Shown here: positions 1 through 64,000 of the stretch, piece after piece
How positions within the stretch are numbered: the first letter of the stretch is position 1
Layout: every line of letters begins with the position of its first letter
From: an uncultured delta proteobacterium
GTDB lineage: Bacteria > Myxococcota_A > Polyangia > Polyangiales > Polyangiaceae
Reading direction: 5' to 3'
Length of the DNA: 64,000 nt
Assembly (NCBI GenBank): GCA_963850305.1
Contig: CAWKKR010000003.1
Location: 1 to 64,000, forward strand
The notes under the pieces: generated by a model
Database searches by the model: none
Told to the model about the DNA's origin: nothing
The model's input: the letters and a program-made list of their open reading frames with translations, nothing else
Made by a program: the position numbers and the translations under genes

Positions 1-150
1 CCCGAGGTCAGCGGGACCGAAGACCGCGTCTCCTGGCAGAAAGTCGACGAGGATTGGATGGCTGATGGATGTGCGCGAAGTGGACACTGCTGAACCCTCT
101 CAACACTATGCGTCCGCGCGACCGCGGGCGCGAGGGGGCTTCGATCTTGG

Positions 151-169
151 TGTGACCTTATGTGTCACA
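151..169. promoter_or_regulatory. Palindromic operator TGTGAC-N7-GTCACA (candidate WYL-regulator site)
   Basis: Perfect 6-bp arms with a 7-nt spacer, same arms as the site abutting the WYL gene start (4091-4111); target gene not evident. Confidence 0.6.
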
Positions 170-187
170 TCGAGGACGGAATGAGCT

Positions 188-649
188 TCAGGGGATGGCG
201 ACCATGAACAGGTCCTCCCCCTTCCTCTCCAGGCGCCTCAGCCATCGGAGCACCTGTGTCGAGCGGGGTGGCATGCGGGTGACCGTCATCAGAACCGGAT
301 GACCCGTGTCGTAGAGCTTGCGCGCGATGCGAAGGACCCCTCGAAAACTGTTCGGTCGGTTACCGAGATCTTCCATGTGCTCCACGATCAGCGCGCCGCC
401 CGCTGCAACGCAGCGCTGCGGAAGCCCGCGCATCGTTTCGCGAATGATCGCATCGATGTGAAGGTCGATCAATGCCTCGGGCCGTCCACACGCGAGGCGC
501 GAATTCCTGACCGCTCCGTCATGCGCTGCGCCGCTTCCACGACAAGGCGGGTCTTGCCGCCGCGGGACGGGCCGTGAAGGACGACGAATCCGCCGCTCGG
601 TGCCCGCCGCCCAGGCGTGGCAGACCGTCGTTGCAGAGGCTCGCGACAT
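188..649 (-). CDS. Small DnaA/Hda-like AAA+ ATPase (frameshifted near 600 and 480)
   Basis: Joined frames give FVVLHGPSRGGKT (Walker A), then LIVEHMEDL (Walker B-like) and ...LYDTGHPVLMT, resembling the DnaA/Hda ATPase domain. Confidence 0.5.
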   Translation of the reverse strand: MSRASATTVCHAWAAGTERRIRRPSRPVPRRQDPPCRGSGAAHDGAVRNSRLACGRPEALIDLHIDAIIRETMRGLPQRCVAAGGALIVEHMEDLGNRPNSFRGVLRIARKLYDTGHPVLMTVTRMPPRSTQVLRWLRRLERKGEDLFMVAIP

Positions 650-658
650 GTCCAGGCC

Positions 659-692
659 AGCCTCATCGCGAGGGCTGACACGACAGGTCACG
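659..692 (-). promoter_or_regulatory. Candidate WYL-activated promoter: GAC-N7-GTC-N12-GAGGCT, 9 nt before ATG 649
   Basis: Minus strand reads CGTGAC CTGTCGT GTC AGCCCTCGCGAT GAGGCT GGCCTGGAC ATG. Confidence 0.55.
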
Positions 693-724
693 CAGAGACG
701 TCGGCGTGCTCGAGCAATTTCAGT

Positions 725-757
725 CGGACCCGCCGTGTCACGGTGCGACGCGATGCT
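725..757 (+). promoter_or_regulatory. Candidate WYL-activated promoter: GAC-N7-GTC-N12-GATGCT, 7 nt before ATG 765
   Basis: CGGAC CCGCCGT GTC ACGGTGCGACGC GATGCT CGAGGCG ATG. Confidence 0.55.
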
Positions 758-764
758 CGAGGCG

Positions 765-1470
765 ATGGAGTACCTGGCGCTATGCTTCTGCACGGGTCGA
801 TGGTTCGCTCATGACGTCAGCGCGTCCGGCGACGAGGCCGTCGACTGGCTGAAGGAGTTCGAAGCACCGCGCGAACAGGAGCTCCAGGAGCTCAGACAAT
901 TCGCCGCATCGTTTCCAGGGGCAGAATCGAATGCTCGGAAGCTCATCGCTCCGGCTGCGCTCGCGCGGTGACCACGCGGAGGTCCACGCCCGCCTCGACG
1001 AACGCGAGCTCGTGCTCTCGAACGCCCACGCGACGCCTCGCGGGCACGAGGAGCACCTCCGACGCGCCACCGTCACCGAAACGTTCGCGCTCGCCGCTCG
1101 ATGGCTCCTCGGTCACGAGCGGCACGGCTGCGCCGATCCGACCGAAGATGCGTTCTGGTACGACCGCGCCCAGGTCGCGGCGTACGTCATGGCCGAGCCT
1201 GATCCGACGAAGGTTGCGACGATGCCCGCGTGGTCGGACGCGTTCTTCGCATGGGTCGAGAGCGACAGAATCTGTCCGCGGCCGGGGCTGCTCGAAGCGC
1301 TGCAGGACTGGTCGGAACGGCACGGAGCGGATGGGGCGACGGGGTTGTTCTTGAAGGAGGGGGCGGCGACGGAGCTGCGGATTGCGGCGGTGGTCGAAGC
1401 TACCCGAGGTGACTCGAGCACTGTTCGGCGCCGCTCCCCTCGCGTATGCTCCCAATCTTTTCGCTCATGA
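765..1470 (+). CDS. Hypothetical protein (frameshift near 960)
   Basis: MEYLALCFCTGRWFAH... continues in the frame of ORF 931-1470 with protein-like composition. Confidence 0.5.
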
Positions 1471-1487
1471 ACAGGGAGAGGTGACAG

Positions 1488-2080
1488 ATGGCTCGGACGA
1501 AGGTGACAGCGAAGCGCGATGACGAGAGAGCGAAGGCCCTGCTCGACAGGGCCTGCCGTAGCTACAAGCGGCAGCTCAGGGCGGTGAACAAGGCAATGCA
1601 GGACCACGGGCGCTGCGGGAGTGGCCGGCCTGTCGGAGCCGACGCTAGTTTGGATGCTCGCGGAGTCGCTGAGGCCGTTGACGAAGGCGGAGGTGAACCT
1701 CGAGACCACCTACGAGGGCGACCGACGGCGAGGCGACCTTGATGTCGATGATCCGCCGAATCTGGATCGAGGCGCGGTGGTGGTGGTACCGAAGGGATAC
1801 CCTCAGAGGGATCCTTGGCGCGCTCCGACCCAAGATCTCGGAGAACGCGGAAAGCCATACGCCCTACGCACTGATTTTCACGGTCGATAGCGTCAAGGAG
1901 AAATCGTGGACGCCCGGAAAGGCTGAAAAGTGGCTCGCGAGCGAAGCGCGCAAGGACGAGTGGACCCTGGATTGCGCGGTCCCCGTCAGGAGCAACTACT
2001 TCGGTGCGACGGACACAGACACCACCGAGAAACACCGCAAGGGTTTGTTCGTGGCGGCCTTCTTTCGCCTGCCCGATCAG
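1488..2080 (+). CDS. Putative PD-(D/E)XK nuclease-fold protein (frameshifts near 1620 and 1745; 3' end uncertain)
   Basis: RBS GGAGAGG before ATG; joined frames give SEPTLVWMLA...ETTYEGDRRRGDL...RIWIEARWWW...YALIFTVD. Confidence 0.4.
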
Positions 2081-3440
2081 TACGGAAAGTCATCCCCCCC
2101 GTACAGCTCGTCCAAGCTGCGCGCCGCTCCGTACTGCGGTCCCCACCCCAACCCCGACGCGCGAAGCCACGCGCTAACCGAGAGACGCGTCTCGTGCCCG
2201 ACGGGGCGGTTCGCCACTCCGGAGATCTGCTCGATCTTCCACCCCGGCCCGGTCGCTGCGCGCGTGATGGACACCGTGGCGCGCTCGGGCGCGAGCACCC
2301 GGTAGATGTACGTGCTGCCGGCAGCAACGCGCTGCGCGTACGTGGCCACGCAGTGGTGCATGGTCCGCCCCTCGTCGTTCAACGCCTCCGACGTGGTCAG
2401 CGGAACGACCTCGTCACTGCCGGGAACCGGCGGCGGCGGGAAGACGACCGCGTCGGCTCTCGTCTCCACTTCTGCCGATTCAACCGGAGAACGAGCTCGT
2501 CGTGCCATGCACCGAGCTCGGCGAGGCTTCGCACGGCGGAACCAGCGCCGAGGCCGAGGAGCCGCCGCGGCCTCCAGCATGTCCCGGAGCACGTAGGGTG
2601 CCGCCTTGGATGCGCCCGAATCGGGTCCGGTCGCGAGCTCCTCGAGCAGCGAGTGCGACGCGGCTCGCCGCAGCTCGCTGTCGCAGAGGATGCGCAGCAC
2701 CGGCACCGTCAGGACCGGCAGATGCTGAAGCTCCTTCGCCGGCGTGGGATCGCGCAGAGCGCCGCGGAGCCAGAGCAGGCGTTCGATGGTCAGCGCTTCC
2801 GCTCGCAGCTTGGCGAGGATCGACACCGCCGAGCGCGTCGCCGGAAAGCCGAGCCAGCCCGCGATGACGGAGCGACGCGCCCGCACGAGCGAGCGAGCTG
2901 CGCGCAGCGGGCGCTGGACCGCGGGAGCGTGGAACACCCAGTTCGATGCGAGCGCGACCGCGAGACCGCGATTCGTCGAAGCAAGCTCCATCGCGCCCGG
3001 ACAGTGCGCGAGAAGCTGCACCATGTGCCATTGCCGCTCGGGCAGCTCGAGCACGAGCTCGAGAGGACCGAAGCGGGAAACGGCTCGATGAAGGTCCGGG
3101 CGGCACGGTGGCGAACCGTCCATCCCGCGACGAGACGCTGCGCGGGACCGCGGCAGCTCCGCTTCCCGACCGGGTACGAGCAAGCGGCCCTCTCTTCGCT
3201 GCTCGAGTCGGAGAAAGTCTGCGCACCGGCTGCTTCACGAAGCCACCGCTCGCCGCTCGAGCGATGTGACGTGATGCATCTGTACGGGGGCCGGGTTCCC
3301 TGCCACGGCGCGTCGCCGGGCTTCAGCCAGGCCGCGCACTGCGGCCACTGCCGGAGCACCAGCACCGCCTTCGGCCCGAACTGGAGCAGCTTGCCGTTCT
3401 TGAATACCCACCGCAACGCTGCCGTTTGCTCGCCAGCCAC
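2077..3440 (-). CDS. PcfJ-like domain protein (frameshifted near 3090-3200)
   Basis: C-terminal PLTTSEALNDEGRTMHHCVATY...YIYRV...ERATVSI...QISGVAN is typical of PcfJ-like domains; N-terminus from GTG 3440. Confidence 0.7.
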
Positions 3441-3446
3441 AGAGCG

Positions 3447-3481
3447 AGGATGAGCGCGAGGTGGGACGTCAGAGGTCCCAC
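3447..3481 (-). promoter_or_regulatory. Candidate WYL-activated leaderless promoter: GTGGGAC-N7-GTCCCAC with -10 CATCCT
   Basis: Perfect 7-bp palindrome at 3461-3481; 12 nt from GTC to CATCCT; GTG start 6 nt further. Confidence 0.65.
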
Positions 3482-3491
3482 TCGAGAAGCG

Positions 3492-4013
3492 CTACGCCTG
3501 CGCGGCCCAGGCGAGCAGGCGTGCGCTGCCCACGGTGCCGTGCAACGCGATCACGACGGGCTCTCCGACGAGCGTCGCCTTCCCGAGCGCGGCCTCGGCT
3601 TTTTCCACCGTCTCCTCGAGCCCCAGCGGCGTCGCGCGGTCCCTGGCGATTCCGGGTGGACAAGATGTGAGTGCGTACACGAAGGCCACCGCAAAAGCGT
3701 CGCGTTGTCCGCAGATCAGTTCCCGATCATCGCGTACACCCCTCACGCATTCACCGATCCCCTTGCTCCAGAAGACCTTGAACTCGAACCAGAACTCCCG
3801 CCCATCGTTCTTCACGACCAGGTCCCGTCGCTTCTGTTCGATTTCCACGACGAGATCGCCGCTGCTGGCCACGATCAGCCCCTGCGCCGCGGCCGCAACG
3901 ACCGCATACTCGGGTGAAACCCGTGGCAAGACCGTCGCGAGGAGCCCCACGTTCGCTTGCAACCCCGACGTCATCGCCGTCATCCACCAGTCCCCGCTAT
4001 CCCTATCGACCAT
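3492..4013 (-). CDS. Hypothetical protein, PD-(D/E)XK nuclease-like
   Basis: EIEQKRRDLVV...FWFEFKVFW (D...ExK) motif; divergent from the WYL gene. Confidence 0.5.
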   Translation of the reverse strand: MVDRDSGDWWMTAMTSGLQANVGLLATVLPRVSPEYAVVAAAAQGLIVASSGDLVVEIEQKRRDLVVKNDGREFWFEFKVFWSKGIGECVRGVRDDRELICGQRDAFAVAFVYALTSCPPGIARDRATPLGLEETVEKAEAALGKATLVGEPVVIALHGTVGSARLLAWAAQA

Positions 4014-4090
4014 GGAAGACAGTGTACGAGCAGGCCCGCGCTCTCGGAAGCCTCTGGACTCACTTCCCTCACCGTCCGTGCCGGTGCATG

Positions 4091-4111
4091 CTGTGACGTT
4101 AGAGGTCACAG
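4091..4111 (+). promoter_or_regulatory. Operator CTGTGAC-N7-GTCACAG overlapping the RBS of the WYL gene (autoregulation)
   Basis: Perfect 7-bp palindrome ending immediately before ATG 4112 and containing AGAGG. Confidence 0.75.
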
Positions 4112-5162
4112 ATGGCGACGAAGCGCACCCGCACCGACACGACGCGACCGAAGCCAAGGAAGGGTCGAGCCGCCATCGACCGCAACGCGCAGGTCGTCCG
4201 GGTGCTCCAGATCCTGCGCGAGCTCGACCGTCTCGGAGGGGTGGACCTGTACGAGCTCTCCCAGCGCTACGGAACGACGACGCGCACCATCCGGCGCGAC
4301 TTCGCGGCGCTCGAGGAGGCCGGCGTGCCGCTGGTCGAGGAGTCCAGCGAAGGGCGGAAGAAACGATGGCGCGTCGACTACAAGGGCCAGCAGCGCAAGC
4401 TCGCGGAGCTGCTCGATGCGAGCCACTACCTCGCGCTGCGCCTCGCCATGGACCAGGCCGGCGCCACGCGCCGGTCGAGCGCGATGTTCGCGACGCTCGA
4501 AGATCTCTCCGACAAGATCGAGAGCGCACTCGGCGCGAAGGGACGGAAGCACATCGAGGCGATCAATGGGTGCTTCTACTCGTACGAGAAGTTCGCGTAC
4601 CAGAGCTCGCCACCGGACGTGTTCTGGCCGCTGATCAGCGCAATCGCCGAGCGCCAGCTTTGCGTTTTGAAATACCGGGCCCCGCGAGCGGAACCCCAGG
4701 ACGCCAAATTTCGCGCCCTGCCACTGAAGCTCTTCGCGCACGGAGGTGCGATCTACCTCCACGCCTTCGTGCCGAAGCACGAGAACGTCATCGTCCTCAA
4801 TCTCCAGCGCCTCCAGGCACTCGAGGTTCTCGATGAGCGCGCGACACCTCCACCCGACTACAAACCGGAGCAGTGGGAGGCGTCCGCGTTCGGCATCTTC
4901 GTCAGCAAGAACCCCGTCCGCTACAAGCTCCGCTTCGTGAGCGATGCCGCTCCCTATATCCGTGAGCGCATCTGGCACCCGACACAGAAGCTTCGCGAGC
5001 TATCGCGCGGCGCGCTCGAGCTGACGTTCACGTGCAGCGAATCCTACGAGGTCGCCGCGTGGGTGGCGTCGTGGCGGACGGCGGTGGAGGTGATCGAACC
5101 GGAGTCGCTGCGACGGGAGATGGCGGAGTTCGGGAAGTGGAGTCGCCGAGAAGTACGGCTAA
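4112..5162 (+). CDS. wHTH-WYL-WCX transcriptional regulator (DriD/PafBC/YafY-like); likely extra base near 5141, true stop TAA 5160-5162
   Basis: ELSQRYGTTTRTIRRDFAALEEAGVPL HTH; LKYRA...PLKLFAHGGAIYLHAF WYL; ERIWHPTQKL...VEVIEPESLR WCX. Confidence 0.9.
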
Positions 5163-5409
5163 CCAGCCCCCCAGCGTTCCGACGAACGCTTCCCGCTCCG
5201 CATCTGTCTCGAACACGTGCACGAGCACCGCGTCCAATCGGTCATCATCGTCGAGCAGATCCGCAGTACGTGCCCTGGTCGACGATCACCGACGGCTTGC
5301 CGTCGAACAGCGCGAGCATGAGGGCGTACCCCTCGCCCCCGCTGTGCTCGACCACATCCGCTACCCGAGTCTCGATCGCGGACCACGACGCGAATGAAAG
5401 GCGTTTCAT
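5159..5409 (-). CDS. Small acidic hypothetical protein (frameshifted)
   Basis: MKRLSFASWSAIETRVADVVEHSGGEGYALMLALFDGKPSVIVDQG + DLLDDDDRLDAVLVHVFETDAEREAFV; upstream GAC-N7-GTC at 5435-5447. Confidence 0.45.
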
Positions 5410-5833
5410 CGACGTCGACCTGGGGTCTTCGGGAGACTCTCGTAGTCGACGGGAACCACGCCGGTAGTCTAAGCCGACCCGAGACAGGCGTCGCCATTCA
5501 TGAACGGGGCTCCGAGTGCCAAGGTGCGATCCAAGGACAAGTCTGACGCACTTTTCCGCCACGTCAGACGCGCGCCGACCTTTTGCTATTCATTCGAACA
5601 GACGGAGCCTGCGCGAGGAACCGTATCATTCGCGCCGTAAAGCGACGGACTACGGCGTCCCTGACGAGCGTTTCAACCCGGGCCGAACTCGTTTGCTCGC
5701 AAGAACTCCGACCAGACCTGTAGGAATGCTCCGAATTCAAACATTTGCGGCGCAAGAGAATGCCGCGTGCGGCGCAAGCGTCTGACGGTATCCGTTCGGT
5801 AGCCCCGGCGGGGCAGAAGGAGCTGCATCACAA

Positions 5834-7520
5834 ATGTCCGACGTCCTCACCATCGGCGCACGACTCGAAGCCCTCATCGGGAAGGATCAACGAAAGAAGG
5901 CCGTCGCAGCCACCTGGCTCGACGCATGGAATTCTTCCAATCCGCCGAAGCAGTTCTCGAGCGAGACCGTCGCCTCGCAACTCTCTCGCGTCCTCAAGTC
6001 CGATCCGGAGGGAGTTCGATTTCTCTTCGGCGACGACATGCGACGAGCTGCGACGTGGGCAGCGTTCCCCGCGGCGACAGCGGCGCAACGCGCGGCCATC
6101 GAACAATTGGCGCACGATGTGCTCGAGGGGCGCGACTTCCGCGTGATCGTCGATCTGAGTTCAGGTCCCACCGACCCGGCCCATGTACCCGTTCTTCTTG
6201 CTGCCGTGCGGGAGGAGTTGCTTACCGACGGAGCCGCTGGTCCGGCCGTCGTTCTCGTCAGCGCCAAGCAGTACGATTTCGTGCCGCGAAGTTTCGACGA
6301 GATCCGCGCACGGATTCGGGTGCACTGCGTTCAGGACGAGCAAGAACGCAAGAGCTACCTCGATGCCGCTCCGCACGCGCTCATCGTATCCACGAACCCG
6401 ACCGATGCGCCCTACGAGCGCTGGTCCGCCCTCGAGTTCGTGTGGGTCAGGGACTCCAACGCCAGACGCGGCTTCGGAGAGGAGCCGCCAGCGCGACCTA
6501 CCGTCGCGATAGTCCCTGAGGACGCGCTGACGGCATTTGCCCGCGACGACATCCTCGATGGGCTGCCGCTCGTTACGCGGCCCCTGCGCCAACTGGGCGA
6601 GCCCGACGAGAGCTCACTCCCGACGTCCGATGCAGGTGAACTGCGAGCTCTGATGCTTCGCCTCGCGACCGGTGAACCAATCACGCGGTCGAGCTACGAT
6701 GGCTCCACGATAGCCATCGGACGCCGGCTCGCCTGGGCGCAGGCGCTGAACGTCGACGCGAGTGCGACCCAGAAGGAGTGGAGGGAGATGCTGCCGCGTC
6801 GCCTCGAGCCGGCAACCATCGTGCCGATCGAGTGGGAACGGCACCTTCATGCCATGACTCGATTTGGTCTGACGGGCGCGTTCGCGTTCATCGCTGAAGA
6901 CTCGGTGCGCATCGTCAACGCGCCACCTGAGGTTCGGATCGCTTCCCTGGAGATTCGACCACCCGGTTCGTGGATGTCGCCGCCGATCGGGTCGACGTTC
7001 TTCGTGACTTCTTCGCCCAAGCGAACGAGATGACCACGGACGATACTGAGGAGGACCCGTTTCTACTACGGCTGGTGGCTCGCCATGCCCGGGACGAGGA
7101 CGACGAGTACGTTCTGGGGCTTGCTCGTGTCGTCCTGCTCGCATCAGCGGTCCTCGATCCAGACCCGCCAGATCTCGTGGAAACATGGACGGAAACCCGC
7201 AAGGGCATTGCCAACCTGCTGCGGGATCGGCTGCCCGAATCACGGTTGCGGATCGACAGCGGCGGGCGTCGCGTAAAGCTCCACTCATCCGAGTGGGATT
7301 CTCTTTCCGACGCGGTCCTAGTGGCCTCCAGCCCCGAGTGGCTGGCAGAGATCGCACGCTCGACGTTCGCTCCCCCATGCGCCCCGGTATTGGTCGACCG
7401 CGCGCACCCGCACGGCGGGAGTGGCGCGATCGAAGCCGAGCTCACGCCGACGCGCTTCGACGAAGGAGATATTCCTGTCAAAGCGTGCGCCGTCGCGCCA
7501 GATGGCGCGATTCTCCGCGG
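5834..7520 (+). CDS. Large hypothetical protein (frameshift near 6950; no stop before it runs into the antisense tRNA, 3' end truncated or uncertain)
   Basis: ORFs 5834-7033 and 6970-7797 are protein-like; RBS AAGGAG upstream. Confidence 0.55.
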
Positions 7521-7593
7521 CCCTCTCGGCAGGATTCGAACCTGCACGATGCGGCTTCGCACGCCGCCGCTCGATCCATCGAGCCACGAGAGG
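7521..7593 (-). tRNA. tRNA-Arg(GCG), slightly non-canonical, no encoded CCA
   Basis: CCTCTCG/CGAGAGG acceptor, GCTC/GAGC D stem with GG-A20, GCGGC-GTGCGAA-GCCGC anticodon arm, GCAGG-TTCGAAT-CCTGC T arm, G73. Confidence 0.8.
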
Positions 7594-7607
7594 GTGAAGA
7601 GAGATGA

Positions 7608-7619
7608 TTTTCAAGGAAC
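7608..7619 (-). promoter_or_regulatory. boxA-like antitermination element GTTCCTTGAAAA
   Basis: Lies between the two minus-strand tRNAs, just after a GCTC-TTCG-GAGC hairpin. Confidence 0.5.
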
Positions 7620-7641
7620 GAAGCTCCGAAGAGCCACGCGG

Positions 7642-7712
7642 GTCGGGATCCAGGATTCGAACCTGGACAGCGCAAGAACGGCGACGCCGCTCTCACGGGA
7701 CCATCTCCCGAC
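7642..7712 (-). pseudogene. Degenerate tRNA (identity unreadable)
   Basis: Intact T arm CCAGG-TTCGAAT-CCTGG and GTCGGGA/TCCCGAC acceptor pairing; D and anticodon arms eroded. Confidence 0.6.
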
Positions 7713-7809
7713 GATGTGCCTGCTCGACTCACGATTCACCGAGTCGAACGAGGCCGATCTTGTGCTGCATCGTCATGTTCATCTTCCTTTCCATTGAATC
7801 CCGGACCCC

Positions 7810-7853
7810 AGAAACGTCGAAAGCCGCCGAGGTTCAGGACCTGGGCGGCTTTC
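7810..7853 (-). terminator. Attenuator terminator of the leftward tRNA operon
   Basis: GAAAGCCGCCCAGG-loop-CCTCGGCGGCTTTC followed by GACGTTTCT. Confidence 0.7.
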
Positions 7854-7880
7854 ATTCGGCACCATGCCGGAGAAATTCGC

Positions 7881-7973
7881 CTAGGTTACGCCTCCGAAAT
7901 GATCTCGGCGCGACAGGGCCAGCGTCGTCCCTAAACGACACGGCGCGCTGTTCTGAATGACGTCACCCTTCAT
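7881..7973 (-). CDS. Leader peptide MKGDVIQNSAPCRLGTTLALSRRDHFGGVT (30 aa)
   Basis: ATG 33 nt after TTGACC (8007-8012); stop context CCTAGGCG nearly complementary to terminator arm CGCCCAGG. Confidence 0.55.
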   Translation of the reverse strand: MKGDVIQNSAPCRLGTTLALSRRDHFGGVT

Positions 7974-8267
7974 GTTGATGTTCCAGATACTCGTCGCGAA
8001 TGAATCGGTCAACGACTGAGACGCAGACCGATCGCGAGACATTCAAACGTTCGTGATCGCGTTCTCACGCTGACCGCTCTGTGCACGAGTGAGTCGTGAG
8101 CAAAGGATGCGGTCGGAAGTTTTCTCGTGCGTTCGCGCCGACGAACGCGCAGCGCACGCGCATGACGACGTCATGCGCGGCTCTCCCACACTTCGCGATT
8201 CGCATTTTGCAAATTCATCATGCAGACACTTGACGAGTCCGCATGCGTGTGCGATTAAGGCAAGGTC

Positions 8268-8405
8268 ATGTTCACGTTAGTTCTAGCCACATCACCCTGG
8301 GCGCTCGGAAGAGCCCCGAGGCATGCGTGCGCAATGGGCGGCGTGTATTTGTCGGTCTGTCTGAGCAAGCGCGCGTTCGCCGGTACGGAGATCGATATGC
8401 GCTAG
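8268..8405 (+). CDS. Leader peptide MFTLVLATSPWALGRAPRHACAMGGVYLSVCLSKRAFAGTEIDMR (45 aa; alternative start 8334)
   Basis: ATG 32 nt after TTGACG (8230-8235); contains TTA, CTA, ACA, TCA, AGA, AGG codons; TAGGGCGGC at the stop pairs with terminator arm GCCGCCC. Confidence 0.55.
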   Translation: MFTLVLATSPWALGRAPRHACAMGGVYLSVCLSKRAFAGTEIDMR

Positions 8406-8432
8406 GGCGGCAAAACCATAGAGAAATCCATG

Positions 8433-8470
8433 GAAGCCGCCCGGGAAACCGAGCGGCTTTCGGCGTTTCT
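8433..8470 (+). terminator. Attenuator terminator of the rightward tRNA operon
   Basis: GAAGCCGCCCGG-GAAA-CCGAGCGGCTTT followed by CGGCGTTTCT; near copy of the 7810-7853 element. Confidence 0.7.
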
Positions 8471-8554
8471 GGGTCTGGGGTTCGTCCTCGGAAGGCGACC
8501 CGCGCCGTAAACGCGGGGCCGATTGGCTAGGTGGTTCAACTCCACACAGGCCCA
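8471..8554 (+). tRNA. tRNA-Tyr(GTA), degenerate (C33, abnormal D arm)
   Basis: GGGTCTG/CAGGCCC acceptor, CCGCG-CCGTAAA-CGCGG anticodon arm, long variable arm GGCCGATTGGCT, GTGG-TTCAACT-CCAC, A73. Confidence 0.65.
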
Positions 8555-8618
8555 CTACTGGTGTGTGAACGGTGAGGTGTGTCCGTATGAAACAACGGCA
8601 GTGATCTATCCATAGTTC

Positions 8619-8689
8619 GGGTCGGTAGCACAGTGGTGTGCAGCGCCCTTTTAAGGCGAATGGTGCGAGTTCAACTCTCGCCCGGCCCA
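8619..8689 (+). tRNA. tRNA-Lys(TTT)
   Basis: GGGTCGG/CCGGCCC, GCAC/GTGC D stem, loop CTTTTAA, GCGAG-TTCAACT-CTCGC, A73. Confidence 0.85.
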
Positions 8690-8705
8690 CGTGTGTCCAC
8701 GACAC

Positions 8706-8776
8706 GGTTTCGTAGCTCAGTGGTGGAGCAGCCGCCTCTTAAGCGGACGGATCGAGTTCGACTCTCGACGAAACCA
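8706..8776 (+). tRNA. tRNA-Lys(CTT)
   Basis: GGTTTCG/CGAAACC, GCTC/GAGC, loop CTCTTAA, TCGAG-TTCGACT-CTCGA, A73. Confidence 0.85.
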
Positions 8777-8819
8777 CTCGGGGCGAAGGCCCCGGTGCGC
8801 GCGCAGCTCTGCGCGCTCG

Positions 8820-8831
8820 GTTCTTTGACAA
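8820..8831 (+). promoter_or_regulatory. boxA-like element GTTCTTTGACAA
   Basis: Between tRNA-Lys(CTT) and tRNA-Asn, after GC hairpins at about 8779-8816. Confidence 0.55.
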
Positions 8832-8893
8832 TTCGAAAGGACGTGCCGACGACGCGCATCGCGCGCGACGTGGCTGGGCTCTCCTCGATCCAT

Positions 8894-8965
8894 TGCCAGG
8901 TGGCGAAGCGGAAACGCAGGCGGCTGTTAACCGCCCTACCGCAGGTTCGAATCCTGCCCTGGTAG
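8894..8965 (+). tRNA. tRNA-Asn(GTT)
   Basis: TGCCAGG/CCTGGTA, GGCGG-CTGTTAA-CCGCC, GCAGG-TTCGAAT-CCTGC, G73. Confidence 0.9.
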
Positions 8966-9004
8966 CCGCGAGACGTCCAGGCCGCCGATCGTGATGTGCT
9001 TCAT
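8963..9004 (-). pseudogene. First 14 codons of an aldo/keto reductase (MKHITIGGLDVSRL), cut at the tRNA-Asn 3' end
   Basis: Typical AKR N-terminus divergent from a LysR gene; the expected GLG continuation is missing. Confidence 0.6.
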
Positions 9005-9112
9005 GACAATCAGGATGCGCCTGTTGGCCACCCCGGGGTAGACGCCCCAGACACGACAGGCTGTTGAGCAGGATTTGACAATGGGACCGGTTCGGCGGCT
9101 TGATCTTGCCCG

Positions 9113-10021
9113 ATGAACACCGCGCCCTTCCCCCAGCTCCAGGCATTCCTCACCGTGGCGCGCCACCGGAGCTTCAGCGGGGCAGCGCGCGAGCTGGGCG
9201 TCACGAGGTCGGCCGTCAGCCACACCGTGCGGCAGCTCGAAGAGCAGCTGCGCGTGGTCCTGCTCGCGCGCACGACCCGCAGCGTATCGTTGACCGACGC
9301 CGGAAGACGCCTCGTGGACAGCGCAGGGCCGTCGATCGGGCAAGTGGTCGCCGCGCTCGCGGAGGTCGCCGCGCAGCCGGGAGAGACGGTGGGTCGGCTG
9401 CGGCTGACGGTGCCGCCGATGGCGGTGCCCTTCGCGATCGAGCCGGTGCTGCCAACGTTCCGCGCGCGTCACCCGCGGATCGAAGTCGAGGTCGTCGTCG
9501 AGCAGCGCTTCGTGGACATCGTGGCGGAGGGCTACGACGCAGGCGTGCGGCTCAGCGAAGCGATCGAACGGGACATGGTGCAAGTGCGGCTCACCGATCC
9601 CTTTCGGTTCGTCGTCGTGGGCTCGCCCGGCTACCTCGCACGGAACGGTACGCCGGAGCGCCCCGAGGATCTCCTCCACCACGAGTGCATCACGTTTCGT
9701 TCGCAGACAACGGGAGCGCTCTACGCCTGGGAGTTCGAGCGAGGGCGCAGGAATTGGCGCGTGCCGGTTCGCGGCGGTGTCGTCAGCAGCGACGGGCGGC
9801 TCACCATCTCGCTGGCGGAGCAGGGCGCGGGCCTCATTTACACCTTCGAACCCATGGTCCTGGAGCAGCTGCGCAAGGGACGGCTACAGCGCGTGCTCGA
9901 GCGCTACGCGCCCACGGTTCCCGGCTTCTTTCTCTACTTCCCGAGCGTCGCCCGGCGGTCGGCGCCGCTACGCCTCTTCGTCGAAGCCGCCAAGGAGCTG
10001 GCGGTACGCGCCGTGAAGTGA
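9113..10021 (+). CDS. LysR-family regulator (CrgA-like)
   Basis: FLTVARHRSFSGAARELGVTRSAVSHTVRQLE...LLARTTRSVSLTDAG. Confidence 0.95.
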   Translation: MNTAPFPQLQAFLTVARHRSFSGAARELGVTRSAVSHTVRQLEEQLRVVLLARTTRSVSLTDAGRRLVDSAGPSIGQVVAALAEVAAQPGETVGRLRLTVPPMAVPFAIEPVLPTFRARHPRIEVEVVVEQRFVDIVAEGYDAGVRLSEAIERDMVQVRLTDPFRFVVVGSPGYLARNGTPERPEDLLHHECITFRSQTTGALYAWEFERGRRNWRVPVRGGVVSSDGRLTISLAEQGAGLIYTFEPMVLEQLRKGRLQRVLERYAPTVPGFFLYFPSVARRSAPLRLFVEAAKELAVRAVK

Positions 10022-10194
10022 GCCCGCTCGTCGCCCGGACCCGAAATGCGACTGACCACGGGCCCGATCCGCAGGTTCGCCTCCGTGAGCCCCGCGAGTT
10101 AGATTGAACGTGCGCGTGTCCTTCTCGTCCTCGATGCCGTGCGGCGCGAACGGATGACCTGGCGCGCAGCCGCGGCTGCCCTGGACGTAGCGCC

Positions 10195-10285
10195 GCTCGC
10201 GTATCATCCCTCCGACGAAGACGACTTCGCCGAGGATGTCGCCGAGGCTGCGGGCGACGGTCCAGAGTTCAGCGGGAGCCTTCAC
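10195..10285 (-). pseudogene. N-terminal stub of a nucleotidyltransferase-like toxin (VVFVGG)
   Basis: VARSLGDILGEVVFVGGM, coupled to the upstream gene, then loses similarity. Confidence 0.5.
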
Positions 10286-10785
10286 CCGCGGAGCCTTCGC
10301 TCGATCTCTTGGGCGGCGAGCTTGCGTTCACGCGCACGTCCAGCGCGGACCGCATCGACGAGCGCAAGCCACTCGTAGAGGTGATGATCGCGGAGCGCTG
10401 CGCGAGGTGCGGACCTGTAGAGCGGAGCGAGACCCTCGCCTCGCACCGTCCCCTCGGGATCGGGCCACACCGGCGGCATGTCGCCTTCGGCGAACTGCGC
10501 CTTCAGCGGCGGCGCCGCGTAGGAAGTCGGAACTCCGCGGGTGACGCCGCTCCACTCGGCGGGAAACACGTAGCGGAGCCCGTGGACGAGGAACTCCCGA
10601 AGCGCCTCCTTTCGGACCGATCTGCTCGCACCATCCACGAGGCCGCTCTGCACCGCGCGCTTAACGGCGGCATGGGCTTCGGATGCGCTGATTCCCAGGT
10701 CCTGGGCGAGCTTCGGGAACGCCCGATCCTCCGGGGCAGCATCCAGCAGTCGGAGGGAGACCAGGATGTCTTGTGGCTTCAACAC
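10282..10785 (-). CDS. Conserved wHTH protein (LKPQD... family), probable AbiEi-like antitoxin
   Basis: LKPQDILV...LGISASEAHAAVKR...EFLVHGLRYVFP...GVPT...LALVDAVRAGRARER; upstream palindrome ATTCGCGA-A-TCGCGAAT at 10797-10813. Confidence 0.7.
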   Translation of the reverse strand: MLKPQDILVSLRLLDAAPEDRAFPKLAQDLGISASEAHAAVKRAVQSGLVDGASRSVRKEALREFLVHGLRYVFPAEWSGVTRGVPTSYAAPPLKAQFAEGDMPPVWPDPEGTVRGEGLAPLYRSAPRAALRDHHLYEWLALVDAVRAGRARERKLAAQEIERRLRG

Positions 10786-10894
10786 CCATTTTTGATATTC
10801 GCGAATCGCGAATCGCACAAGAGCGTCACTAACAGGCAATGGCCCGTCATCCCATCAAACTTGACTTCTAAGTTAAGCTTGCCATATTTGTCTT

Positions 10895-11449
10895 GTGCTC
10901 CCCCTCCCCGCGTTCGATGCCGATGGCATGCTCCCGCCCGGCGACTACGAGCTGACGCTCGATGAGCTTCGAGCGTGTTCGCTCGTAACGGGAAGTAGCG
11001 TCGCATCGTCGACGTGGGATCAGCAGTGGCGCTCGCTGCTCGTGGAGAACCTTGCCGTGCTGGTCGGGCAGTTACGCCAGGTCGGCGTGAGTGAGATCTT
11101 TGCGGACGGCTCTTTCGTCGAGGACAAGGACCACCCGAACGACATCGACGGCTACTTCGTCTGCGAGCTGCGCCGGCTGGCGAGCGGCGAATTGCAGCGC
11201 GATCTCAACCTGCTGGATCCGCACAAGGTCCGGACCTGGGATCCGCGTGAGCGAACGCCGTTCCGTGGGTACCCCAAGAAGCAGCTTCCGATGTGGCACC
11301 AGTACCGCGTCGAGCTTTACCCGCACTACGGCCAGCCGTCGGGCATTCGGGACAGATTTGGGAACGAGCTTGAATTCCCCTCGGCATTCCGGATGTCACG
11401 TCGAGATGGGAAGCCTAGAGGCATCGTGAAGATTGGAGGAACGCCATGA
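10895..11449 (+). CDS. DUF6932-like polymerase-beta nucleotidyltransferase
   Basis: G.LPPG.Y N-terminus; DGSFVEDKDHPNDID (GS...DxD); KPRGIV C-terminus. Confidence 0.75.
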   Translation: MLPLPAFDADGMLPPGDYELTLDELRACSLVTGSSVASSTWDQQWRSLLVENLAVLVGQLRQVGVSEIFADGSFVEDKDHPNDIDGYFVCELRRLASGELQRDLNLLDPHKVRTWDPRERTPFRGYPKKQLPMWHQYRVELYPHYGQPSGIRDRFGNELEFPSAFRMSRRDGKPRGIVKIGGTP

Positions 11450-11880
11450 TCCGCAATGAAACCGAGTACCAGGAGGCGGTGAAGCGACTGAAGGAGGAGA
11501 GCACGCGCTACGAAGCGCACGAAGGCGAGCTCAAGCGGATGGGGCTCAAGCTCGACGAGATCAAGCGCGCCATGGACCCGCTTCGCTCGTTCAACCTTCA
11601 GCTCGAGGAAGAGGTCGAAGCCTACGAACGCCTCAAGCGCGGCGACCTCGGCGAAATCGACAATCTCCACGGCCTTGGTCGGACGCTGGTCGCCCTTCGC
11701 ATCGCTCTCGGCATGACGCAGCGACAGCTCGCCGAGCGCCTGAGCGTCAACGAGTCGCAGGTCTCACGCGACGAGCGCAACGAGTACCACGGCGTCACCG
11801 TGGACCGTGCGAGCCGGATCCTCGACGCGCTCGGGGTGACGCTCAGAAGCGCGTTTCAGTCGCCGATACGGGCGGGCTGA
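11446..11880 (+). CDS. XRE/HigA-like HTH protein
   Basis: MIRNETEY N-terminus; RIALGMTQRQLAERLSVNESQVSRDE HTH; ATGA overlap with upstream gene. Confidence 0.85.
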   Translation: MIRNETEYQEAVKRLKEESTRYEAHEGELKRMGLKLDEIKRAMDPLRSFNLQLEEEVEAYERLKRGDLGEIDNLHGLGRTLVALRIALGMTQRQLAERLSVNESQVSRDERNEYHGVTVDRASRILDALGVTLRSAFQSPIRAG

Positions 11881-11888
11881 GGAACGTG

Positions 11889-11922
11889 GCCGTCTGCGGT
11901 GCTCGGCTCGACCGCAGACGGC
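11889..11922 (+). terminator. GC hairpin after the XRE gene
   Basis: GCCGTCTGCGGT-N10-ACCGCAGACGGC. Confidence 0.5.
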
Positions 11923-12085
11923 GCCTGCACAATTGGGGGCCTGCATGTGCCTCCGGAAAAGTGCAGACGCCGCCTGCACCTTGCTGTGCGCCGCTGGGGC
12001 TGCCGGAACGTGGGGCCCCGGGGAAATTGGCGCTACTATATGCAATCTCTGGCGAAAATGGCCTCTCTGCCGGTGTTTCGACGGG

Positions 12086-12121
12086 TTGCATAAACATCAA
12101 TACGTTAGTATATTGCTAACG
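12086..12121 (+). promoter_or_regulatory. Sigma70 promoter TTGCAT-17-TATATT with inverted repeat over the -10 (AbiEi operator candidate)
   Basis: CGTTAGTA-TAT-TGCTAACG at 12103-12121; ATG at 12129. Confidence 0.7.
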
Positions 12122-12128
12122 AATCAGC

Positions 12129-12996
12129 ATGTCCGCAACCAACCGAACCCTGTCGAAGAACGAGGCCAAGATCGTTCTCGATCTCGAGTGGCGGGCCCAG
12201 AAGGCCGTCACGGCGGCGGAGATGCGTTCGATCCTCGGCGCCTCGGATGGGTACGCCCGCTTCGTGGCCCACCGTCTCGTGCAAGAAGGGGTGGCTCCAG
12301 CGCGTCCGCCCGGGACTGTTCCAGCTCGTACCCGGCCGAGCGAGGGCCCGAGGGCGTGAGCGACACGAACCCGCTGGCGATCGGACCGCTGCTCGTCGAT
12401 CCGTACTTCTTCTCCTTCGGCACCGCCTGCACGCACTACGGCTTCACCGAACAGGCGTTCGCCGAGGTGTACGTCGTCGTGCCGGACGCGCCAAGAGACC
12501 CGTGACGGTCAGGGGTACCCGGTACGTCTTCGCATCCGTTCCTGAGCGACGCTTCTTCGGCTTCGAGGAAGTCGAAGTGCTGGGCTCGAAGGTCCACATG
12601 GCAACGAGGGAGAGAGCCGTGCTCGACGCACTCGATCGCCCCCGCTATGCGGGCGGCATCCGCGAGGTCTCTCTAGTCGTCGGGAAGGCCGCGAGTCGTC
12701 TGTCCTGGGAGAACCTTCTCGGTCTTGCGAAGCGCTGGGACGAGTCGGCTGGTATCCAGCGGCTCGGCTACTTCCTGGACCTGCATCACGTCGAGCTACC
12801 AGCGAAGGTCCGTGACCGCCTCCGAGCGCTCATCGCGCCGGGGAGCAAGGTCCATCTCGGTTCCCGAACCGAGTGGGGAACCAGCGGCCATCTCGTTCAG
12901 CCGTGGGACATCATCGAGAATGTCCCGCGCGAGCAGTTGCTGGAAAAGGACCGCGACCGTCGCCGCAAGCGAGCCTTCCCGAAGAGGCCGAAGTGA
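12129..12996 (+). CDS. abiEi: Type IV TA antitoxin AbiEi-like (several frameshifts)
   Basis: L..KGWLQRVRPGLFQL, YFSFGTA..HYGFTEQ, FFGFEE...ATRERAVLDALDRPRYAGGI. Confidence 0.8.
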
Positions 12997-13878
12997 TCCC
13001 GAAGAAGATGGTGGATCGCTACGCCCACCAGAGCGGGGTCAAGGACCAACTCGTTGCGGAACGAGAGGTGGTGCTCACCTACGCCCTTCACGCCATGCGC
13101 GAAGCGAGTGTCCTCGATCTCCTCGCTTTCAAGGGAGGGACCTGCCTGCGGAAAATCATCTTCGGATCGACGGGACGCTTCTCCGAGGATCTGGACTTCA
13201 CGCTGCGCGGTGATGATGAACAGGCCGCTCTGACCGCGATCTACGAGGTGTTCAACACGAACCATCACGGCGTCGTGTTCGAGTTGGACGCCTGGTACGA
13301 GACCGACGATGGCTTCGGCATGGAAGTTCGGTACGGACACGAGTGGAACAGCGCGGGAAAGTACCGCTTGCAGGTAAGCACGCGGGAGAAGCCCACGCTG
13401 GACGTCACCAACTACTCGATGGTCGAGCAGGTCTACTTCAAGGACCTCGAGTTCGGCCTCTTCGATGTCCCCTGCCTGAATACCATCGAGGTGGCGTCCG
13501 AGAAGATCCGCGCCGCCTTCCAACGCGCCAAGGTTCGCGATTTCTACGACCTGCACCTTCTGACCCGGCAGAAATTGGACGGTGATCTCCTTCGCGCACT
13601 CGTCGTGCTGAAGCTCTGGCAAGTGCGTGATGCGTTCGACGGCTCGACGTTCTTCTGCGAAACTGAAGAGCAGCGACTACGATTGGGCGGACCTGAAACG
13701 CCTCCTCCGTCCGAACGATCGCGTCGAGCCCGCGACGATCATCGAGGGGATCGAGTTCCATTTCAAAGCCTTGCACGACCTCACCGATCTCGAACGAGAC
13801 GTCGTAGCCGATGCCAAGAAGGGCGCGCGGAACGATCCACTCGCGGAGCGTCTCCGCGAGTGGATTCGGAGTCGCTAA
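12993..13878 (+). CDS. abiEii: Type IV TA toxin AbiEii nucleotidyltransferase (frameshift near 13655)
   Basis: LAFKGGTCLRK...RFSEDLDF...SEKIRA...RDFYDL. Confidence 0.9.
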
Positions 13879-13965
13879 AGGGAGCGCGCGTTTTCGGTTC
13901 CGCAGTCCGGACAGTTCATCTGACCCCGAACCGCGAACTCGGCCACCACACGAACTCGAGGGTGC

Positions 13966-14021
13966 CCGTTTCACCGGGGCCAGCGTGGAATGCGGTCGAG
14001 AGAAATGTAGATGCCAGCGAA
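13966..14021 (+). repeat. About 55-bp repeat, second copy at 34989-35043 (-)
   Basis: CCGTTTCACCGGGGCCAGCGTGGAATGCGGTCGAGAGAAATGTAGATGCCAGCGAA versus CCGTTTCCCCGGGGCAGCATGGAATGCGATCGAGAGGAATGTTGATGCCGGCGAA. Confidence 0.8.
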
Positions 14022-14389
14022 TGTTGCCCGCCGCCGAATTCTCCGATCGCGCGTTTCCGTTTTGCGTTCCGCAAGTTCGAGCGGAACCACGGGGCTGCTG
14101 CGCACTTAACCAGGGTCAAAATGAGAAGTCGCGACACGCCGTGTCAGAACTTTTGAGGCCTAAACCAAATGCTTTCAGAAGCTTAGGAGATACAGCCAAA
14201 CTGTAGTGAAAGGCCGCGTCTGCTTTCAGAGTCCGGCCATTCGCGCTGCAAGGAAGGAGTGAACAAGCGTTCCCTCGCTCAGCGCCTCGTGCGGAGCCGG
14301 GCTCTCACTGCCGCACCTCTGGACGGGCGCCCGCCGCGATCGCTCCACTCGGCGGCGTCGTCGAACACCTTGGCGCTCTAACCGCGCCG

Positions 14390-14600
14390 CCAGGCGAAAC
14401 GGCGGCACTGGCCAGCTGCGGACGACCACGCCTTCCCCGAGCTGGGTCGCGGGTCCATCCATCGGCAGTTCGTCGAGTCGCAGTAGGGCTTCATCGACGC
14501 GGCTCGAAAGCCTCTCCGCAGCGACCGGATTGCGCTCGCGCAAGTAGGTAAGCGCCGAGAGGAAGTCGTCGGCCCCTTCCGATGACCAGACGACGGCCAC
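14390..14600 (-). pseudogene. ParE/RelE toxin, C-terminally truncated
   Basis: VVWSSEGADDF...YLRERNPVAAERL...L..LP..G...VRSWPVPPFRL, then unrelated sequence. Confidence 0.7.
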
Positions 14601-14818
14601 TAGCCGCCGAGAATCTTCCGGGCGCGACCCATGACCTCGTCGTGGGTCACAACGCGCGTCTCGGCTGACTTCAGCGCTGCAATCAGTCCAGCTTCCTCTT
14701 CATCCGAAAGCGCGATGGCCTCATCGACGGGAGCGAGGATGTAACGCCCGGCGGGAAGCTCCCGCAGCTCCTCGGGAAGGTCCTGCCCGTTCCACTCGAC
14801 CACTACCGCATTGGCCAC
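14600..14818 (-). CDS. Small acidic antitoxin
   Basis: 72 aa, LSDEEEAGLIAAL...VVTHDEV; overlaps the toxin start. Confidence 0.65.
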   Translation of the reverse strand: MANAVVVEWNGQDLPEELRELPAGRYILAPVDEAIALSDEEEAGLIAALKSAETRVVTHDEVMGRARKILGG

Positions 14819-14834
14819 GAGCGAGAGCCTAGCA

Positions 14835-15306
14835 TGCGCATCCTCTCCATGAGAGCGGCCGCCGCGTGGCGACCCGGTCGCGCTGTACGTTGAGCTCCCC
14901 GATGTCCGGCTTTTCGACCAATAACGGTGCCGGCGGCGGCGCTGCTGCTGTCCGGGCTGCCTCGACGGGATGTGACGCCCCATTCCCTTCATCAGCCCAG
15001 ACGACTGCGCCCACTACGGTGAATTCGGTGACGAGCACGTGGGTCGTGACGTATCCGTCGATTCGCTCCGCAATCGCGGCGCCGCGCGCGGCGAACGACG
15101 CCGAACGCTGGGGAGCGGCGGAGTTGGCGGCGTAAACGAGGACGTTGGTGTCGAAGAGGATCCGCTTGACCGGATCAGAGCGCTTCCTCCCCTCCTGTCG
15201 GTCCGGTCCGACGTGGAGCCTGGCAAAGCGGACTTCACAGCCTAATTGTCCAACAACCCGTTGGACAATTGCCTCCTCGGGCCACACCTCGGCGAAAGCG
15301 CGCACG
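14835..15306 (-). pseudogene. Mosaic of fragments: ParE piece (LVEKPDIG), PIN/VapC N-terminus (ILFDTNVLVYA), DUF1016/YhcG piece (RAFAEVWPEEAIVQRVVGQL)
   Basis: Short recognisable motifs joined without complete genes. Confidence 0.55.
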
Positions 15307-15468
15307 GTCCAGCCACCGAGCACGGGGGACGCCGGCCCAGAGTCCCTCCGGGTCCCCCCGGCGACAGTTCGGGACGAGAGCAGGCGGCGACCGGTCGGAT
15401 TTTCGCCTGCGCCCGCGGGCGTCCGAGGACACGAGCGAGCGCCCACGAGCGGTGGTACCATCAGCGCG

Positions 15469-15699
15469 ATGAACGCGCTGAAGGCCCACGTCGAGAACGG
15501 CCGCATCATCGTCGATGAGCCGACGGATCTGCCCGACGGAACGCTGCTTCGCGTCGTGCCCGTCCAGGACGACCCAGCGCTGGACGCGGAGGAGCGGGAG
15601 AGAATTCTCCGCGCCATCGATGAAGGCCAGGCCGCTGCCAGACGGGGCGAGCACGTGGACGCCGAAGAGTTCGTGTCCGAGCTCCTCGCTCAGCCGTGA
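15469..15699 (+). CDS. Antitoxin (AF2212/DUF104-like N-terminus)
   Basis: MNALKAHVENGRIIVDEPTDLPDG...RAIDEGQAAARRGEHVDAEEF. Confidence 0.7.
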   Translation: MNALKAHVENGRIIVDEPTDLPDGTLLRVVPVQDDPALDAEERERILRAIDEGQAAARRGEHVDAEEFVSELLAQP

Positions 15700-16004
15700 A
15701 GGTTCGGCTCGCCAAGCCCGCGCAGCGGCAGGCGCGGAAGATGGACGCCTGGTGGCGCGCGCATCGACCAGAAGCGCGAAATCTCTTCGCGGAAGAGCTG
15801 CGTGATGCCCAACGACGGCTCGTGGAGAAGCCGGACCTCGGGCAGGTCCACGTCGACCGCGGCGGGGTCCCCGTGCGCCGGCTGCTCATGGAGCGAACTC
15901 GCAACCACGTCTACTACGAGGTACACGAGAGCGACCGAGTCATCATGATCGTCGCGCTCTGGGGGGCCGTGAAAGGTAGCGGGCCGGATCTCGGTGATGG
16001 CTGA
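15696..16004 (+). CDS. ParE/RelE-family toxin
   Basis: MKVRLAKPAQRQ...WWRAHRP...LFAEEL...VRRLL...HVYY...IVALW; GTGA overlap. Confidence 0.8.
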   Translation: MKVRLAKPAQRQARKMDAWWRAHRPEARNLFAEELRDAQRRLVEKPDLGQVHVDRGGVPVRRLLMERTRNHVYYEVHESDRVIMIVALWGAVKGSGPDLGDG

Positions 16005-16131
16005 TTTCGCGATGCGCTTCGTCGCCCTGAGTCGGTGAAGAAGCGCTGGCGATCGCGCCCCGTGTGCGCGCTCGCGCTGCAGGCACGAGCGCGGATAGGC
16101 GGGGCGAGCCAACACGCGCGTGGTCGCGGGC

Positions 16132-16309
16132 TCGAACCAATTTCAGGTTCGATCTTCAGGTTCGATCGCACCCCCCGGATTTCCCGAGGGGAAATCGAAT
16201 CGAAGGGGACTCCACTTTCGGAGTCCCCTTCGGAGTCCCCCGCTTCAATTTCCGACAAACGAACTCCGCCGAGGGGGACTCCACGTTTGGAGTCCCCCAA
16301 AAAGTCCCC
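16132..16309. repeat. Stacked palindrome-plus-half-site motifs (candidate integrase arm sites)
   Basis: TCGAACC / (TTCAGGTTCGATC)x2; two GGGGACTCC..GGAGTCCCC..AGTCCCC units. Confidence 0.65.
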
Positions 16310-16395
16310 TTTGTTCCGTAACGGCCAGGATCGTCCTGCTACGCCTATCGAATGATTCTCGATATTTATAACGGGCCGAAACGGTCCTTTTCATT

Positions 16396-16437
16396 TTCAC
16401 ACGGTCGAAGTCGCAGGTTCGATCCCTGCTGCGCCCA
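16396..16437 (+). other. 3' half of tRNA-Val(CAC): attachment-site core
   Basis: TTCACAC GGTCG AAGTC GCAGG-TTCGATC-CCTGC TGCGCCC A, with no 5' half upstream. Confidence 0.8.
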
Positions 16438-16500
16438 CGAAATTCTCGATGTTTTTGCCACTTGAATAGCCCCTAGGGGCTTTTGAGGGGCTAATGAAAT

Positions 16501-18141
16501 GGGTGCAGATCCCATTTTGCGTCACGCGGCCTCGCGTGATTGCTGAGGTTTCGCGTCGTGCGTTCGTGCAGGGATTGGCGTCGCTGCAAGCTTGAGCGTG
16601 CGGCGTTCCAGGAGGCGACAGAAGTCACCCCACTGCTCGTTGAGGACGATGCAGCGGAGGTGGAGGATCATCTCGGCGCGGTCGCGTCCCCATCGCATGC
16701 CGGGTCCATCGAGGCGGAGGCCGACGAGGTTGCGCACGGCGCCCTCGACCGCACCGGTGCCGATGTCGAGGTCGTCGCGACGCAGCGCCGCGTACGGCAT
16801 CCGTTGCTCGTGCGCCGTGAGGTACTCGAGGATGACGAGCAGTCGCTTGCGACGGCCCTTGTTCCCGGGGCCGGTCTTCGAGATCGCGTTGTGCGCCGTG
16901 GCCATGTCTTCGAGCACGTCGGCGACCTTGCCACGTCGCAGCTTGCCCAGCTGCTCGGTGACCCACTGCCGAAGTGGCGCGCTGCCCTCCGGATGGAGAC
17001 AACCTCCAGCCTCCCAGAGCTTTTCTGGCGACGTGGTACCAGTCGATGCACGCCACAGCCTTCGGGAAATAGATCTGCTGGTTTCTCCAGATGTGATCGG
17101 AGCCGTCGGCGAGAAAGAAGCAGCGCTTGCGACCGTAACCGCGACGCTCGGCGTGTACGGCGAGCCAGCGAAAGAGCGCCTCGTGGCTTTCGAAGGTCGC
17201 GATGAGGCGCTTGTTGATGGGTCCCTCCCATCCGTGGCGCGTCGCCCGGAGAGTGTAGATCACGCCGACGAAAGCGACTTTGGCGTTCTTGCTCTTGTCA
17301 CCCTTCTTGCGGCGCGGCCTCGGATGTTCGCGTCGACGCAGACGGCGACCGTGTCGTTTCGTTCCCTTCGTCTTCCGTCGCCGCTGACAGCGTCGCGCGT
17401 GCTCCGTCGCGGAGATCATCGGTGCGCCGCGACCGTCGACCTGGATCACGAGGACTTCTCCGTCGTCATCGGGCGCAGCGTCCGCGTCGAGAAAGCCGCG
17501 AGCTTCGGCGCCGACAGCGTCGACCATGCGCAGCGTCGAACGCGAGCTCGGTGCCCACTCGTGAAACTCCGCGAACAGGCGACGCGCCGTCCCGAACGCC
17601 ATCAGCGCGCAGAGCTGTACGACCGCCGTCACCGTCCCGAGGCTGAAGCCAGAGCACACGCCGAGCTCGCGATCGATGGGAAGGTCAGTACGACGACGAC
17701 CGCCGATCGGGCGCCCGACGGCTCGTACGAACGCGACCTTGCCGAACCGCGTGCCGATCTCGCTCCGACGCCGCGTGTCCGTGTCGAGCGCGAAGCGCCC
17801 GCCGTCGTGCTCGTAGGTCAAGGGTCGCGGACGGGCAGCGTATCGCACGAGAAACAGGGCCATAACCGCACGCCCGAGGTAAAGCAGCGCCGTCCAAAGC
17901 TCTCGCTCGACCGCAGCAAGTGTCGTCGTGTCCTTCGATTCCGCGCATCTACGAACGCGCTCGATCGCGCTCCGGACATCTCGTCCGGCGCGCTCGATAG
18001 TCGTCGCCATGGGGCTCCTTCCGGTTGGTGTTCTTGTTTCGCAACCGGATATCTGCCGCGAATGAGCCCCTTCTTTCAACCTACGCGTCGTAACCGATCG
18101 ATCTCGCTTTGTTTTTCGTCAGCAGATCGGGAACTGCACCC
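16501..18141 (-). mobile_element. ISKra4-like insertion sequence
   Basis: TIRs GGGTGCAGATCCC (16501-16513) and GGGAACTGCACCC (18129-18141), 12/13 match; 9-bp TSD TAATGAAAT at 16492-16500 and 18142-18150. Confidence 0.9.
16522..18010 (-). CDS. ISKra4-family DDE transposase (one frameshift near 17030)
   Basis: IQVDG, FLADGS..IW, IDWYH..EKLW, IGTGAVEGAVR..V..RL...GMRW. Confidence 0.85.
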
Positions 18142-18550
18142 TAATGAAATCGGGCCCGGCGAGCAGTCGTTTCGGCAGCTGCGGGAACGCGGTGCCCGTC
18201 ATGTAGCGCGCGAGTCGCAGATACTTCTGCATGGTGCCGAGGCCGCCCCAACCGCCGTCCTCCATCACGTCCGTGATGGTGTCCTCCGGACCGTTGCGTT
18301 TGAAGCGCCAGACAGCACCGGTAGCGCGCAAGTCGTGGAAGACGATCCATCGGCTGGTCTTCGTGCGAACGCGCAGCTCTTCGCGCTCGATGCCGGCGGC
18401 CTCGAGGTGCGCCCGGATCATGTTCGCCAATCCGTATTCGCCAGTCGCGGGAGGCGGATCGGAAAAGACACGCGCGGTGCCCCTGCCCTGACTCTCTCGC
18501 TGCATCGCCTCGAGCAACGGTCGAAGCGCCGGCTCCAGCTTGATGCGGCG
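18142..18550 (-). pseudogene. C-terminal catalytic half of a tyrosine integrase
   Basis: FHDLRATG...GW...TMQKY (H-x-x-R, W/H, Y); tail continues beyond the IS into the tRNA-Val fragment. Confidence 0.8.
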
Positions 18551-19387
18551 GACGGCGAGACGAAACGATCGCTCGAGCATGGCGACGGATGGGCTTCGCT
18601 CGAGCAGCGCGCGGACGGGTGGAAGCGCGCGCACGTCGAGCCAGCGCAGGCCGTTGATCTCGAGCGGGAAGTCGATCTCGGCCGCGCGCGACGCGCTCGC
18701 ATCCTCCGGCCCGCTCAGACGGTGGATCGCCAGCACCTCACGAAGCTCCGCGACGCCGAGGTTCCGTAGCGCGGTGGCGAGAGGAACGGGCCCGAGGCGG
18801 CGCTCTAGGTCATCGAGACCGATCCGGTCGAACCAGAAGTAGAGCTTGGTGCCGGAGACTCCCTCCGATCCCATGTCGAGGCACAGGAGGTGCAGCGGCT
18901 CGGGACGGGCAATCTCGGTCGGGCTCCGTCCGAGCAGGCGACCCGCCACGTCGAGCGCGATCTCGGACTCGCCCGCGACGAACTGCACGTAGAGCTTCAC
19001 GCGAGCGGCAGCGCTCCCGCGCCCGTGGGCGTACCCGAAGAGGATCTGCTCGAAAGCGCGGGACGGCGCGGCGCGGAGTACCGTGCTAGCGGCTTCGACG
19101 ACATGTGCGCCGAAGGGCCGGCACGTGTCCAGGAGGACGCGCTCCACGGCGTCGCGCTCCCGCCGGATGGTCGGGAACGCGTAAGAAAAGCGGTACAAGT
19201 GCGTTCCTGCGGCGTCGCACGAGAACGACGGCTCGAGGACGTCCGGCCTCTCGTGACGATCGGTTGCGTAGCGAGAGAGGAGCGGCCCGTGAAGTGCCGT
19301 CGCCGTCGAGCCATCGACGCCCTCTGCCGCTGCGAGCCACTCGAGCAGCGAGAGCGTCCGGCCGAGGTCCACGTCGCGCAGGGGCAT
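18550..19387 (-). CDS. Hypothetical protein, possibly ABBA-fold (LynF/TruF-like) prenyltransferase, fused in frame to the integrase half
   Basis: Repeated beta-strand motifs ILFGYA...RVKLYVQF, LHLLCLD...TKLYF; upstream CxxCx5C (HCESCGARGRC) resembles a radical-SAM SPASM tail. Confidence 0.35.
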
Positions 19388-19708
19388 CCGGCAGCGCGGA
19401 TACTCGGGCCGCGTGACGCTGGTGGCCTCGCACCGCCCGCGGGCGCCGCAGCTCTCGCAGTGTGGCATCGGGAACATCGTCAGCCCCGCTCGTGGGGTCG
19501 TGGTGGCGAAATATTCATTTGTTTTGATGCTCCCGCGAGGGCGAGCATGCGGACGAACGAGTGTACCCGATCGGCTGCTGCGATTCGTCGGTGACAAGGA
19601 GTCAGGGCCCGCCCGCCGTCGGCAACCGAACATGGAAGCTGTGTTCGCCAAGGCAAGCCTCGGAGCCGTGTGATTCTGCGCGGATGGGGTGACTTTGTGT
19701 GGGGTCCC

Positions 19709-20912
19709 CGTATGGTGCCGAAACTCGATCGCTCGGGAATCATGCGGCCTCGCGATGATAGTAGCTGAGGGTCCCGCCGAGCCTCTGGCGGCACTTGACC
19801 GCGCCGACGGTATGACGGGCCGAGCCGCTCGGCTCGATCAGCTCGTTGCCGAGCCCCTGGCGGTTGCGCTCCTGGTGGTAGTGCTCGACGTACTCGGCGA
19901 CGATCTTCCGCAGGTGCGCTTCGCCGAGCGGGATCACCTTGCGGAGGCACTCCTGCTTGGCGGACCGCACGAACCGTTCCGCGAACACGTTCAGATCCGG
20001 GCTTCTCGGCGGCAGCTTCACAGTGCTCACGCCGGCGGCCTCGAGTACTTCCGCAAACCGCGCCGTGAACAACGGATCGCGATCGTGAATGAGGTAGCGC
20101 GTCCCGCGCAGGAAGCCGTCGAGCGGGTCGGTCAGGCTCCTCGCCACCTGCTCCATCAAGGTGCCGTACATCTGGTGGACGATCCCCGCGATGTGCACGC
20201 GCCGAGTCTTCAGATCGATCACGAAGAGCACGAAGTAGCGCACGAGGCCGACGTTGGTCACGACCTCCACCGTAAAGAAGTCCGTCGCCGCGACGGCGCC
20301 CCAGTGAGCCTTCAGGAACGTCGCCCAGCTTGTTCGCTTCCCACGTTCCGGCGCGGGCTCAAGCCCCGCGTCCACGAGGATTCGCCGGATCGTGTTCCGC
20401 CCGAGATCGTGGCCGAGATTCCAGAGTGCTCCGCGAATGCGCGTGTAGCCCCAGGTCGGGTTCTCCGAGGCCATCCTGGCTACGAGCTCGGCGAGCGTTG
20501 TCCGCGTGCGCGGGCGCCCCGGGCCGCGACGCTCCGAGCCGTCATACTTCGCAGCCACCAGCTTCCGGTACCAGCCGAGCAGAGTGTCCGGCGTGACGAT
20601 CCCCGCGATGCCTTGGAGACCGGATCGTCCAAGAGCCTTGGCTCGAACGGCCAAGCGTCGGCGCAGGTCATCGGTGAGCCGCAGCCGTCCGCCGCCGCGC
20701 TGCTCGCGGAGGACGCGGTTCTCGGCCAGGAGGTAGTCGATCACGTTCTGCTGGCCACGGTGAATCCAACCGGCGACCGCGAGCACGCAGAAGCGAAACA
20801 GAACGGCGTTCATCTTCCGGCCGATCCTACCTGCTGATGGCCGCTCCCCGAACCCGTGCGAAACCCTGCAAATTCGGCCCGAAGGCGCTCGGTCGAGTTT
20901 CGGCACCATACG
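19709..20912 (-). mobile_element. IS with rve integrase-core transposase (IS3/IS481-like)
   Basis: 23-bp inverted repeats CGTATGGTGCCGAAACTCGA(T/C)CG at both ends. Confidence 0.85.
19740..20813 (-). CDS. Integrase-core (rve) DDE transposase
   Basis: [41 protein letters not shown]. Confidence 0.9.
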
Positions 20913-21112
20913 ACCACAACCTCCCTGTTGATCCTGCCCGTGGCGCGCCGCCCGCGCCGTCGCGCTCCGCTTCGCCGACCGGTTTCGATTCCGTGTCCAG
21001 TCGATGACGTGACCTTTGCGTCCATGAGTCTCCAGGCGAACGCTGGTGCTGCGGGGTTCTCGACCAGGGCGGCCAGTGCTACTGCGGGATCTCACGCGAG
21101 AAGAGGTACCTC

Positions 21113-22144
21113 ATGAGTGGACTGGGTGGATTGAACAAGTCGCCAAACGGTGTGGTCATCGGGCTCGTTCAGCTGCAGCTGCCGAACGTGGTCACGAAGG
21201 AAGACCTCGACGCGCAGTGCCAGCGCATCTCGGCGCTGGTCGGCAAGGCACGACGGAACATGCCTTCGATGGACCTCGTGGTGTTCCCCGAGTACTCGCT
21301 GCACGGCCTGTCGATGGACACGAATCCGGACGTCATGTGCACGCTGGATGGCCCGGAGGTTCGCGCCTTCGCGGCGGCGTGCCGCGAGCACCGGATCTGG
21401 GGCTGCTTCTCCATCATGGAGCTCAATCCGGGCGGAATGCCGTACAACAGCGGCATCATCCTCGACGACACCGGGGCCCTCCGGCTCTACTACCGGAAGC
21501 TCCACCCGTGGGTTCCGGTCGAACCGTGGGAGCCCGGCAACCTGGGCATCCCCGTCTGCGAAGGGCCGAACGGCAGCAAGCTGTCGCTCATCATCTGCCA
21601 CGACGGCATGTTCCCGGAGATGGCGCGCGAGTGCGCGTACAAGGGCGCGGACCTCGTCATCCGGACGGCGGGCTACACGGCACCCATTCGTCACACCTGG
21701 AAGATCACGAACCAGGCCAACGCCTTCACGAACCTCGTCTACACGGCGTCGGTGTGCATGTGCGGGACCGACGGCACGTTCGACTCGATGGGGGAGGGCA
21801 TGATCGTTGGTTTCGACGGCGTCCCGATGGTGACGGGCAGCGGGAGACCGGACGAGATCATCACCGGTGAATTCCGGCCCGATCTGGTGCGCGAAGCGCG
21901 CCGCGTGTGGGGCGTCGAGAACAACATCTATCAGTTCGGCCACCGCGGGTACGTCGCGGTGAAGGGCGGCGCCCAAGATTGTCCGTACACGTACATGCAG
22001 GACCTCGTCGCGGGCCGTTACGTGCTCCCCTGGGAGCGGGACGTGGTTCACACCGATGGCACGTCTTGTGGGTTCGCGCCGCCGACGAGGGAATACGAGG
22101 GCGCGCCCGAGAGCAGGCCGGCACCGAAAGCCGCGAACGCCTGA
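21113..22144 (+). CDS. amiF: Formamidase (nitrilase superfamily)
   Basis: MSGLGGLNKS..., FPEYSLHG, YRKLHPW, IICHDGMFPE (E-K-C triad). Confidence 0.9.
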   Translation: MSGLGGLNKSPNGVVIGLVQLQLPNVVTKEDLDAQCQRISALVGKARRNMPSMDLVVFPEYSLHGLSMDTNPDVMCTLDGPEVRAFAAACREHRIWGCFSIMELNPGGMPYNSGIILDDTGALRLYYRKLHPWVPVEPWEPGNLGIPVCEGPNGSKLSLIICHDGMFPEMARECAYKGADLVIRTAGYTAPIRHTWKITNQANAFTNLVYTASVCMCGTDGTFDSMGEGMIVGFDGVPMVTGSGRPDEIITGEFRPDLVREARRVWGVENNIYQFGHRGYVAVKGGAQDCPYTYMQDLVAGRYVLPWERDVVHTDGTSCGFAPPTREYEGAPESRPAPKAANA

Positions 22145-22386
22145 GCGTCGCCAAGGCCGCACGTCGTGGATCTGACGTGGACGGGAGCGGTCGGTGTCAG
22201 CTCGCCAGTTTCCTTCCTCGTCTGCGTGGTCGAGGCGTTCGAGGATCGCCGGAAGCCGTCGGACGATTCAGCAGCGTGACGTTCTGAGAAATCGACCGGC
22301 AACATCGTTAGCGCCGAAAGATCGATGGCGTTCTGCCAGAGGCAGACCGATCATCCGGATCGCGAGCTAGTCGAACAGAAGATAGG

Positions 22387-23145
22387 ATGACCATCCCAGC
22401 ACCAACGCAGAGCCCGAGCTCGCAAAAACGGCTCGCGAGAGTCGCAGGGGTCCTCTACCTACTCGTCGGCATCTTTGGCGGCTTTTCCGAGGGATTTGTA
22501 GACCCCAAGATGTACGCCGCCGGCAACGCGACAGCCACGGCAGGAAACGTCGTCGCACGCTCCGGACTCGTCCGCATGGGCGTCGTCGCCCACTTGCTCG
22601 ATGGGACGTTCTTCGTCTTCCTTGCTATGGCCCTCTACGTCCTGCTTGAGCAGGTGCACAAGAGCGTGGCGAGGGCAATGCTGATCCTTGTCGCACTCGC
22701 GACCGGCATCATCTGTCTCAACGCGGTCTTCCTGTTCGAGGGCTTGCAAGTCGCGACCGGCAGCTCTTATGCGACTGCCTTCGGCACCAAGGGTTCGAAC
22801 GCCCTGGTGCTGCTCTTGCTCGACACCCAGCACTACGGGACTCTCGTCGCACAGGTCTTCTTCGGCCTGTGGCTCGTGCCGCTGGGCTATCTTGTGTACA
22901 GGTCAGGGCTGTTCGCCAAGTGGCTCGGGGGCGTGCTCATCGTGGGAGGCGTCTGCTACCTCGTGGACCTGCTCGCAGCGTTCCTGACCCCCGACCTCAG
23001 CAGAGAGATTCACGCCTTCGTCATCATCCCTTCAGCGGTCGCCGAAGTCTCGATGGTCCTGTACCTGCTCGTTGTTGGCGTGAAGACCCCGTACGGGATC
23101 GCGACGCCGGCCCGCGGGCGGCCGCGACAGAGCCCGCTTGAATGA
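22387..23145 (+). CDS. DUF4386 membrane protein
   Basis: ARVAGVLYL..., FFGLWLVPLGYLVYRSG...LG..L..GG..Y. Confidence 0.8.
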   Translation: MTIPAPTQSPSSQKRLARVAGVLYLLVGIFGGFSEGFVDPKMYAAGNATATAGNVVARSGLVRMGVVAHLLDGTFFVFLAMALYVLLEQVHKSVARAMLILVALATGIICLNAVFLFEGLQVATGSSYATAFGTKGSNALVLLLLDTQHYGTLVAQVFFGLWLVPLGYLVYRSGLFAKWLGGVLIVGGVCYLVDLLAAFLTPDLSREIHAFVIIPSAVAEVSMVLYLLVVGVKTPYGIATPARGRPRQSPLE

Positions 23146-23446
23146 GGCCGCTCCGCATCGGCTCAACGTCGTTGGCGGCTTCTACGTCGAGGACGGCTGC
23201 TGCATCGCGTGCGGCGTGCCAGCCGCGAACGCGCCGGAGCTCTTCGCATGGGACGAGTCGGGTCATTGCTACGTGAGCAGACAACCGAGCAACGCGACAG
23301 AGCTGGGCCAAATCCTTGCCGCGATGGGCTCCGCGGAGGTCGACTGTATCCGGTACCGCGGAGCTGACCGCGGCGTCGTGCGCGCACTCTGCGAACACGG
23401 ACATGCCGAGCAGGTCGATGCCGTCGCCGACGGCCTACCCCGTTGA
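23138..23446 (+). CDS. Single-cluster ferredoxin
   Basis: NVVGGFYVEDGCCIACGVP...APELF...CYVSRQP. Confidence 0.75.
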   Translation: MNEAAPHRLNVVGGFYVEDGCCIACGVPAANAPELFAWDESGHCYVSRQPSNATELGQILAAMGSAEVDCIRYRGADRGVVRALCEHGHAEQVDAVADGLPR

Positions 23447-23592
23447 GCGCGCTCGACGTCGTCAAGGCGAGCACGCTTCGGCGGCTCGGGAAGCCCACGC
23501 TAGCAGGTTGTCTCGCGTTGCTCGCCGTCGTGATCATCGGGGTCGCGGCGAGCGTCGGATGGATGTTCTTCGGGCGGCGCTGGATCAGGTGA
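23443..23592 (+). CDS. Small membrane peptide (49 aa)
   Basis: TTG start overlapping the ferredoxin stop; one hydrophobic helix and a basic tail. Confidence 0.35.
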   Translation: MSALDVVKASTLRRLGKPTLAGCLALLAVVIIGVAASVGWMFFGRRWIR

Positions 23593-23762
23593 TCACGGGC
23601 GAAGCTCAGGACTTGTTCGTTAGAACGGTGGTCAGCCTTTGCCGCACGGGCTCGGTCGCCCGCTCGGGTCGGCCGAGCGCGCGGACGAGTCGGCTTGCTA
23701 TGGCGGATGAAGGCGCCCATTGTCGGCACAAAGGTGGCAATCGCCATCGAGCGGAGGCACCC

Positions 23763-23897
23763 ATGGGCGACAAATCGCCGAAGTCGAAGCAGAAGGACAA
23801 AAGTCAGAAGGACGCCGCCAAGGCGCAGTCCAAGAATGATCAGGCGAAGCGCCAGGCGGGCTACGCCTCCGCGGCGGGCAAAGAGAAGAAGAAGTAG
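23763..23897 (+). CDS. Small Lys-rich protein (44 aa, MGDKSPKSKQK...)
   Basis: GGAGG RBS; sigma54-like CGGCACAAAGGTGGCA at 23724-23739. Confidence 0.65.
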   Translation: MGDKSPKSKQKDKSQKDAAKAQSKNDQAKRQAGYASAAGKEKKK

Positions 23898-24020
23898 CGC
23901 GGCGTCGTCGTGACGCGCCCGGAAACGGTGCGGACCCCGAACACGACGGTCCGCGGTGCGAGCGTGTGACGCCGGGGACCGCACGGTCCCTCGATGAGTC
24001 CCGCGCCGCGAGAAGTCCGC

Positions 24021-24839
24021 ATGCAAATCCGAGTTGGATACGAGCTCTTTTATGAGCTGGCTCAGCCGACGCCGATGATCCTGAACCTGAACGTCCACTA
24101 TTCGCGTGCGTCGGATCTGGTGCGACCCGACCACATGATCACGAACCCGTCGGTGCCCTTTCACGCCTACCGCGACGGCTTCGGAAACTGGTGCAGTCGC
24201 CTGGTCGCGCCCGCCGGGCAGTTCCGTGTCGCGTCGGAAGCCGTCTTGAACGACAGCGGCACGCCGGACGTGGTCTCCCCGTGGGCCATGCAGCACCCGG
24301 TCGAGGCGCTACCGGAAGAGACGCTCGTCTTTCTTCTCGGCAGTCGATATTGCGAGACGGATCGTCTGTCGGAGCTCGCCTGGAGCTTGTTCGGGCACTC
24401 GCCGCCGGGGTGGGGCCGCGTGCAGGCGATCTGCGATTTCGTGCATCGTCACATCACGTTCGGCTACGAGCACGCGAGCCCGACGAAGACGGCGTGGGAG
24501 GTTTACAACGTGCCGCGCGGCGTCTGTCGCGACTTCGCGCACCTCGCCGTCGCGTTCTGTCGCTCGGTGAACATCCCGGCGCGGTATTGCACCGGCTATC
24601 TCGGAGACATCGGCATGCCGCCGCCGCCGTACGCACCGATGGACTTCGCCGCGTGGTTCGAGGCGTTTCTCGGCGGGCAGTGGCACACGTTCGATCCGCG
24701 AAACAACCAGCCGCGCATCGGACGCGTCCTCATCGCGCGCGGTCGCGACGCCGCGGACGTCGCGATCAGCACGACGTTCGGCCCGAATACGTTGCAGCGC
24801 TTCGTCGTCATCACGGAAGAAGTTCAGGGCACTTCTTGA
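24021..24839 (+). CDS. Transglutaminase-like protein
   Basis: GSRYCETD, GVCRDFAHL, PARYCTGYLGD, DFAAWFE, FDPR. Confidence 0.9.
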   Translation: MQIRVGYELFYELAQPTPMILNLNVHYSRASDLVRPDHMITNPSVPFHAYRDGFGNWCSRLVAPAGQFRVASEAVLNDSGTPDVVSPWAMQHPVEALPEETLVFLLGSRYCETDRLSELAWSLFGHSPPGWGRVQAICDFVHRHITFGYEHASPTKTAWEVYNVPRGVCRDFAHLAVAFCRSVNIPARYCTGYLGDIGMPPPPYAPMDFAAWFEAFLGGQWHTFDPRNNQPRIGRVLIARGRDAADVAISTTFGPNTLQRFVVITEEVQGTS

Positions 24840-24974
24840 CAAGCAACGGATAGGCCGTAGGTTGGCCGCTCGCCGTCGGCGCTCTCAGTCGAGCGCCGCT
24901 CGCGACCAGCACGCGGATCCGCGAGCGCCGCTCGTATTTTCGAGTCGACGACGGATCGAGGGAAGGTTCGGACC

Positions 24975-25265
24975 ATGAAGATGCGCCCGCTACGGGATCG
25001 TGTGATCTTGAAGAGGATCAAAGAGGAAGAGAAGACGCAGGGCGGGATCATCATTCCGGACACCGCCAAGGAGAAGCCCGTCGAGGCGGTGGTCGTCGCC
25101 ATCGGAAGCGGCAAGGTTCTCGACGACGGCACGGTGCGCGCGCTCGAGGTGAAGGCGGGGGACACGGTGCTGTTCGCCAAGTACACGGGCAGCGAGATCA
25201 AGCTCGGCGGCGAAGAGCACGTCATCATGCGCGAGGACGACATCCTGGCGGTGCTCGAAGCGTGA
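24975..25265 (+). CDS. groES: Co-chaperonin GroES
   Basis: RPLRDRV...[13 protein letters not shown]...FAKYTG...REDDILA. Confidence 0.97.
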
Positions 25266-25283
25266 GCCATAGCGGCGTCGTGA

Positions 25284-26933
<1,650 letters not shown>

Positions 26934-27881
26934 CCGCGGAGCGCGTCGCTCGCCAGCGCTTCGGCGGAGGAGCGACGGGAACGACGCAATCCGGAGCGTG
27001 CTGCGATACCCCGCCCACCTGCAACCCGGGCGACATCGAGTTCGGGAGCGGGCAAGATTGCTCACCCTACTTCGCCGGGTGTTACTCCGTGAGCCGCTGT
27101 GGCGCGACCGGGTGGTGCGAGCCCTTCGGTGCCGGAGTCCATGAAGACGTCGGCCTTCGCAGACGCCGCGAGGTTACTGGCCGCGGTGGTCAACACGGCG
27201 TGCATGTTCATCGGGTCAAGACGGTCGGCGACCGTCCGGTGCGGAGGCCGACCTTCGGCCTGGCCGGATACAGCCGGAACCGGGGCCGTCCCCATCCTCG
27301 TTTACGGATCAGCTTGCGCCAGGTCAGGTTCATGCCGTGTACGGCGCGAAATCCTCGAGCGGCTCGTCGAAATCGTCACGCAAGTGGAGCAGATCCTTCG
27401 CCGCGCCGAAACGCGGCCGCGATGAGGTTCCCGCGGCAAGAAGCCGTGCCACGGGCTCGTCGGCACGGGTTTAGGAGCACCTCTTCCCCGGCCTGAACCC
27501 GCCCGGGCAGCTCGGCGAGCATTGCGGGCAGATCACGCAGCAGCGAAACGTCAGGTCGACGCAGGCACCGCTGCAGCGAGCAGGACGCCTCACACCCGCG
27601 CCCTGCGTCCCGCGCGTTCGAATTCTGAAGGCGCGATGAAGGTTTCTTCAGATGAGAGGCGTCGCGCAACGCATGAGCTCGGTTTTCGCGCTCTTCAAAT
27701 ATCCGGAATAACTTGGACTGCCCTTGGATCGAGCGCGAGCGAGCCCTTCGAAGAGGGCGTGAGGCCTCCCCCGATGCCGGCCGAGTTGATGTAGATAATT
27801 GGTGGGCTTTCCTTTTGTCCGTCGATTCTTTTCCAGCCGTGCCTGCTGGCGAGCGTGGAGAGCGACCCTTGGAGAGACGTG

Positions 27882-30800
27882 ATGCAATCAATGACGACGA
27901 ACAAACTGCTGGGCACCTCGATCTTGGGCGCGGTGGTCGCGGCCACGTTGCTGACGCCGCCAGCGTCCGCCGTTGTCGTCCAGGTGAACGGGGAGATTAT
28001 CCCCGATTGTGCCGACAACATCGCGTATGCGCTCGCGCGCGGTGAGCTCGCCGGAAACGTCTCCACGAACTGTCCGAGTCAGTTTCCATTGGGGAGTCCC
28101 GCATGCTGGTCCCAGGCGGCGGGCGGCGTCGCAGATTGCACGGGAACGGCCGCGCCCACCGTTCCGGTAAATACGGGAGCGCAAGGATCGCAAGGGCCAC
28201 TGAACCCCGTGAACGACGCGAGCGTGAACCCGCAGGTGTTCGCGATCCCGAAGGTCGCCGGGGCCGGGAACACGACGGTGTTTGGAAAGGTCACCGCAAC
28301 GTTCATTTGGAGGAACACCGCTTATTATCGAAATTCCTTCGGTTGGTACAACGTCGGCGACGACGTCACGACCCTCACGAATCTGCACCCGATCCTGCCG
28401 AGTTGGCCGCCTCCACCGCCGGGCACCACGCCCTATGACCAAGCGGGCGAGGGGGCCCCATTCCAGGCGACCGTTGACTTCCAGGCGCAGTTCACCGCCG
28501 GCACCTACAAAGGTGGTTTCGTAGGGTTCTATCTGATGACGCCGGAAAGCCAGGCGGACGTGAATACCACGACCTATCCGAACTGGGACACCTGCAACGT
28601 AGATGGGAACCCCCGCGGCTATTACCCGTACGCCGGCACCTATAGCGGCCACGCGAGGAATCCGCCGACGCCGCCGGCGAATTCGTGCGTCGGCTACATG
28701 TACTTCACCGAGAGCGCGCTCAACGGCGACGGCAACTACGTCCATTCCCTCATCTACCAGACGAAGGTGCTGGACCCGACATTGGTCCGATTCAGCGATT
28801 TCTACTTCAGCTTCGAGGACACGTACCGGTCGAACGACATCGGCTACGCCGATAACACGATTTTCGTGCAGGGACTCGTCACGCCTTGCGTCCCGAAGCC
28901 AGAGATCTGTAACGGCCTGGATGACGACTGCGACGGCGTCATCGACAACAACCCCGTGGACGCCAGCGGATCCTGCTCCCAGATCGCCAACAATCATCCA
29001 GGGGTCGGCATCTGCAAGGCGGGCACGGAAGTCTGCCGGCTGCCAGTGGCGCAGGGTGGTGTCGCGGGCACGCCGGGCCACTCGTCGAACGATGCGCTCT
29101 TCTGCGACGGTGAGGTCGGACCCGCGCAGGAAGCGTGCGATGGGCTCGACGATAACTGCGACGGCGTGGTGGACGACCCGAACGGAGTGACCGATCCGAC
29201 GAAGCAAGTCTGGGGGGCCACGACGAACTCGGTTCCGCTCCCGAACGAATGCGCTTCTCTCCTCGGGTCTTGCCTGGGGTCGACGGAATGCGTGAACGGC
29301 ACGCCGACGTGCGTCGACACGGACGGTCCTGCCCCGGAAAAGTGCGACGGCAAGGACGACAACTGCAACGGTATCATCGACGACAATCCATCCGACGTCG
29401 GCGCGCCGTGCTACCCGCCTGGTGGTACGCCCGTCGGCATCTGCAAGGCCGGTGTCACGGTCTGTCTGCCTGGAAACAGCGCGAGCGACACGCTTCAATG
29501 CCAGGGCTGGGTCGGTCCGGATAAGAGCGAGGTTTGCAACGGCCTCGACGACAACTGCAACGGCAAGGTCGACGACAATCCGGTCGACGTGGGCCCGTCC
29601 TTTCCGTGCACGCCTGCAGGTGTGAGCGGCGTCTGCACGCCGGGCTACTTCGTGTGCGTGAACGGCGCGCGCGTGTGTGCAAACTTCGGCTTCGGCACGC
29701 CCGAGACGTGTAACGGCAAGGACGACAACTGTGACGGTATCATCGACGACAATCCGATCGATGCGAACCTGCCGTGCGGTAGCTCGGTCGGTGCGTGCAA
29801 GCAGGGCACGCTCACCTGCCGCTTGCCGAACAGCAATGGCGGACAACCCGACGTGCCGGGGCATTCAGCCGGGGACGTGCTCATTTGCGACGGCGCGACG
29901 GGGCCCACCGCCGAACAGTGCGACGGGATCGATAACAACTGCGACGGCGTCGTCGATGACGGTCCCGACGGCACCCCGAACTCGCTCCCCGGCGTCGGAG
30001 TGGACTGCTCGACGAGCTGTGGAAACGGCAAGACGGTATGTAAGGACGGCTCGATTCAATGCGTCGGGACGAGCGGCGGCACCGTCGAGGTGTGCAATGG
30101 TGTCGACGACGATTGCGATGGAATCATCGACGACAATCCGATCGACGCGGGCGGACCGTGCGGGACCATCGTCATCAATTCGTCAGTGCCGCAGAATCCC
30201 GATTGCAAGCTGGGAACGCTGGTGTGCCGGCTTCCGGATAGTCAGGGCGGCGTCCCGGGTCAGCCGGGACACAGCATCGGCGATCAACTAGAGTGCGACG
30301 GCCAGGTCGCGGGGTCTCCGGAAGAGTGCAACGGGATCGACGACGACTGCAACGGCGTCGTTGACGACAACGTGCCGGGCCAGGGCGCGCCGTGCCCGCC
30401 GGCGGGGCTGACGCTGCCGCTCACCGGCGAGTGCCGTCCGGGTGAACTCTTCTGTATCGGCGGGTCGATGAAGTGCGAAGGTGCCATCGGACCGTCGGCG
30501 CCCGTGTGCGACGGCAAGGACCATAATTGCGACGGCCAGATGGATGTTGGTCCCTGCGCGAATCCGCTGGACCAGTGCATTCGCGGCGCGTGCAGGCCCC
30601 CGTGTGGCGAGGGGGAGTTTTCGAATTGCCCGGGCGGTACGACCTGCGCCGGGGGTTACTGCGTGCCACCTGACTGCACGTCGACGTGTGGCGCGGGCAC
30701 CGTCTGCAATCTCACAACGGGACAATGCGACGAAACCGATGGTGGCGGAGCCACGGCGTCTGCCGGAGGTGGCGGGTCGATGTCGACCCCCGATGGCGGC

Positions 30801-31093
30801 GCATCGCTCAACGCCGGAGGAGCGTCGAGCGGCGGCGGCGCGCCTGACGCCGGGACACTCGCGGGTGCCGGTGGATCGGGACGAGCGGGTTCGACGGGTT
30901 CGAGCGGAGGCGGGAACATGATACCGCCCCTCGCACCCCCCGATACGTACGGCCTCGCGACGGGTGGGGGTGGGTGTGCGTGTCGAGCAACGCCAGCGCG
31001 GACTTCAGGTGAGCCTCTCCTCGCCGCGGTGCTTGTCGGAGGCGTTCTCTTCCGACGAAGATCACGACGGCCCTCACGAGGAGGGAGGCGCTG

Positions 31094-31094
<1 letters not shown>
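27882..31094 (+). CDS. Secreted Cys-rich surface protein: DUF4114-like N-domain, 9 MopE-like repeats, MYXO-CTERM
   Basis: Signal peptide; NSFGWYN...FSFED; ExCxGxDxxCxG x9; GGGGCAC-hydrophobic-RRR tail. Confidence 0.8.
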
Positions 31095-34528
<3,434 letters not shown>

Positions 34529-34569
34529 TTTCCTGGCGGGGGACACCCGCTTGCAGTCGCGGCCGCCGC

Positions 34570-34719
34570 AGCGCCGGGTGGGGTCGTCCGCGAGCCTCTG
34601 ACAGGTCGATTCAATGCCGGTGAGGCAGCGGTCGCACTGTTCCGCGCCCACGTTTCCAGCGTGTAAGCGCCGATGGCACGCAGGTCCGCTCGTGCCTTGG
34701 CTGAGAACCGATACTTCAC
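34570..34719 (-). pseudogene. ParE toxin fragment
   Basis: MKYRFSAKARADLRAIGAYTLETW..EQ...L..I...CQRLADDP, then truncated. Confidence 0.7.
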
Positions 34720-34722
34720 GAG

Positions 34723-34960
34723 CTAGCGCGCCGATGGCGCCAAGCCGAGTTCGGCACGGACGCTGGCAAACGGATCGTCCTCGAAGTCCGGACTTGCGTC
34801 GCCCTCTTCGATGGCGGCGCGGAGCTTGGCCAGCTTGGCGTCGTAGCGTTGCTGCTCGCGCTCCAGCGCTGCGACACCGGCGCGCACCACATCCTCGACG
34901 CTCGCGAAACGTCCCACGGCAACCTGCTCTTCTGCGATCTGCGCCAGATCCTCGAACGGC
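34723..34960 (-). pseudogene. ParD-like (CopG/RHH) antitoxin with damaged 5' end
   Basis: EEQVAVGRFASVEDVVRAGV..LE...KLAKLRAAIEEGDAS. Confidence 0.7.
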
Positions 34961-35528
34961 CGCCTGCCCGACGCGGAGCCCCCACGGTTTCGCCGGCATC
35001 AACATTCCTCTCGATCGCATTCCATGCTGCCCCGGGGAAACGGAGAGAGAGCATAGCGTGCGCGTCCGCCCCATGAGCATGAGCGGCCCGCCGAGCGGGG
35101 AACCGGCCGCAAAACGACGCTCGCATCGCGCCGTAGGTGATGTCCCCTGAAAACCCTTCTTGCTCATGATCGGCTCTCCGTAGAAGCCGAGCGAACCTGC
35201 GTCGACTTCGTTAAGTACGAGCTTAGGGCGCTCTCTTCGAATTTCCCGCCCTCAGGCCACTGAAACTCATGTCTCGCGGACGATCTCGAGCGCCATCGCC
35301 TCGACGAACCCGTGGTCCACGTCCGCCGGCAGAGCAGAGCCCGAGGACGAGCTCACGGTCGCTCACGGTGGCCGGGTTGATCCGTCGCGGCCAGCAGAAC
35401 GCCATCGAGTACCTCGTGATGGAGCCACACTACGGGTACCACGCGATAGTCACGCTCCACGATGCGGCTCAGGAGCCACGGTAGAGCTCGAGCGACGGCA
35501 GGCGGCCCCGGGTGCGTGAAGCTCGGCC

Positions 35529-38500
35529 TCAGTGTGTCAGCGTCACGATCCATCCGCGTGCGCCGCCCCCGCCGCCGGCTCCCTCCCAATGTTCGCCGTT
35601 CACGCCTGGACCGGCAGTGAGAGTGCCCGTGCCGCCGGCCGCGCCTGCACCAGGGTTCGTGTACGGCGTCGTGCCACCCGAGTTGCACGCCGAGTAGAGG
35701 TTGCCGGCTCCACGAGTTCCGCCAGGGGCCGCGGTGGTGCTGGCGCTGCCGTCCGCACCTGCGGTTCCTGCGCCGGTGCAGGCATTGCCCTTGGTCGCGG
35801 TATTTCGTTCGCCCCCGCCTCCTCCGCCACCCCCGCCGCCATTGGCGAAGACCCGTGCATTGGTGGTGAGGGTGTGGGCCTCGAGCAAGATGCCGCCGCC
35901 ACTGCCTCCGCCCCCGCCGCCGGATGCCATCAGCTGCTGAGTGCTGCCGTCATTGGGATTCACGACGGCGCCGAAACCGCCGCCGCTACCACCCGCGGTG
36001 ACGGTGCCCGAGACGGCCACGGTGAGATCCCCGGCCGCGCTGATCTGGACGGCTCCACCGCCGTACCCTCCAGCGCCACCCGCGGCGATGTGCGTCCCGA
36101 GGTCGGTCTTCTGCTGTCCATCGCCGCCCTTCCCCCCGCTGCAACCGCCTCGCAACGGCACGAGCGTCGAGCTGACGACCGCTCCGCCGTTCGCCGCCCC
36201 TCCCGTGGCACCATTTCCGATATCGCCCTCGCCACCCGCGCCGCCCGGGGCCCCGAACCCTCCGCCCCCGCCGCCGTTCGGCGATTGCGTGAGCGAACCC
36301 GCCGCGCAGCTCTCCGCCGATGCTCCGGCACCGGCAACAGTCCCATGGGAGCCTGCGTCGACGGTGCCGGCGATGGCCGCATCTCCGAAGACGGCAATGA
36401 CGACCGGGCGGGTTCCGGTGAGAGTCAGCGACGACCCGGCGGCGACGGAGAGGCCACGAAGCGGCAGGATGACGAGGTCCGGCCCACCCGCCTGTGTCTG
36501 CACGACGGGTGTCGGCAACGCTTCGCCGCACCAGTTGCCGAACGCGAGCGTGCCCGAGTCGAACGTCGAAGCGCCGCAGTTGAGGGTCGTCGTCGGATCG
36601 GTCGGCGACGGGTCGACGCCCGCCCCCGTGGGGTTGAAGTTGCTCGGGGTGTACGCGAACGCGGTGTACGCCACCGCACCGCAGACTCCGGTGGCGCAAT
36701 TGCCCGTGGTGCAGTCCGTGTTCGCGCCGCACTTTTCGCCTTGCGGGCACTTCGGACAGATCGTGCCGCCGCAATCGACGTCGCTCTCGCTGCCGTCCTT
36801 CAAGCCATCGGTGCAAGACGCCGCCTGACACGTCCCGGTGACGCAGAGCGCGCTCTGACAATCCGTGGAGCTCGTGCAGCCCTGGCCGTTGGGACACGCC
36901 GGACAGGTGCTACCGCAGTCGACGCCCGTTTCGGTGCCGTTGAGGACGGAGTCCGCGCACGTGGGCGCCTGACACGTGGTGCTGCAGACCTTGTCCGTGC
37001 AGTCGTTACCCGTCGAGCACGTCTGTCCGTCGGCGCACTTGGGGCACGCCGCTCCGCCGCAGTCGACCGCGGTCTCGCTGCCGTTCTTCACGTGGTCGGC
37101 GCACGTCGCGGTTTGGCAAATGTTGCCCGAGCAGACGAGGCTCAGACAATCCGTCGCGCCGTTGCAGGCACTCCCCGCGGTGCAGCCCGGGCAAGTCCCG
37201 CCGCCGCAGTCGACCGCGGTCTCGTTGCCGTTCTTCACGGTGTCCGTGCAGGACGGCGCCTGACACGTGTTCGCCTTGCAGACGCCGCTCGTGCAATCGC
37301 CGTTGCCGCTGCAGCCGAGGCCCGCGCCGCAGAGCGGACACGTGCCGCCGCCGCAGTCCGTCCCGGTCTCTGCCCCGTTCTGGATCTTGTCGGTGCAGGT
37401 CGCCACCTGGCACGTCCCCGTCGCACAGCTCTTGCTCTGACAGTCCGAGCCGGCGCCGCACTTCTCGCCGTTCGGGCAGGGCGCGCAGCTCGTCCCGCCG
37501 CAGTCGACGTCCGTTTCGGTCCCGTTCTTCACGCCGTCGTTGCACCCGGGCTGCGTGCAGACCCCGCCGGAACAGTACGTGCCCGAGCAGTCCCCGCCGC
37601 TCAGACATTTCTTGCCGTTCGCGCAGGTGGGGCAGGAGCCGCCGCCGCAATCGACGTCGGTCTCCGCGCCGTTCTCGACCTTGTCGGTGCAGCTCGGCGC
37701 CTGGCACACGCCTCCGGTGCACACCCCTGTGGCGCAGTCGCCCGGGACCAGGCATTTCTTTCCAGCAGCGCAGCTCGAGCACGCGGTCCCGCCGCAATCC
37801 ACGTCCGTCTCGTTGCCGTTCTTCACGTTGTCCGTGCAGAGCGGCGGCGCGCAGGCAGATCCATTGCACACGCCGCTCTGGCAATCCGCTCCGGAATTGC
37901 AGCCGAGGCCCGGACCGCAGGTCGTGCAAATGCCCCCGCAGTCCACGTCGCTCTCGGCGCCGTTCTTGACGTGATCGCTACAGCTCGGCGCCTGGCACTT
38001 GCTCGTCGTGCAGACGCCGCTCACGCAGTCGGAGCCGGAGCCGCACGCCCCGTTCGTCCCGCACTTGGTGCACGAGCCTCCGCAATCCACGTCGCTCTCC
38101 GTGCCGTCCTTCAGCCCATCCGTGCACGACGCCGCGGCGCACACGCCCCCCGCGCAGACGCCGCCGCTGCAGTCCGTGTTGCCGTTGCAGGAGCCGCCAT
38201 TCGCGCACTTGGGGCACGTTCCACCCCCGCAATCCGTGCTCGTCTCGTTGCCGTTCTTCACCTTGTCCGTGCACGTCGCGGCCGGACACTTTCCGCTCGT
38301 GCACACGTCGCTCGCGCAGTCGCTCGCGACCGTGCACACGCCGCCGGTACCGCAAGCTGGGCAAGCCCCTCCTCCGCAATCGACGTCGCTTTCCGTGCCG
38401 TTCTTCACCGTGTCCGCGCAGCTCGGCGCCTGGCACACCGAAGCCCCGCACACCTTGCTCGTGCAGTCTCCCGAAGCGCTGCATCCCTTGCCCGAACCGC

Positions 38501-40616
38501 ACGGCACGCAGTTCGTGCCGCCGCAGTCGACGTCCGTCTCCGTCCCGTTCTTCACCTTGTCGGAGCACGTCGGGGCTTGGCAGGTGCCGCCCGCGCAGAC
38601 TCCGCTCGCGCAGTCGCTCCCCGCCGCGCACGAGTTGCCCGTCGCGCATCGGGGGCACGCCGAACCGCCGCAGTCGACGTCCGTCTCCGTCCCGTTCTTC
38701 ACCTTGTCGGAGCACGTCCCGGTCTGGCACACGCCGGAAGCGCAGACCTTGCTCTTGCAGTCGACGGCCACCTTACACGTCTGGCCAGGGTTGCATGCTG
38801 CACACGTCGTCCCGCCGCAGTCGACGTCGGTCTCGTTCGCATTCTTGACGAAGTCCGAACAGCTGGCGGCCTGGCACAGTCCGGCGCAGACGAGGCTCGT
38901 GCAGTCGCTGGCGATCGAGCAGCCGGCGCCGGTGCCGCACGGATTGCACGCGCCGCCGCCGCAGTCGACTCCCGTCTCCTTGCCGTTCTGGACGGTGTCC
39001 GTGCACGTTGCCGGCTGACACGCGCCACTCGCACAGTCCTTGCTCACGCAGTCTCCTGCCGCGATGCACGCGGCGTGATCGGCGCACGCCGGACAGCTCG
39101 GGCCCCCGCAGTCCACGTCCGTTTCCGTCCCGTTCTTCACCCCGTCGGTACAACCCGGCGACGTGCACACGCCCGCCGCGGAGCAAAATGCCGTCTTGCA
39201 GTCGGCGTTGACGGAGCACGCGGCTCCCACCGCGCACCCGGGGCACGTTCCGCCGCAGTCCGTCGCCGTCTCGTTGCCGTTCTGAACCCCGTCGGAGCAC
39301 GTCGCCGACTGGCAGACGGCCGACGTGCAGACGCCGGTCGTGCAGTCGCTCGCCACCTTGCAAATCTTCGTCGCTGCGCACTTCGCGCAGGATGGCCCGC
39401 CGCAATCGACGTCGGTCTCGTTGCCGTTGAGCACGGTGTCCGTGCAACCCGGCGCCTGACACGCGCCGCTCGCGCAAACGCCCGAGGTGCAATCCGCTGC
39501 AGCCCCACAGCCGAGCCCGATCTGGCAGGGCCCGCAGGTGCCGCCGCAATCGACGTCGGTCTCGTCCCCGTTCTTCAGCGAATCGGTGCAGCTCGGCGCG
39601 CGGCAGAGGGAATCGTTGCCGCAGACCCCGCTCGCGCAATCCGACCCCAGATCGCACAGCAGTCCCGTCGCGCACCCCGGGCACGTCCCGCCGCCGCAGT
39701 CGACGTCGGTCTCGTTGCCATTGCGGACCTGATCCGTGCACTCAGAGCCACTGCACACCCCCGCCGTGCAGACCGCCGTCACGCAATCCGACCCCACGCC
39801 GCACGTCGCGCCGACCGCGCACGCGCCGCAGTCCGAGCCACCGCAGTCCACGGCCGTCTCGTTGCCGTTCTTCACGCCGTCGTTGCAGCTCGCGGCCACG
39901 CACACCGCGCCCGTGCAGACGTCGCTCGCGCAATCTCCGCCGAAGCCACACTTCGCTCCGGTCGCGCATGCCGGGCACGTTCCCCCGCAGTCGACGTCCG
40001 TTTCGCTGCCGTTCCTCACGCCGTCCGTGCAGGTCGCCGCGCTGCAGGTGCCGTTGCACGTGCCCGTCACGCAGTCCGCGGGCGCCGTGCACATCGAGCC
40101 CACCCCGCACGGCGCGCAGCTACCGCCGCCGCAGTCGACGTCCGTCTCGGTGCCGTTCTCGACGCCGTCGGCGCAGCTCGCCGCCTGGCAGAGTCCCTGC
40201 GAGCAGAAGGCCGTCGCGCAATCGCTCGGCAGCTTGCACGCCTTCTTGACCGTGCAGGGCGTGCAGCTTCCGCCGCAGTCGATGTCCGTCTCGGTGCCGT
40301 TCTCGACGCCGTCGGTGCAGCTAGGCTCCGCGCACTGGCCGCCCCGGCAAATCCCGCTGGCGCAATCGCTCGCGACCCAGCAGTCGGCGCCCGCCGCGCA
40401 CGGGGAACAGGAGCCTCCGCAGTCGACCCCCGACTCCGTCCCGTCTTTCTTGCCGTCGCTGCACGTCGTGTCGTCGCGAACGGCGGCGTCGGGCGCCGTC
40501 CCTGCATCCCCGCCATGAACGCCCTTGTGCGAGTCGAGACCGTCGAGCCCCGACGTCGTGCACCCCGCGAGCACGCCCGTGATGACGACGATCATCCAAG
40601 CTCGAAGCCCCTGCAT
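35529..40616 (-). CDS. Giant Cys-rich lipoprotein: 26 CxDxxxNGxETDVDCGG repeats and a Gly-rich C-terminal domain
   Basis: LAGC lipobox; repeats of about 48 aa counted in the translation; GGGGGGSGGGILLE tail. Confidence 0.85.
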   Translation of the reverse strand: MQGLRAWMIVVITGVLAGCTTSGLDGLDSHKGVHGGDAGTAPDAAVRDDTTCSDGKKDGTESGVDCGGSCSPCAAGADCWVASDCASGICRGGQCAEPSCTDGVENGTETDIDCGGSCTPCTVKKACKLPSDCATAFCSQGLCQAASCADGVENGTETDVDCGGGSCAPCGVGSMCTAPADCVTGTCNGTCSAATCTDGVRNGSETDVDCGGTCPACATGAKCGFGGDCASDVCTGAVCVAASCNDGVKNGNETAVDCGGSDCGACAVGATCGVGSDCVTAVCTAGVCSGSECTDQVRNGNETDVDCGGGTCPGCATGLLCDLGSDCASGVCGNDSLCRAPSCTDSLKNGDETDVDCGGTCGPCQIGLGCGAAADCTSGVCASGACQAPGCTDTVLNGNETDVDCGGPSCAKCAATKICKVASDCTTGVCTSAVCQSATCSDGVQNGNETATDCGGTCPGCAVGAACSVNADCKTAFCSAAGVCTSPGCTDGVKNGTETDVDCGGPSCPACADHAACIAAGDCVSKDCASGACQPATCTDTVQNGKETGVDCGGGACNPCGTGAGCSIASDCTSLVCAGLCQAASCSDFVKNANETDVDCGGTTCAACNPGQTCKVAVDCKSKVCASGVCQTGTCSDKVKNGTETDVDCGGSACPRCATGNSCAAGSDCASGVCAGGTCQAPTCSDKVKNGTETDVDCGGTNCVPCGSGKGCSASGDCTSKVCGASVCQAPSCADTVKNGTESDVDCGGGACPACGTGGVCTVASDCASDVCTSGKCPAATCTDKVKNGNETSTDCGGGTCPKCANGGSCNGNTDCSGGVCAGGVCAAASCTDGLKDGTESDVDCGGSCTKCGTNGACGSGSDCVSGVCTTSKCQAPSCSDHVKNGAESDVDCGGICTTCGPGLGCNSGADCQSGVCNGSACAPPLCTDNVKNGNETDVDCGGTACSSCAAGKKCLVPGDCATGVCTGGVCQAPSCTDKVENGAETDVDCGGGSCPTCANGKKCLSGGDCSGTYCSGGVCTQPGCNDGVKNGTETDVDCGGTSCAPCPNGEKCGAGSDCQSKSCATGTCQVATCTDKIQNGAETGTDCGGGTCPLCGAGLGCSGNGDCTSGVCKANTCQAPSCTDTVKNGNETAVDCGGGTCPGCTAGSACNGATDCLSLVCSGNICQTATCADHVKNGSETAVDCGGAACPKCADGQTCSTGNDCTDKVCSTTCQAPTCADSVLNGTETGVDCGSTCPACPNGQGCTSSTDCQSALCVTGTCQAASCTDGLKDGSESDVDCGGTICPKCPQGEKCGANTDCTTGNCATGVCGAVAYTAFAYTPSNFNPTGAGVDPSPTDPTTTLNCGASTFDSGTLAFGNWCGEALPTPVVQTQAGGPDLVILPLRGLSVAAGSSLTLTGTRPVVIAVFGDAAIAGTVDAGSHGTVAGAGASAESCAAGSLTQSPNGGGGGGFGAPGGAGGEGDIGNGATGGAANGGAVVSSTLVPLRGGCSGGKGGDGQQKTDLGTHIAAGGAGGYGGGAVQISAAGDLTVAVSGTVTAGGSGGGFGAVVNPNDGSTQQLMASGGGGGGSGGGILLEAHTLTTNARVFANGGGGGGGGGGERNTATKGNACTGAGTAGADGSASTTAAPGGTRGAGNLYSACNSGGTTPYTNPGAGAAGGTGTLTAGPGVNGEHWEGAGGGGGARGWIVTLTH

Positions 40617-41079
40617 CGGATCCGGCAGAGTGTACCCCAGTCCCGGCGGCGGCGCGTGAACCCGTGCGGGACACGCTTTCACGACGTTTTGGGACGTTGT
40701 GGTGGCGAGCACTCCGTCCGAGCGTCCCGCAGCGCCGGTCCGGGATCGGTGAAGGTTCCGACGCAGCCCACCGCCGGAGCGCCCGCGTTCCGACCCGGTT
40801 CCCGCCTAGTGAGGGGCCGCTCGTGCTCGATCCGTTACCCGGCTCGCCGACGAGCACCTGATCGATCGCGTGGGAGCGTCGCGCGGGTGTTCACGGCCGC
40901 CCGTCGATGTGGCTCAGGTTGGCACACAACGCCGGGATCCCGCCGGCTCGCTCGAGCACGATGCGCGACGTTTGCCGCGGAAATCACCCGCGGCACGAGG
41001 GTTGCTCATCCCGACGCCGCGCTCGACCTCCCGGGGAGGAGGTTCGTCGCGTTCGCGCGGGGTCGCACGGAAAGCATCG

Positions 41080-41815
41080 ATGATCGACGAGCGGAGGCAC
41101 TGGGCGCGTCGCGCCGCAGGGTGGGTGGACGCGAACGCGCTTCTCCTGCTCTCTGGCCTATTTCACGCTCACGCCCGCCTTCTATCTGCTCGCATGCGTG
41201 CCGCCGATATGGCTCGGGCGCAGCGCGACGAGTGTCCTCGGGATCTACCTGCACCAGTTCGACACCGCCGGCACGCTGACGATGAACGCCGCCTCCGTCT
41301 ATCAGTGGTTGCCCGTATCGGCGGAGCCCGACGCGCAGGTACGGGGTGGGCTCGTGTTCGCGGCGGGGGCGTGCGCGCTGTCCGCTTACGTGATCTTGCG
41401 CCGCTCCCGCCGCCCGTTCCGTCCGGAGAGTCTCCTCAACATCGCCCTCTTTCTCGCCGCGCTCCCTCCCTTCCTGCTCTCGAAGATGCACGAACGCTAT
41501 GCGTTCGTGAGTGACGTGCTCGCCTGTGTCGTTCCCTTCGTGACTCCCTCGCTGGTCGGACCGGCGGTGCTACTGGTGTTTGCTTCCTTCGTTTCCTACG
41601 GCCCGTTCATCGGCGCAAGCTGGATGCCGCTCCCTTATGCCGCGATGCTCAACCTGGTCGCGCTCGTGCTCATCGCGCGGCAGTTGGGCCGCGATCTGGG
41701 CCTCACGGACGCACTCGGTCAGACGGCACGAGACGACGATTCCGGCGACGAACGGCCAGTTTCTGGCCTCACCAGCGTCCGAGACGTCGACCGCGCGGGT
41801 CGCTCTCGATTTTAG
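41080..41815 (+). pseudogene. Membrane GT-C glycosyltransferase (DUF2029-like), internally deleted or frameshifted
   Basis: LTMNAASVYQW...PFLLSKMHERY; sigma54-like CGGCACGAGGGTTGCT at 40991-41006. Confidence 0.55.
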
Positions 41816-42064
41816 CCCGTGCGAGCCGACGCGGCGGTGGCTTCGACGTCTTCAGGTTGCACCACGGTGCTTCTTGGTTGCGGCCTCACTCGGCGACCTC
41901 GCGCGGGCGTGGCTCGCACGTCGCGGTCACGGGGGATCCGACCCGCGGGTCGCCACGCGACGCGCTTCGCAGGAGTGAGAAGGTCGCCCACCCCCGCCCC
42001 CGCCGTCCCGCGACGGCCCCGGGCCGTCAGGGACAGGCAATTTCGTTATAGAGTGGAGTCTGCA

Positions 42065-43051
42065 ATGAGGAAGGCGCTTGTTAGGTTGAGTTGCCTGACC
42101 TTACCGCTCCTTGCGACGAACTGCGGGCGCGTGTCGGAGCCGGCGCGCGCGACGGATGCCGGGCCAGGTCGTGCCATGTCCACGGGTGGTAGCGCCGGTG
42201 CGATCGGCGGCGATCGCGCGCAGGACGGTTCGTTCGCGAACGGGGGCCGCGCGACCCGTACCTCGACGACGCCCGACGGCGAAGCCGATGCCGGCGCGCT
42301 CGACGTTCGGCGCTGCGGGCGCACGGATCCGGCGCGCCCCGACGACTGTGACGGTGTGTGCACGAGTGTCGAGACGGACCCGGGTAATTGCGGCGGGTGC
42401 GGCTCGGCATGCAGCGGTGGCGCCGTGTGCCTCCGCGGCCGCTGCTCGCCGACATGCGCCACGGACGCGGGCGCACCCTTGACTAACTGCGACGGCGCCT
42501 GCGTGAGCCTTGCCAGCAACGCCGACCACTGCGGCACGTGCCGCAACGCTTGCACCGGAGGACAGATCTGTGTCGAAGGGCAATGCGCGTGCCCCACGGC
42601 GAGTCTCCCTTCGGTGCCGGAGACGCTCTGCAATGGAGTGTGCATCGACACGCTCGCCAATGCCAGCCACTGCGGAGGCCTTGGCGGAATCGGGGGTCCC
42701 GGTGCTCCACCTCTCCCCTCGTATTGCAATAGCGTCTGCCCGCCGGACGATGGCGGGCCGCCCCTCTGCGTTCTTGGGGCATGCGCGAAGGGGGTGTCGT
42801 GTGCCCTGCAGGGCGAGTCAGTGTGCAACGGCGGGTGCGTCGACTTGTCGGTCAACAACGCCAATTGCGGCGGCTGCAATAACATCTGCGCAGGCGGTTC
42901 GACCTGTGAACTTGGCCGCTGCACTTGTCCCGGCGGCGACGCCTATTGCCACGGAATGTGCCTGCCGGTAAGCGATGACGCCCAGAACTGCGGAGCCTGC
43001 GACGCCAGGTGTGGGGCCGGGACGGCGTGCGTCGGTGGGAAGTGCAGGTGA
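42065..43051 (+). CDS. Cys-rich lipoprotein with Stig1-like DxxNCGxC repeats
   Basis: Signal peptide + Cys; five C.G.C....D..NCG.C units. Confidence 0.75.
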   Translation: MRKALVRLSCLTLPLLATNCGRVSEPARATDAGPGRAMSTGGSAGAIGGDRAQDGSFANGGRATRTSTTPDGEADAGALDVRRCGRTDPARPDDCDGVCTSVETDPGNCGGCGSACSGGAVCLRGRCSPTCATDAGAPLTNCDGACVSLASNADHCGTCRNACTGGQICVEGQCACPTASLPSVPETLCNGVCIDTLANASHCGGLGGIGGPGAPPLPSYCNSVCPPDDGGPPLCVLGACAKGVSCALQGESVCNGGCVDLSVNNANCGGCNNICAGGSTCELGRCTCPGGDAYCHGMCLPVSDDAQNCGACDARCGAGTACVGGKCR

Positions 43052-43145
43052 CGAGCGTGGGTGCGCCGTTCTGGAAGCCCGTCCTGGCTGGTGAAGGGGG
43101 CGGGCGCCCGAATCCTCCGCACCGCCGTCAGGGCGCCCCGGATGA

Positions 43146-43445
43146 ATGCTTTCTGTGAACGGTTTCAGCGTTCGCTGCGAATGCCTCGACCACGTCGTCG
43201 TGCTCGGTGAGCACCACCTCGAGCGTGTCCTGCGGGAGTACTGCTTCCGGTATTTTAACCAGGCACGCCCGCATCAGGGGATCGGTCAGCTCGTGCCCAT
43301 CGGCGCCGCGACCTCCTCGAGCGGTGGCGCCGAGGTCGTGGGCGTCCCCGTTCTGAATGGCCTGCAACACGACTACGGAGGGCCGCATGATGGGCGTCAC
43401 GGCAGGTTTCGAAGGACGGATGGACGAAGTAGCCGGAACAGCGCA
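43146..43445 (+). mobile_element. Remnant 3' end of an rve transposase
   Basis: ECLDHVVVLGEHHLERVLREY..YFNQARPHQGIGQ...PVLNGLQHDY. Confidence 0.75.
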
Positions 43446-43597
43446 TCGTGCTTTTCGTGGAGCGGGTCCTCGCCCGCTGAAATGCGGGGGTCGGTACTTT
43501 CTTCGCTGCCTGCGCCGGGAGCAACCGCGTGGTGGGTGCCTAAACTTGATTGGATCCAACCCTGTTGCGCCGCGAGGAGCGACTCGCGTCTCCTGGC

Positions 43598-44518
43598 TCA
43601 CTTCACGAACGTCCTGAAATTCAGGTCGTTTCCTGCGGGCGACCCGTTCACGATCGCGGTCCCCGCGGAGTACGAATCTCCCAGCGATTCTCCGACGCCG
43701 AACGTGAAGTCACATTCCTCCGCGAGCTCGCAGCTGTTTCCGACCAAGCCCCCGGTGCAGAGCCCGGACGCCGCAGCGCACACACCTGGCTGTAGAAGCG
43801 AGGTGAATGTGAAAGTGTACACCATTTCCGACTCGACCTGAATGCACTGGCTGCTCAGGTCGATATAAAAGACGCCGGGCGCGCCGGACGTGACGGCGGT
43901 GTTCGCACAGCGGGTGCCAAACGACGAGATGGGGATGTCCGTGGATCCGAGGGTCACGCCGTTGCTGTCCGTGAGCGTGAGCGCGATCGAGCCAGACGCC
44001 GCTACGCCGGGCGGCGTGCAGTAGTACCAGGCGAGCGGCACTTCGATGCCCGTGAGTTGCCCCGTCTGCCCCGCGGTGAAGGACTGGCCGACCACCTGCG
44101 TCGTGCTGAGGCCGTAATATCCACTGTTCTGGAGCTGCGATTGATCCGCGCCGCCGGGCGCCGTCTCGCAGCCGGCGTCTGGTGCCGCATCGAGAGCTGC
44201 GTCGACAGAGGCGTCCGCGCTTCGGCGACCCGCGTCGCTTCCGGCGCTGCCGTCGAGCGGGGCATGCCCGGAGTCGCTGCCGCTGGAGCCCGCGTCGAAC
44301 GGCGTGGGCCCCGCGTCGCTTCCGCCCGGGCTTGCACCGGATGATCCGCCGGCGCCACCTTCTCCAGGGGAATGTCCGCCGGATCCGGCGGCATCCACCG
44401 TGGAACCGTCCGCTCCCGCGTCGGTCGCGGGATGAACTCTTCGATGGGTATCGCTGCTACCGCACGCGGCCAGCATGCCCGTACCGGCGAAGAGGGCAAT
44501 CGTGACGAATGAGCGCAT
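43598..44518 (-). CDS. Lipoprotein with low-complexity linker and C-terminal beta-sandwich
   Basis: LAAC lipobox; GQSFTAGQTGQLTGIE...DLNFRTFV. Confidence 0.7.
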   Translation of the reverse strand: MRSFVTIALFAGTGMLAACGSSDTHRRVHPATDAGADGSTVDAAGSGGHSPGEGGAGGSSGASPGGSDAGPTPFDAGSSGSDSGHAPLDGSAGSDAGRRSADASVDAALDAAPDAGCETAPGGADQSQLQNSGYYGLSTTQVVGQSFTAGQTGQLTGIEVPLAWYYCTPPGVAASGSIALTLTDSNGVTLGSTDIPISSFGTRCANTAVTSGAPGVFYIDLSSQCIQVESEMVYTFTFTSLLQPGVCAAASGLCTGGLVGNSCELAEECDFTFGVGESLGDSYSAGTAIVNGSPAGNDLNFRTFVK

Positions 44519-44737
44519 GAAGAGCCTCGGGTTCCGTCGGAGGGTGAGGCTTCCACGAGTGCCCCGTCTTCTTCGCGACTGCAAGACGGTTCGCTTGGCG
44601 CGGGCCAGGAACCGACCCGGCATCGCCGGGCGGGAGGCTCGCTCGATCGGGTCCCCCATCGAGTGTGGAACCAGTGGAACGAGAGGAGCGCGGGCTAGGT
44701 CTAGACGGCGGGAGGAGCGGTGGTATCGTGACGCGTC

Positions 44738-46132
44738 GTGCAGGTCGCGCCGATTCCGCCCGACGAGGAGACCCGGCTGGCGCTGCTCCGCGCCTGCAAG
44801 ATCATGTACACGCCCGCGGAGGAGGCGTTCGACGACGTGGCGCGCCTCGCGGCCGAGATCTGCGGCTCGGAGATCGCGCTCATCACGCTCGTCGACTCCG
44901 AGCAGCAGTGGTTCAAGGCGCGCGTTGGCGTCGCGCAGACGGAGACGGCGCGGGATCTCTCGTTCTGCGGGCATTGCATCACGCACAAGAACCCGATGGT
45001 GGTGCCGGATACGCACCTCGATCCTCGCTTCGCGGACAACCCGCTGGTCACCGGAGATCCGTTCCTCCGTTTCTACGCGGGGGTGCCGCTGCTCATCGGC
45101 GAGGGATCATCGGTGGGCGCGCTCTCCGTGGCAGATCGCTCGCCGCGCAGCATCACGCCACGCCAGCTCGACTCGCTCACGCGGCTCGCCGCCCAGGTCT
45201 CGCGGGAGCTCCGGCTGCGGCGTGACCTGGATCAGGTCAGCATGGCTGCCGTTGCATCGAGCGAGCTCCTCGTTGCTCCGGGCTCCGTCATCGACGGACG
45301 TTTCCGGATCGAGCGCGAGATCGGGCGGGGTGGGGTCGGCGCCGTCTTCGAAGCGCGGAACCAGACCGGCGACCGCGTCGCGATCAAGGTGCTCCTCCCC
45401 GAATGGCGGAATCAGGACGCGGTGCTGGAGCGATTCGCGCGCGAAGCCCGCGTGCTGATGCGGCTCGCGACACCGTACGTCGGCAAGCTCCTCGACGTCG
45501 GCAATCTCGCCATCGAACAGGGAGATCTGCCGTACCTTGTCCTCGAGTACCTCGAAGGGCGCGATCTCGAGAGCATCCTCGTCGAGTCCGGGCGCCTCGC
45601 GATTCACACGGCGTTCGCCTGGTGCGCGGACGCCTGTGAGGGTGTCGCCGAGGCACACGACCTCGGAGTCGTGCACCGCGACATCAAACCGTCGAACATC
45701 TTCCTCGCTGATGGTGACGGCGCCCCCACCGTGAAGGTCCTCGACTTCGGAATCGCCGCCGGGGAGCCGACGGCGGAGCGGCCCGTGGGCCTCACGCGGG
45801 CGGGCGGACTGCTCGGCACGCCCGCGTACATGTCTCCGGAGCAGATGCTCGCGTCGAGCGAGGTCGACCCACGCAGCGACATCTGGTCGATGGGGGTGCT
45901 CCTCTACCAGATGATCGCCGGGCGGCTCCCATTTCGTGGGAAGAGCGATCTAGAAGTGTTCTCGGCGGCGATGACGCGTCCGCCGTTGCCGCTCAGGCCG
46001 CAGCTCGAGGGCGAAGCGCCCCCCGACGTCGATCAGATCGTGTTCAAGTGCCTACGCAAGAACCGCGACGAGCGCTTTCAATCGATGCGCGTGCTTGCCG
46101 AGAGCCTTCGCGCCGTGGCGCTCGGGGCCTGA
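44738..46132 (+). CDS. GAF-domain Ser/Thr protein kinase
   Basis: QWFKA...SFCGH...RFYAGVPL GAF; GRGGVG, VAIK, HRDIKPSN, DFG, YMSPE. Confidence 0.93.
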   Translation: MQVAPIPPDEETRLALLRACKIMYTPAEEAFDDVARLAAEICGSEIALITLVDSEQQWFKARVGVAQTETARDLSFCGHCITHKNPMVVPDTHLDPRFADNPLVTGDPFLRFYAGVPLLIGEGSSVGALSVADRSPRSITPRQLDSLTRLAAQVSRELRLRRDLDQVSMAAVASSELLVAPGSVIDGRFRIEREIGRGGVGAVFEARNQTGDRVAIKVLLPEWRNQDAVLERFAREARVLMRLATPYVGKLLDVGNLAIEQGDLPYLVLEYLEGRDLESILVESGRLAIHTAFAWCADACEGVAEAHDLGVVHRDIKPSNIFLADGDGAPTVKVLDFGIAAGEPTAERPVGLTRAGGLLGTPAYMSPEQMLASSEVDPRSDIWSMGVLLYQMIAGRLPFRGKSDLEVFSAAMTRPPLPLRPQLEGEAPPDVDQIVFKCLRKNRDERFQSMRVLAESLRAVALGA

Positions 46133-46268
46133 ACGGTCGAGCACCTGGCGGGCTCGCACCCCTGCGCTCGATCGGGCTCGACGGACCAACAACGTTCCCA
46201 TCACGCTCGAGTATGGGCATAGTGCGGCGCTCGGCCCATCGCCGCGGGTGTCGAACGAAGGGGTCTTC

Positions 46269-47867
46269 ATGCGCTCACGAGGAACGCTTACTTCGCTGGT
46301 AGTCGCTGCTATCGCCTGTGCTGCCTGTAGCAGCAGCAACACACACACACGCTCGACGTCGGACGCCGGCACCGGCGGTCAGACCGGGGCAGGCGGTGCG
46401 ACGTCGGACTCGGGTATCGGCGTGAATCCTTCGGGATGCCCGAGCAGCGCGCCGGTCAACGGCACCGATTGCCCCGCGGCGACGGAACTTGGTGCGGCTG
46501 GGCCGGGGCCAGGTGGGCCTGGAGGGCCGCCTGGTACGGGAGGCTCGAGCACGCCGCTCCGGTGCGAGTACGCGAACCAGACCATCTGCGGGTGCGTACC
46601 GCCGGCCACGACCTCGGGCCCTGGCTCGACGACCGAGCAGTGGGACTGTGCCGTTTGCCCGGAGACCGAGCCCGCGGAGTCCTCGCCATGTCCGGCCGTG
46701 TTCGGCGTGGGTACCAACTCCTGCAACTACGGTGTGGTTCAGTGCACGTGTCCGGAAACTCCACCGATCCCCGGGGTTCCACCCGACGGATGGCGTTGCA
46801 GCGACCCGTACGACGCCGGCTACTTCGACACCTCCGGGGGCCCGACGGAGCCCATTCCGACGAAGAACCTCGAGTGGGTCTGGGTGGCTTTCCCGGACGC
46901 GAAGTGCCGTGACGGTTCGGTCGCTGGCATCGAGGTGAACGCCAACTCCGCCTCCGACAACCTCATGATCTTTCTCTATGGAGGCGGAGCGTGCTGGAAC
47001 GAGGCCACCTGCAACGGGAACCCGGCGAACTTCAATCACGAGGGCTTCAATGACTCGCAGGGTGTGTTCGACCGGACCAATGCTGCGAACCCAGTCAAAG
47101 ACTGGAACATGGTCTACGTGCCCTATTGCACGGGCGACGTGCACGCCGGAAATAACCCTGGCTTCGACGTTCCCGGCGTCGGCCCGCAGCAGTTCGACGG
47201 GTACACGAACCTGCAGCAATTCCTCGGGCGCATCGTGCCCACGTTCCCGAACGCGAAGAAGCTCCTCTACACGGGCTTCAGCGCCGGCGGGTTCGGCACG
47301 CTCCTCACGGTCGAGATGGTTGCGAAGAAGTTCCCGAGCTCGGTCGACATCTCCTACATGGATGACTCGGGTCCGGGGATGAGCAATTCCTTCATGCAAG
47401 CGTGCCTCCAAAAACAGAATCGAACCACGTGGGGCTTCGACAGCACTTTCCTCGAAGCGTGCGGCGCGGACTGCCCGGACCCCGACAATTTTCTCCTGGA
47501 TTACCCGAAGCACCTGTCGAAGACCTATCCGTCCCTCCGAGGCGGTCTGATCGAGACCGTCGCGGACGGAACCATCACAGGGTTCTTCGGCTTTGGCGCC
47601 AACGACTGCAACGTCGATCAGACGGCATTCCCGCCACCGATGAGCCCGGCGACCTTTCAAGCGGGGCTACTCGACTTCCGCGACCAGATGACCGCGCTCG
47701 TCCGCGACGGCGGCACGCCGAACTTCGGCACCTTCTATCTCGCGGGCACGCAGCACGGTTGGTTGCCGTCCGTGTCGCTCTATACCGGCAGCGCCGGCGG
47801 AACGAATCTCATCGACTGGTTCGCGGGCATCGTCAACGGCGGCGCGCCGACGAACGTCGGGCCGTGA
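46269..47867 (+). CDS. Pectinacetylesterase/Notum-like lipoprotein
   Basis: CRDGS, GGGACW, YVPYCTGD, GFSAGG nucleophile motif. Confidence 0.85.
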   Translation: MRSRGTLTSLVVAAIACAACSSSNTHTRSTSDAGTGGQTGAGGATSDSGIGVNPSGCPSSAPVNGTDCPAATELGAAGPGPGGPGGPPGTGGSSTPLRCEYANQTICGCVPPATTSGPGSTTEQWDCAVCPETEPAESSPCPAVFGVGTNSCNYGVVQCTCPETPPIPGVPPDGWRCSDPYDAGYFDTSGGPTEPIPTKNLEWVWVAFPDAKCRDGSVAGIEVNANSASDNLMIFLYGGGACWNEATCNGNPANFNHEGFNDSQGVFDRTNAANPVKDWNMVYVPYCTGDVHAGNNPGFDVPGVGPQQFDGYTNLQQFLGRIVPTFPNAKKLLYTGFSAGGFGTLLTVEMVAKKFPSSVDISYMDDSGPGMSNSFMQACLQKQNRTTWGFDSTFLEACGADCPDPDNFLLDYPKHLSKTYPSLRGGLIETVADGTITGFFGFGANDCNVDQTAFPPPMSPATFQAGLLDFRDQMTALVRDGGTPNFGTFYLAGTQHGWLPSVSLYTGSAGGTNLIDWFAGIVNGGAPTNVGP

Positions 47868-48129
47868 GCAACGGGAGAAGCGGGCAAAGCGCCGGTCGAG
47901 CTCCGTTGGTTCGAATATCCGCGGCGCTGAGCCTGTCACGGCGCGGGAACGCGATAATCCGGGGGCGGTGAGGTCGATCGCGATCGACGGGACGGCGCGA
48001 TCGTTCGCGATACGTACGCAACGCTCGGGCCGGAGTCGATTGTCGTCGAGCCGGAGTTACCCGCTACGGATGCCGTGCTTGCGAACGCGGGGCCCGGAAC
48101 GCTCGATGACCGCGTAGTGTGAGCGTCGT

Positions 48130-49251
48130 TCAGCCGTCGATGTCGAGTTCGAGCAAGAGGCGGCCCACGAGGCGGGTCTGCGGTTTCTCCGGAACCGGGT
48201 GGTAGCGCGACGCCTGAATGTCGCGAAACAGGCGCTCCAGGCCGCCACGCCGGTAGAAGCCGCTGCCGCCGGACGCTTCCATCGCTTTCTCGACGGTGCG
48301 AGTCGCCGCGTTCACGAGGATGGTTCGACGGCACAGCGTGGCTGCGGTCGTCGCGGGTCCCGGCTTCGCGGTTCGGGCGAGGTCGACCATGCCGGCGTGC
48401 GCCAGCTGCGCCGTGACGAGCTGGTTCTCCATCTCCCCGAGCAAGAACGGCACGTAGGGATCTTCCCTTTTCTTCGCACAGAGCTTTATCGCGAGATCGC
48501 GCGCGGCCTCGGCGACGCCGAGGTAGGCAGCGTAGAAGACAGGGAGCGCTGCCATCGCCACCGTGTGCATGAAGGGGTGCCATTTGCCCACGGGGCGCCG
48601 CGTTCCGCCCATCGCCGCGTCGGGGACGAACACGCCTTCGAGCTGGACGTCTTGAGAACCGGTGCCGCACATGCCTAGCACCTTCCACGTGTCGAGGATC
48701 TTCACGCCGTCGGACTTGAGCGAAAGCGGGAAGTGAATCACGGTCGGGCCGTCCTTCGGGTCGTCGTAGACGCCGGTCGTCATGAGAATGTCGCCCGCGA
48801 GAACGCCGCTGCCGAAGATCTTGCAGCCGGTCATTCGAAAGCCACCTTCGACCTTCTCGAGCTTGCCGGAGCCCGCGAGCCAGTCGGAGCCCCCCGTGGA
48901 GACGAGCACGAGCTTCTCCGCCGCGACGCGCTTCAGCATGCCCTCCGGCGCCTTGTTTCCGCTCCGCCATATCCAGGCGAGCGTGGCGACGAGGTGCGTG
49001 TGCATCGAGACAGCAAGCCCCGTCGAGCTGCACTCGCGCGCGAGCACGCGGATCATCTCGCAGAGTTCCGCGTGCGACGCGCCGCCCCCACCGAGCTCCG
49101 CGGGGACGCCCGCGGCGAAGAAACCCTTCTCCTTTAGCGCGGCGTAGTTTTCGGCGACGAAGGTATCGCTCTCGTCGTGCTCCGCGGTTCGTGTGGCGAA
49201 TTCGGCGCCCATCTGACGGGCCAGTACGATCCAGTCGGTCTTTTCGGCCAT
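48130..49251 (-). CDS. Acyl-CoA dehydrogenase-family protein
   Basis: VPAELGGGG, MTGCKIFGS, WKVLGMCGTGS, LERLFRD. Confidence 0.9.
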   Translation of the reverse strand: MAEKTDWIVLARQMGAEFATRTAEHDESDTFVAENYAALKEKGFFAAGVPAELGGGGASHAELCEMIRVLARECSSTGLAVSMHTHLVATLAWIWRSGNKAPEGMLKRVAAEKLVLVSTGGSDWLAGSGKLEKVEGGFRMTGCKIFGSGVLAGDILMTTGVYDDPKDGPTVIHFPLSLKSDGVKILDTWKVLGMCGTGSQDVQLEGVFVPDAAMGGTRRPVGKWHPFMHTVAMAALPVFYAAYLGVAEAARDLAIKLCAKKREDPYVPFLLGEMENQLVTAQLAHAGMVDLARTAKPGPATTAATLCRRTILVNAATRTVEKAMEASGGSGFYRRGGLERLFRDIQASRYHPVPEKPQTRLVGRLLLELDIDG

Positions 49252-49325
49252 GTTTGCCTCTCCCTAGAGCTCACCTTCGCGCCGCGGATGCGGTCGCGCG
49301 GCACCGCTCGACGGCACCGTGGTAT

Positions 49326-49348
49326 GATACATACCATCGGTATGTATC
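49326..49348. promoter_or_regulatory. Palindrome GATACATACC-ATC-GGTATGTATC (probable TetR operator)
   Basis: 10-bp perfect arms upstream of the acyl-CoA dehydrogenase; TetR gene nearby. Confidence 0.7.
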
Positions 49349-49396
49349 GAGTCAAGAGGCGTCCAGTGGGCGTCACCGGCAGCACCGTGGATCGGC

Positions 49397-49672
49397 CTAT
49401 CGGTTCGCGGTATCTGGATTAATCATCGCGCGGATCTCGGAGATGAGGTTCGCGGGGATCCCCATGCAGCGCGCGTGTTCCTGGATTAACTCCGGATTGG
49501 GCGCGTCGTAGATGCAGTACATCTTGTCTTCGACGACGAATGTCTGCAGCCAGGTCAACCCGTGCCCGATCTCGCTGAGCACGCCGACGGACTTCCGCGA
49601 GATGACGCGTAGCTCTTCGGGTGAAAGCTCACCTGCTCCGGGGATCTCGCGTTCGATCACGTATTTCGGCAT
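49397..49672 (-). CDS. DUF4242 protein
   Basis: MPKYVIEREIPGAG...KMYCIYDAP...IQEHA...PAN. Confidence 0.85.
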   Translation of the reverse strand: MPKYVIEREIPGAGELSPEELRVISRKSVGVLSEIGHGLTWLQTFVVEDKMYCIYDAPNPELIQEHARCMGIPANLISEIRAMINPDTANR

Positions 49673-49723
49673 CGTATCCTCCTGCTCGGTATGCTGAGCA
49701 GTATCGTTCGACGGACGCAGAGT

Positions 49724-50335
49724 ATGCCCGCCAAAACTCGAAAGAAAGAGTACGCGGAAGCCACGCAGGCGGCCCTGGTGGCGGTCGCCCGCGATCTCTT
49801 CGGGGAGAGGGGCTTCGCGGCGGTATCCATCGAGGAAATCGTCCAGGGCGCGCGCGTCACCAAGGGGGCTCTCTATCATCATTTCGAGGACAAGCAGGCG
49901 CTGTTCCGTGCCGTCTTGGAGGCGATCGAGAGCGAGCTTGCCGACCGGATGCGCGTCGCCGCCCGCCTGGAGACCCACCGCTGGGAACAGCTCCGCGCCG
50001 CCTGCTACGCGTACCTCGACGCGTGCCTCGAGCGCGACGTGCAGCGGATCGTCGTCCTCGACGCCGCGTCCGTGCTCGGGTGGCACACGTGGTGCGAGAT
50101 CGACAAGCGCTATGGCCTCGGTGTGCTCCGGGAGCGGTTCGACGCGGCGCTCGCGGCGGGCCTCATCGACCCGCAGCCGGTCGAGTCCGTCGCGCAGCTC
50201 GTGCTCGGCGCGCTCAACGTCGCGGGCCGCGTGATCGCGGAAGCGAAGAACCCGAACGAAGCGCGGAAGCAGGTCGGGGAGACGATCGACCGGCTGATTT
50301 CAGGGCTGCAGAAGAAGAAGGGAAACCGGCGCTGA
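49724..50335 (+). CDS. TetR-family regulator
   Basis: ARDLFGERGFAAVSIEEIV..ARVTKGALYHHFEDK. Confidence 0.93.
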   Translation: MPAKTRKKEYAEATQAALVAVARDLFGERGFAAVSIEEIVQGARVTKGALYHHFEDKQALFRAVLEAIESELADRMRVAARLETHRWEQLRAACYAYLDACLERDVQRIVVLDAASVLGWHTWCEIDKRYGLGVLRERFDAALAAGLIDPQPVESVAQLVLGALNVAGRVIAEAKNPNEARKQVGETIDRLISGLQKKKGNRR

Positions 50336-50559
50336 GGGGCACCACGTCATTCCGTCGCCGTTCCCTCGACACGCCGCTGGGTCTCCTTGCACGCCGCCTG
50401 CGGGGCGAGATCGGATGCGATCGCGACGATCTCCGCCTTGGCCAGCTTCCCGGCGCGAAGAGTGCAGAGCCGCACCGCGTCCGACGCGATCGCCGCCCGC
50501 ATCTCGTGCACGGCGAGCAGTACGACATGTCTTCTTCGCCCGCTTTTGGGGCCCGTCGG

Positions 50560-50903
50560 CCCACATCGCCCCCACAGTAGAGGTAGCTCGTGAAGCCAGC
50601 GTGGCAGCCACCTCGTGAGCACTTCGGGATGCTCCCGTCGCACGTGCCGCCCTCGACCGCACTCGACGGACAGCAGTCGGTGTTGCCGGTGCCATCGTTG
50701 CAAGCGACGAGGCCGGAGCTGGACCCCCCGCTCGACTTGCTCCCTCCGCCGCTCGACGAGTCGCCACCGGATCCGGTCGTCCCGCCCGGTGCTGCGTCCG
50801 TGCCGGTGTCCACGTGCGTTCCGGTGCCGGTCGTCTGGCCGCCGCATCCGACGATGGCCGCGAAGCTCACGGCTACAGCGCCTCGGACTATGGATGTCGG
50901 CAT
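50560..50903 (-). pseudogene. Small Cys-rich lipoprotein, 3' end uncertain
   Basis: IVGC lipobox, Gly/Ser linker, Cys domain. Confidence 0.45.
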
Positions 50904-50971
50904 GACCCTGACGCACTGAATTCCGCGCCGCTGTTGCGCGCCGTGCGAGTTAAGTAGACCATCATGGGCGC

Positions 50972-51565
50972 ATGTCCGGGAGCCAGCGTGCCGTCGACGA
51001 GGTCAGCCGGTACTGCGATCTGCAGGAGCGACTCGCGATGCTGCCGCCGAGCGCGTCGCTCCGCGGCCTCTACTTCGGCGCGATCGAGCGCGTGCTCGCT
51101 CACGCGGGGAAACTCGACGAATATCGCGCCCTGTTTCCGGATCGATACTCGCCGATCCGATACTACCCGACGAAGGACTTTCTCGTCCGCCTGACGGTCG
51201 GGGGCGGTATCCTGAAGAGCCCGGCCGAGGTCCATCGGGGCATGTACGAGATTGGGCGGCTCAACGCGGTCGTGCTCTCGGAGAGCCTGCTGGGTGCGGT
51301 GCTCGTGCGGTTCCTTTCCCGCGATCCCGCGAAACTCCTGCAGCAGGGCGTCGCGAGCCGCCGCCAGAGCGTCTCGGTCGGTCGGTGGGAGCTCAGGTTC
51401 GAAGGCGAACACCGCGGTGTGATCGAAATGACCGAGGAATACTCGTACCTCGATTCGTACTTGCTCGGCGCGGGGGTCGGCACGTTCGAGGCCGTATCCG
51501 TGGCGGCGGAGGTCCGAGCGGAGGTCACGGACCGCTTCTCGGGGCGCCACGTCATCGACTGGTAG
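50972..51565 (+). CDS. DUF2378 (myxobacterial TIGR02265-like) protein
   Basis: ERLAMLPPSASLRGLYF...YYP..DFL...G. Confidence 0.7.
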   Translation: MSGSQRAVDEVSRYCDLQERLAMLPPSASLRGLYFGAIERVLAHAGKLDEYRALFPDRYSPIRYYPTKDFLVRLTVGGGILKSPAEVHRGMYEIGRLNAVVLSESLLGAVLVRFLSRDPAKLLQQGVASRRQSVSVGRWELRFEGEHRGVIEMTEEYSYLDSYLLGAGVGTFEAVSVAAEVRAEVTDRFSGRHVIDW

Positions 51566-51609
51566 ACGGTCCGGACACGAATCGCTCGGCGAGGTATCCT
51601 CCGGCTGCC

Positions 51610-53110
51610 ATGGGCGAAGTCGGCGCGCTCATCTTGGTCCGCGATCCCGGGGCGCGGTCCGAGCTCACGGATCTTCTCGAAACGGTTGCCGTCGACATCC
51701 GGCCTCGCGCTCGCGTTTGCTTCCCTCGAAGGTGACCTCGGGCCCGCCGTCGCGCGCGCGAGAACGGCCGCGGGCGGCGGTCCCGTCGGGGTGATCGTCG
51801 ATGCCGACTCGGATGTCATCGCCGCGCTTCTCGCCGGCGCCGACGAAGCGGAGACGCTATCCTCGGTGGCCCCGAAGCCGTTCGCGCGGTTCGTCGAGCG
51901 CTTGCTGGTTCGAGCCAAGCTCCGAGCCGAAGCCGCCCGGCTCGGCGAATCGCTCGTGCACGCCGAGCGCTTGATGGCCCTCGGTACGCTCGTCGCCGGC
52001 ATCGCTCACGAGATCAACAACCCGCTCACCGCGGTCGACCTCGGACTGCAGGTGGTTCGAAAAGCGCTCGGCCCCTCCGCCCCGGACGGAAGCCTCGAGT
52101 CGCTCGGACCGCTCCTCGATGATCTCGGCAGCGCGACGGCCGCGATCGCCACGATCGTGCGCGATCTCCGCGTCTTCGCGACCACGGGCGCCGGAGAACC
52201 CGTCGAGCTCGTCGACGTCCGCGAGCTCGCGGACCAGGTCCTCCGTCTCGTCTCGAGACAGCTCTCGCACGCGATGGTCGAGCGCGACTACGCGGCCGTC
52301 GTACCCGCGCTCGTGTTACCGCGCAATCGGGTCGCGCAGGTGCTCGTGAACATCCTCGTCAACGCGGCGCAGGCCACTCGCGAGATCGAGCAGCCGATGC
52401 ACCGCGTTCGCGTTACAGTCCGCTCCGACGGCGAGTTCGTGGCCGTTCTGGTGGCGGACACGGGGCCCGGCGTGCCCCAGGAGCACGTCGCGCGCATCTT
52501 CAATCCGTTCTTCACGACGAAGCGCGAGCGTCTCGGCAGCGGCCTCGGGCTGTCCATCTCACGCGCGATTCTGAGGGACCTGGGCGGCGAGCTCACCGTA
52601 GAGTCGATGTTCGGCGATGGCGCGACCTTCCTCTGCTTGCTGCCCGTGCCGCCGCCCGATCTCGTCAAGAAGCTCGCCGCGTCCGCCTCCGTGCCCGGCA
52701 AGGAGCGAGAGCCCTCGCGAGCCCTGTCGATTCTCGTCGTGGAAGACGACGCCCGCGTCGCGCGGTCCTACTTCCGGCTCCTCGATCCCCCGCACCGCGT
52801 GCTGCTCGCCGCGGACGCTCTCGAAGCGCTCGAGTTCCTGAACTCCGGGATCGAGCCCGACGTGATCCTCCTCGAGCTCGATCTGCCCGAAGCCGGCGGC
52901 GCGGGGCTCCTCGCCGCGATCGACGAGCGCTGGCCGGAGCTCGCGTCGCGAGTCGTCGTCACGGCGTCGGCTCCGCGCGCGGACTACGGCGGCCTTCGCG
53001 CCCATCCGCTGGTGGTCGAGAAACCCGTGAGTGGCGACGTTCTCCAGGCCGCGCTCCGAGAAATCGGCGCTCGCCGGCGCGGGATGAAGGGCGTCAGTGG
53101 GACATCGTGA
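51610..53110 (+). CDS. Hybrid sensor histidine kinase/receiver (frameshift near 51680)
   Basis: AGIAHEINNPL, QVLVNILVNA, DTGPG, FNPFFTTK, GLGL, ILVVEDD. Confidence 0.88.
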
Positions 53111-53256
53111 ACATCACCGGAGCGGCCCGTCATGACGGCCTCCGCGACGATCGCCCCGAGGACTCCGTTCACGAAGGGCTGGCGCCTGCGTCGATGACGG
53201 AAGGGCTTCGTCGCTGCCGGGCACGAGGACCGTTCATCGCTGGAGCAGCGTGATCA

Positions 53257-54795
53257 TGAGACTCGTGAAGACCGGATGGAACAGGGGGCCAGCACAGCTC
53301 CTCCCGTCGCTCCTCAGCGTCGCACTGTCCGCCGCGGCGATTCTGGGTCGTCCTCCAGCCGTTTGCCACGTTCATCGGCGTGGCACTCGTGCGCCTGCGC
53401 TACCCCTACGAACTCGAGTGGATGGAGGGCGGCATCGTCACGCACGTGCAAGTAGTTCTTTCCGGACGGTCCATCTACCGCGCGCCTTCTCTCGACTTCA
53501 CGCCGTTCATCTACACGCCCCTCTACTATTACGTGTCGGCGCTCGTCTCCCTGGTGGTCGGTGAAGGGTACTTCGCGCCGAGGCTCGTGTCGTTCCTCTC
53601 CATCCTGGGCGCCTTCACCATCATGGGGTACTGGGTGCGACGCGAAACGGACAGTATCGTCGCCGCGTTCGCGGCGATGGGGCTCTTCAGCGCCACCTAC
53701 GCCGCCACCGCTTTCTGGTTCGACATCGCGCGGGTGGACTCTCTCTTCGTGCTCTTGATCGTAGCGGGTTTTGCGCTCTGCCGCTTTGCGGGATCGACGC
53801 AGCTAGCCGCGCTCTCGGGCGTCGTCTTCGGCATGAGCTTCCTGGCGAAGCAGAGCGGCCTCGTGATCGCGGTGCCCGCGCTGCTGCATCTCGTGCTTCG
53901 GGCACCGCGCCGCGGCCTCGTGGCTGTCGCTTCCTTCTTGCTCGTGGCGGGCGCCGGGTTCCTGGCCTTCCAGTTCGCATCGCACGGCTGGTTCTACTAC
54001 TACGTCTTTGAGGTTCCCTCGCGGCACCAGATCCTCTGGGGCGACGTCGACAAGACGCTCCGGGACTACTTCTGGTCGCCGGTCGTCCTATTTTCGCTGG
54101 CCGGCGTGGCCGTGGTTTCGGGGATCGGCTTCTTCGGCGGCCGCTTCCGGGACTGGCTGCTCTTCGCTGGCTTCGTGATCGTCACGTGCGGGACATCGTT
54201 GGTTTCTCTGCTCCACACGGGTGGCTACCCGAATGCGCTCATCCCCGCGTACGCGGCGCTCTCGATCGCGTTCGGTATCGCGGCAGGCGCGCTGCTGCGT
54301 GCAGCCCGCGGCGGCGCGTTCGCGGATGTCTCCGCGCGCGCTTTCGTGCTCGTAGCCGTGCTCCTCCAGCTCGCCCTCTTGTCCTACGACCCGGCGCGAG
54401 CCGTTCCCACCGAGCGTGACCGTCTCGTGATGGATAACGTGATGCGGCGGCTCGCCAAGTTGCCCAGGCCGCTGTTCATCACCGCCTCCAGCTACTACGG
54501 CGTGATCGCGGGACAGCCGGACATCGTCACCCCCACGATGGGCCCAGTCGACGTCTTCAAGGCTTCCGGCCGCGTGGCGCAGCGGCTCCACGCAGATCTG
54601 GTTCGGCAGATCCGTGGCCACCGCTTCCGCACCATCGTCCTTGATCGCGCCGCCGGGTTCTTGCCGCCGGATCTCGTCAACGAGATCCACGGGAGCTATC
54701 ACCAGACCGGCCGACTCTTCACGAGCAGAGAGCGCGACATCTGGCCAAGGAGCGGCGCCTCGATTCGTCCGGACGAGGTCTGGCAAGCAGACTGA
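53257..54795 (+). CDS. ArnT/PMT-like (GT39/83) membrane glycosyltransferase (frameshift near 53350)
   Basis: YPYELEWMEG, IYTPLYYY, FWFDIARVDS, LAKQ. Confidence 0.75.
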
Positions 54796-54857
54796 CGCGG
54801 GAATCGCCCGATCGTCGCCGCTGCATTCGGGCGGGCTGACGCCGGTGACCGCGACGT

Positions 54858-55613
54858 TCACATGCGGGAGTTCATGTGAACGAAGCCGTTCTGTAGCTCC
54901 GCCCGGGAGGCGTTCAGCATGCCGAGCGTCATGCCGTAGCCGATCTCGGTAGTGCCGCTCTCGAGGCCTTTCATGACCGCGGCCACGAACGGCTCCGGCG
55001 CGAGATCGGGCTTGAAACCGCCACGCCTGGCACGCCCTTCGGGGTTCAGCTCGGTGTCGACGGATGGCGGCACGACCTCGAACACCTGGATGCCGAGCCT
55101 GGAGAGCTGAAACCTCAGCGCCATCGTGAAGGCGTGGATGCCGGCCTTGGTCGCGGAATAGACGGGCATCTTCGCCGCAGGAATGAAGCCGAGCCCCGAG
55201 GATACGTTGATGATCGCGGCGTTGTCCCGGCCGGCCAGGAGCGGCGCGGCGAGCGCCGAGAGGACGATGGGAGCCTTCAGATTGACCGCGATCTCGTCTT
55301 CGCCTCCCTCGAGCTCTGCCGCACCGCCACCGAAGGCGATGTCCCGCTGGATGCCCGCGTTGTTGACGAGCACGTTGAACCTGGGAAATGTGTCCGCGAC
55401 CCACTTCATGAGCGCCTGACGTTCTTCCGCATTCGCGATGTCGCATGCCTTGATGAGGAGTGACGGACGCCGGGCGCGCGCCTCGTGTAGCCGCGCCTCG
55501 CGCCGGCCGCAGATGACGACATCACTGCCGGCGTCGACGAATGCCTCGGCCATCGCGCGGCCGATGCCCGTCCCGCCGCCGGTGATCAGCACCGTGTTAC
55601 CCGAGAGTCGCAT
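54858..55613 (-). CDS. Short-chain dehydrogenase (DltE-like)
   Basis: TGGGTGIG, NNAG, YSATK. Confidence 0.92.
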   Translation of the reverse strand: MRLSGNTVLITGGGTGIGRAMAEAFVDAGSDVVICGRREARLHEARARRPSLLIKACDIANAEERQALMKWVADTFPRFNVLVNNAGIQRDIAFGGGAAELEGGEDEIAVNLKAPIVLSALAAPLLAGRDNAAIINVSSGLGFIPAAKMPVYSATKAGIHAFTMALRFQLSRLGIQVFEVVPPSVDTELNPEGRARRGGFKPDLAPEPFVAAVMKGLESGTTEIGYGMTLGMLNASRAELQNGFVHMNSRM

Positions 55614-56304
55614 CGTTCGTCTTCGCCTTCCGCTTCGCCGGATACCCGACGGTCTGAGCGAAGAGCACCCGCTCGGTCCGTCCGAGTCCGAGCTTCTTCG
55701 CGAGGGCAACCTTATCGCAGTTGTGAAACCAGCAAGCGAGTCCCTCGGAAGCTGCGAACAGATAGACGTTCCCCGCGATGAGCCCCGTGTCCACGAAGTA
55801 GTAGGACTTCTGCACCTCGGGGTCGTGGAGCCCTGGCTCCTCGAATCCCTGCGTGTGCTCGAGCCTGTCCACATCAACCACGAAGACGAGCTGGACCGGG
55901 GCGTCCGGTGAGACCGGCGGCTGCCTGGAACCGAGGGCGAGCGCGCGGATGTCCTCGGCGAGAACGGGCACGAGCGCGTGGGACGAAGGGTCGAACCGAT
56001 AAACACCCTGCTCGAGCGCGACGTAAACGACTATCTCCCGCGAGTTACTCGCGGAAGCTGCCGTGACGCCCGCTCGACCGAATGGTCCCTGTCGCCGGTT
56101 CACACCGCAGGCCGCAAACAGCAGATTCGATAGCAGCTGCGCTCCGATGGCCTTTCCGCCGATGTCCCGGGTCGTCCGCCGCTCGCGAAGGGCTGCGGAG
56201 ACACCGCGGCCGCCCGTGAGCTTCGGTTTCGGCAGGCGAAACGGCGGCGCGCTCTTCGATCGGGCGCTCTTCTTCGGGTGCTGCACCGGGCGCGGCGAGT
56301 CCAT
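55597..56304 (-). CDS. Nitroreductase family (SagB/ThcOx-like)
   Basis: RRTTR, LLFAACGVNR, TAASASN, DTGLIAGNVYLFAASEGL, QTVGYP. Confidence 0.85.
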   Translation of the reverse strand: MDSPRPVQHPKKSARSKSAPPFRLPKPKLTGGRGVSAALRERRTTRDIGGKAIGAQLLSNLLFAACGVNRRQGPFGRAGVTAASASNSREIVVYVALEQGVYRFDPSSHALVPVLAEDIRALALGSRQPPVSPDAPVQLVFVVDVDRLEHTQGFEEPGLHDPEVQKSYYFVDTGLIAGNVYLFAASEGLACWFHNCDKVALAKKLGLGRTERVLFAQTVGYPAKRKAKTNDATLG

Positions 56305-56318
56305 GCGTGGCCCACCCC

Positions 56319-56334
56319 TGCAGCGCATGTGCCA
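56319..56334 (-). promoter_or_regulatory. Sigma54-type promoter TGGCACATGCGCTGCA
   Basis: GG-N10-GC upstream of ATG 56304. Confidence 0.55.
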
Positions 56335-56464
56335 AGGGGCGGAGCGCGGAGAGTGTGGCAGCGCATGCCCGAATCGAAATGCCGCGACACGAATCTTTTG
56401 CGCTCACGCGACCGGCTTGCGTTGTAAATGGCGAAGAGCAGGCAACTTCACGTCCGAACGCCCC

Positions 56465-56480
56465 CGGCACGCACCTTGCG
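56465..56480 (+). promoter_or_regulatory. Sigma54-type promoter CGGCACGCACCTTGCG for the N-ATPase operon
   Basis: Close match to TGGCACG-N4-TTGC; 18 nt before ATG 56499. Confidence 0.6.
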
Positions 56481-56498
56481 TCGGGCGGCACGCTGGTC

Positions 56499-56765
56499 AT
56501 GAACGTCCTCGAGTTCACGGGTTTCGGCATGTTCGGAAGCGCCATCGCCGCGGCCTATACCGCGTCGCTCGCGCATAACACGCGCCTGTATCTCTCACCG
56601 GATCGAATCGCCCGTGCACTGTTCATGCACGTGAGCCGCCTCGTGCTGCTCGCCGCCGTGCTGGTCTTCCTGGCCCGGGCGGGAGGGCACGCATTCCTCG
56701 TCGCCGTCGCGTGCTTCGCCGTCACGCAAGGGCTGCTCGTCGCGTGGTCACGGAGAAGCCAGTGA
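56499..56765 (+). CDS. atpR: N-ATPase accessory subunit AtpR
   Basis: Small 3-TM protein Y..SL..NTRLYL...RLVLLA immediately before subunit a. Confidence 0.75.
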
Positions 56766-57445
56766 GTTCGCCGCTATTCGAATCGCCGCTCTTCCGAGTC
56801 GGACCGATCCCGGTCGACGGCTCGCTTCTCACGAGCTTCGGAATCACGGTCGTGCTCGGGGTCTCGAGTTTCCTCGCGACGCGGAGCCTGTCGCTCACGC
56901 CGAGCAGGACGCAGGCTGCTCTCGAAGCCGTGGTGTCGACCATCGACGGTCAGCTACGGGATGTCCTCCACCGGGATCCGGAGCCGTACACGCCGCTCGT
57001 CGGGACGCTCTTCATCTTCCTTTTGGTCGCGAACAGCATCGAGGTGGTGCCCTTGCTCCATTCGCCGACGGCACGGCTCGAGACGACCATGGCGCTCGCG
57101 CTCGTCGTGTTCTTCTCCGTCTACTACTACGGCATCCGGGCAAACGGGTTCGTCGGATACCTCCGGCACTTCCTTTCGCCCACTCCCCTGCTCGCGCCGA
57201 TCCACCTCCTCTCGGAGATCACTCGGACGTTCGCGCTCATGATGCGCCTGCTCGGCAACATCATGAGCCACGGGCTCGTGCTGGCGATCGTGGTGTCACT
57301 GGCCGGCCTTTTCGTACCGATTCCGGTCATGGCGTTCGGGCTCTTCGTGGGGCTCGTGCAGGCATATATCTTCGCGACGCTCGCTGCCGTCTACGTCGCC
57401 GCCGCGGTCGAGACGGAAAGGACGGAGAAGGAGGCTCGGAAATGA
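56762..57445 (+). CDS. atpB: ATP synthase Fo subunit a
   Basis: [33 protein letters not shown]. Confidence 0.95.
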
Positions 57446-57684
57446 CGATTCAATCTTGGAGTATCCTGGGTGCGGTCATCGCGGTTTGCTTCGGAGCCGT
57501 GGGCCCCGCGTTCGCGGAAGGCCGTGCCATCGCGGCCGCGATGGAAGCCATCGCGCGACAACCCGAAGCAGGCGGCACGATTTCGCGAACGCTGTTCGTC
57601 GGACTCGCGATGATCGAGGCGATCGCGATCTACTGTCTGGTGATCGCGCTCGTGCTCCTCTTCGCGAACCCGTTCGTTCACTGA
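57442..57684 (+). CDS. atpE: Fo subunit c (N-type)
   Basis: AEGRA, ARQPE loop, [14 protein letters not shown]. Confidence 0.95.
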
Positions 57685-57690
57685 GGGTCC

Positions 57691-58440
57691 ATGCACATCT
57701 CCGGCTGGAACGTCGTTCTGGAGGTCATCAACTTCCTGATCCTGGCGTGGCTCCTCCAACGCTTCGTCTTCGTGCCGATACGGGGCGTCCTCGAGAAACG
57801 GCAGCAGGCGGTCGACGCTTCGCTGAAGCAAGCCGAAGGCAAGACGGCCGACGCGGAGCACCTTCTCGAGGAGTACCGAGCGAAGACGGCCGCCATCGCC
57901 GACGACGCGGCACGTGCACGTGACGACGCCCTCGCTGCCGCCCGACGCGAAGCGGAGGGCATCCACCAGGAGATGCTCGTGAAGGCGCAAGCGGAGCTCG
58001 AGCTCGCCAGGCGCGCGCTGCAGCAAGAAAGGGCGGATACTCTGCACGACCTCGAGGCGCGCGCCGCGGACCTGGCGACGTCGATCGCCGAACGCCTGCT
58101 TCATGGAACGCGCCCGGACTCCGACGCGCCGTACCTGTGGCAGGCGACGGCGAGCATCGATTCGCTGGATCCGGCGGCGAAGACGGCCCTGGCGAAGGAG
58201 CTCGTCGCTCGGGGCATCGAGACCGTCTCCTCGCGCCCGCTCGACGCGGCAACGCGCGAGCGGTTCGAACGGTGGCTGTCCACGCTCGCCGACGGTCCCG
58301 TTCGTCCCGTGTACGGCGTCGACGATGCGCTCATCGCAGGCGTCGAGTTGCGCGTGCCCACGGGCGTGTACCGGTCGCACCTCCGTGCTTCCCTGGACCG
58401 CGTTCGCGCGGAGCTGACGGGCCATGCCGCCGCTGCGTGA
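57691..58440 (+). CDS. atpF: Fo subunit b with delta-like extension (N-type)
   Basis: EVINFLILAWLLQRF...DDALIAGVELR. Confidence 0.9.
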   Translation: MHISGWNVVLEVINFLILAWLLQRFVFVPIRGVLEKRQQAVDASLKQAEGKTADAEHLLEEYRAKTAAIADDAARARDDALAAARREAEGIHQEMLVKAQAELELARRALQQERADTLHDLEARAADLATSIAERLLHGTRPDSDAPYLWQATASIDSLDPAAKTALAKELVARGIETVSSRPLDAATRERFERWLSTLADGPVRPVYGVDDALIAGVELRVPTGVYRSHLRASLDRVRAELTGHAAAA

Positions 58441-59962
58441 CGAGGTTTCCGGGTGGTTCGAGGGTGCCGCGCGCCGTGTCCGCGACGCCGATCTGCGTCC
58501 CGTGCACGAAGCGTTCGGGCGCGTCGTGAGCATCGCCGACGAGGTGGCCACCGTCGAGGGACTGCCCGACACGCGGCTGAACGAGATCCTCGAGTTCGAA
58601 AACGGGCTCTCGGGTATCGCGGTGCTCCTCGACGAGGCTACCATCGGCTGTTTGCTCCTCGGGCCCCAAGCCGGCATCCTGGCCGGATCGCGAGTGCGCG
58701 GCACCGGCACCGTCGTCCGCGTTCCGATCGGCGACGAGCTCCTCGGGCGCGTCGTCGATCCGCTCGGCGAACCGCTCGACGGCTTGCCGCGACCGTGCAC
58801 GACGCGACGCGCGCCGGTGGAGAAACCAGCGCCGGCCATCGTGGATCGAGCGCCCGTCACGGAGCCGCTCTTCACCGGAATCACGGCGATCGACGCGATG
58901 TTGCCGCTCGGACGCGGGCAGCGCGAGCTCATCATCGGCGATCACTCGACGGGAAAGACGGCGATCGCCGTCGATGCGATCATTCGCCAGAGGTCGACGG
59001 ACGTGGTGTGCGTGTACGCCGCCATCGGACGGCGATCCTCGTCGGTCGCGGCGACCATCCAGGCAATGCGGACGCTCGGGAGGGCGGATCGGACGATCTG
59101 TGTCGTGGCGTCGGGTGACGACGCCCCGGGTCTCCAGTGGCTCGCGCCGTACGCCGCCTGCACCATGGCGGAGTACTTCTCCGAGCGCGGCCAGGACGCG
59201 CTCCTCGTCCTGGACGATCTGACGAAGCACGCGGAGGTGCACCGGCAGATCGCGCTGCTCCTGAGAGAGCCGCCCGGCCGCGAGGCGTACCCGGGCGATG
59301 TCTTCTATCTTCACTCGCGGCTCCTCGAGCGCGCCGCGCGCCTGGTGCCGGAGCTCGGAGGCGGCTCACTCACCGTGCTACCGATTGCAGAGACGCAGGG
59401 CGGCAACCTGAGCTCGTACATCCCGACGAACCTCATCTCGATAACGGACGGCCAGATCTTCCTCGAGCCGCGCCTCTTCAACGAAGGCGTTCGTCCCGCG
59501 ATCGACATCGGCAAGAGCGTGTCGCGCGTCGGCGGACGGACGCAATCACAGGCGATGCGGAGCGTCGCGGACAGGCTTCGTCTCGACTATGCGCAGTTCC
59601 TCGAGCTCGAGCTGTTCACGCGGATCGAAGGCGCCGGCGACGAGTCGTCTCGGCGAGTGCTCGACCGGGGGCGCCGCGTGCGTGCCGCGCTCGTCCAGCC
59701 GTCCGGCGAGCCACTCACTCAGGGCGAGCAGATCCTCCTGCTCGCCGCACTCGAAGCCGGGGTTCTCGACGACGCGCCCGCCGACGCGGTCGCACCGATC
59801 CGGAGCAAGCTCCGGGCGGCGCTCGAACGCCGGGACGCGCGTCTCCTGGCGGACATCGACGCGGGGCGCGCACCGGCTGCCGGGGAGCGCGACGTCATGG
59901 TCGCGGTCGTGCGCGAGCTCGTCGCAAACGTCGTGAAAGGCCTGGGTCATGGAACCGAGTGA
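58424..59962 (+). CDS. atpA: F1 subunit alpha
   Basis: GRGQRELIIGD..TGKT, PPGREAYPGDVFY, ISITDGQI. Confidence 0.97.
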   Translation: MPPLRDEVSGWFEGAARRVRDADLRPVHEAFGRVVSIADEVATVEGLPDTRLNEILEFENGLSGIAVLLDEATIGCLLLGPQAGILAGSRVRGTGTVVRVPIGDELLGRVVDPLGEPLDGLPRPCTTRRAPVEKPAPAIVDRAPVTEPLFTGITAIDAMLPLGRGQRELIIGDHSTGKTAIAVDAIIRQRSTDVVCVYAAIGRRSSSVAATIQAMRTLGRADRTICVVASGDDAPGLQWLAPYAACTMAEYFSERGQDALLVLDDLTKHAEVHRQIALLLREPPGREAYPGDVFYLHSRLLERAARLVPELGGGSLTVLPIAETQGGNLSSYIPTNLISITDGQIFLEPRLFNEGVRPAIDIGKSVSRVGGRTQSQAMRSVADRLRLDYAQFLELELFTRIEGAGDESSRRVLDRGRRVRAALVQPSGEPLTQGEQILLLAALEAGVLDDAPADAVAPIRSKLRAALERRDARLLADIDAGRAPAAGERDVMVAVVRELVANVVKGLGHGTE

Positions 59963-60799
59963 TCTGGCCTCCCGGACGCACGTGATCGGGGAGCTCTCGA
60001 ACGTCGTTCAGGCCATGCGCACTCTCGCGAGCGCGCGGAGGCGCCAGGCTCAGGAGCGGCTCGCCGGGCTCGCACGCTACGCGGTCGCCGCCGAGCGGGC
60101 GCTCGAGGAGGCCCTCGCTCTCCTGGGCCCGGAAGCGCCGCGCGAGCCTTCCACGCCTTCCGACCGGCGGCGCGTCGTCGTGCTGTTCTCCGAGCACGGG
60201 TTCGTGGGCGCCTTGAACGATCGCTTGCTCGACCTCGCCCTGTCGCAGTCTCGCTCCCGCGCGGCAGAGCTGGTTGCCGCGGGCAATCGGGGGATGCGCC
60301 TCTGCCGCGAGCGGGGCGTCGGCGCGACGTTCGGCGGCTCGATGCCGACCACGCTCGGCGCGGTTCACGCGGTGGCGGAGAGATTGCTCGAGGACGTGCT
60401 CCTGGCCGTGACGGAAGGAGGCATCGGCGAGATCGATCTCGTCTTCGCCGAGCACAGGGCGCAGGTCGGGTGGGAGCCACGCACGTCGAAGCTGTTTCCA
60501 CCGGCGGTCATCGCGACACCCGGAGCCGCCGCGCGAAGAGCGCCGCTCCACACGCTGCCTCCGCGGACCCTCGTGCTCCACGCGATGGAGGAATACGCCT
60601 TCGCGCAGGTGAACTGGGCGGTGAGCGAGGCGTTCGCGACCGAGCAAGCGGCGCGGTTCGTCGCGATGGACGCCGCGCGCCGTCACATCGACGAGAAGCT
60701 CGACGAGCTCCGCGCGCTCGGACGGACCCTGCGCCAGGAAGCCATCACGAGCGAGATCCTGGAGATCGCCTCGGGCGCCCAGCTCGTCGGTGGGACGCC

Positions 60800-60803
<4 letters not shown>
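59949..60803 (+). CDS. atpG: F1 subunit gamma
   Basis: VVQAMRTLA, SEHGFVGALN, EQAARFVAM, RQEAITSEILEI. Confidence 0.93.
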
Positions 60804-62614
<1,811 letters not shown>

Positions 62615-62616
62615 CC

Positions 62617-62910
62617 GTGGCCGAGAACTCGCGGAAGCCTCGAGATCGCGACGCGGACCGGATGAGCCATAGCGTCGCGCGGTTCGGCGAACGGCGGCGA
62701 AAGTGGAGGGACGATGCGGGGCGCACCCTCCTCGCCGCGTTCAACCTGACGGGCATCGGATGGGTCGTCGTCGTGCCCACCGTCCTTGGCTTCGTGCTGG
62801 GTCACTACCTCGACGCCCGATTCTCTAGCGGCATCACGCTCGCCGCGGGCATGGGTTTCCTCGGGCTCGGCCTCGGGTGCTGGTCGGCGTGGCGGCGCAT
62901 CGAGCGATGA
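62617..62910 (+). CDS. atpQ: N-ATPase AtpQ (AtpZ/AtpI family)
   Basis: GIGWVVVVPTVLG..LG.YLD...GCWSAW. Confidence 0.85.
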   Translation: MAENSRKPRDRDADRMSHSVARFGERRRKWRDDAGRTLLAAFNLTGIGWVVVVPTVLGFVLGHYLDARFSSGITLAAGMGFLGLGLGCWSAWRRIER

Positions 62911-63071
62911 CCGACGAATGGCCGAGGCGTGTCGCCGCCGGGGGGGATCCTCAACCGAGACCGGAGGGAACCAATCAGGATGTTCGTGGCTCATCCGGAA
63001 TCGTGACACGGGGAGTCCACCCCGGGACTCCCCGCGTCACTTCGACCACATCGGACTCAATGCACGTTCGT

Positions 63072-63222
63072 CCTCGCGGTGGCCGGCTGGATCCACCGCA
63101 GTCAGCAGGACGTGATCGAGTACCTGGTGGTCGCCGAGTTCGTCGACCACTACCACCGAGAGCGCAACCCACCAGGGGCTCGGCAACGAGCTGATCGAGC
63201 CGAGCGGCTCGGGCCGTCATAC
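63072..63222 (+). mobile_element. Internally deleted fragment of the 19709-20912 IS family
   Basis: [17 protein letters not shown] joined directly to [22 protein letters not shown]. Confidence 0.75.
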
Positions 63223-63489
63223 CGTATGGTGCCGAAACTCGACCGAGCGCCTTCGGGCCGAAGTTGCAGGGTTTCGCACGGGTTCGGGGAGCGGCCATCA
63301 GCAGGTGGGATCGGCCGGAAGATGAACGCCATTCTGTTCCGGTTCTACTCTGGAATCTCGGCCACAATCTCGGGCGAAACACAATCCGGCGAATCCTCGT
63401 GGACGCGGGGCTTGAGCCCGCGCCGGAGCGTGGGAAGCGAACAAGCGAGGCCGCATGATTCCCGAGCGATCGAGTTTCGGCACACTACG
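63223..63489 (+). mobile_element. MITE-like 267-bp derivative of the 19709-20912 IS
   Basis: Both terminal repeats retained; transposase reduced to start, one internal segment and stop. Confidence 0.85.
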
Positions 63490-64000
63490 GGGCCCTGGGT
63501 GACGCTCCCATGAGCGACCAGGACCATCGGCTCGCGCTTCAGTGCGCGAAACGATTCGCGGGGACCGTGCCGAGCGTCAGCGCGTGGGGCGCTGGAGCCT
63601 CCGTGATGGTCATGTCATAATCGCACCGGCAGGAGTCCGCTGCCTTCTGCGCCGAGGGCACTGCGTCAGCGCCGGGTTCATGACTGGGCACCAGCGAAAG
63701 CGCCGCCGCGTGAAGCAGCAGGGACAGGACGAGTCCGACCTTCATCTCCGTCTTCCTCTCCAGGGCGTCGTACGTGACGCTACCGAACCAATCATGTGAC
63801 GAATGAGTGACTTTAGCAAGTTTGGAACCGATTTATCTTGCCTACATTGACCCTCTGAACGGGGGCGGCTCCCCTGAAGGCCCTCCGCTCGAACGGCAAC
63901 GCGGGGGGTTCGCCAGGGCGTCAACGACAGCCGCGTGACGACGGCCATGCCCACGGCAACCGAGTCCGGGGACCACGCCACCCCGGGCGGCGCGCATCGC

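What the first reader, a model, noticed from the sequence alone, without database searches (positions are those of the whole stretch)
151..5447. A WYL regulator with a readable local regulon: GAC-N7-GTC-N12-(-10) leaderless promoters
Seen: GAC-N7-GTC boxes at 151-169, 674-692, 725-742, 3461-3481, 4091-4111 and 5435-5447. Three are perfect 6-7 bp palindromes. At four sites the geometry is fixed: GTC, exactly 12 nt, a -10-like hexamer (GAGGCT, GATGCT, CATCCT, weaker CAGGTC), then a start codon 6-9 nt later (649-, 765+, 3440-, 5409-). The fifth covers the RBS of the WYL gene itself; the 151 site has no evident target. Known: mycobacterial PafBC promoters are TGTCGG-N10-TANNNT (the same GTC-to--10 distance); as I recall, Caulobacter DriD binds a GAC-N7-GTC pseudo-palindrome; both are activated by single-stranded nucleic acid. 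Inference: an autoregulated, LexA-independent damage- or phage-sensing activator drives an uncharacterised effector set.
Basis: partly seen in the sequence, partly recalled or inferred. Interest (0 to 1): 0.82.

Follow-up and report, generated by a model that had tools for sequence, protein, structure and literature searches.

The report
Portable DriD-like gene switch in myxobacteria
A rare regulator gene sits among five copies of a DNA palindrome that recurs beside most of its relatives in other genomes; it likely binds these sites to switch on three neighbouring genes, probably on sensing single-stranded DNA, and likely shuts off its own promoter, much like the known Caulobacter activator DriD.

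Summary
Five of the six boxes are real; 5435 is not a site of this motif. A motif learned only from 57 orthologue upstream regions (STGTGAC-N7-GTCACAS) ranks window sites 1, 2, 4, 15 and 19 in the 6.26-Mb genome. An nAnnnT hexamer lies exactly 12 nt past GTC at 64 of 91 orthologue sites (other offsets at most 10). That is the published DriD/PafBC geometry, so the mechanism is known. Corrections: only about a third of promoters look leaderless. The box at the WYL start points away from the gene (27 of 28) and covers the gene's own -10/start region, which predicts self-repression. The regulon is local: recA, lexA and dnaE have no site. Window targets are a stand-alone DnaA-type ATPase, a PcfJ protein and an unnamed ~230-aa protein; their frameshifts are probably assembly errors. 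Orthologues drive double-AAA ATPases, FHA proteins and sensor-less wHTH-only paralogues. Four of DriD's ssDNA-binding arginines are replaced, so the ligand is open. Binding, start sites and ligand are untested. The scan noted DriD-like island regulons and a sensor-less twin earlier on other DNA.

The parts
150..170 (+). Strong box (score 22.5, genome rank 2) pointing back at the 3' end of the ATPase gene. The hexamer at offset 12 (179-184, GAATGA) lacks the final T and no target gene is evident: an orphan or relic site.
188..649 (-). Target 1: stand-alone DnaA-type AAA+ ATPase domain gene (about 155 aa) with two compensating frameshifts in this assembly; the Walker A motif lies in the shifted frame.
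   Evidence: intact homologues P0122 and P0123; Atlas neighbours Bac_DnaA, feature score 0.94-0.95
659..693 (-). Promoter for target 1: box 673-693, 12 nt, -10 GAGGCT (659-664), ATG 9 nt later (near-leaderless).
   Evidence: homologue P0123 has MSRA at the matching place
723..757 (+). Promoter for target 2: box 723-743, 12 nt, -10 GATGCT (752-757), ATG 7 nt later. Forms a back-to-back divergent pair with the 673 box, as in L030 and L022.
765..1470 (+). Target 2: one gene of about 230 aa, no Pfam family, split by one frameshift near 900-950; not the 68-aa ORF.
   Evidence: homologues P0187-P0189 cover both pieces
2077..3440 (-). Target 3: PcfJ-domain gene (about 453 aa) with at least three frame switches; GTG start 6 nt after the -10.
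   Evidence: Pfam PcfJ; homologues P0124 and P0126; L079 has the same box, spacing and GTG at +6
3447..3481 (-). Promoter for target 3: perfect 7-bp palindrome box 3461-3481, 12 nt, -10 CATCCT (3447-3452).
   Evidence: joint top oriented score in the genome, 24.9
3492..4013 (-). Orphan ORF (173 aa) divergent from the WYL gene. A PD-(D/E)xK-like look was noted by eye only. The 4091 box points at it but has no -10 at offset 12.
   Evidence: no Pfam, NCBIfam or PHROGs hit; not found in 400 phylum genomes
4087..4111 (.). Control region of the WYL gene: predicted own -10 CATGCT (4087-4092) overlapping the strongest box (4091-4111), which covers the predicted start site and the AGAGG ribosome site up to the ATG.
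4112..5162 (+). wHTH-WYL-WCX regulator. Homologues end about 10 residues after residue 343; the called ORF runs to 5467 (451 aa) because of a frameshift near 5141.
   Evidence: Pfam; homologues; DriD is the top PDB hit by profile and by fold; C7 copy keeps the same tail
5435..5447 (-). Rejected: plain GAC-N7-GTC before the convergent 5409- gene; not a site of this motif.
   Evidence: scores -8.2 and -17.9; no box upstream of the C7 paralogue

Best explanation
The 4112 gene encodes a wHTH-WYL-WCX regulator that likely binds the directional palindrome TGTGACC-N5-YGTCAC as a homodimer and would recruit RNA polymerase at promoters where the box replaces the -35 element, 12 bp before a weak nAnnnT -10, most likely after sensing single-stranded DNA. 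Here it would switch on three neighbours: a stand-alone DnaA-type ATPase, a ~230-aa unnamed protein and a PcfJ protein. The box at its own start overlaps its predicted -10 and start site, so the active dimer would also block its own transcription. In most orthologues that same box would fire a divergent gene, often a ~710-aa double-AAA ATPase. The cassette is an accessory module with a local regulon, not the host's main damage response. Shown: motif, spacing, direction, conservation, locality, domain architecture. Inferred: binding, activation, self-repression, ligand.
For: De novo motif from 57 orthologue upstream regions, window excluded; [TG]GAC-N7-GTC[AC] in 32 of 57, other spacings at most 3 of 57, distant homologues 3 of 58. 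Window sites rank 1, 2, 4, 15, 19 genome-wide. nAnnnT at offset 12 in 64 of 91 sites, other offsets at most 10; 33 of 46 after clustering at 70%, and 14 of 19 for sites outside the training region. The -10 lies in the box-predicted direction in 59 of 86, opposite in 2; boxes near the WYL start point away in 27 of 28. An own-strand nAnnnT abuts the box in 16 of 27 such sites versus 4 of 59 others, and an in-frame start codon lies inside the box 7 nt later in 13 of 27. DriD is the best PDB match by profile (E 4e-22) and by fold. Recognition-helix R58/R62 match DriD R37/R41 (97% and 100% of 119). Two DriD promoters printed in PMC13004042 show the same 12-nt gap, counted by eye; the PafBC consensus is tGTCgg-N10-tA-N3-T. 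PcfJ genes in 8 family genomes lacking this clade have no clade box (0 of 9 loci). Y188 and Y215 are kept (98-99%), and the matching tyrosines are needed for damage induction in DdaA, which also lacks one loop arginine.
Against: No binding, start-site or expression data. The two strongest window boxes (150, 4091) have no -10 at offset 12. DriD's ssDNA arginines R178, R189, R204 and R207 align to F/Y, G, a mostly hydrophobic position and N in this clade, and R176A-R178A or R207A cripple DriD. DriD was found not to regulate its own gene despite a similar box. In 5 of 64 orthologue promoters the box points at the WYL gene itself. The orientation rule was set after seeing the sites, and the loci are related (21 of 57 fall in one 70% single-linkage cluster). 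Every gene of the cassette with intact homologues is frameshifted in this assembly, so this copy could be decayed.
Confidence: 0.7

Rival explanations
1. Same activator and promoters, but the sensor reads something other than ssDNA (RNA, a nucleotide signal or a protein), or the protein is largely constitutive and is tuned by self-repression and wHTH-only competitors.
For: Four DriD ssDNA arginines are replaced clade-wide, with clade-specific conserved residues H105, C184 and N230. DdaA tyrosine mutants keep basal activation. Targets are not recA, lexA or dnaE in this genome.
Against: Y188, Y215 and R233 are kept. DdaA lacks the same loop arginine yet responds to damage. Orthologue targets and neighbours include DnaE, a TM0106 nuclease-helicase, SbcCD and UvrD/AddA-like enzymes.
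Confidence: 0.17
2. The protein is a BrxR/CapW-like repressor that sits on these promoters and is released by damage or phage.
For: Island setting near tRNAs, toxin-antitoxin genes and IS elements. Some orthologue neighbours match PADLOC models. The box covers the gene's own start.
Against: The box occupies the -35 position of promoters with weak -10s at a fixed distance and direction, which is activator geometry. BrxR and CapW rank far below DriD by fold (E 1e-7 versus 1e-16).
Confidence: 0.06
3. The cassette in this genome is a decayed relic: the promoters are ancestral and real, but the genes are pseudogenes.
For: At least 7 frameshifts in 5.5 kb; two strong boxes lack a -10 or a target.
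Against: The breaks seen are frame switches, often compensating. The essential dnaE1 is also frameshifted in this assembly. Overlapping contig ends show up to 62 gaps in 5.8 kb against 0-5 in most interior repeat pairs, and the cassette is at a contig start. Intact homologues of WYL, ATPase and PcfJ share one listed contig length, 82,188 bp.
Confidence: 0.05
4. The boxes are chance or are read by another regulator in the genome.
For: Plain GAC-N7-GTC is at background. Two other WYL genes exist, one keeping both recognition arginines.
Against: The motif tracks this clade across genomes. Neither other WYL gene has a box upstream.
Confidence: 0.02

Closest known systems
DriD (Caulobacter crescentus; PMC9186387, PMC10853764, PMC13004042)
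   Same: wHTH-helical linker-WYL-WCX over full length; RxxxR recognition helix; GAC-N7-GTC core; same distance to the -10; box beside its own start facing a divergent gene.
   Different: About 24% identity; flanks TGT/ACA instead of TAC/GTA; four ssDNA-contact arginines replaced; rare, patchy and local rather than recA/didA/recJ; own -10 and often the start codon nested in the box; wHTH-only paralogues among targets.
PafBC (mycobacteria; PMC8635444, PMC6789036)
   Same: tGTC 12 nt before tA-N3-T; two recognition arginines.
   Different: PafBC is a heterodimer reading one half-site, with a regulon of about 150 genes; here one gene and a full palindrome; only one of the two loop arginines is kept.
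SiwR (Mycobacterium smegmatis; PMC10693628)
   Same: Homodimeric WYL activator of adjacent genes through an imperfect palindrome in the -26 region.
   Different: GGA triplet and DinB-family targets; both loop arginines needed; no hit to it was tested here.
DdaA (Moraxellaceae; PMC12392091, PMC13010146)
   Same: GWC-N7-GWC core; first loop arginine substituted; tyrosines kept; regulates defence genes too.
   Different: C/G flanks; site reported about 50 bp upstream of the start site; genome-wide recA/uvrA regulon.
BrxR / CapW repressors
   Same: wHTH-WYL-WCX; island context.
   Different: Repressors; much weaker structural match; promoter geometry here is that of an activator.

Membership tests
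DriD-type homodimeric WYL activators | wHTH-WYL-WCX architecture with helical linker | tested here: met
   Pfam; full-length profile match to DriD; model (pLDDT 70.6, pTM 0.43) and Foldseek top hits DriD
DriD-type homodimeric WYL activators | Two recognition-helix arginines reading GXC half-sites | tested here: met
   R58 97% and R62 100% of 119 homologues, aligned to DriD R37/R41
DriD-type homodimeric WYL activators | GXC-N7-GXC site at a fixed distance from the -10, in place of the -35 | tested here: met
   DriD spacing counted by eye from promoters printed in PMC13004042
DriD-type homodimeric WYL activators | DriD consensus flanks (CGAC...GTCG) | tested here: not met
   flanks are TGTGAC/GTCACA versus ATACGAC/GTCGTAT
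DriD-type homodimeric WYL activators | ssDNA-contact residues | tested here: inconclusive
   Y168, Y192 and R210 equivalents kept; R178, R189, R204 and R207 replaced; mapping is by alignment, not by structure
DriD-type homodimeric WYL activators | ssDNA-dependent DNA binding and RNA polymerase recruitment | not testable with these tools
   needs EMSA, anisotropy and in vitro transcription
DriD-type homodimeric WYL activators | Regulon includes core repair genes such as recA | tested here: not met
   no site at recA (2 copies), lexA or dnaE1; imuA has a palindrome (11.8) without the -10. dnaE has a site in L042 and L043
PafBC | Tandem heterodimeric pair and non-palindromic site | tested here: not met
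   single gene; palindromic site
BrxR/CapW repressors | Repressor-type operator before a named defence operon | tested here: not met
   activator geometry; no PADLOC hit for the homologues of two window targets, P0122 and P0126

The most novel reading that the evidence does not exclude
A horizontally moving clade of DriD-like activators with a rebuilt sensor pocket that reads a signal other than ssDNA, wired as a self-limiting circuit: one 21-bp box both fires a divergent effector (double-AAA ATPase, DnaA-like ATPase, PcfJ) and blocks the regulator's own leaderless start, while induced wHTH-only paralogues compete for the box to shut the response off.
Probability: 0.2. Interest if true: 0.78.

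Novelty: new variant of a known kind. Interest (0 to 1): 0.52.

Why it matters
It gives a ready-to-test binding site, promoter rule and target list for an uncharacterised WYL clade in Myxococcota, a group where a LexA-independent damage response is documented (PMC12288472) and no WYL regulon turned up in the searches. It suggests the GTC-N12-(-10) rule holds from mycobacteria to Caulobacter to myxobacteria, with flanking bases setting specificity. The rule lets one read off candidate damage or anti-phage effectors (double-AAA ATPase, stand-alone DnaA ATPase, PcfJ, FHA proteins). The altered pocket bears on the open question of which ligands WYL domains sense.

Tried and rejected
Plain GAC-N7-GTC as evidence: background. 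The 5435 site and the unlisted 541 and 1264 sites: rejected by score. A 451-aa protein with a long tail: homologues are mostly 330-380 aa; frameshift. A genome-wide regulon: none at recA, lexA, dnaE1; the best outside hit with a -10 lies inside what looks like a helicase gene. In five orthologue genomes an exact pattern gave 3-6 matches each (control 0-2); in three of them most lay beside the WYL gene. Of nine stretches fetched from the other two genomes, only the dnaE site stood before a recognisable gene. A phage origin: viral contigs gave 5 loci, HTH fragments only. Island borders: no duplicated tRNA end found. Sequencing runs: none was listed, so frameshifts and expression stayed unchecked. 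A homologue-based frameshift rate was too small to use (1 in 19 bins). The orphan 3492-4013 ORF found no family or relative. An Atlas search of the double-AAA N-terminus gave only unnamed clusters. No complex prediction was run.
Full report
OBSERVATION. The bare GAC-N7-GTC pattern carries no information in this 66% GC genome: 3586 copies, 40 in the window, fewer than at several other spacings. The extended form does: TGTGAC-N7-GTCACA occurs twice in 6.26 Mb, at 151 and 4092.

THE REGULATOR. 4112 encodes HTH_11, WYL and WCX domains. The homologue search gave 222 proteins; the 120 listed are 51-87% identical apart from the query itself and mostly 330-380 aa. Named loci are mainly Myxococcota MAGs. 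DriD is the best solved relative by profile (E 4e-22; PafBC 2e-9) and by fold (a moderate model, pTM 0.43). The clade is rare: 0 of 60 relatives including 6 of the same genus, and 3 of 400 phylum genomes. The 451-aa call is due to a frameshift near 5141.

INDEPENDENT MOTIF TEST. Of 158 loci fetched I kept 57 with at least 43% identity, at least 100 nt upstream and no near-duplicate, and 58 distant ones (below 40%) as a control. Palindromic EM on the 250 nt upstream, window excluded, returned STGTGAC-N7-GTCACAS; the seed occurs in 32 of 57 (other spacings at most 3) and 3 of 58 distant loci. This matrix ranks window sites 4091, 150, 3461, 723 and 673 as 1, 2, 4, 15 and 19 in the genome; 5435 scores -8.2.

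GEOMETRY. The matrix holds no -10 information, yet nAnnnT falls 12 nt after GTC at 64 of 91 sites scoring 12 or more (92 found, 1 dropped for short flank), against at most 10 at any other offset from 4 to 29. With one locus per 70% cluster it is 33 of 46, and 14 of 19 for sites outside the training region. The box is directional (GACCY distal, YGTC proximal). With a rule set after seeing the sites, 86 of 90 could be oriented (one duplicate locus dropped), and the -10 lies in the predicted direction in 59 and opposite in 2. The centre falls near -31. PafBC's tGTCgg-N10-tA-N3-T is the same distance, and the didA and CCNA_03891 promoters printed in PMC13004042 give 12 nt by eye. ATG or GTG lies 5-7 nt past the -10 in 29 of 63 promoters, about 6 expected, so roughly a third look leaderless; many others show a Shine-Dalgarno and starts 18-60 nt on.

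AUTOREGULATION. Boxes within 130 nt of the conserved RN motif near the WYL start point away from the gene in 27 of 28 cases, 21 with a -10. On the WYL strand an nAnnnT ends 2 nt before GAC in 16 of 27 versus 4 of 59 other boxes. The last T is part of the motif, so the fair test is the A: 17 of 27 versus 8 of 59, p = 7e-6, loci not independent. In 13 of 27 an in-frame start codon sits 7 nt later, inside the box. The window has CATGCT at 4087-4092. The bound dimer would therefore cover its own start site while activating the opposite gene. Against this: DriD was proposed to autorepress but later found not to regulate driD; 5 of 64 orthologue promoters point at the WYL gene itself; and the window's 4091 box has no divergent -10.

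TARGETS. In the window: 649- is a stand-alone DnaA-type ATPase; 765+ is one gene of about 230 aa with no family; 3440- is a PcfJ gene whose homologue in L079 has the same box and a GTG at +6. Homologues of the WYL, ATPase and PcfJ share a listed contig length of 82,188 bp, which suggests an intact sister cassette; I could not fetch it. Among 59 non-WYL ORFs behind orthologue promoters: 14 in a double-AAA ATPase cluster, 8 FHA, 5 wHTH-only, 3 DUF7107-like (below cut-off), 2 DUF2779, 2 DnaE, and singles such as ClpP, HAD, deacetylase and ARPP-1. Neighbours scanned (97-100 proteins chosen from 181 called in 22 of the 57 loci, plus a few added) include UvrD/AddA-like helicases, SbcCD directly behind one AAA gene, a TM0106 nuclease-helicase and scattered PADLOC matches, but no complete named system. 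Three wHTH-only genes (L026, L028, L030) keep both recognition arginines; three others (L011, L090, L096) keep one. L028's lies directly behind a box-driven gene rather than having its own box. Host recA, lexA and dnaE1 have no site. PcfJ genes in 8 genomes lacking the clade lack the box (0 of 9 loci); in L186 and L188 they face a second WYL clade with a TGCGAC-N7-GTCGCA box and the same spacing.

LIGAND. Mapping DriD's ssDNA contacts through the profile alignment onto 119 homologues: Y168, Y192 and R210 are kept (98-100%); R178, R189, R204 and R207 become F/Y, G, mixed mostly hydrophobic residues and N. DdaA also lacks the R207 equivalent and still needs the two tyrosines for damage induction. 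ssDNA stays the best guess, at roughly 0.6-0.7.

FRAMESHIFTS. At least 7 in 5.5 kb. The essential dnaE1 is also broken, contig ends are gap-rich and the cassette is at a contig start, so assembly error is likelier than decay. No run was listed to check.

LITERATURE. Seen: PMC10853764 (passages, section 21), PMC13004042 (abstract, sections 6 and 13, passages; its Fig. 4C is not held), PMC12392091 (passages, section 28), PMC13010146 (passages, section 26), PMC10693628 (passages, section 12), and passages of PMC8635444, PMC6789036, PMC9186387 and PMC12288472. No supplement was read; homologue tables there could include this clade. Five searches listed no paper on this clade, its TGTGAC box or wHTH-only WYL paralogues; subscription papers are not covered. 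The labels 'PD-(D/E)xK-like' (orphan ORF) and 'AddA-like' are by eye or recall. Earlier scan notes, seen after my analysis, report similar DriD-like regulons on other DNA; they are unchecked and not used as support.

VERDICT. A real, well-defined regulon with a known mechanism; a new variant in specificity, mobility, promoter packing and sensor pocket. Interest 0.52.

Noticed in passing
L186:2700-3745, L188:406-2760, L187:1479-3273: A second WYL clade (Pfam-confirmed in L186 and L188) lies divergent from PcfJ genes and has TGCGAC-N7-GTCGCA boxes with the same 12-nt spacing. PcfJ looks like a recurrent WYL target and the flanks like a specificity code. In L188 a further box precedes what looks by eye like a phosphatase plus ADP-ribosylglycohydrolase gene.
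   Followed up: partly
L026:9119-9397, L028:6143-6409, L030:6002-6286, L011:5888-6148, L090:2758-3078, L096:1-333: wHTH-only genes (about 85-110 aa) in or behind box promoters; candidate sensor-less feedback competitors.
   Followed up: partly
L042:10319-13825, L043:5882-9382: A DNA polymerase III alpha gene starts 5 nt after a box-N12-(-10) promoter in two Haliangiales/Kofleriaceae genomes.
   Followed up: partly
window 5146-5424 and G000 C7:8172-8448: 91%-identical copy holding the WYL gene's last codons and an intact 82-aa version of the 5409- gene, with no WYL gene or box nearby: a remnant of a similar cassette.
   Followed up: partly
L071, L073, L102, L108, L109, L125, L130, L137, L142, L146, L157: Some loci of 27-33%-identical homologues (including Nitrospinota and Desulfuromonadales MAGs) carry the same TGTGAC-type box with a -10 at offset 12.
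   Followed up: no
G000 C9:35366-35386: Palindromic GAC-N7-GTC (score 11.8) about 140 nt before an imuA-like gene near dnaE2, without a -10 at offset 12.
   Followed up: partly
G000 C1:45869-46669: The essential dnaE1 gene is split over frames: this assembly carries indel errors.
   Followed up: yes
window 7519-21100: Four tRNA genes (Arg, Lys, Lys, Asn), then a LysR gene, DUF6932-HTH, AbiEii, ParE-like and PIN-like genes and IS elements: an island-like stretch next to the cassette.
   Followed up: partly
window 1621-2305: Two overlapping ORFs with no family hit that look by eye like one frameshifted nuclease-type gene; no box upstream.
   Followed up: no

What the first reader, a model, noticed from the sequence alone, without database searches (positions are those of the whole stretch)
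7521..8965. Two divergent spare-tRNA operons, each behind a leader-peptide attenuator with boxA: a candidate translation-stress-inducible tRNA rescue cassette
Seen: this 1.45-kb region holds six tRNA or tRNA-like genes in two back-to-back units with mirror architecture. Each has a TTGAC -35 element 32-33 nt before the ATG of a 30-45 aa leader ORF. Each has a terminator AAGCCGCC...GCGGCTTTCG(A/G)CGTTTCTGGG whose 5' arm is complementary to sequence at the leader stop codon (TAGGGCGGC vs GCCGCCC; CCTAGGCG vs CGCCCAGG). Then come tRNAs with an internal hairpin + boxA-like GTTC(T/C)TTGA(C/A)AA. Known: ribosome-dependent attenuation controls amino-acid and antibiotic-response genes; boxA recruits Nus antitermination; a stress-induced tRNA array exists in Anabaena but is repressor-controlled. 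Inference: if a ribosome reaches the leader stop it masks the antiterminator and transcription ends; stalling (antibiotic, tRNA cleavage, starvation) releases backup tRNAs. I am not aware of leader-peptide attenuation of a pure tRNA operon having been described. Tyr/Asn, Lys and Arg are the classical targets of colicin E5, PrrC and colicin D.
Basis: partly seen in the sequence, partly recalled or inferred. Interest (0 to 1): 0.88.

Follow-up and report, generated by a model that had tools for sequence, protein, structure and literature searches.

The report
Leader-peptide switch before spare tRNAs
Spare tRNA genes in this soil myxobacterium sit behind a small test gene wired to a stop/go RNA switch that is conserved across many relatives, whose test genes tend to use all 20 amino acids, so the tRNAs are probably made only when ribosomes struggle.

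Summary
Two divergent units each have a short ORF whose stop codon overlaps an antiterminator, a GC hairpin with a broken U-tract, tRNAs and a boxA. The same leader precedes tRNA arrays in 42 of 55 inspected family genomes, in other families of the order and on 15 IMG/VR contigs. It also precedes RNA ligase, Ro60, EF-Tu, SPFH, MFS and methyltransferase genes.

Family signals:
- in-frame ATG in 85 of 101 (shifted frames 7 and 10)
- antiterminator/hairpin covariation
- a Shine-Dalgarno-like motif 8 nt before the stop (51 of 101)
- all 20 amino acids in 23 of 74 leaders (2.5 expected)
- a bias to NAU codons

Most likely this is a whiB7-like ribosome-sensing attenuator controlling tRNA L-arrays and RNA-repair genes. 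Termination and induction are untested. My paper searches found no account of it. This scan has noted the same family on another Polyangiaceae genome, and similar leaders on phages.

The parts
8230..8259 (+). Candidate promoter of + unit (TTGAC -35; weak, non-consensus -10)
   Evidence: -35 and a TGTGCGA block kept in 7 of 7 close relatives; not called by consensus scan
8268..8405 (+). Leader ORF, 45 codons, 18 different amino acids (no Asn, Gln)
   Evidence: 45 codons without stop or indel in 7 of 7 relatives; pN/pS 0.74
8387..8391 (+). Shine-Dalgarno-like GGAGA, 11 nt before the leader stop
   Evidence: family motif, mostly 8 nt before the stop
8403..8411 (+). Antiterminator overlapping the leader stop codon
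   Evidence: pairs with hairpin 5' arm in nascent fold, P=1.0
8432..8468 (+). Terminator-like hairpin and broken U-tract
   Evidence: CM hit E 8.6e-9, model trained partly on it
8471..8555 (+). tRNA-Tyr(GUA), atypical (C33, weak D-arm), possibly decayed
   Evidence: U33 in 4 of 7 relatives, anticodon loop replaced in 3 of 7
8587..8604 (+). Five-codon mini-ORF with ribosome-binding site between tRNA-Tyr and tRNA-Lys
   Evidence: kept in 7 of 7 relatives; similar mini-ORFs in 26 of 73 arrays vs 2 antisense
8619..8690 (+). tRNA-Lys(UUU)
8706..8777 (+). tRNA-Lys(CUU)
8820..8831 (+). boxA-like element after a hairpin
   Evidence: sense in 46 of 72 arrays vs 2 antisense; similar motif in own rRNA leader
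8894..8967 (+). tRNA-Asn(GUU); array breaks off here
   Evidence: relatives continue to Thr and beyond
7984..8012 (-). Candidate promoter of - unit (TTGACC-17-TATCTG)
   Evidence: similar in L324, L274, L286, L294; deleted in L325
7881..7973 (-). Leader ORF, 30 codons (alternative in-frame start 8042, 53 codons)
   Evidence: open in L324 and L325 with in-frame length changes
7891..7895 (-). Shine-Dalgarno-like GGAGG, 7 nt before the stop, other frame than most of the family
7878..7885 (-). Antiterminator overlapping the stop codon
7812..7853 (-). Terminator-like hairpin and broken U-tract
   Evidence: compensatory A-U to G-C pair in L325
7729..7782 (-). 17-codon mini-ORF with ribosome-binding site after the hairpin
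   Evidence: coordinates; related mini-ORF visible in L325
7642..7712 (-). tRNA remnant (acceptor stem and T-arm only), at the place Gln holds in full arrays (inferred)
   Evidence: array order
7608..7619 (-). boxA-like element after a small hairpin
7519..7593 (-). tRNA-Arg(GCG), an anticodon absent from the genome's other tRNA genes
   Evidence: kept in L325, L326

Best explanation
A ribosome-sensing transcription attenuator that gates spare tRNA arrays and a small RNA-repair/translation regulon.

Shown from sequence: a leader frame under selection to stay open, mostly 45-62 codons; its stop overlaps a G-rich stretch that can pair with the 5' arm of a downstream hairpin; hairpin and antiterminator are mutually exclusive and close in energy.

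Inferred: a ribosome that reaches the stop on time covers the antiterminator, possibly held there by the Shine-Dalgarno-like motif pairing with 16S rRNA, so the hairpin forms and transcription ends. A ribosome delayed anywhere upstream, or absent, leaves the antiterminator free and RNA polymerase reads into the tRNAs, with boxA/Nus protecting the non-coding transcript from Rho. Because leaders tend to sample every amino acid and favour NAU codons, the switch would report a shortage or damage of almost any tRNA, or ribosome inhibition, not one amino acid. The window carries two truncated, partly decayed copies with near-complete samplers (18 and 17 amino acids).
For: Frame: open for 40+ codons in 96 of 101 vs 39 and 51 in shifted frames; in-frame ATG in 85 vs 7 and 10; stop identity varies TAG 84, TAA 9, TGA 8.

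Close relatives: 45 codons in all 8 sequences, pN/pS 0.74, no-stop probability 0.03 after column shuffling.

Covariation: the base after CCGCC pairs with the antiterminator in 42 of 67 vs 28.1 +/- 3.6 shuffled, with the hairpin 3' arm in 27 vs 22.5. Coordinated changes in L034, L035, L341, L343, L345.

Folding: masking the stop gives the hairpin; an upstream stall gives the antiterminator in the nascent RNA; window energies -29.2/-27.1 and -30.0/-35.3 kcal/mol.

Composition: all 20 amino acids in 23 of 74 vs 2.5 expected; frame-specific; Trp/Tyr/Cys/His positions vary, mean identity 20%; held-out families 6 of 10 with 19 or more, p 0.025. NAU fraction 0.61 vs 0.26 in other boxes.

Targets: 98 of 116 hits precede tRNAs; others precede RNA ligase, TROVE, EF-Tu, MFS, methyltransferase, SPFH.
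Against: No transcript ends, induction or ribosome data. The consensus scan calls neither promoter nor terminator, and this tail type follows none of the genome's housekeeping tRNAs in the same form (2 of 52 loose matches). In full-length equilibrium folds the hairpin wins without a ribosome, so the switch must be kinetic.

Shuffled upstream sequence also sequesters the GC-rich arm often (0.66 vs 0.93). The covariation is not significant within stop-offset classes, and kin are not independent. The model was trained on 32 of these sequences, which favours their features. Contigs from four RNA libraries cross the hairpin, which fits read-through or DNA carry-over and does not show termination. 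The window's own leaders are not complete samplers.
Confidence: 0.78

Rival explanations
1. Same leader sensing, but the hairpin is a pause or processing stem and termination is Rho-dependent or post-transcriptional (RNase cleavage or stability), not intrinsic.
For: U-tract is interrupted (5-6 U in 12 nt in most members) and not called a terminator; boxA inside the arrays implies Rho pressure; Rho-type uORF attenuation is described in S. meliloti (PMC12218461, passages).
Against: Several members have unbroken U-tracts (L034, L035, L341, L343, L315, L323), and the same broken tail closes housekeeping tRNA genes in other GC-rich genomes (L073, L105, L128, L144, L296, L306).
Confidence: 0.1
2. 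The switch is a dedicated anti-tRNase cassette: Tyr, Asn, Lys and Arg replace tRNAs cut by colicin E5, PrrC or colicin D-like toxins.
For: Arrays begin with Tyr, Lys, Lys, Gln, Asn; RNA ligase and Ro60 are co-targets; NAU bias fits loss of Tyr/His/Asn/Asp tRNAs.
Against: The window's set is a truncation of long arrays that cover most amino acids; leaders sample all amino acids; Arg-GCG is not among the colicin D anticodons I recall. tRNase damage may be one trigger among several.
Confidence: 0.07
3. The family switch is real but this window's copy is a silent, decaying relic of a mobile array.
For: Truncated arrays, an atypical Tyr and a tRNA remnant; weak + promoter; neighbours include WYL, toxin-antitoxin and integrase-domain genes.
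Against: Switch region 98% identical among 8 relatives against 71-78% in flanks, although 21 of its 70 nt were the search pattern; the leader frame is intact; four tRNAs score normally.
Confidence: 0.15
4. The leader peptide itself is the functional product or an arrest peptide (the C-terminal NPE-like motif).
For: Recurrent C-terminal residues and a central Cys in many leaders.
Against: pN/pS 0.74. The codon before the GAR ends in G in 52 of 54 cases across 7 amino acids and the next starts with G in 50 of 54, and the motif also occurs in other frames. This points to a nucleotide constraint.
Confidence: 0.06

Closest known systems
whiB7/wblC uORF-mediated transcription attenuator of Actinobacteria (bioRxiv 10.1101/2023.06.02.543512: passages and section 7 read; PMC11550727: passages; Lee 2022 seen only as cited)
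   Same: Long uORF without a single-amino-acid run; full translation favours an intrinsic terminator, stalling an antiterminator; uORF composition sets which starvations are sensed (M. smegmatis uORF has all but Cys); uORF sequence varies freely.
   Different: Controls non-coding tRNA arrays and RNA-repair genes rather than a transcription factor; unrelated sequence; statistically testable selection for all 20 amino acids across a family; NAU bias; Shine-Dalgarno-like motif before the stop; boxA downstream.
tRNA L-arrays and the Anabaena trn operon / TrcR regulon (PMC8421152: passages, sections 18 and 26; PMC10272220: passages)
   Same: Supernumerary, patchily distributed tRNA arrays near HNH endonuclease genes; trn is induced by translation stress; the TrcR regulon includes an RNA ligase (RtcB), a slipin and HNH genes, paralleling targets here.
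   Different: trn is controlled by a DNA-binding repressor; neither paper's main text contains 'attenuat' or 'leader'. Here control appears to be by cis RNA and ribosome.
Classical leader-peptide attenuators trpL, hisL, pheST leader, multivalent ilv/thr (recalled)
   Same: Stop/stall-dependent choice between antiterminator and terminator.
   Different: No codon run for one pathway; no separate protector hairpin found; leaders 2-4 times longer; target is tRNA genes.
boxA/Nus antitermination of rRNA operons and CRISPR arrays (recalled; seen as listing and abstract starts only)
   Same: Same motif in this genome's rRNA leader and before a CRISPR-like array.
   Different: Placed inside a tRNA array downstream of an attenuator.

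Membership tests
Ribosome-dependent transcription attenuator (whiB7-like) | Leader ORF kept open under selection | tested here: met
Ribosome-dependent transcription attenuator (whiB7-like) | Mutually exclusive antiterminator and terminator, antiterminator under the ribosome at the stop | tested here: met
   covariation partly confounded with stop offset and kinship
Ribosome-dependent transcription attenuator (whiB7-like) | Intrinsic terminator with U-tract | tested here: inconclusive
   broken U-tract, not called; unbroken in some members
Ribosome-dependent transcription attenuator (whiB7-like) | Read-through induced by translation stress | not testable with these tools
   RNA runs were contigs only
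whiB7/wblC leader family itself | Lies before whiB7/wblC | tested here: not met
   targets are tRNAs and repair genes
Classical amino-acid-specific attenuator | Run of control codons for one amino acid or pathway | tested here: not met
   rare residues are under-dispersed, about one each
tRNA L-array | Long, non-periodic, supernumerary array with patchy distribution | tested here: met
   homologues up to 21 tRNAs in 3 kb; window tRNAs duplicate housekeeping anticodons except Arg-GCG; the window copy is truncated
tRNA L-array | Horizontal transfer / mobile carrier | tested here: inconclusive
   15 IMG/VR contigs carry it, but four phage structural Pfam families found no match in the records tried; no tree built
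T-box or other Rfam cis-regulator | Match to a curated covariance model | tested here: not met
   only tRNA models within the locus
boxA antitermination site | Strand-specific consensus like the host rRNA boxA | tested here: met
   46 of 72 sense vs 2 antisense; rRNA leader copy
boxA antitermination site | NusB/S10 dependence | not testable with these tools
   needs experiment

The most novel reading that the evidence does not exclude
An undescribed family of codon-census attenuators: the leader is selected to hold at least one codon for every amino acid, biased to wobble-read NAU codons and clamped at its stop by a Shine-Dalgarno-like motif. It reports the health of the whole tRNA pool and switches on spare tRNA arrays and RNA-repair genes in Polyangiales and their giant mobile elements.
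Probability: 0.55. Interest if true: 0.88.

Novelty: new variant of a known kind. Interest (0 to 1): 0.8.

Why it matters
How supernumerary tRNA arrays are kept silent and switched on is known in the papers I read only for Anabaena, through a repressor. This gives a second, protein-free answer with a compact testable switch, found in about a third of genomes of one family and on giant virus-classified contigs. It links tRNA supply and RNA repair to a direct reading of decoding speed. The all-20-amino-acid leader is an unusual selection signature (presence, not position), and could be used to find such sensors elsewhere or to build a general reporter of translation stress in antibiotic-producing myxobacteria.

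Tried and rejected
DNA search of 61 relatives found no homologue of the whole locus, only tRNA and hairpin fragments.

Phylum search: 13 of 151 genomes hit at E<=0.01. Of the 12 loci outside the family that I read, 11 were ordinary terminators or unrelated hairpins and one (L305) looked like a different leader. E<=0.01 therefore admits false hits, and the family tally of 65 of 151 overstates; I use the inspected 42 of 55. Ten hit genomes were not inspected.

GGAGG as a second antiterminator: rejected because its A persists where the hairpin has C opposite.

Sequencing runs: none held half of the words (best 0.16). The four RNA runs laid were contigs of relatives and cannot show ends, strand or level; uncovered parts prove nothing.

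Phage hallmarks: Gp23 and Terminase_6N gave 0 of 5 records, sheath and Terminase_6C 0 of 5 (7 distinct records; the Gp23 control rang nowhere).

Paper searches with no result. Searches returned only the comparators cited or unrelated papers. The library lacks most subscription journals and I opened no supplements, so a description there could be missed.

Full report
Observation. The region holds four intact tRNA genes, an atypical tRNA-Tyr and one remnant. The two leader ORFs, the TTGAC hexamers, the stop-overlapping G-rich stretches, the hairpins with broken U-tracts and the boxA-like motifs are at the places described. The hairpin-tail motif with its 5' arm occurs only twice in the genome. 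All tRNAs except Arg-GCG duplicate anticodons found elsewhere in the genome. The consensus scanner called no promoter and neither terminator. The locus lies in a variable stretch with WYL, LysR, toxin-antitoxin and integrase-domain genes, ahead of housekeeping groESL and ATP synthase genes.

A family. Pattern searches on the hairpin alone led to loci where the same hairpin follows a stop codon plus GGCGG and precedes tRNA arrays. Named carriers are Sorangium cellulosum So ce26, Polyangium fumosum, Polyangium sp. 6x1 and Polyangiaceae MAGs, so the host is probably a Polyangiaceae member (inferred). A covariance model from 32 examples hit 65 of 151 family genomes. I inspected 55 of these: 42 have two or more tRNAs downstream, 47 at least one, 8 none. 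Of 116 distinct full-length hits, training sequences included, 98 precede tRNAs, typically Tyr-Lys-Lys-Gln-Asn-Thr-Glu-Phe. Others precede an RNA ligase (2 loci, each also with a tRNA within 1.5 kb), TROVE/Ro60, EF-Tu, MFS transporters (2), a methyltransferase, or a weak YrlA-like RNA plus SPFH gene (2). In the order, 23 of 151 genomes hit; of 16 new loci read, 13 lie beside tRNA arrays, 2 precede HNH-like ORFs (judged by likeness, not scanned) and 1 is a plain terminator. In IMG/VR, 8 of 38 and 9 of 10 pattern hits precede arrays, 15 distinct contigs, three of them circular at 407-437 kb; I could not confirm that they are phages. Outside the order I found no member among the 12 loci read, one of which was in the order.

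The leader frame is under selection; the peptide mostly is not. Of 119 instances, 101 have a stop within 6 nt of the antiterminator core (TAG 84, TAA 9, TGA 8). The frame is open for 40 codons in 96 and has an ATG 28-70 codons upstream in 85, against 39/51 and 7/10 in shifted frames. Seven close relatives from metagenomes keep exactly 45 codons with no indel or stop while residues drift (pN/pS 0.74; stops common in frame +1; no-stop chance 0.03).

The switch. The base after the invariant CCGCC pairs with the antiterminator in 42 of 67 cases (shuffled 28.1, 0 of 5000 reaching it), but with the hairpin's own 3' arm in only 27 (22.5, p 0.07). Within stop-offset classes the effect is not significant, so it is mostly a register shift, and kin are not independent. 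L034, L035, L341 and L343 change antiterminator, 5' arm and 3' arm together, as does L345. In nascent folds the antiterminator core forms in 85 of 101, though shuffled controls also bind the arm often. For both window units, masking the stop yields the hairpin and an upstream stall yields the antiterminator; full-length equilibrium favours the hairpin, so timing matters.

(1) Leaders sample the code. 23 of 74 non-redundant leaders contain all 20 amino acids against 2.5 expected (maximum 10 in 2000 resamplings); random genomic ORFs of that length do so in 0.5% of 7007; Cys, Trp, Tyr and His have variance/mean near 0.4. The excess holds in fixed windows before the stop and vanishes in shifted frames. 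The rare residues sit at scattered positions and in varied order at 20% mean identity. Held-out families give 6 of 10 with 19 or more (p 0.025). The window's leaders have 18 and 17, its relatives' + leaders 18-19.
(2) NAU codons are preferred: 227 to 144 NAC, against 407 to 1162 in other U/C boxes, with no such contrast in shifted frames and a weaker one in genes; held-out 27 to 26 against 56 to 216. The genome encodes TGT; a link to queuosine tRNAs is inference.
(3) A GGAG(G/A) or GGAAG motif ends 8 nt before the stop in 51 of 101 (background 0.18), also at 5, 6, 7, 10 and 11 nt. Flanking bases are fixed across different amino acids and the 16S tail is canonical. The model favours this motif, but it was already plain in loci found by the hairpin alone.
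(4) boxA is strand-specific in 46 of 72 arrays and matches this genome's rRNA leader and a site before a CRISPR-like array.
(5) Mini-ORFs with ribosome-binding sites follow the hairpin in 26 of 73 arrays against 2 antisense; their role is unexplained.

This window's copy. Relatives continue past Asn into Thr, Glu, Phe, Pro, His, and one continues the minus array past Arg-GCG; the minus unit is present in some and replaced in others. The set here is thus a truncation, which removes the basis for the tRNase-target reading. Contigs from four soil, sediment or unspecified RNA libraries match 8386 onward at over 90% identity and bridge the + hairpin into tRNA-Tyr, one reaching 8778. This is compatible with read-through in relatives, but DNA carry-over is not excluded.

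Comparison. It works like the whiB7/wblC attenuator, where uORF composition sets the starvations sensed, but it is not a member of that family. Its targets are L-arrays, known to be stress-induced through the TrcR repressor in Anabaena, whose regulon holds similar gene types. Ten searches found no leader-peptide control of tRNA arrays; coverage is partial. Unchecked notes of this scan describe the same cassette on another Polyangiaceae genome and near-pangram leaders before phage tRNA arrays. I read them after my composition tests and do not count them as support.

Verdict. Real, conserved and probably a general translation-stress attenuator (0.78): a new variant of a known mechanism with an apparently undescribed target class and selection signature. 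Function is inferred from comparative sequence only.

Noticed in passing
G000:C8 near 1627217: boxA-like motif directly before a repeat array that looks like CRISPR (recognised from memory, not scanned).
   Followed up: partly
L241:900-1500 (-) and L251:1615-2295 (+): About 600 nt of conserved non-coding DNA between the attenuator and an SPFH gene, with a mini-ORF, tRNA-like pieces and a sub-threshold YrlA match (40.8 and 30.1 bits; cut-off 69); possible divergent Y RNA cluster.
   Followed up: partly
L006:1-1680 (-): Ro60 vWA domain followed by a tRNA array that includes Arg-GCG and tRNAs with hairpin insertions.
   Followed up: partly
L034:3600-3800 (-), L035:1600-2000, L324, L326, L328, L330: Array tRNA-Tyr and tRNA-Lys often carry insertions in the anticodon or T-arm; L034 and L035 share a similar insert in tRNA-Tyr, and L035 has a second copy in tRNA-Lys. 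Could be small mobile inserts or decay.
   Followed up: no
L229, L228, L259, L264, L099, L274, L286, L288, L294: Two to four attenuators in tandem or inside one array, some with their own promoter-like sites, so sub-arrays may be gated separately.
   Followed up: partly
L279:3-338 (-): An EF-Tu paralogue behind the same leader type.
   Followed up: partly
L305 near 1500-1620 (-): Different short leader with TTGAC promoter, stop and hairpin in another family of the phylum; probably a separate attenuator, target gene not identified.
   Followed up: partly
window 7474-7484 (-): A further weak boxA-like motif after tRNA-Arg in a stretch shared with L325 and L326, where L325 continues with more tRNA-like genes.
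   Followed up: partly
window 4112-5467, 10895-11880, 12247-14156, 15469-16004: WYL regulator, DUF6932 plus HTH pair, AbiEii-type pair and ParE-type pair flank the locus.
   Followed up: partly
L256 (tRNA call with CTA anticodon); L021:4958-5055 (-): ARAGORN calls an amber-anticodon tRNA inside one array, and a tRNA-Sec near another attenuator.
   Followed up: no
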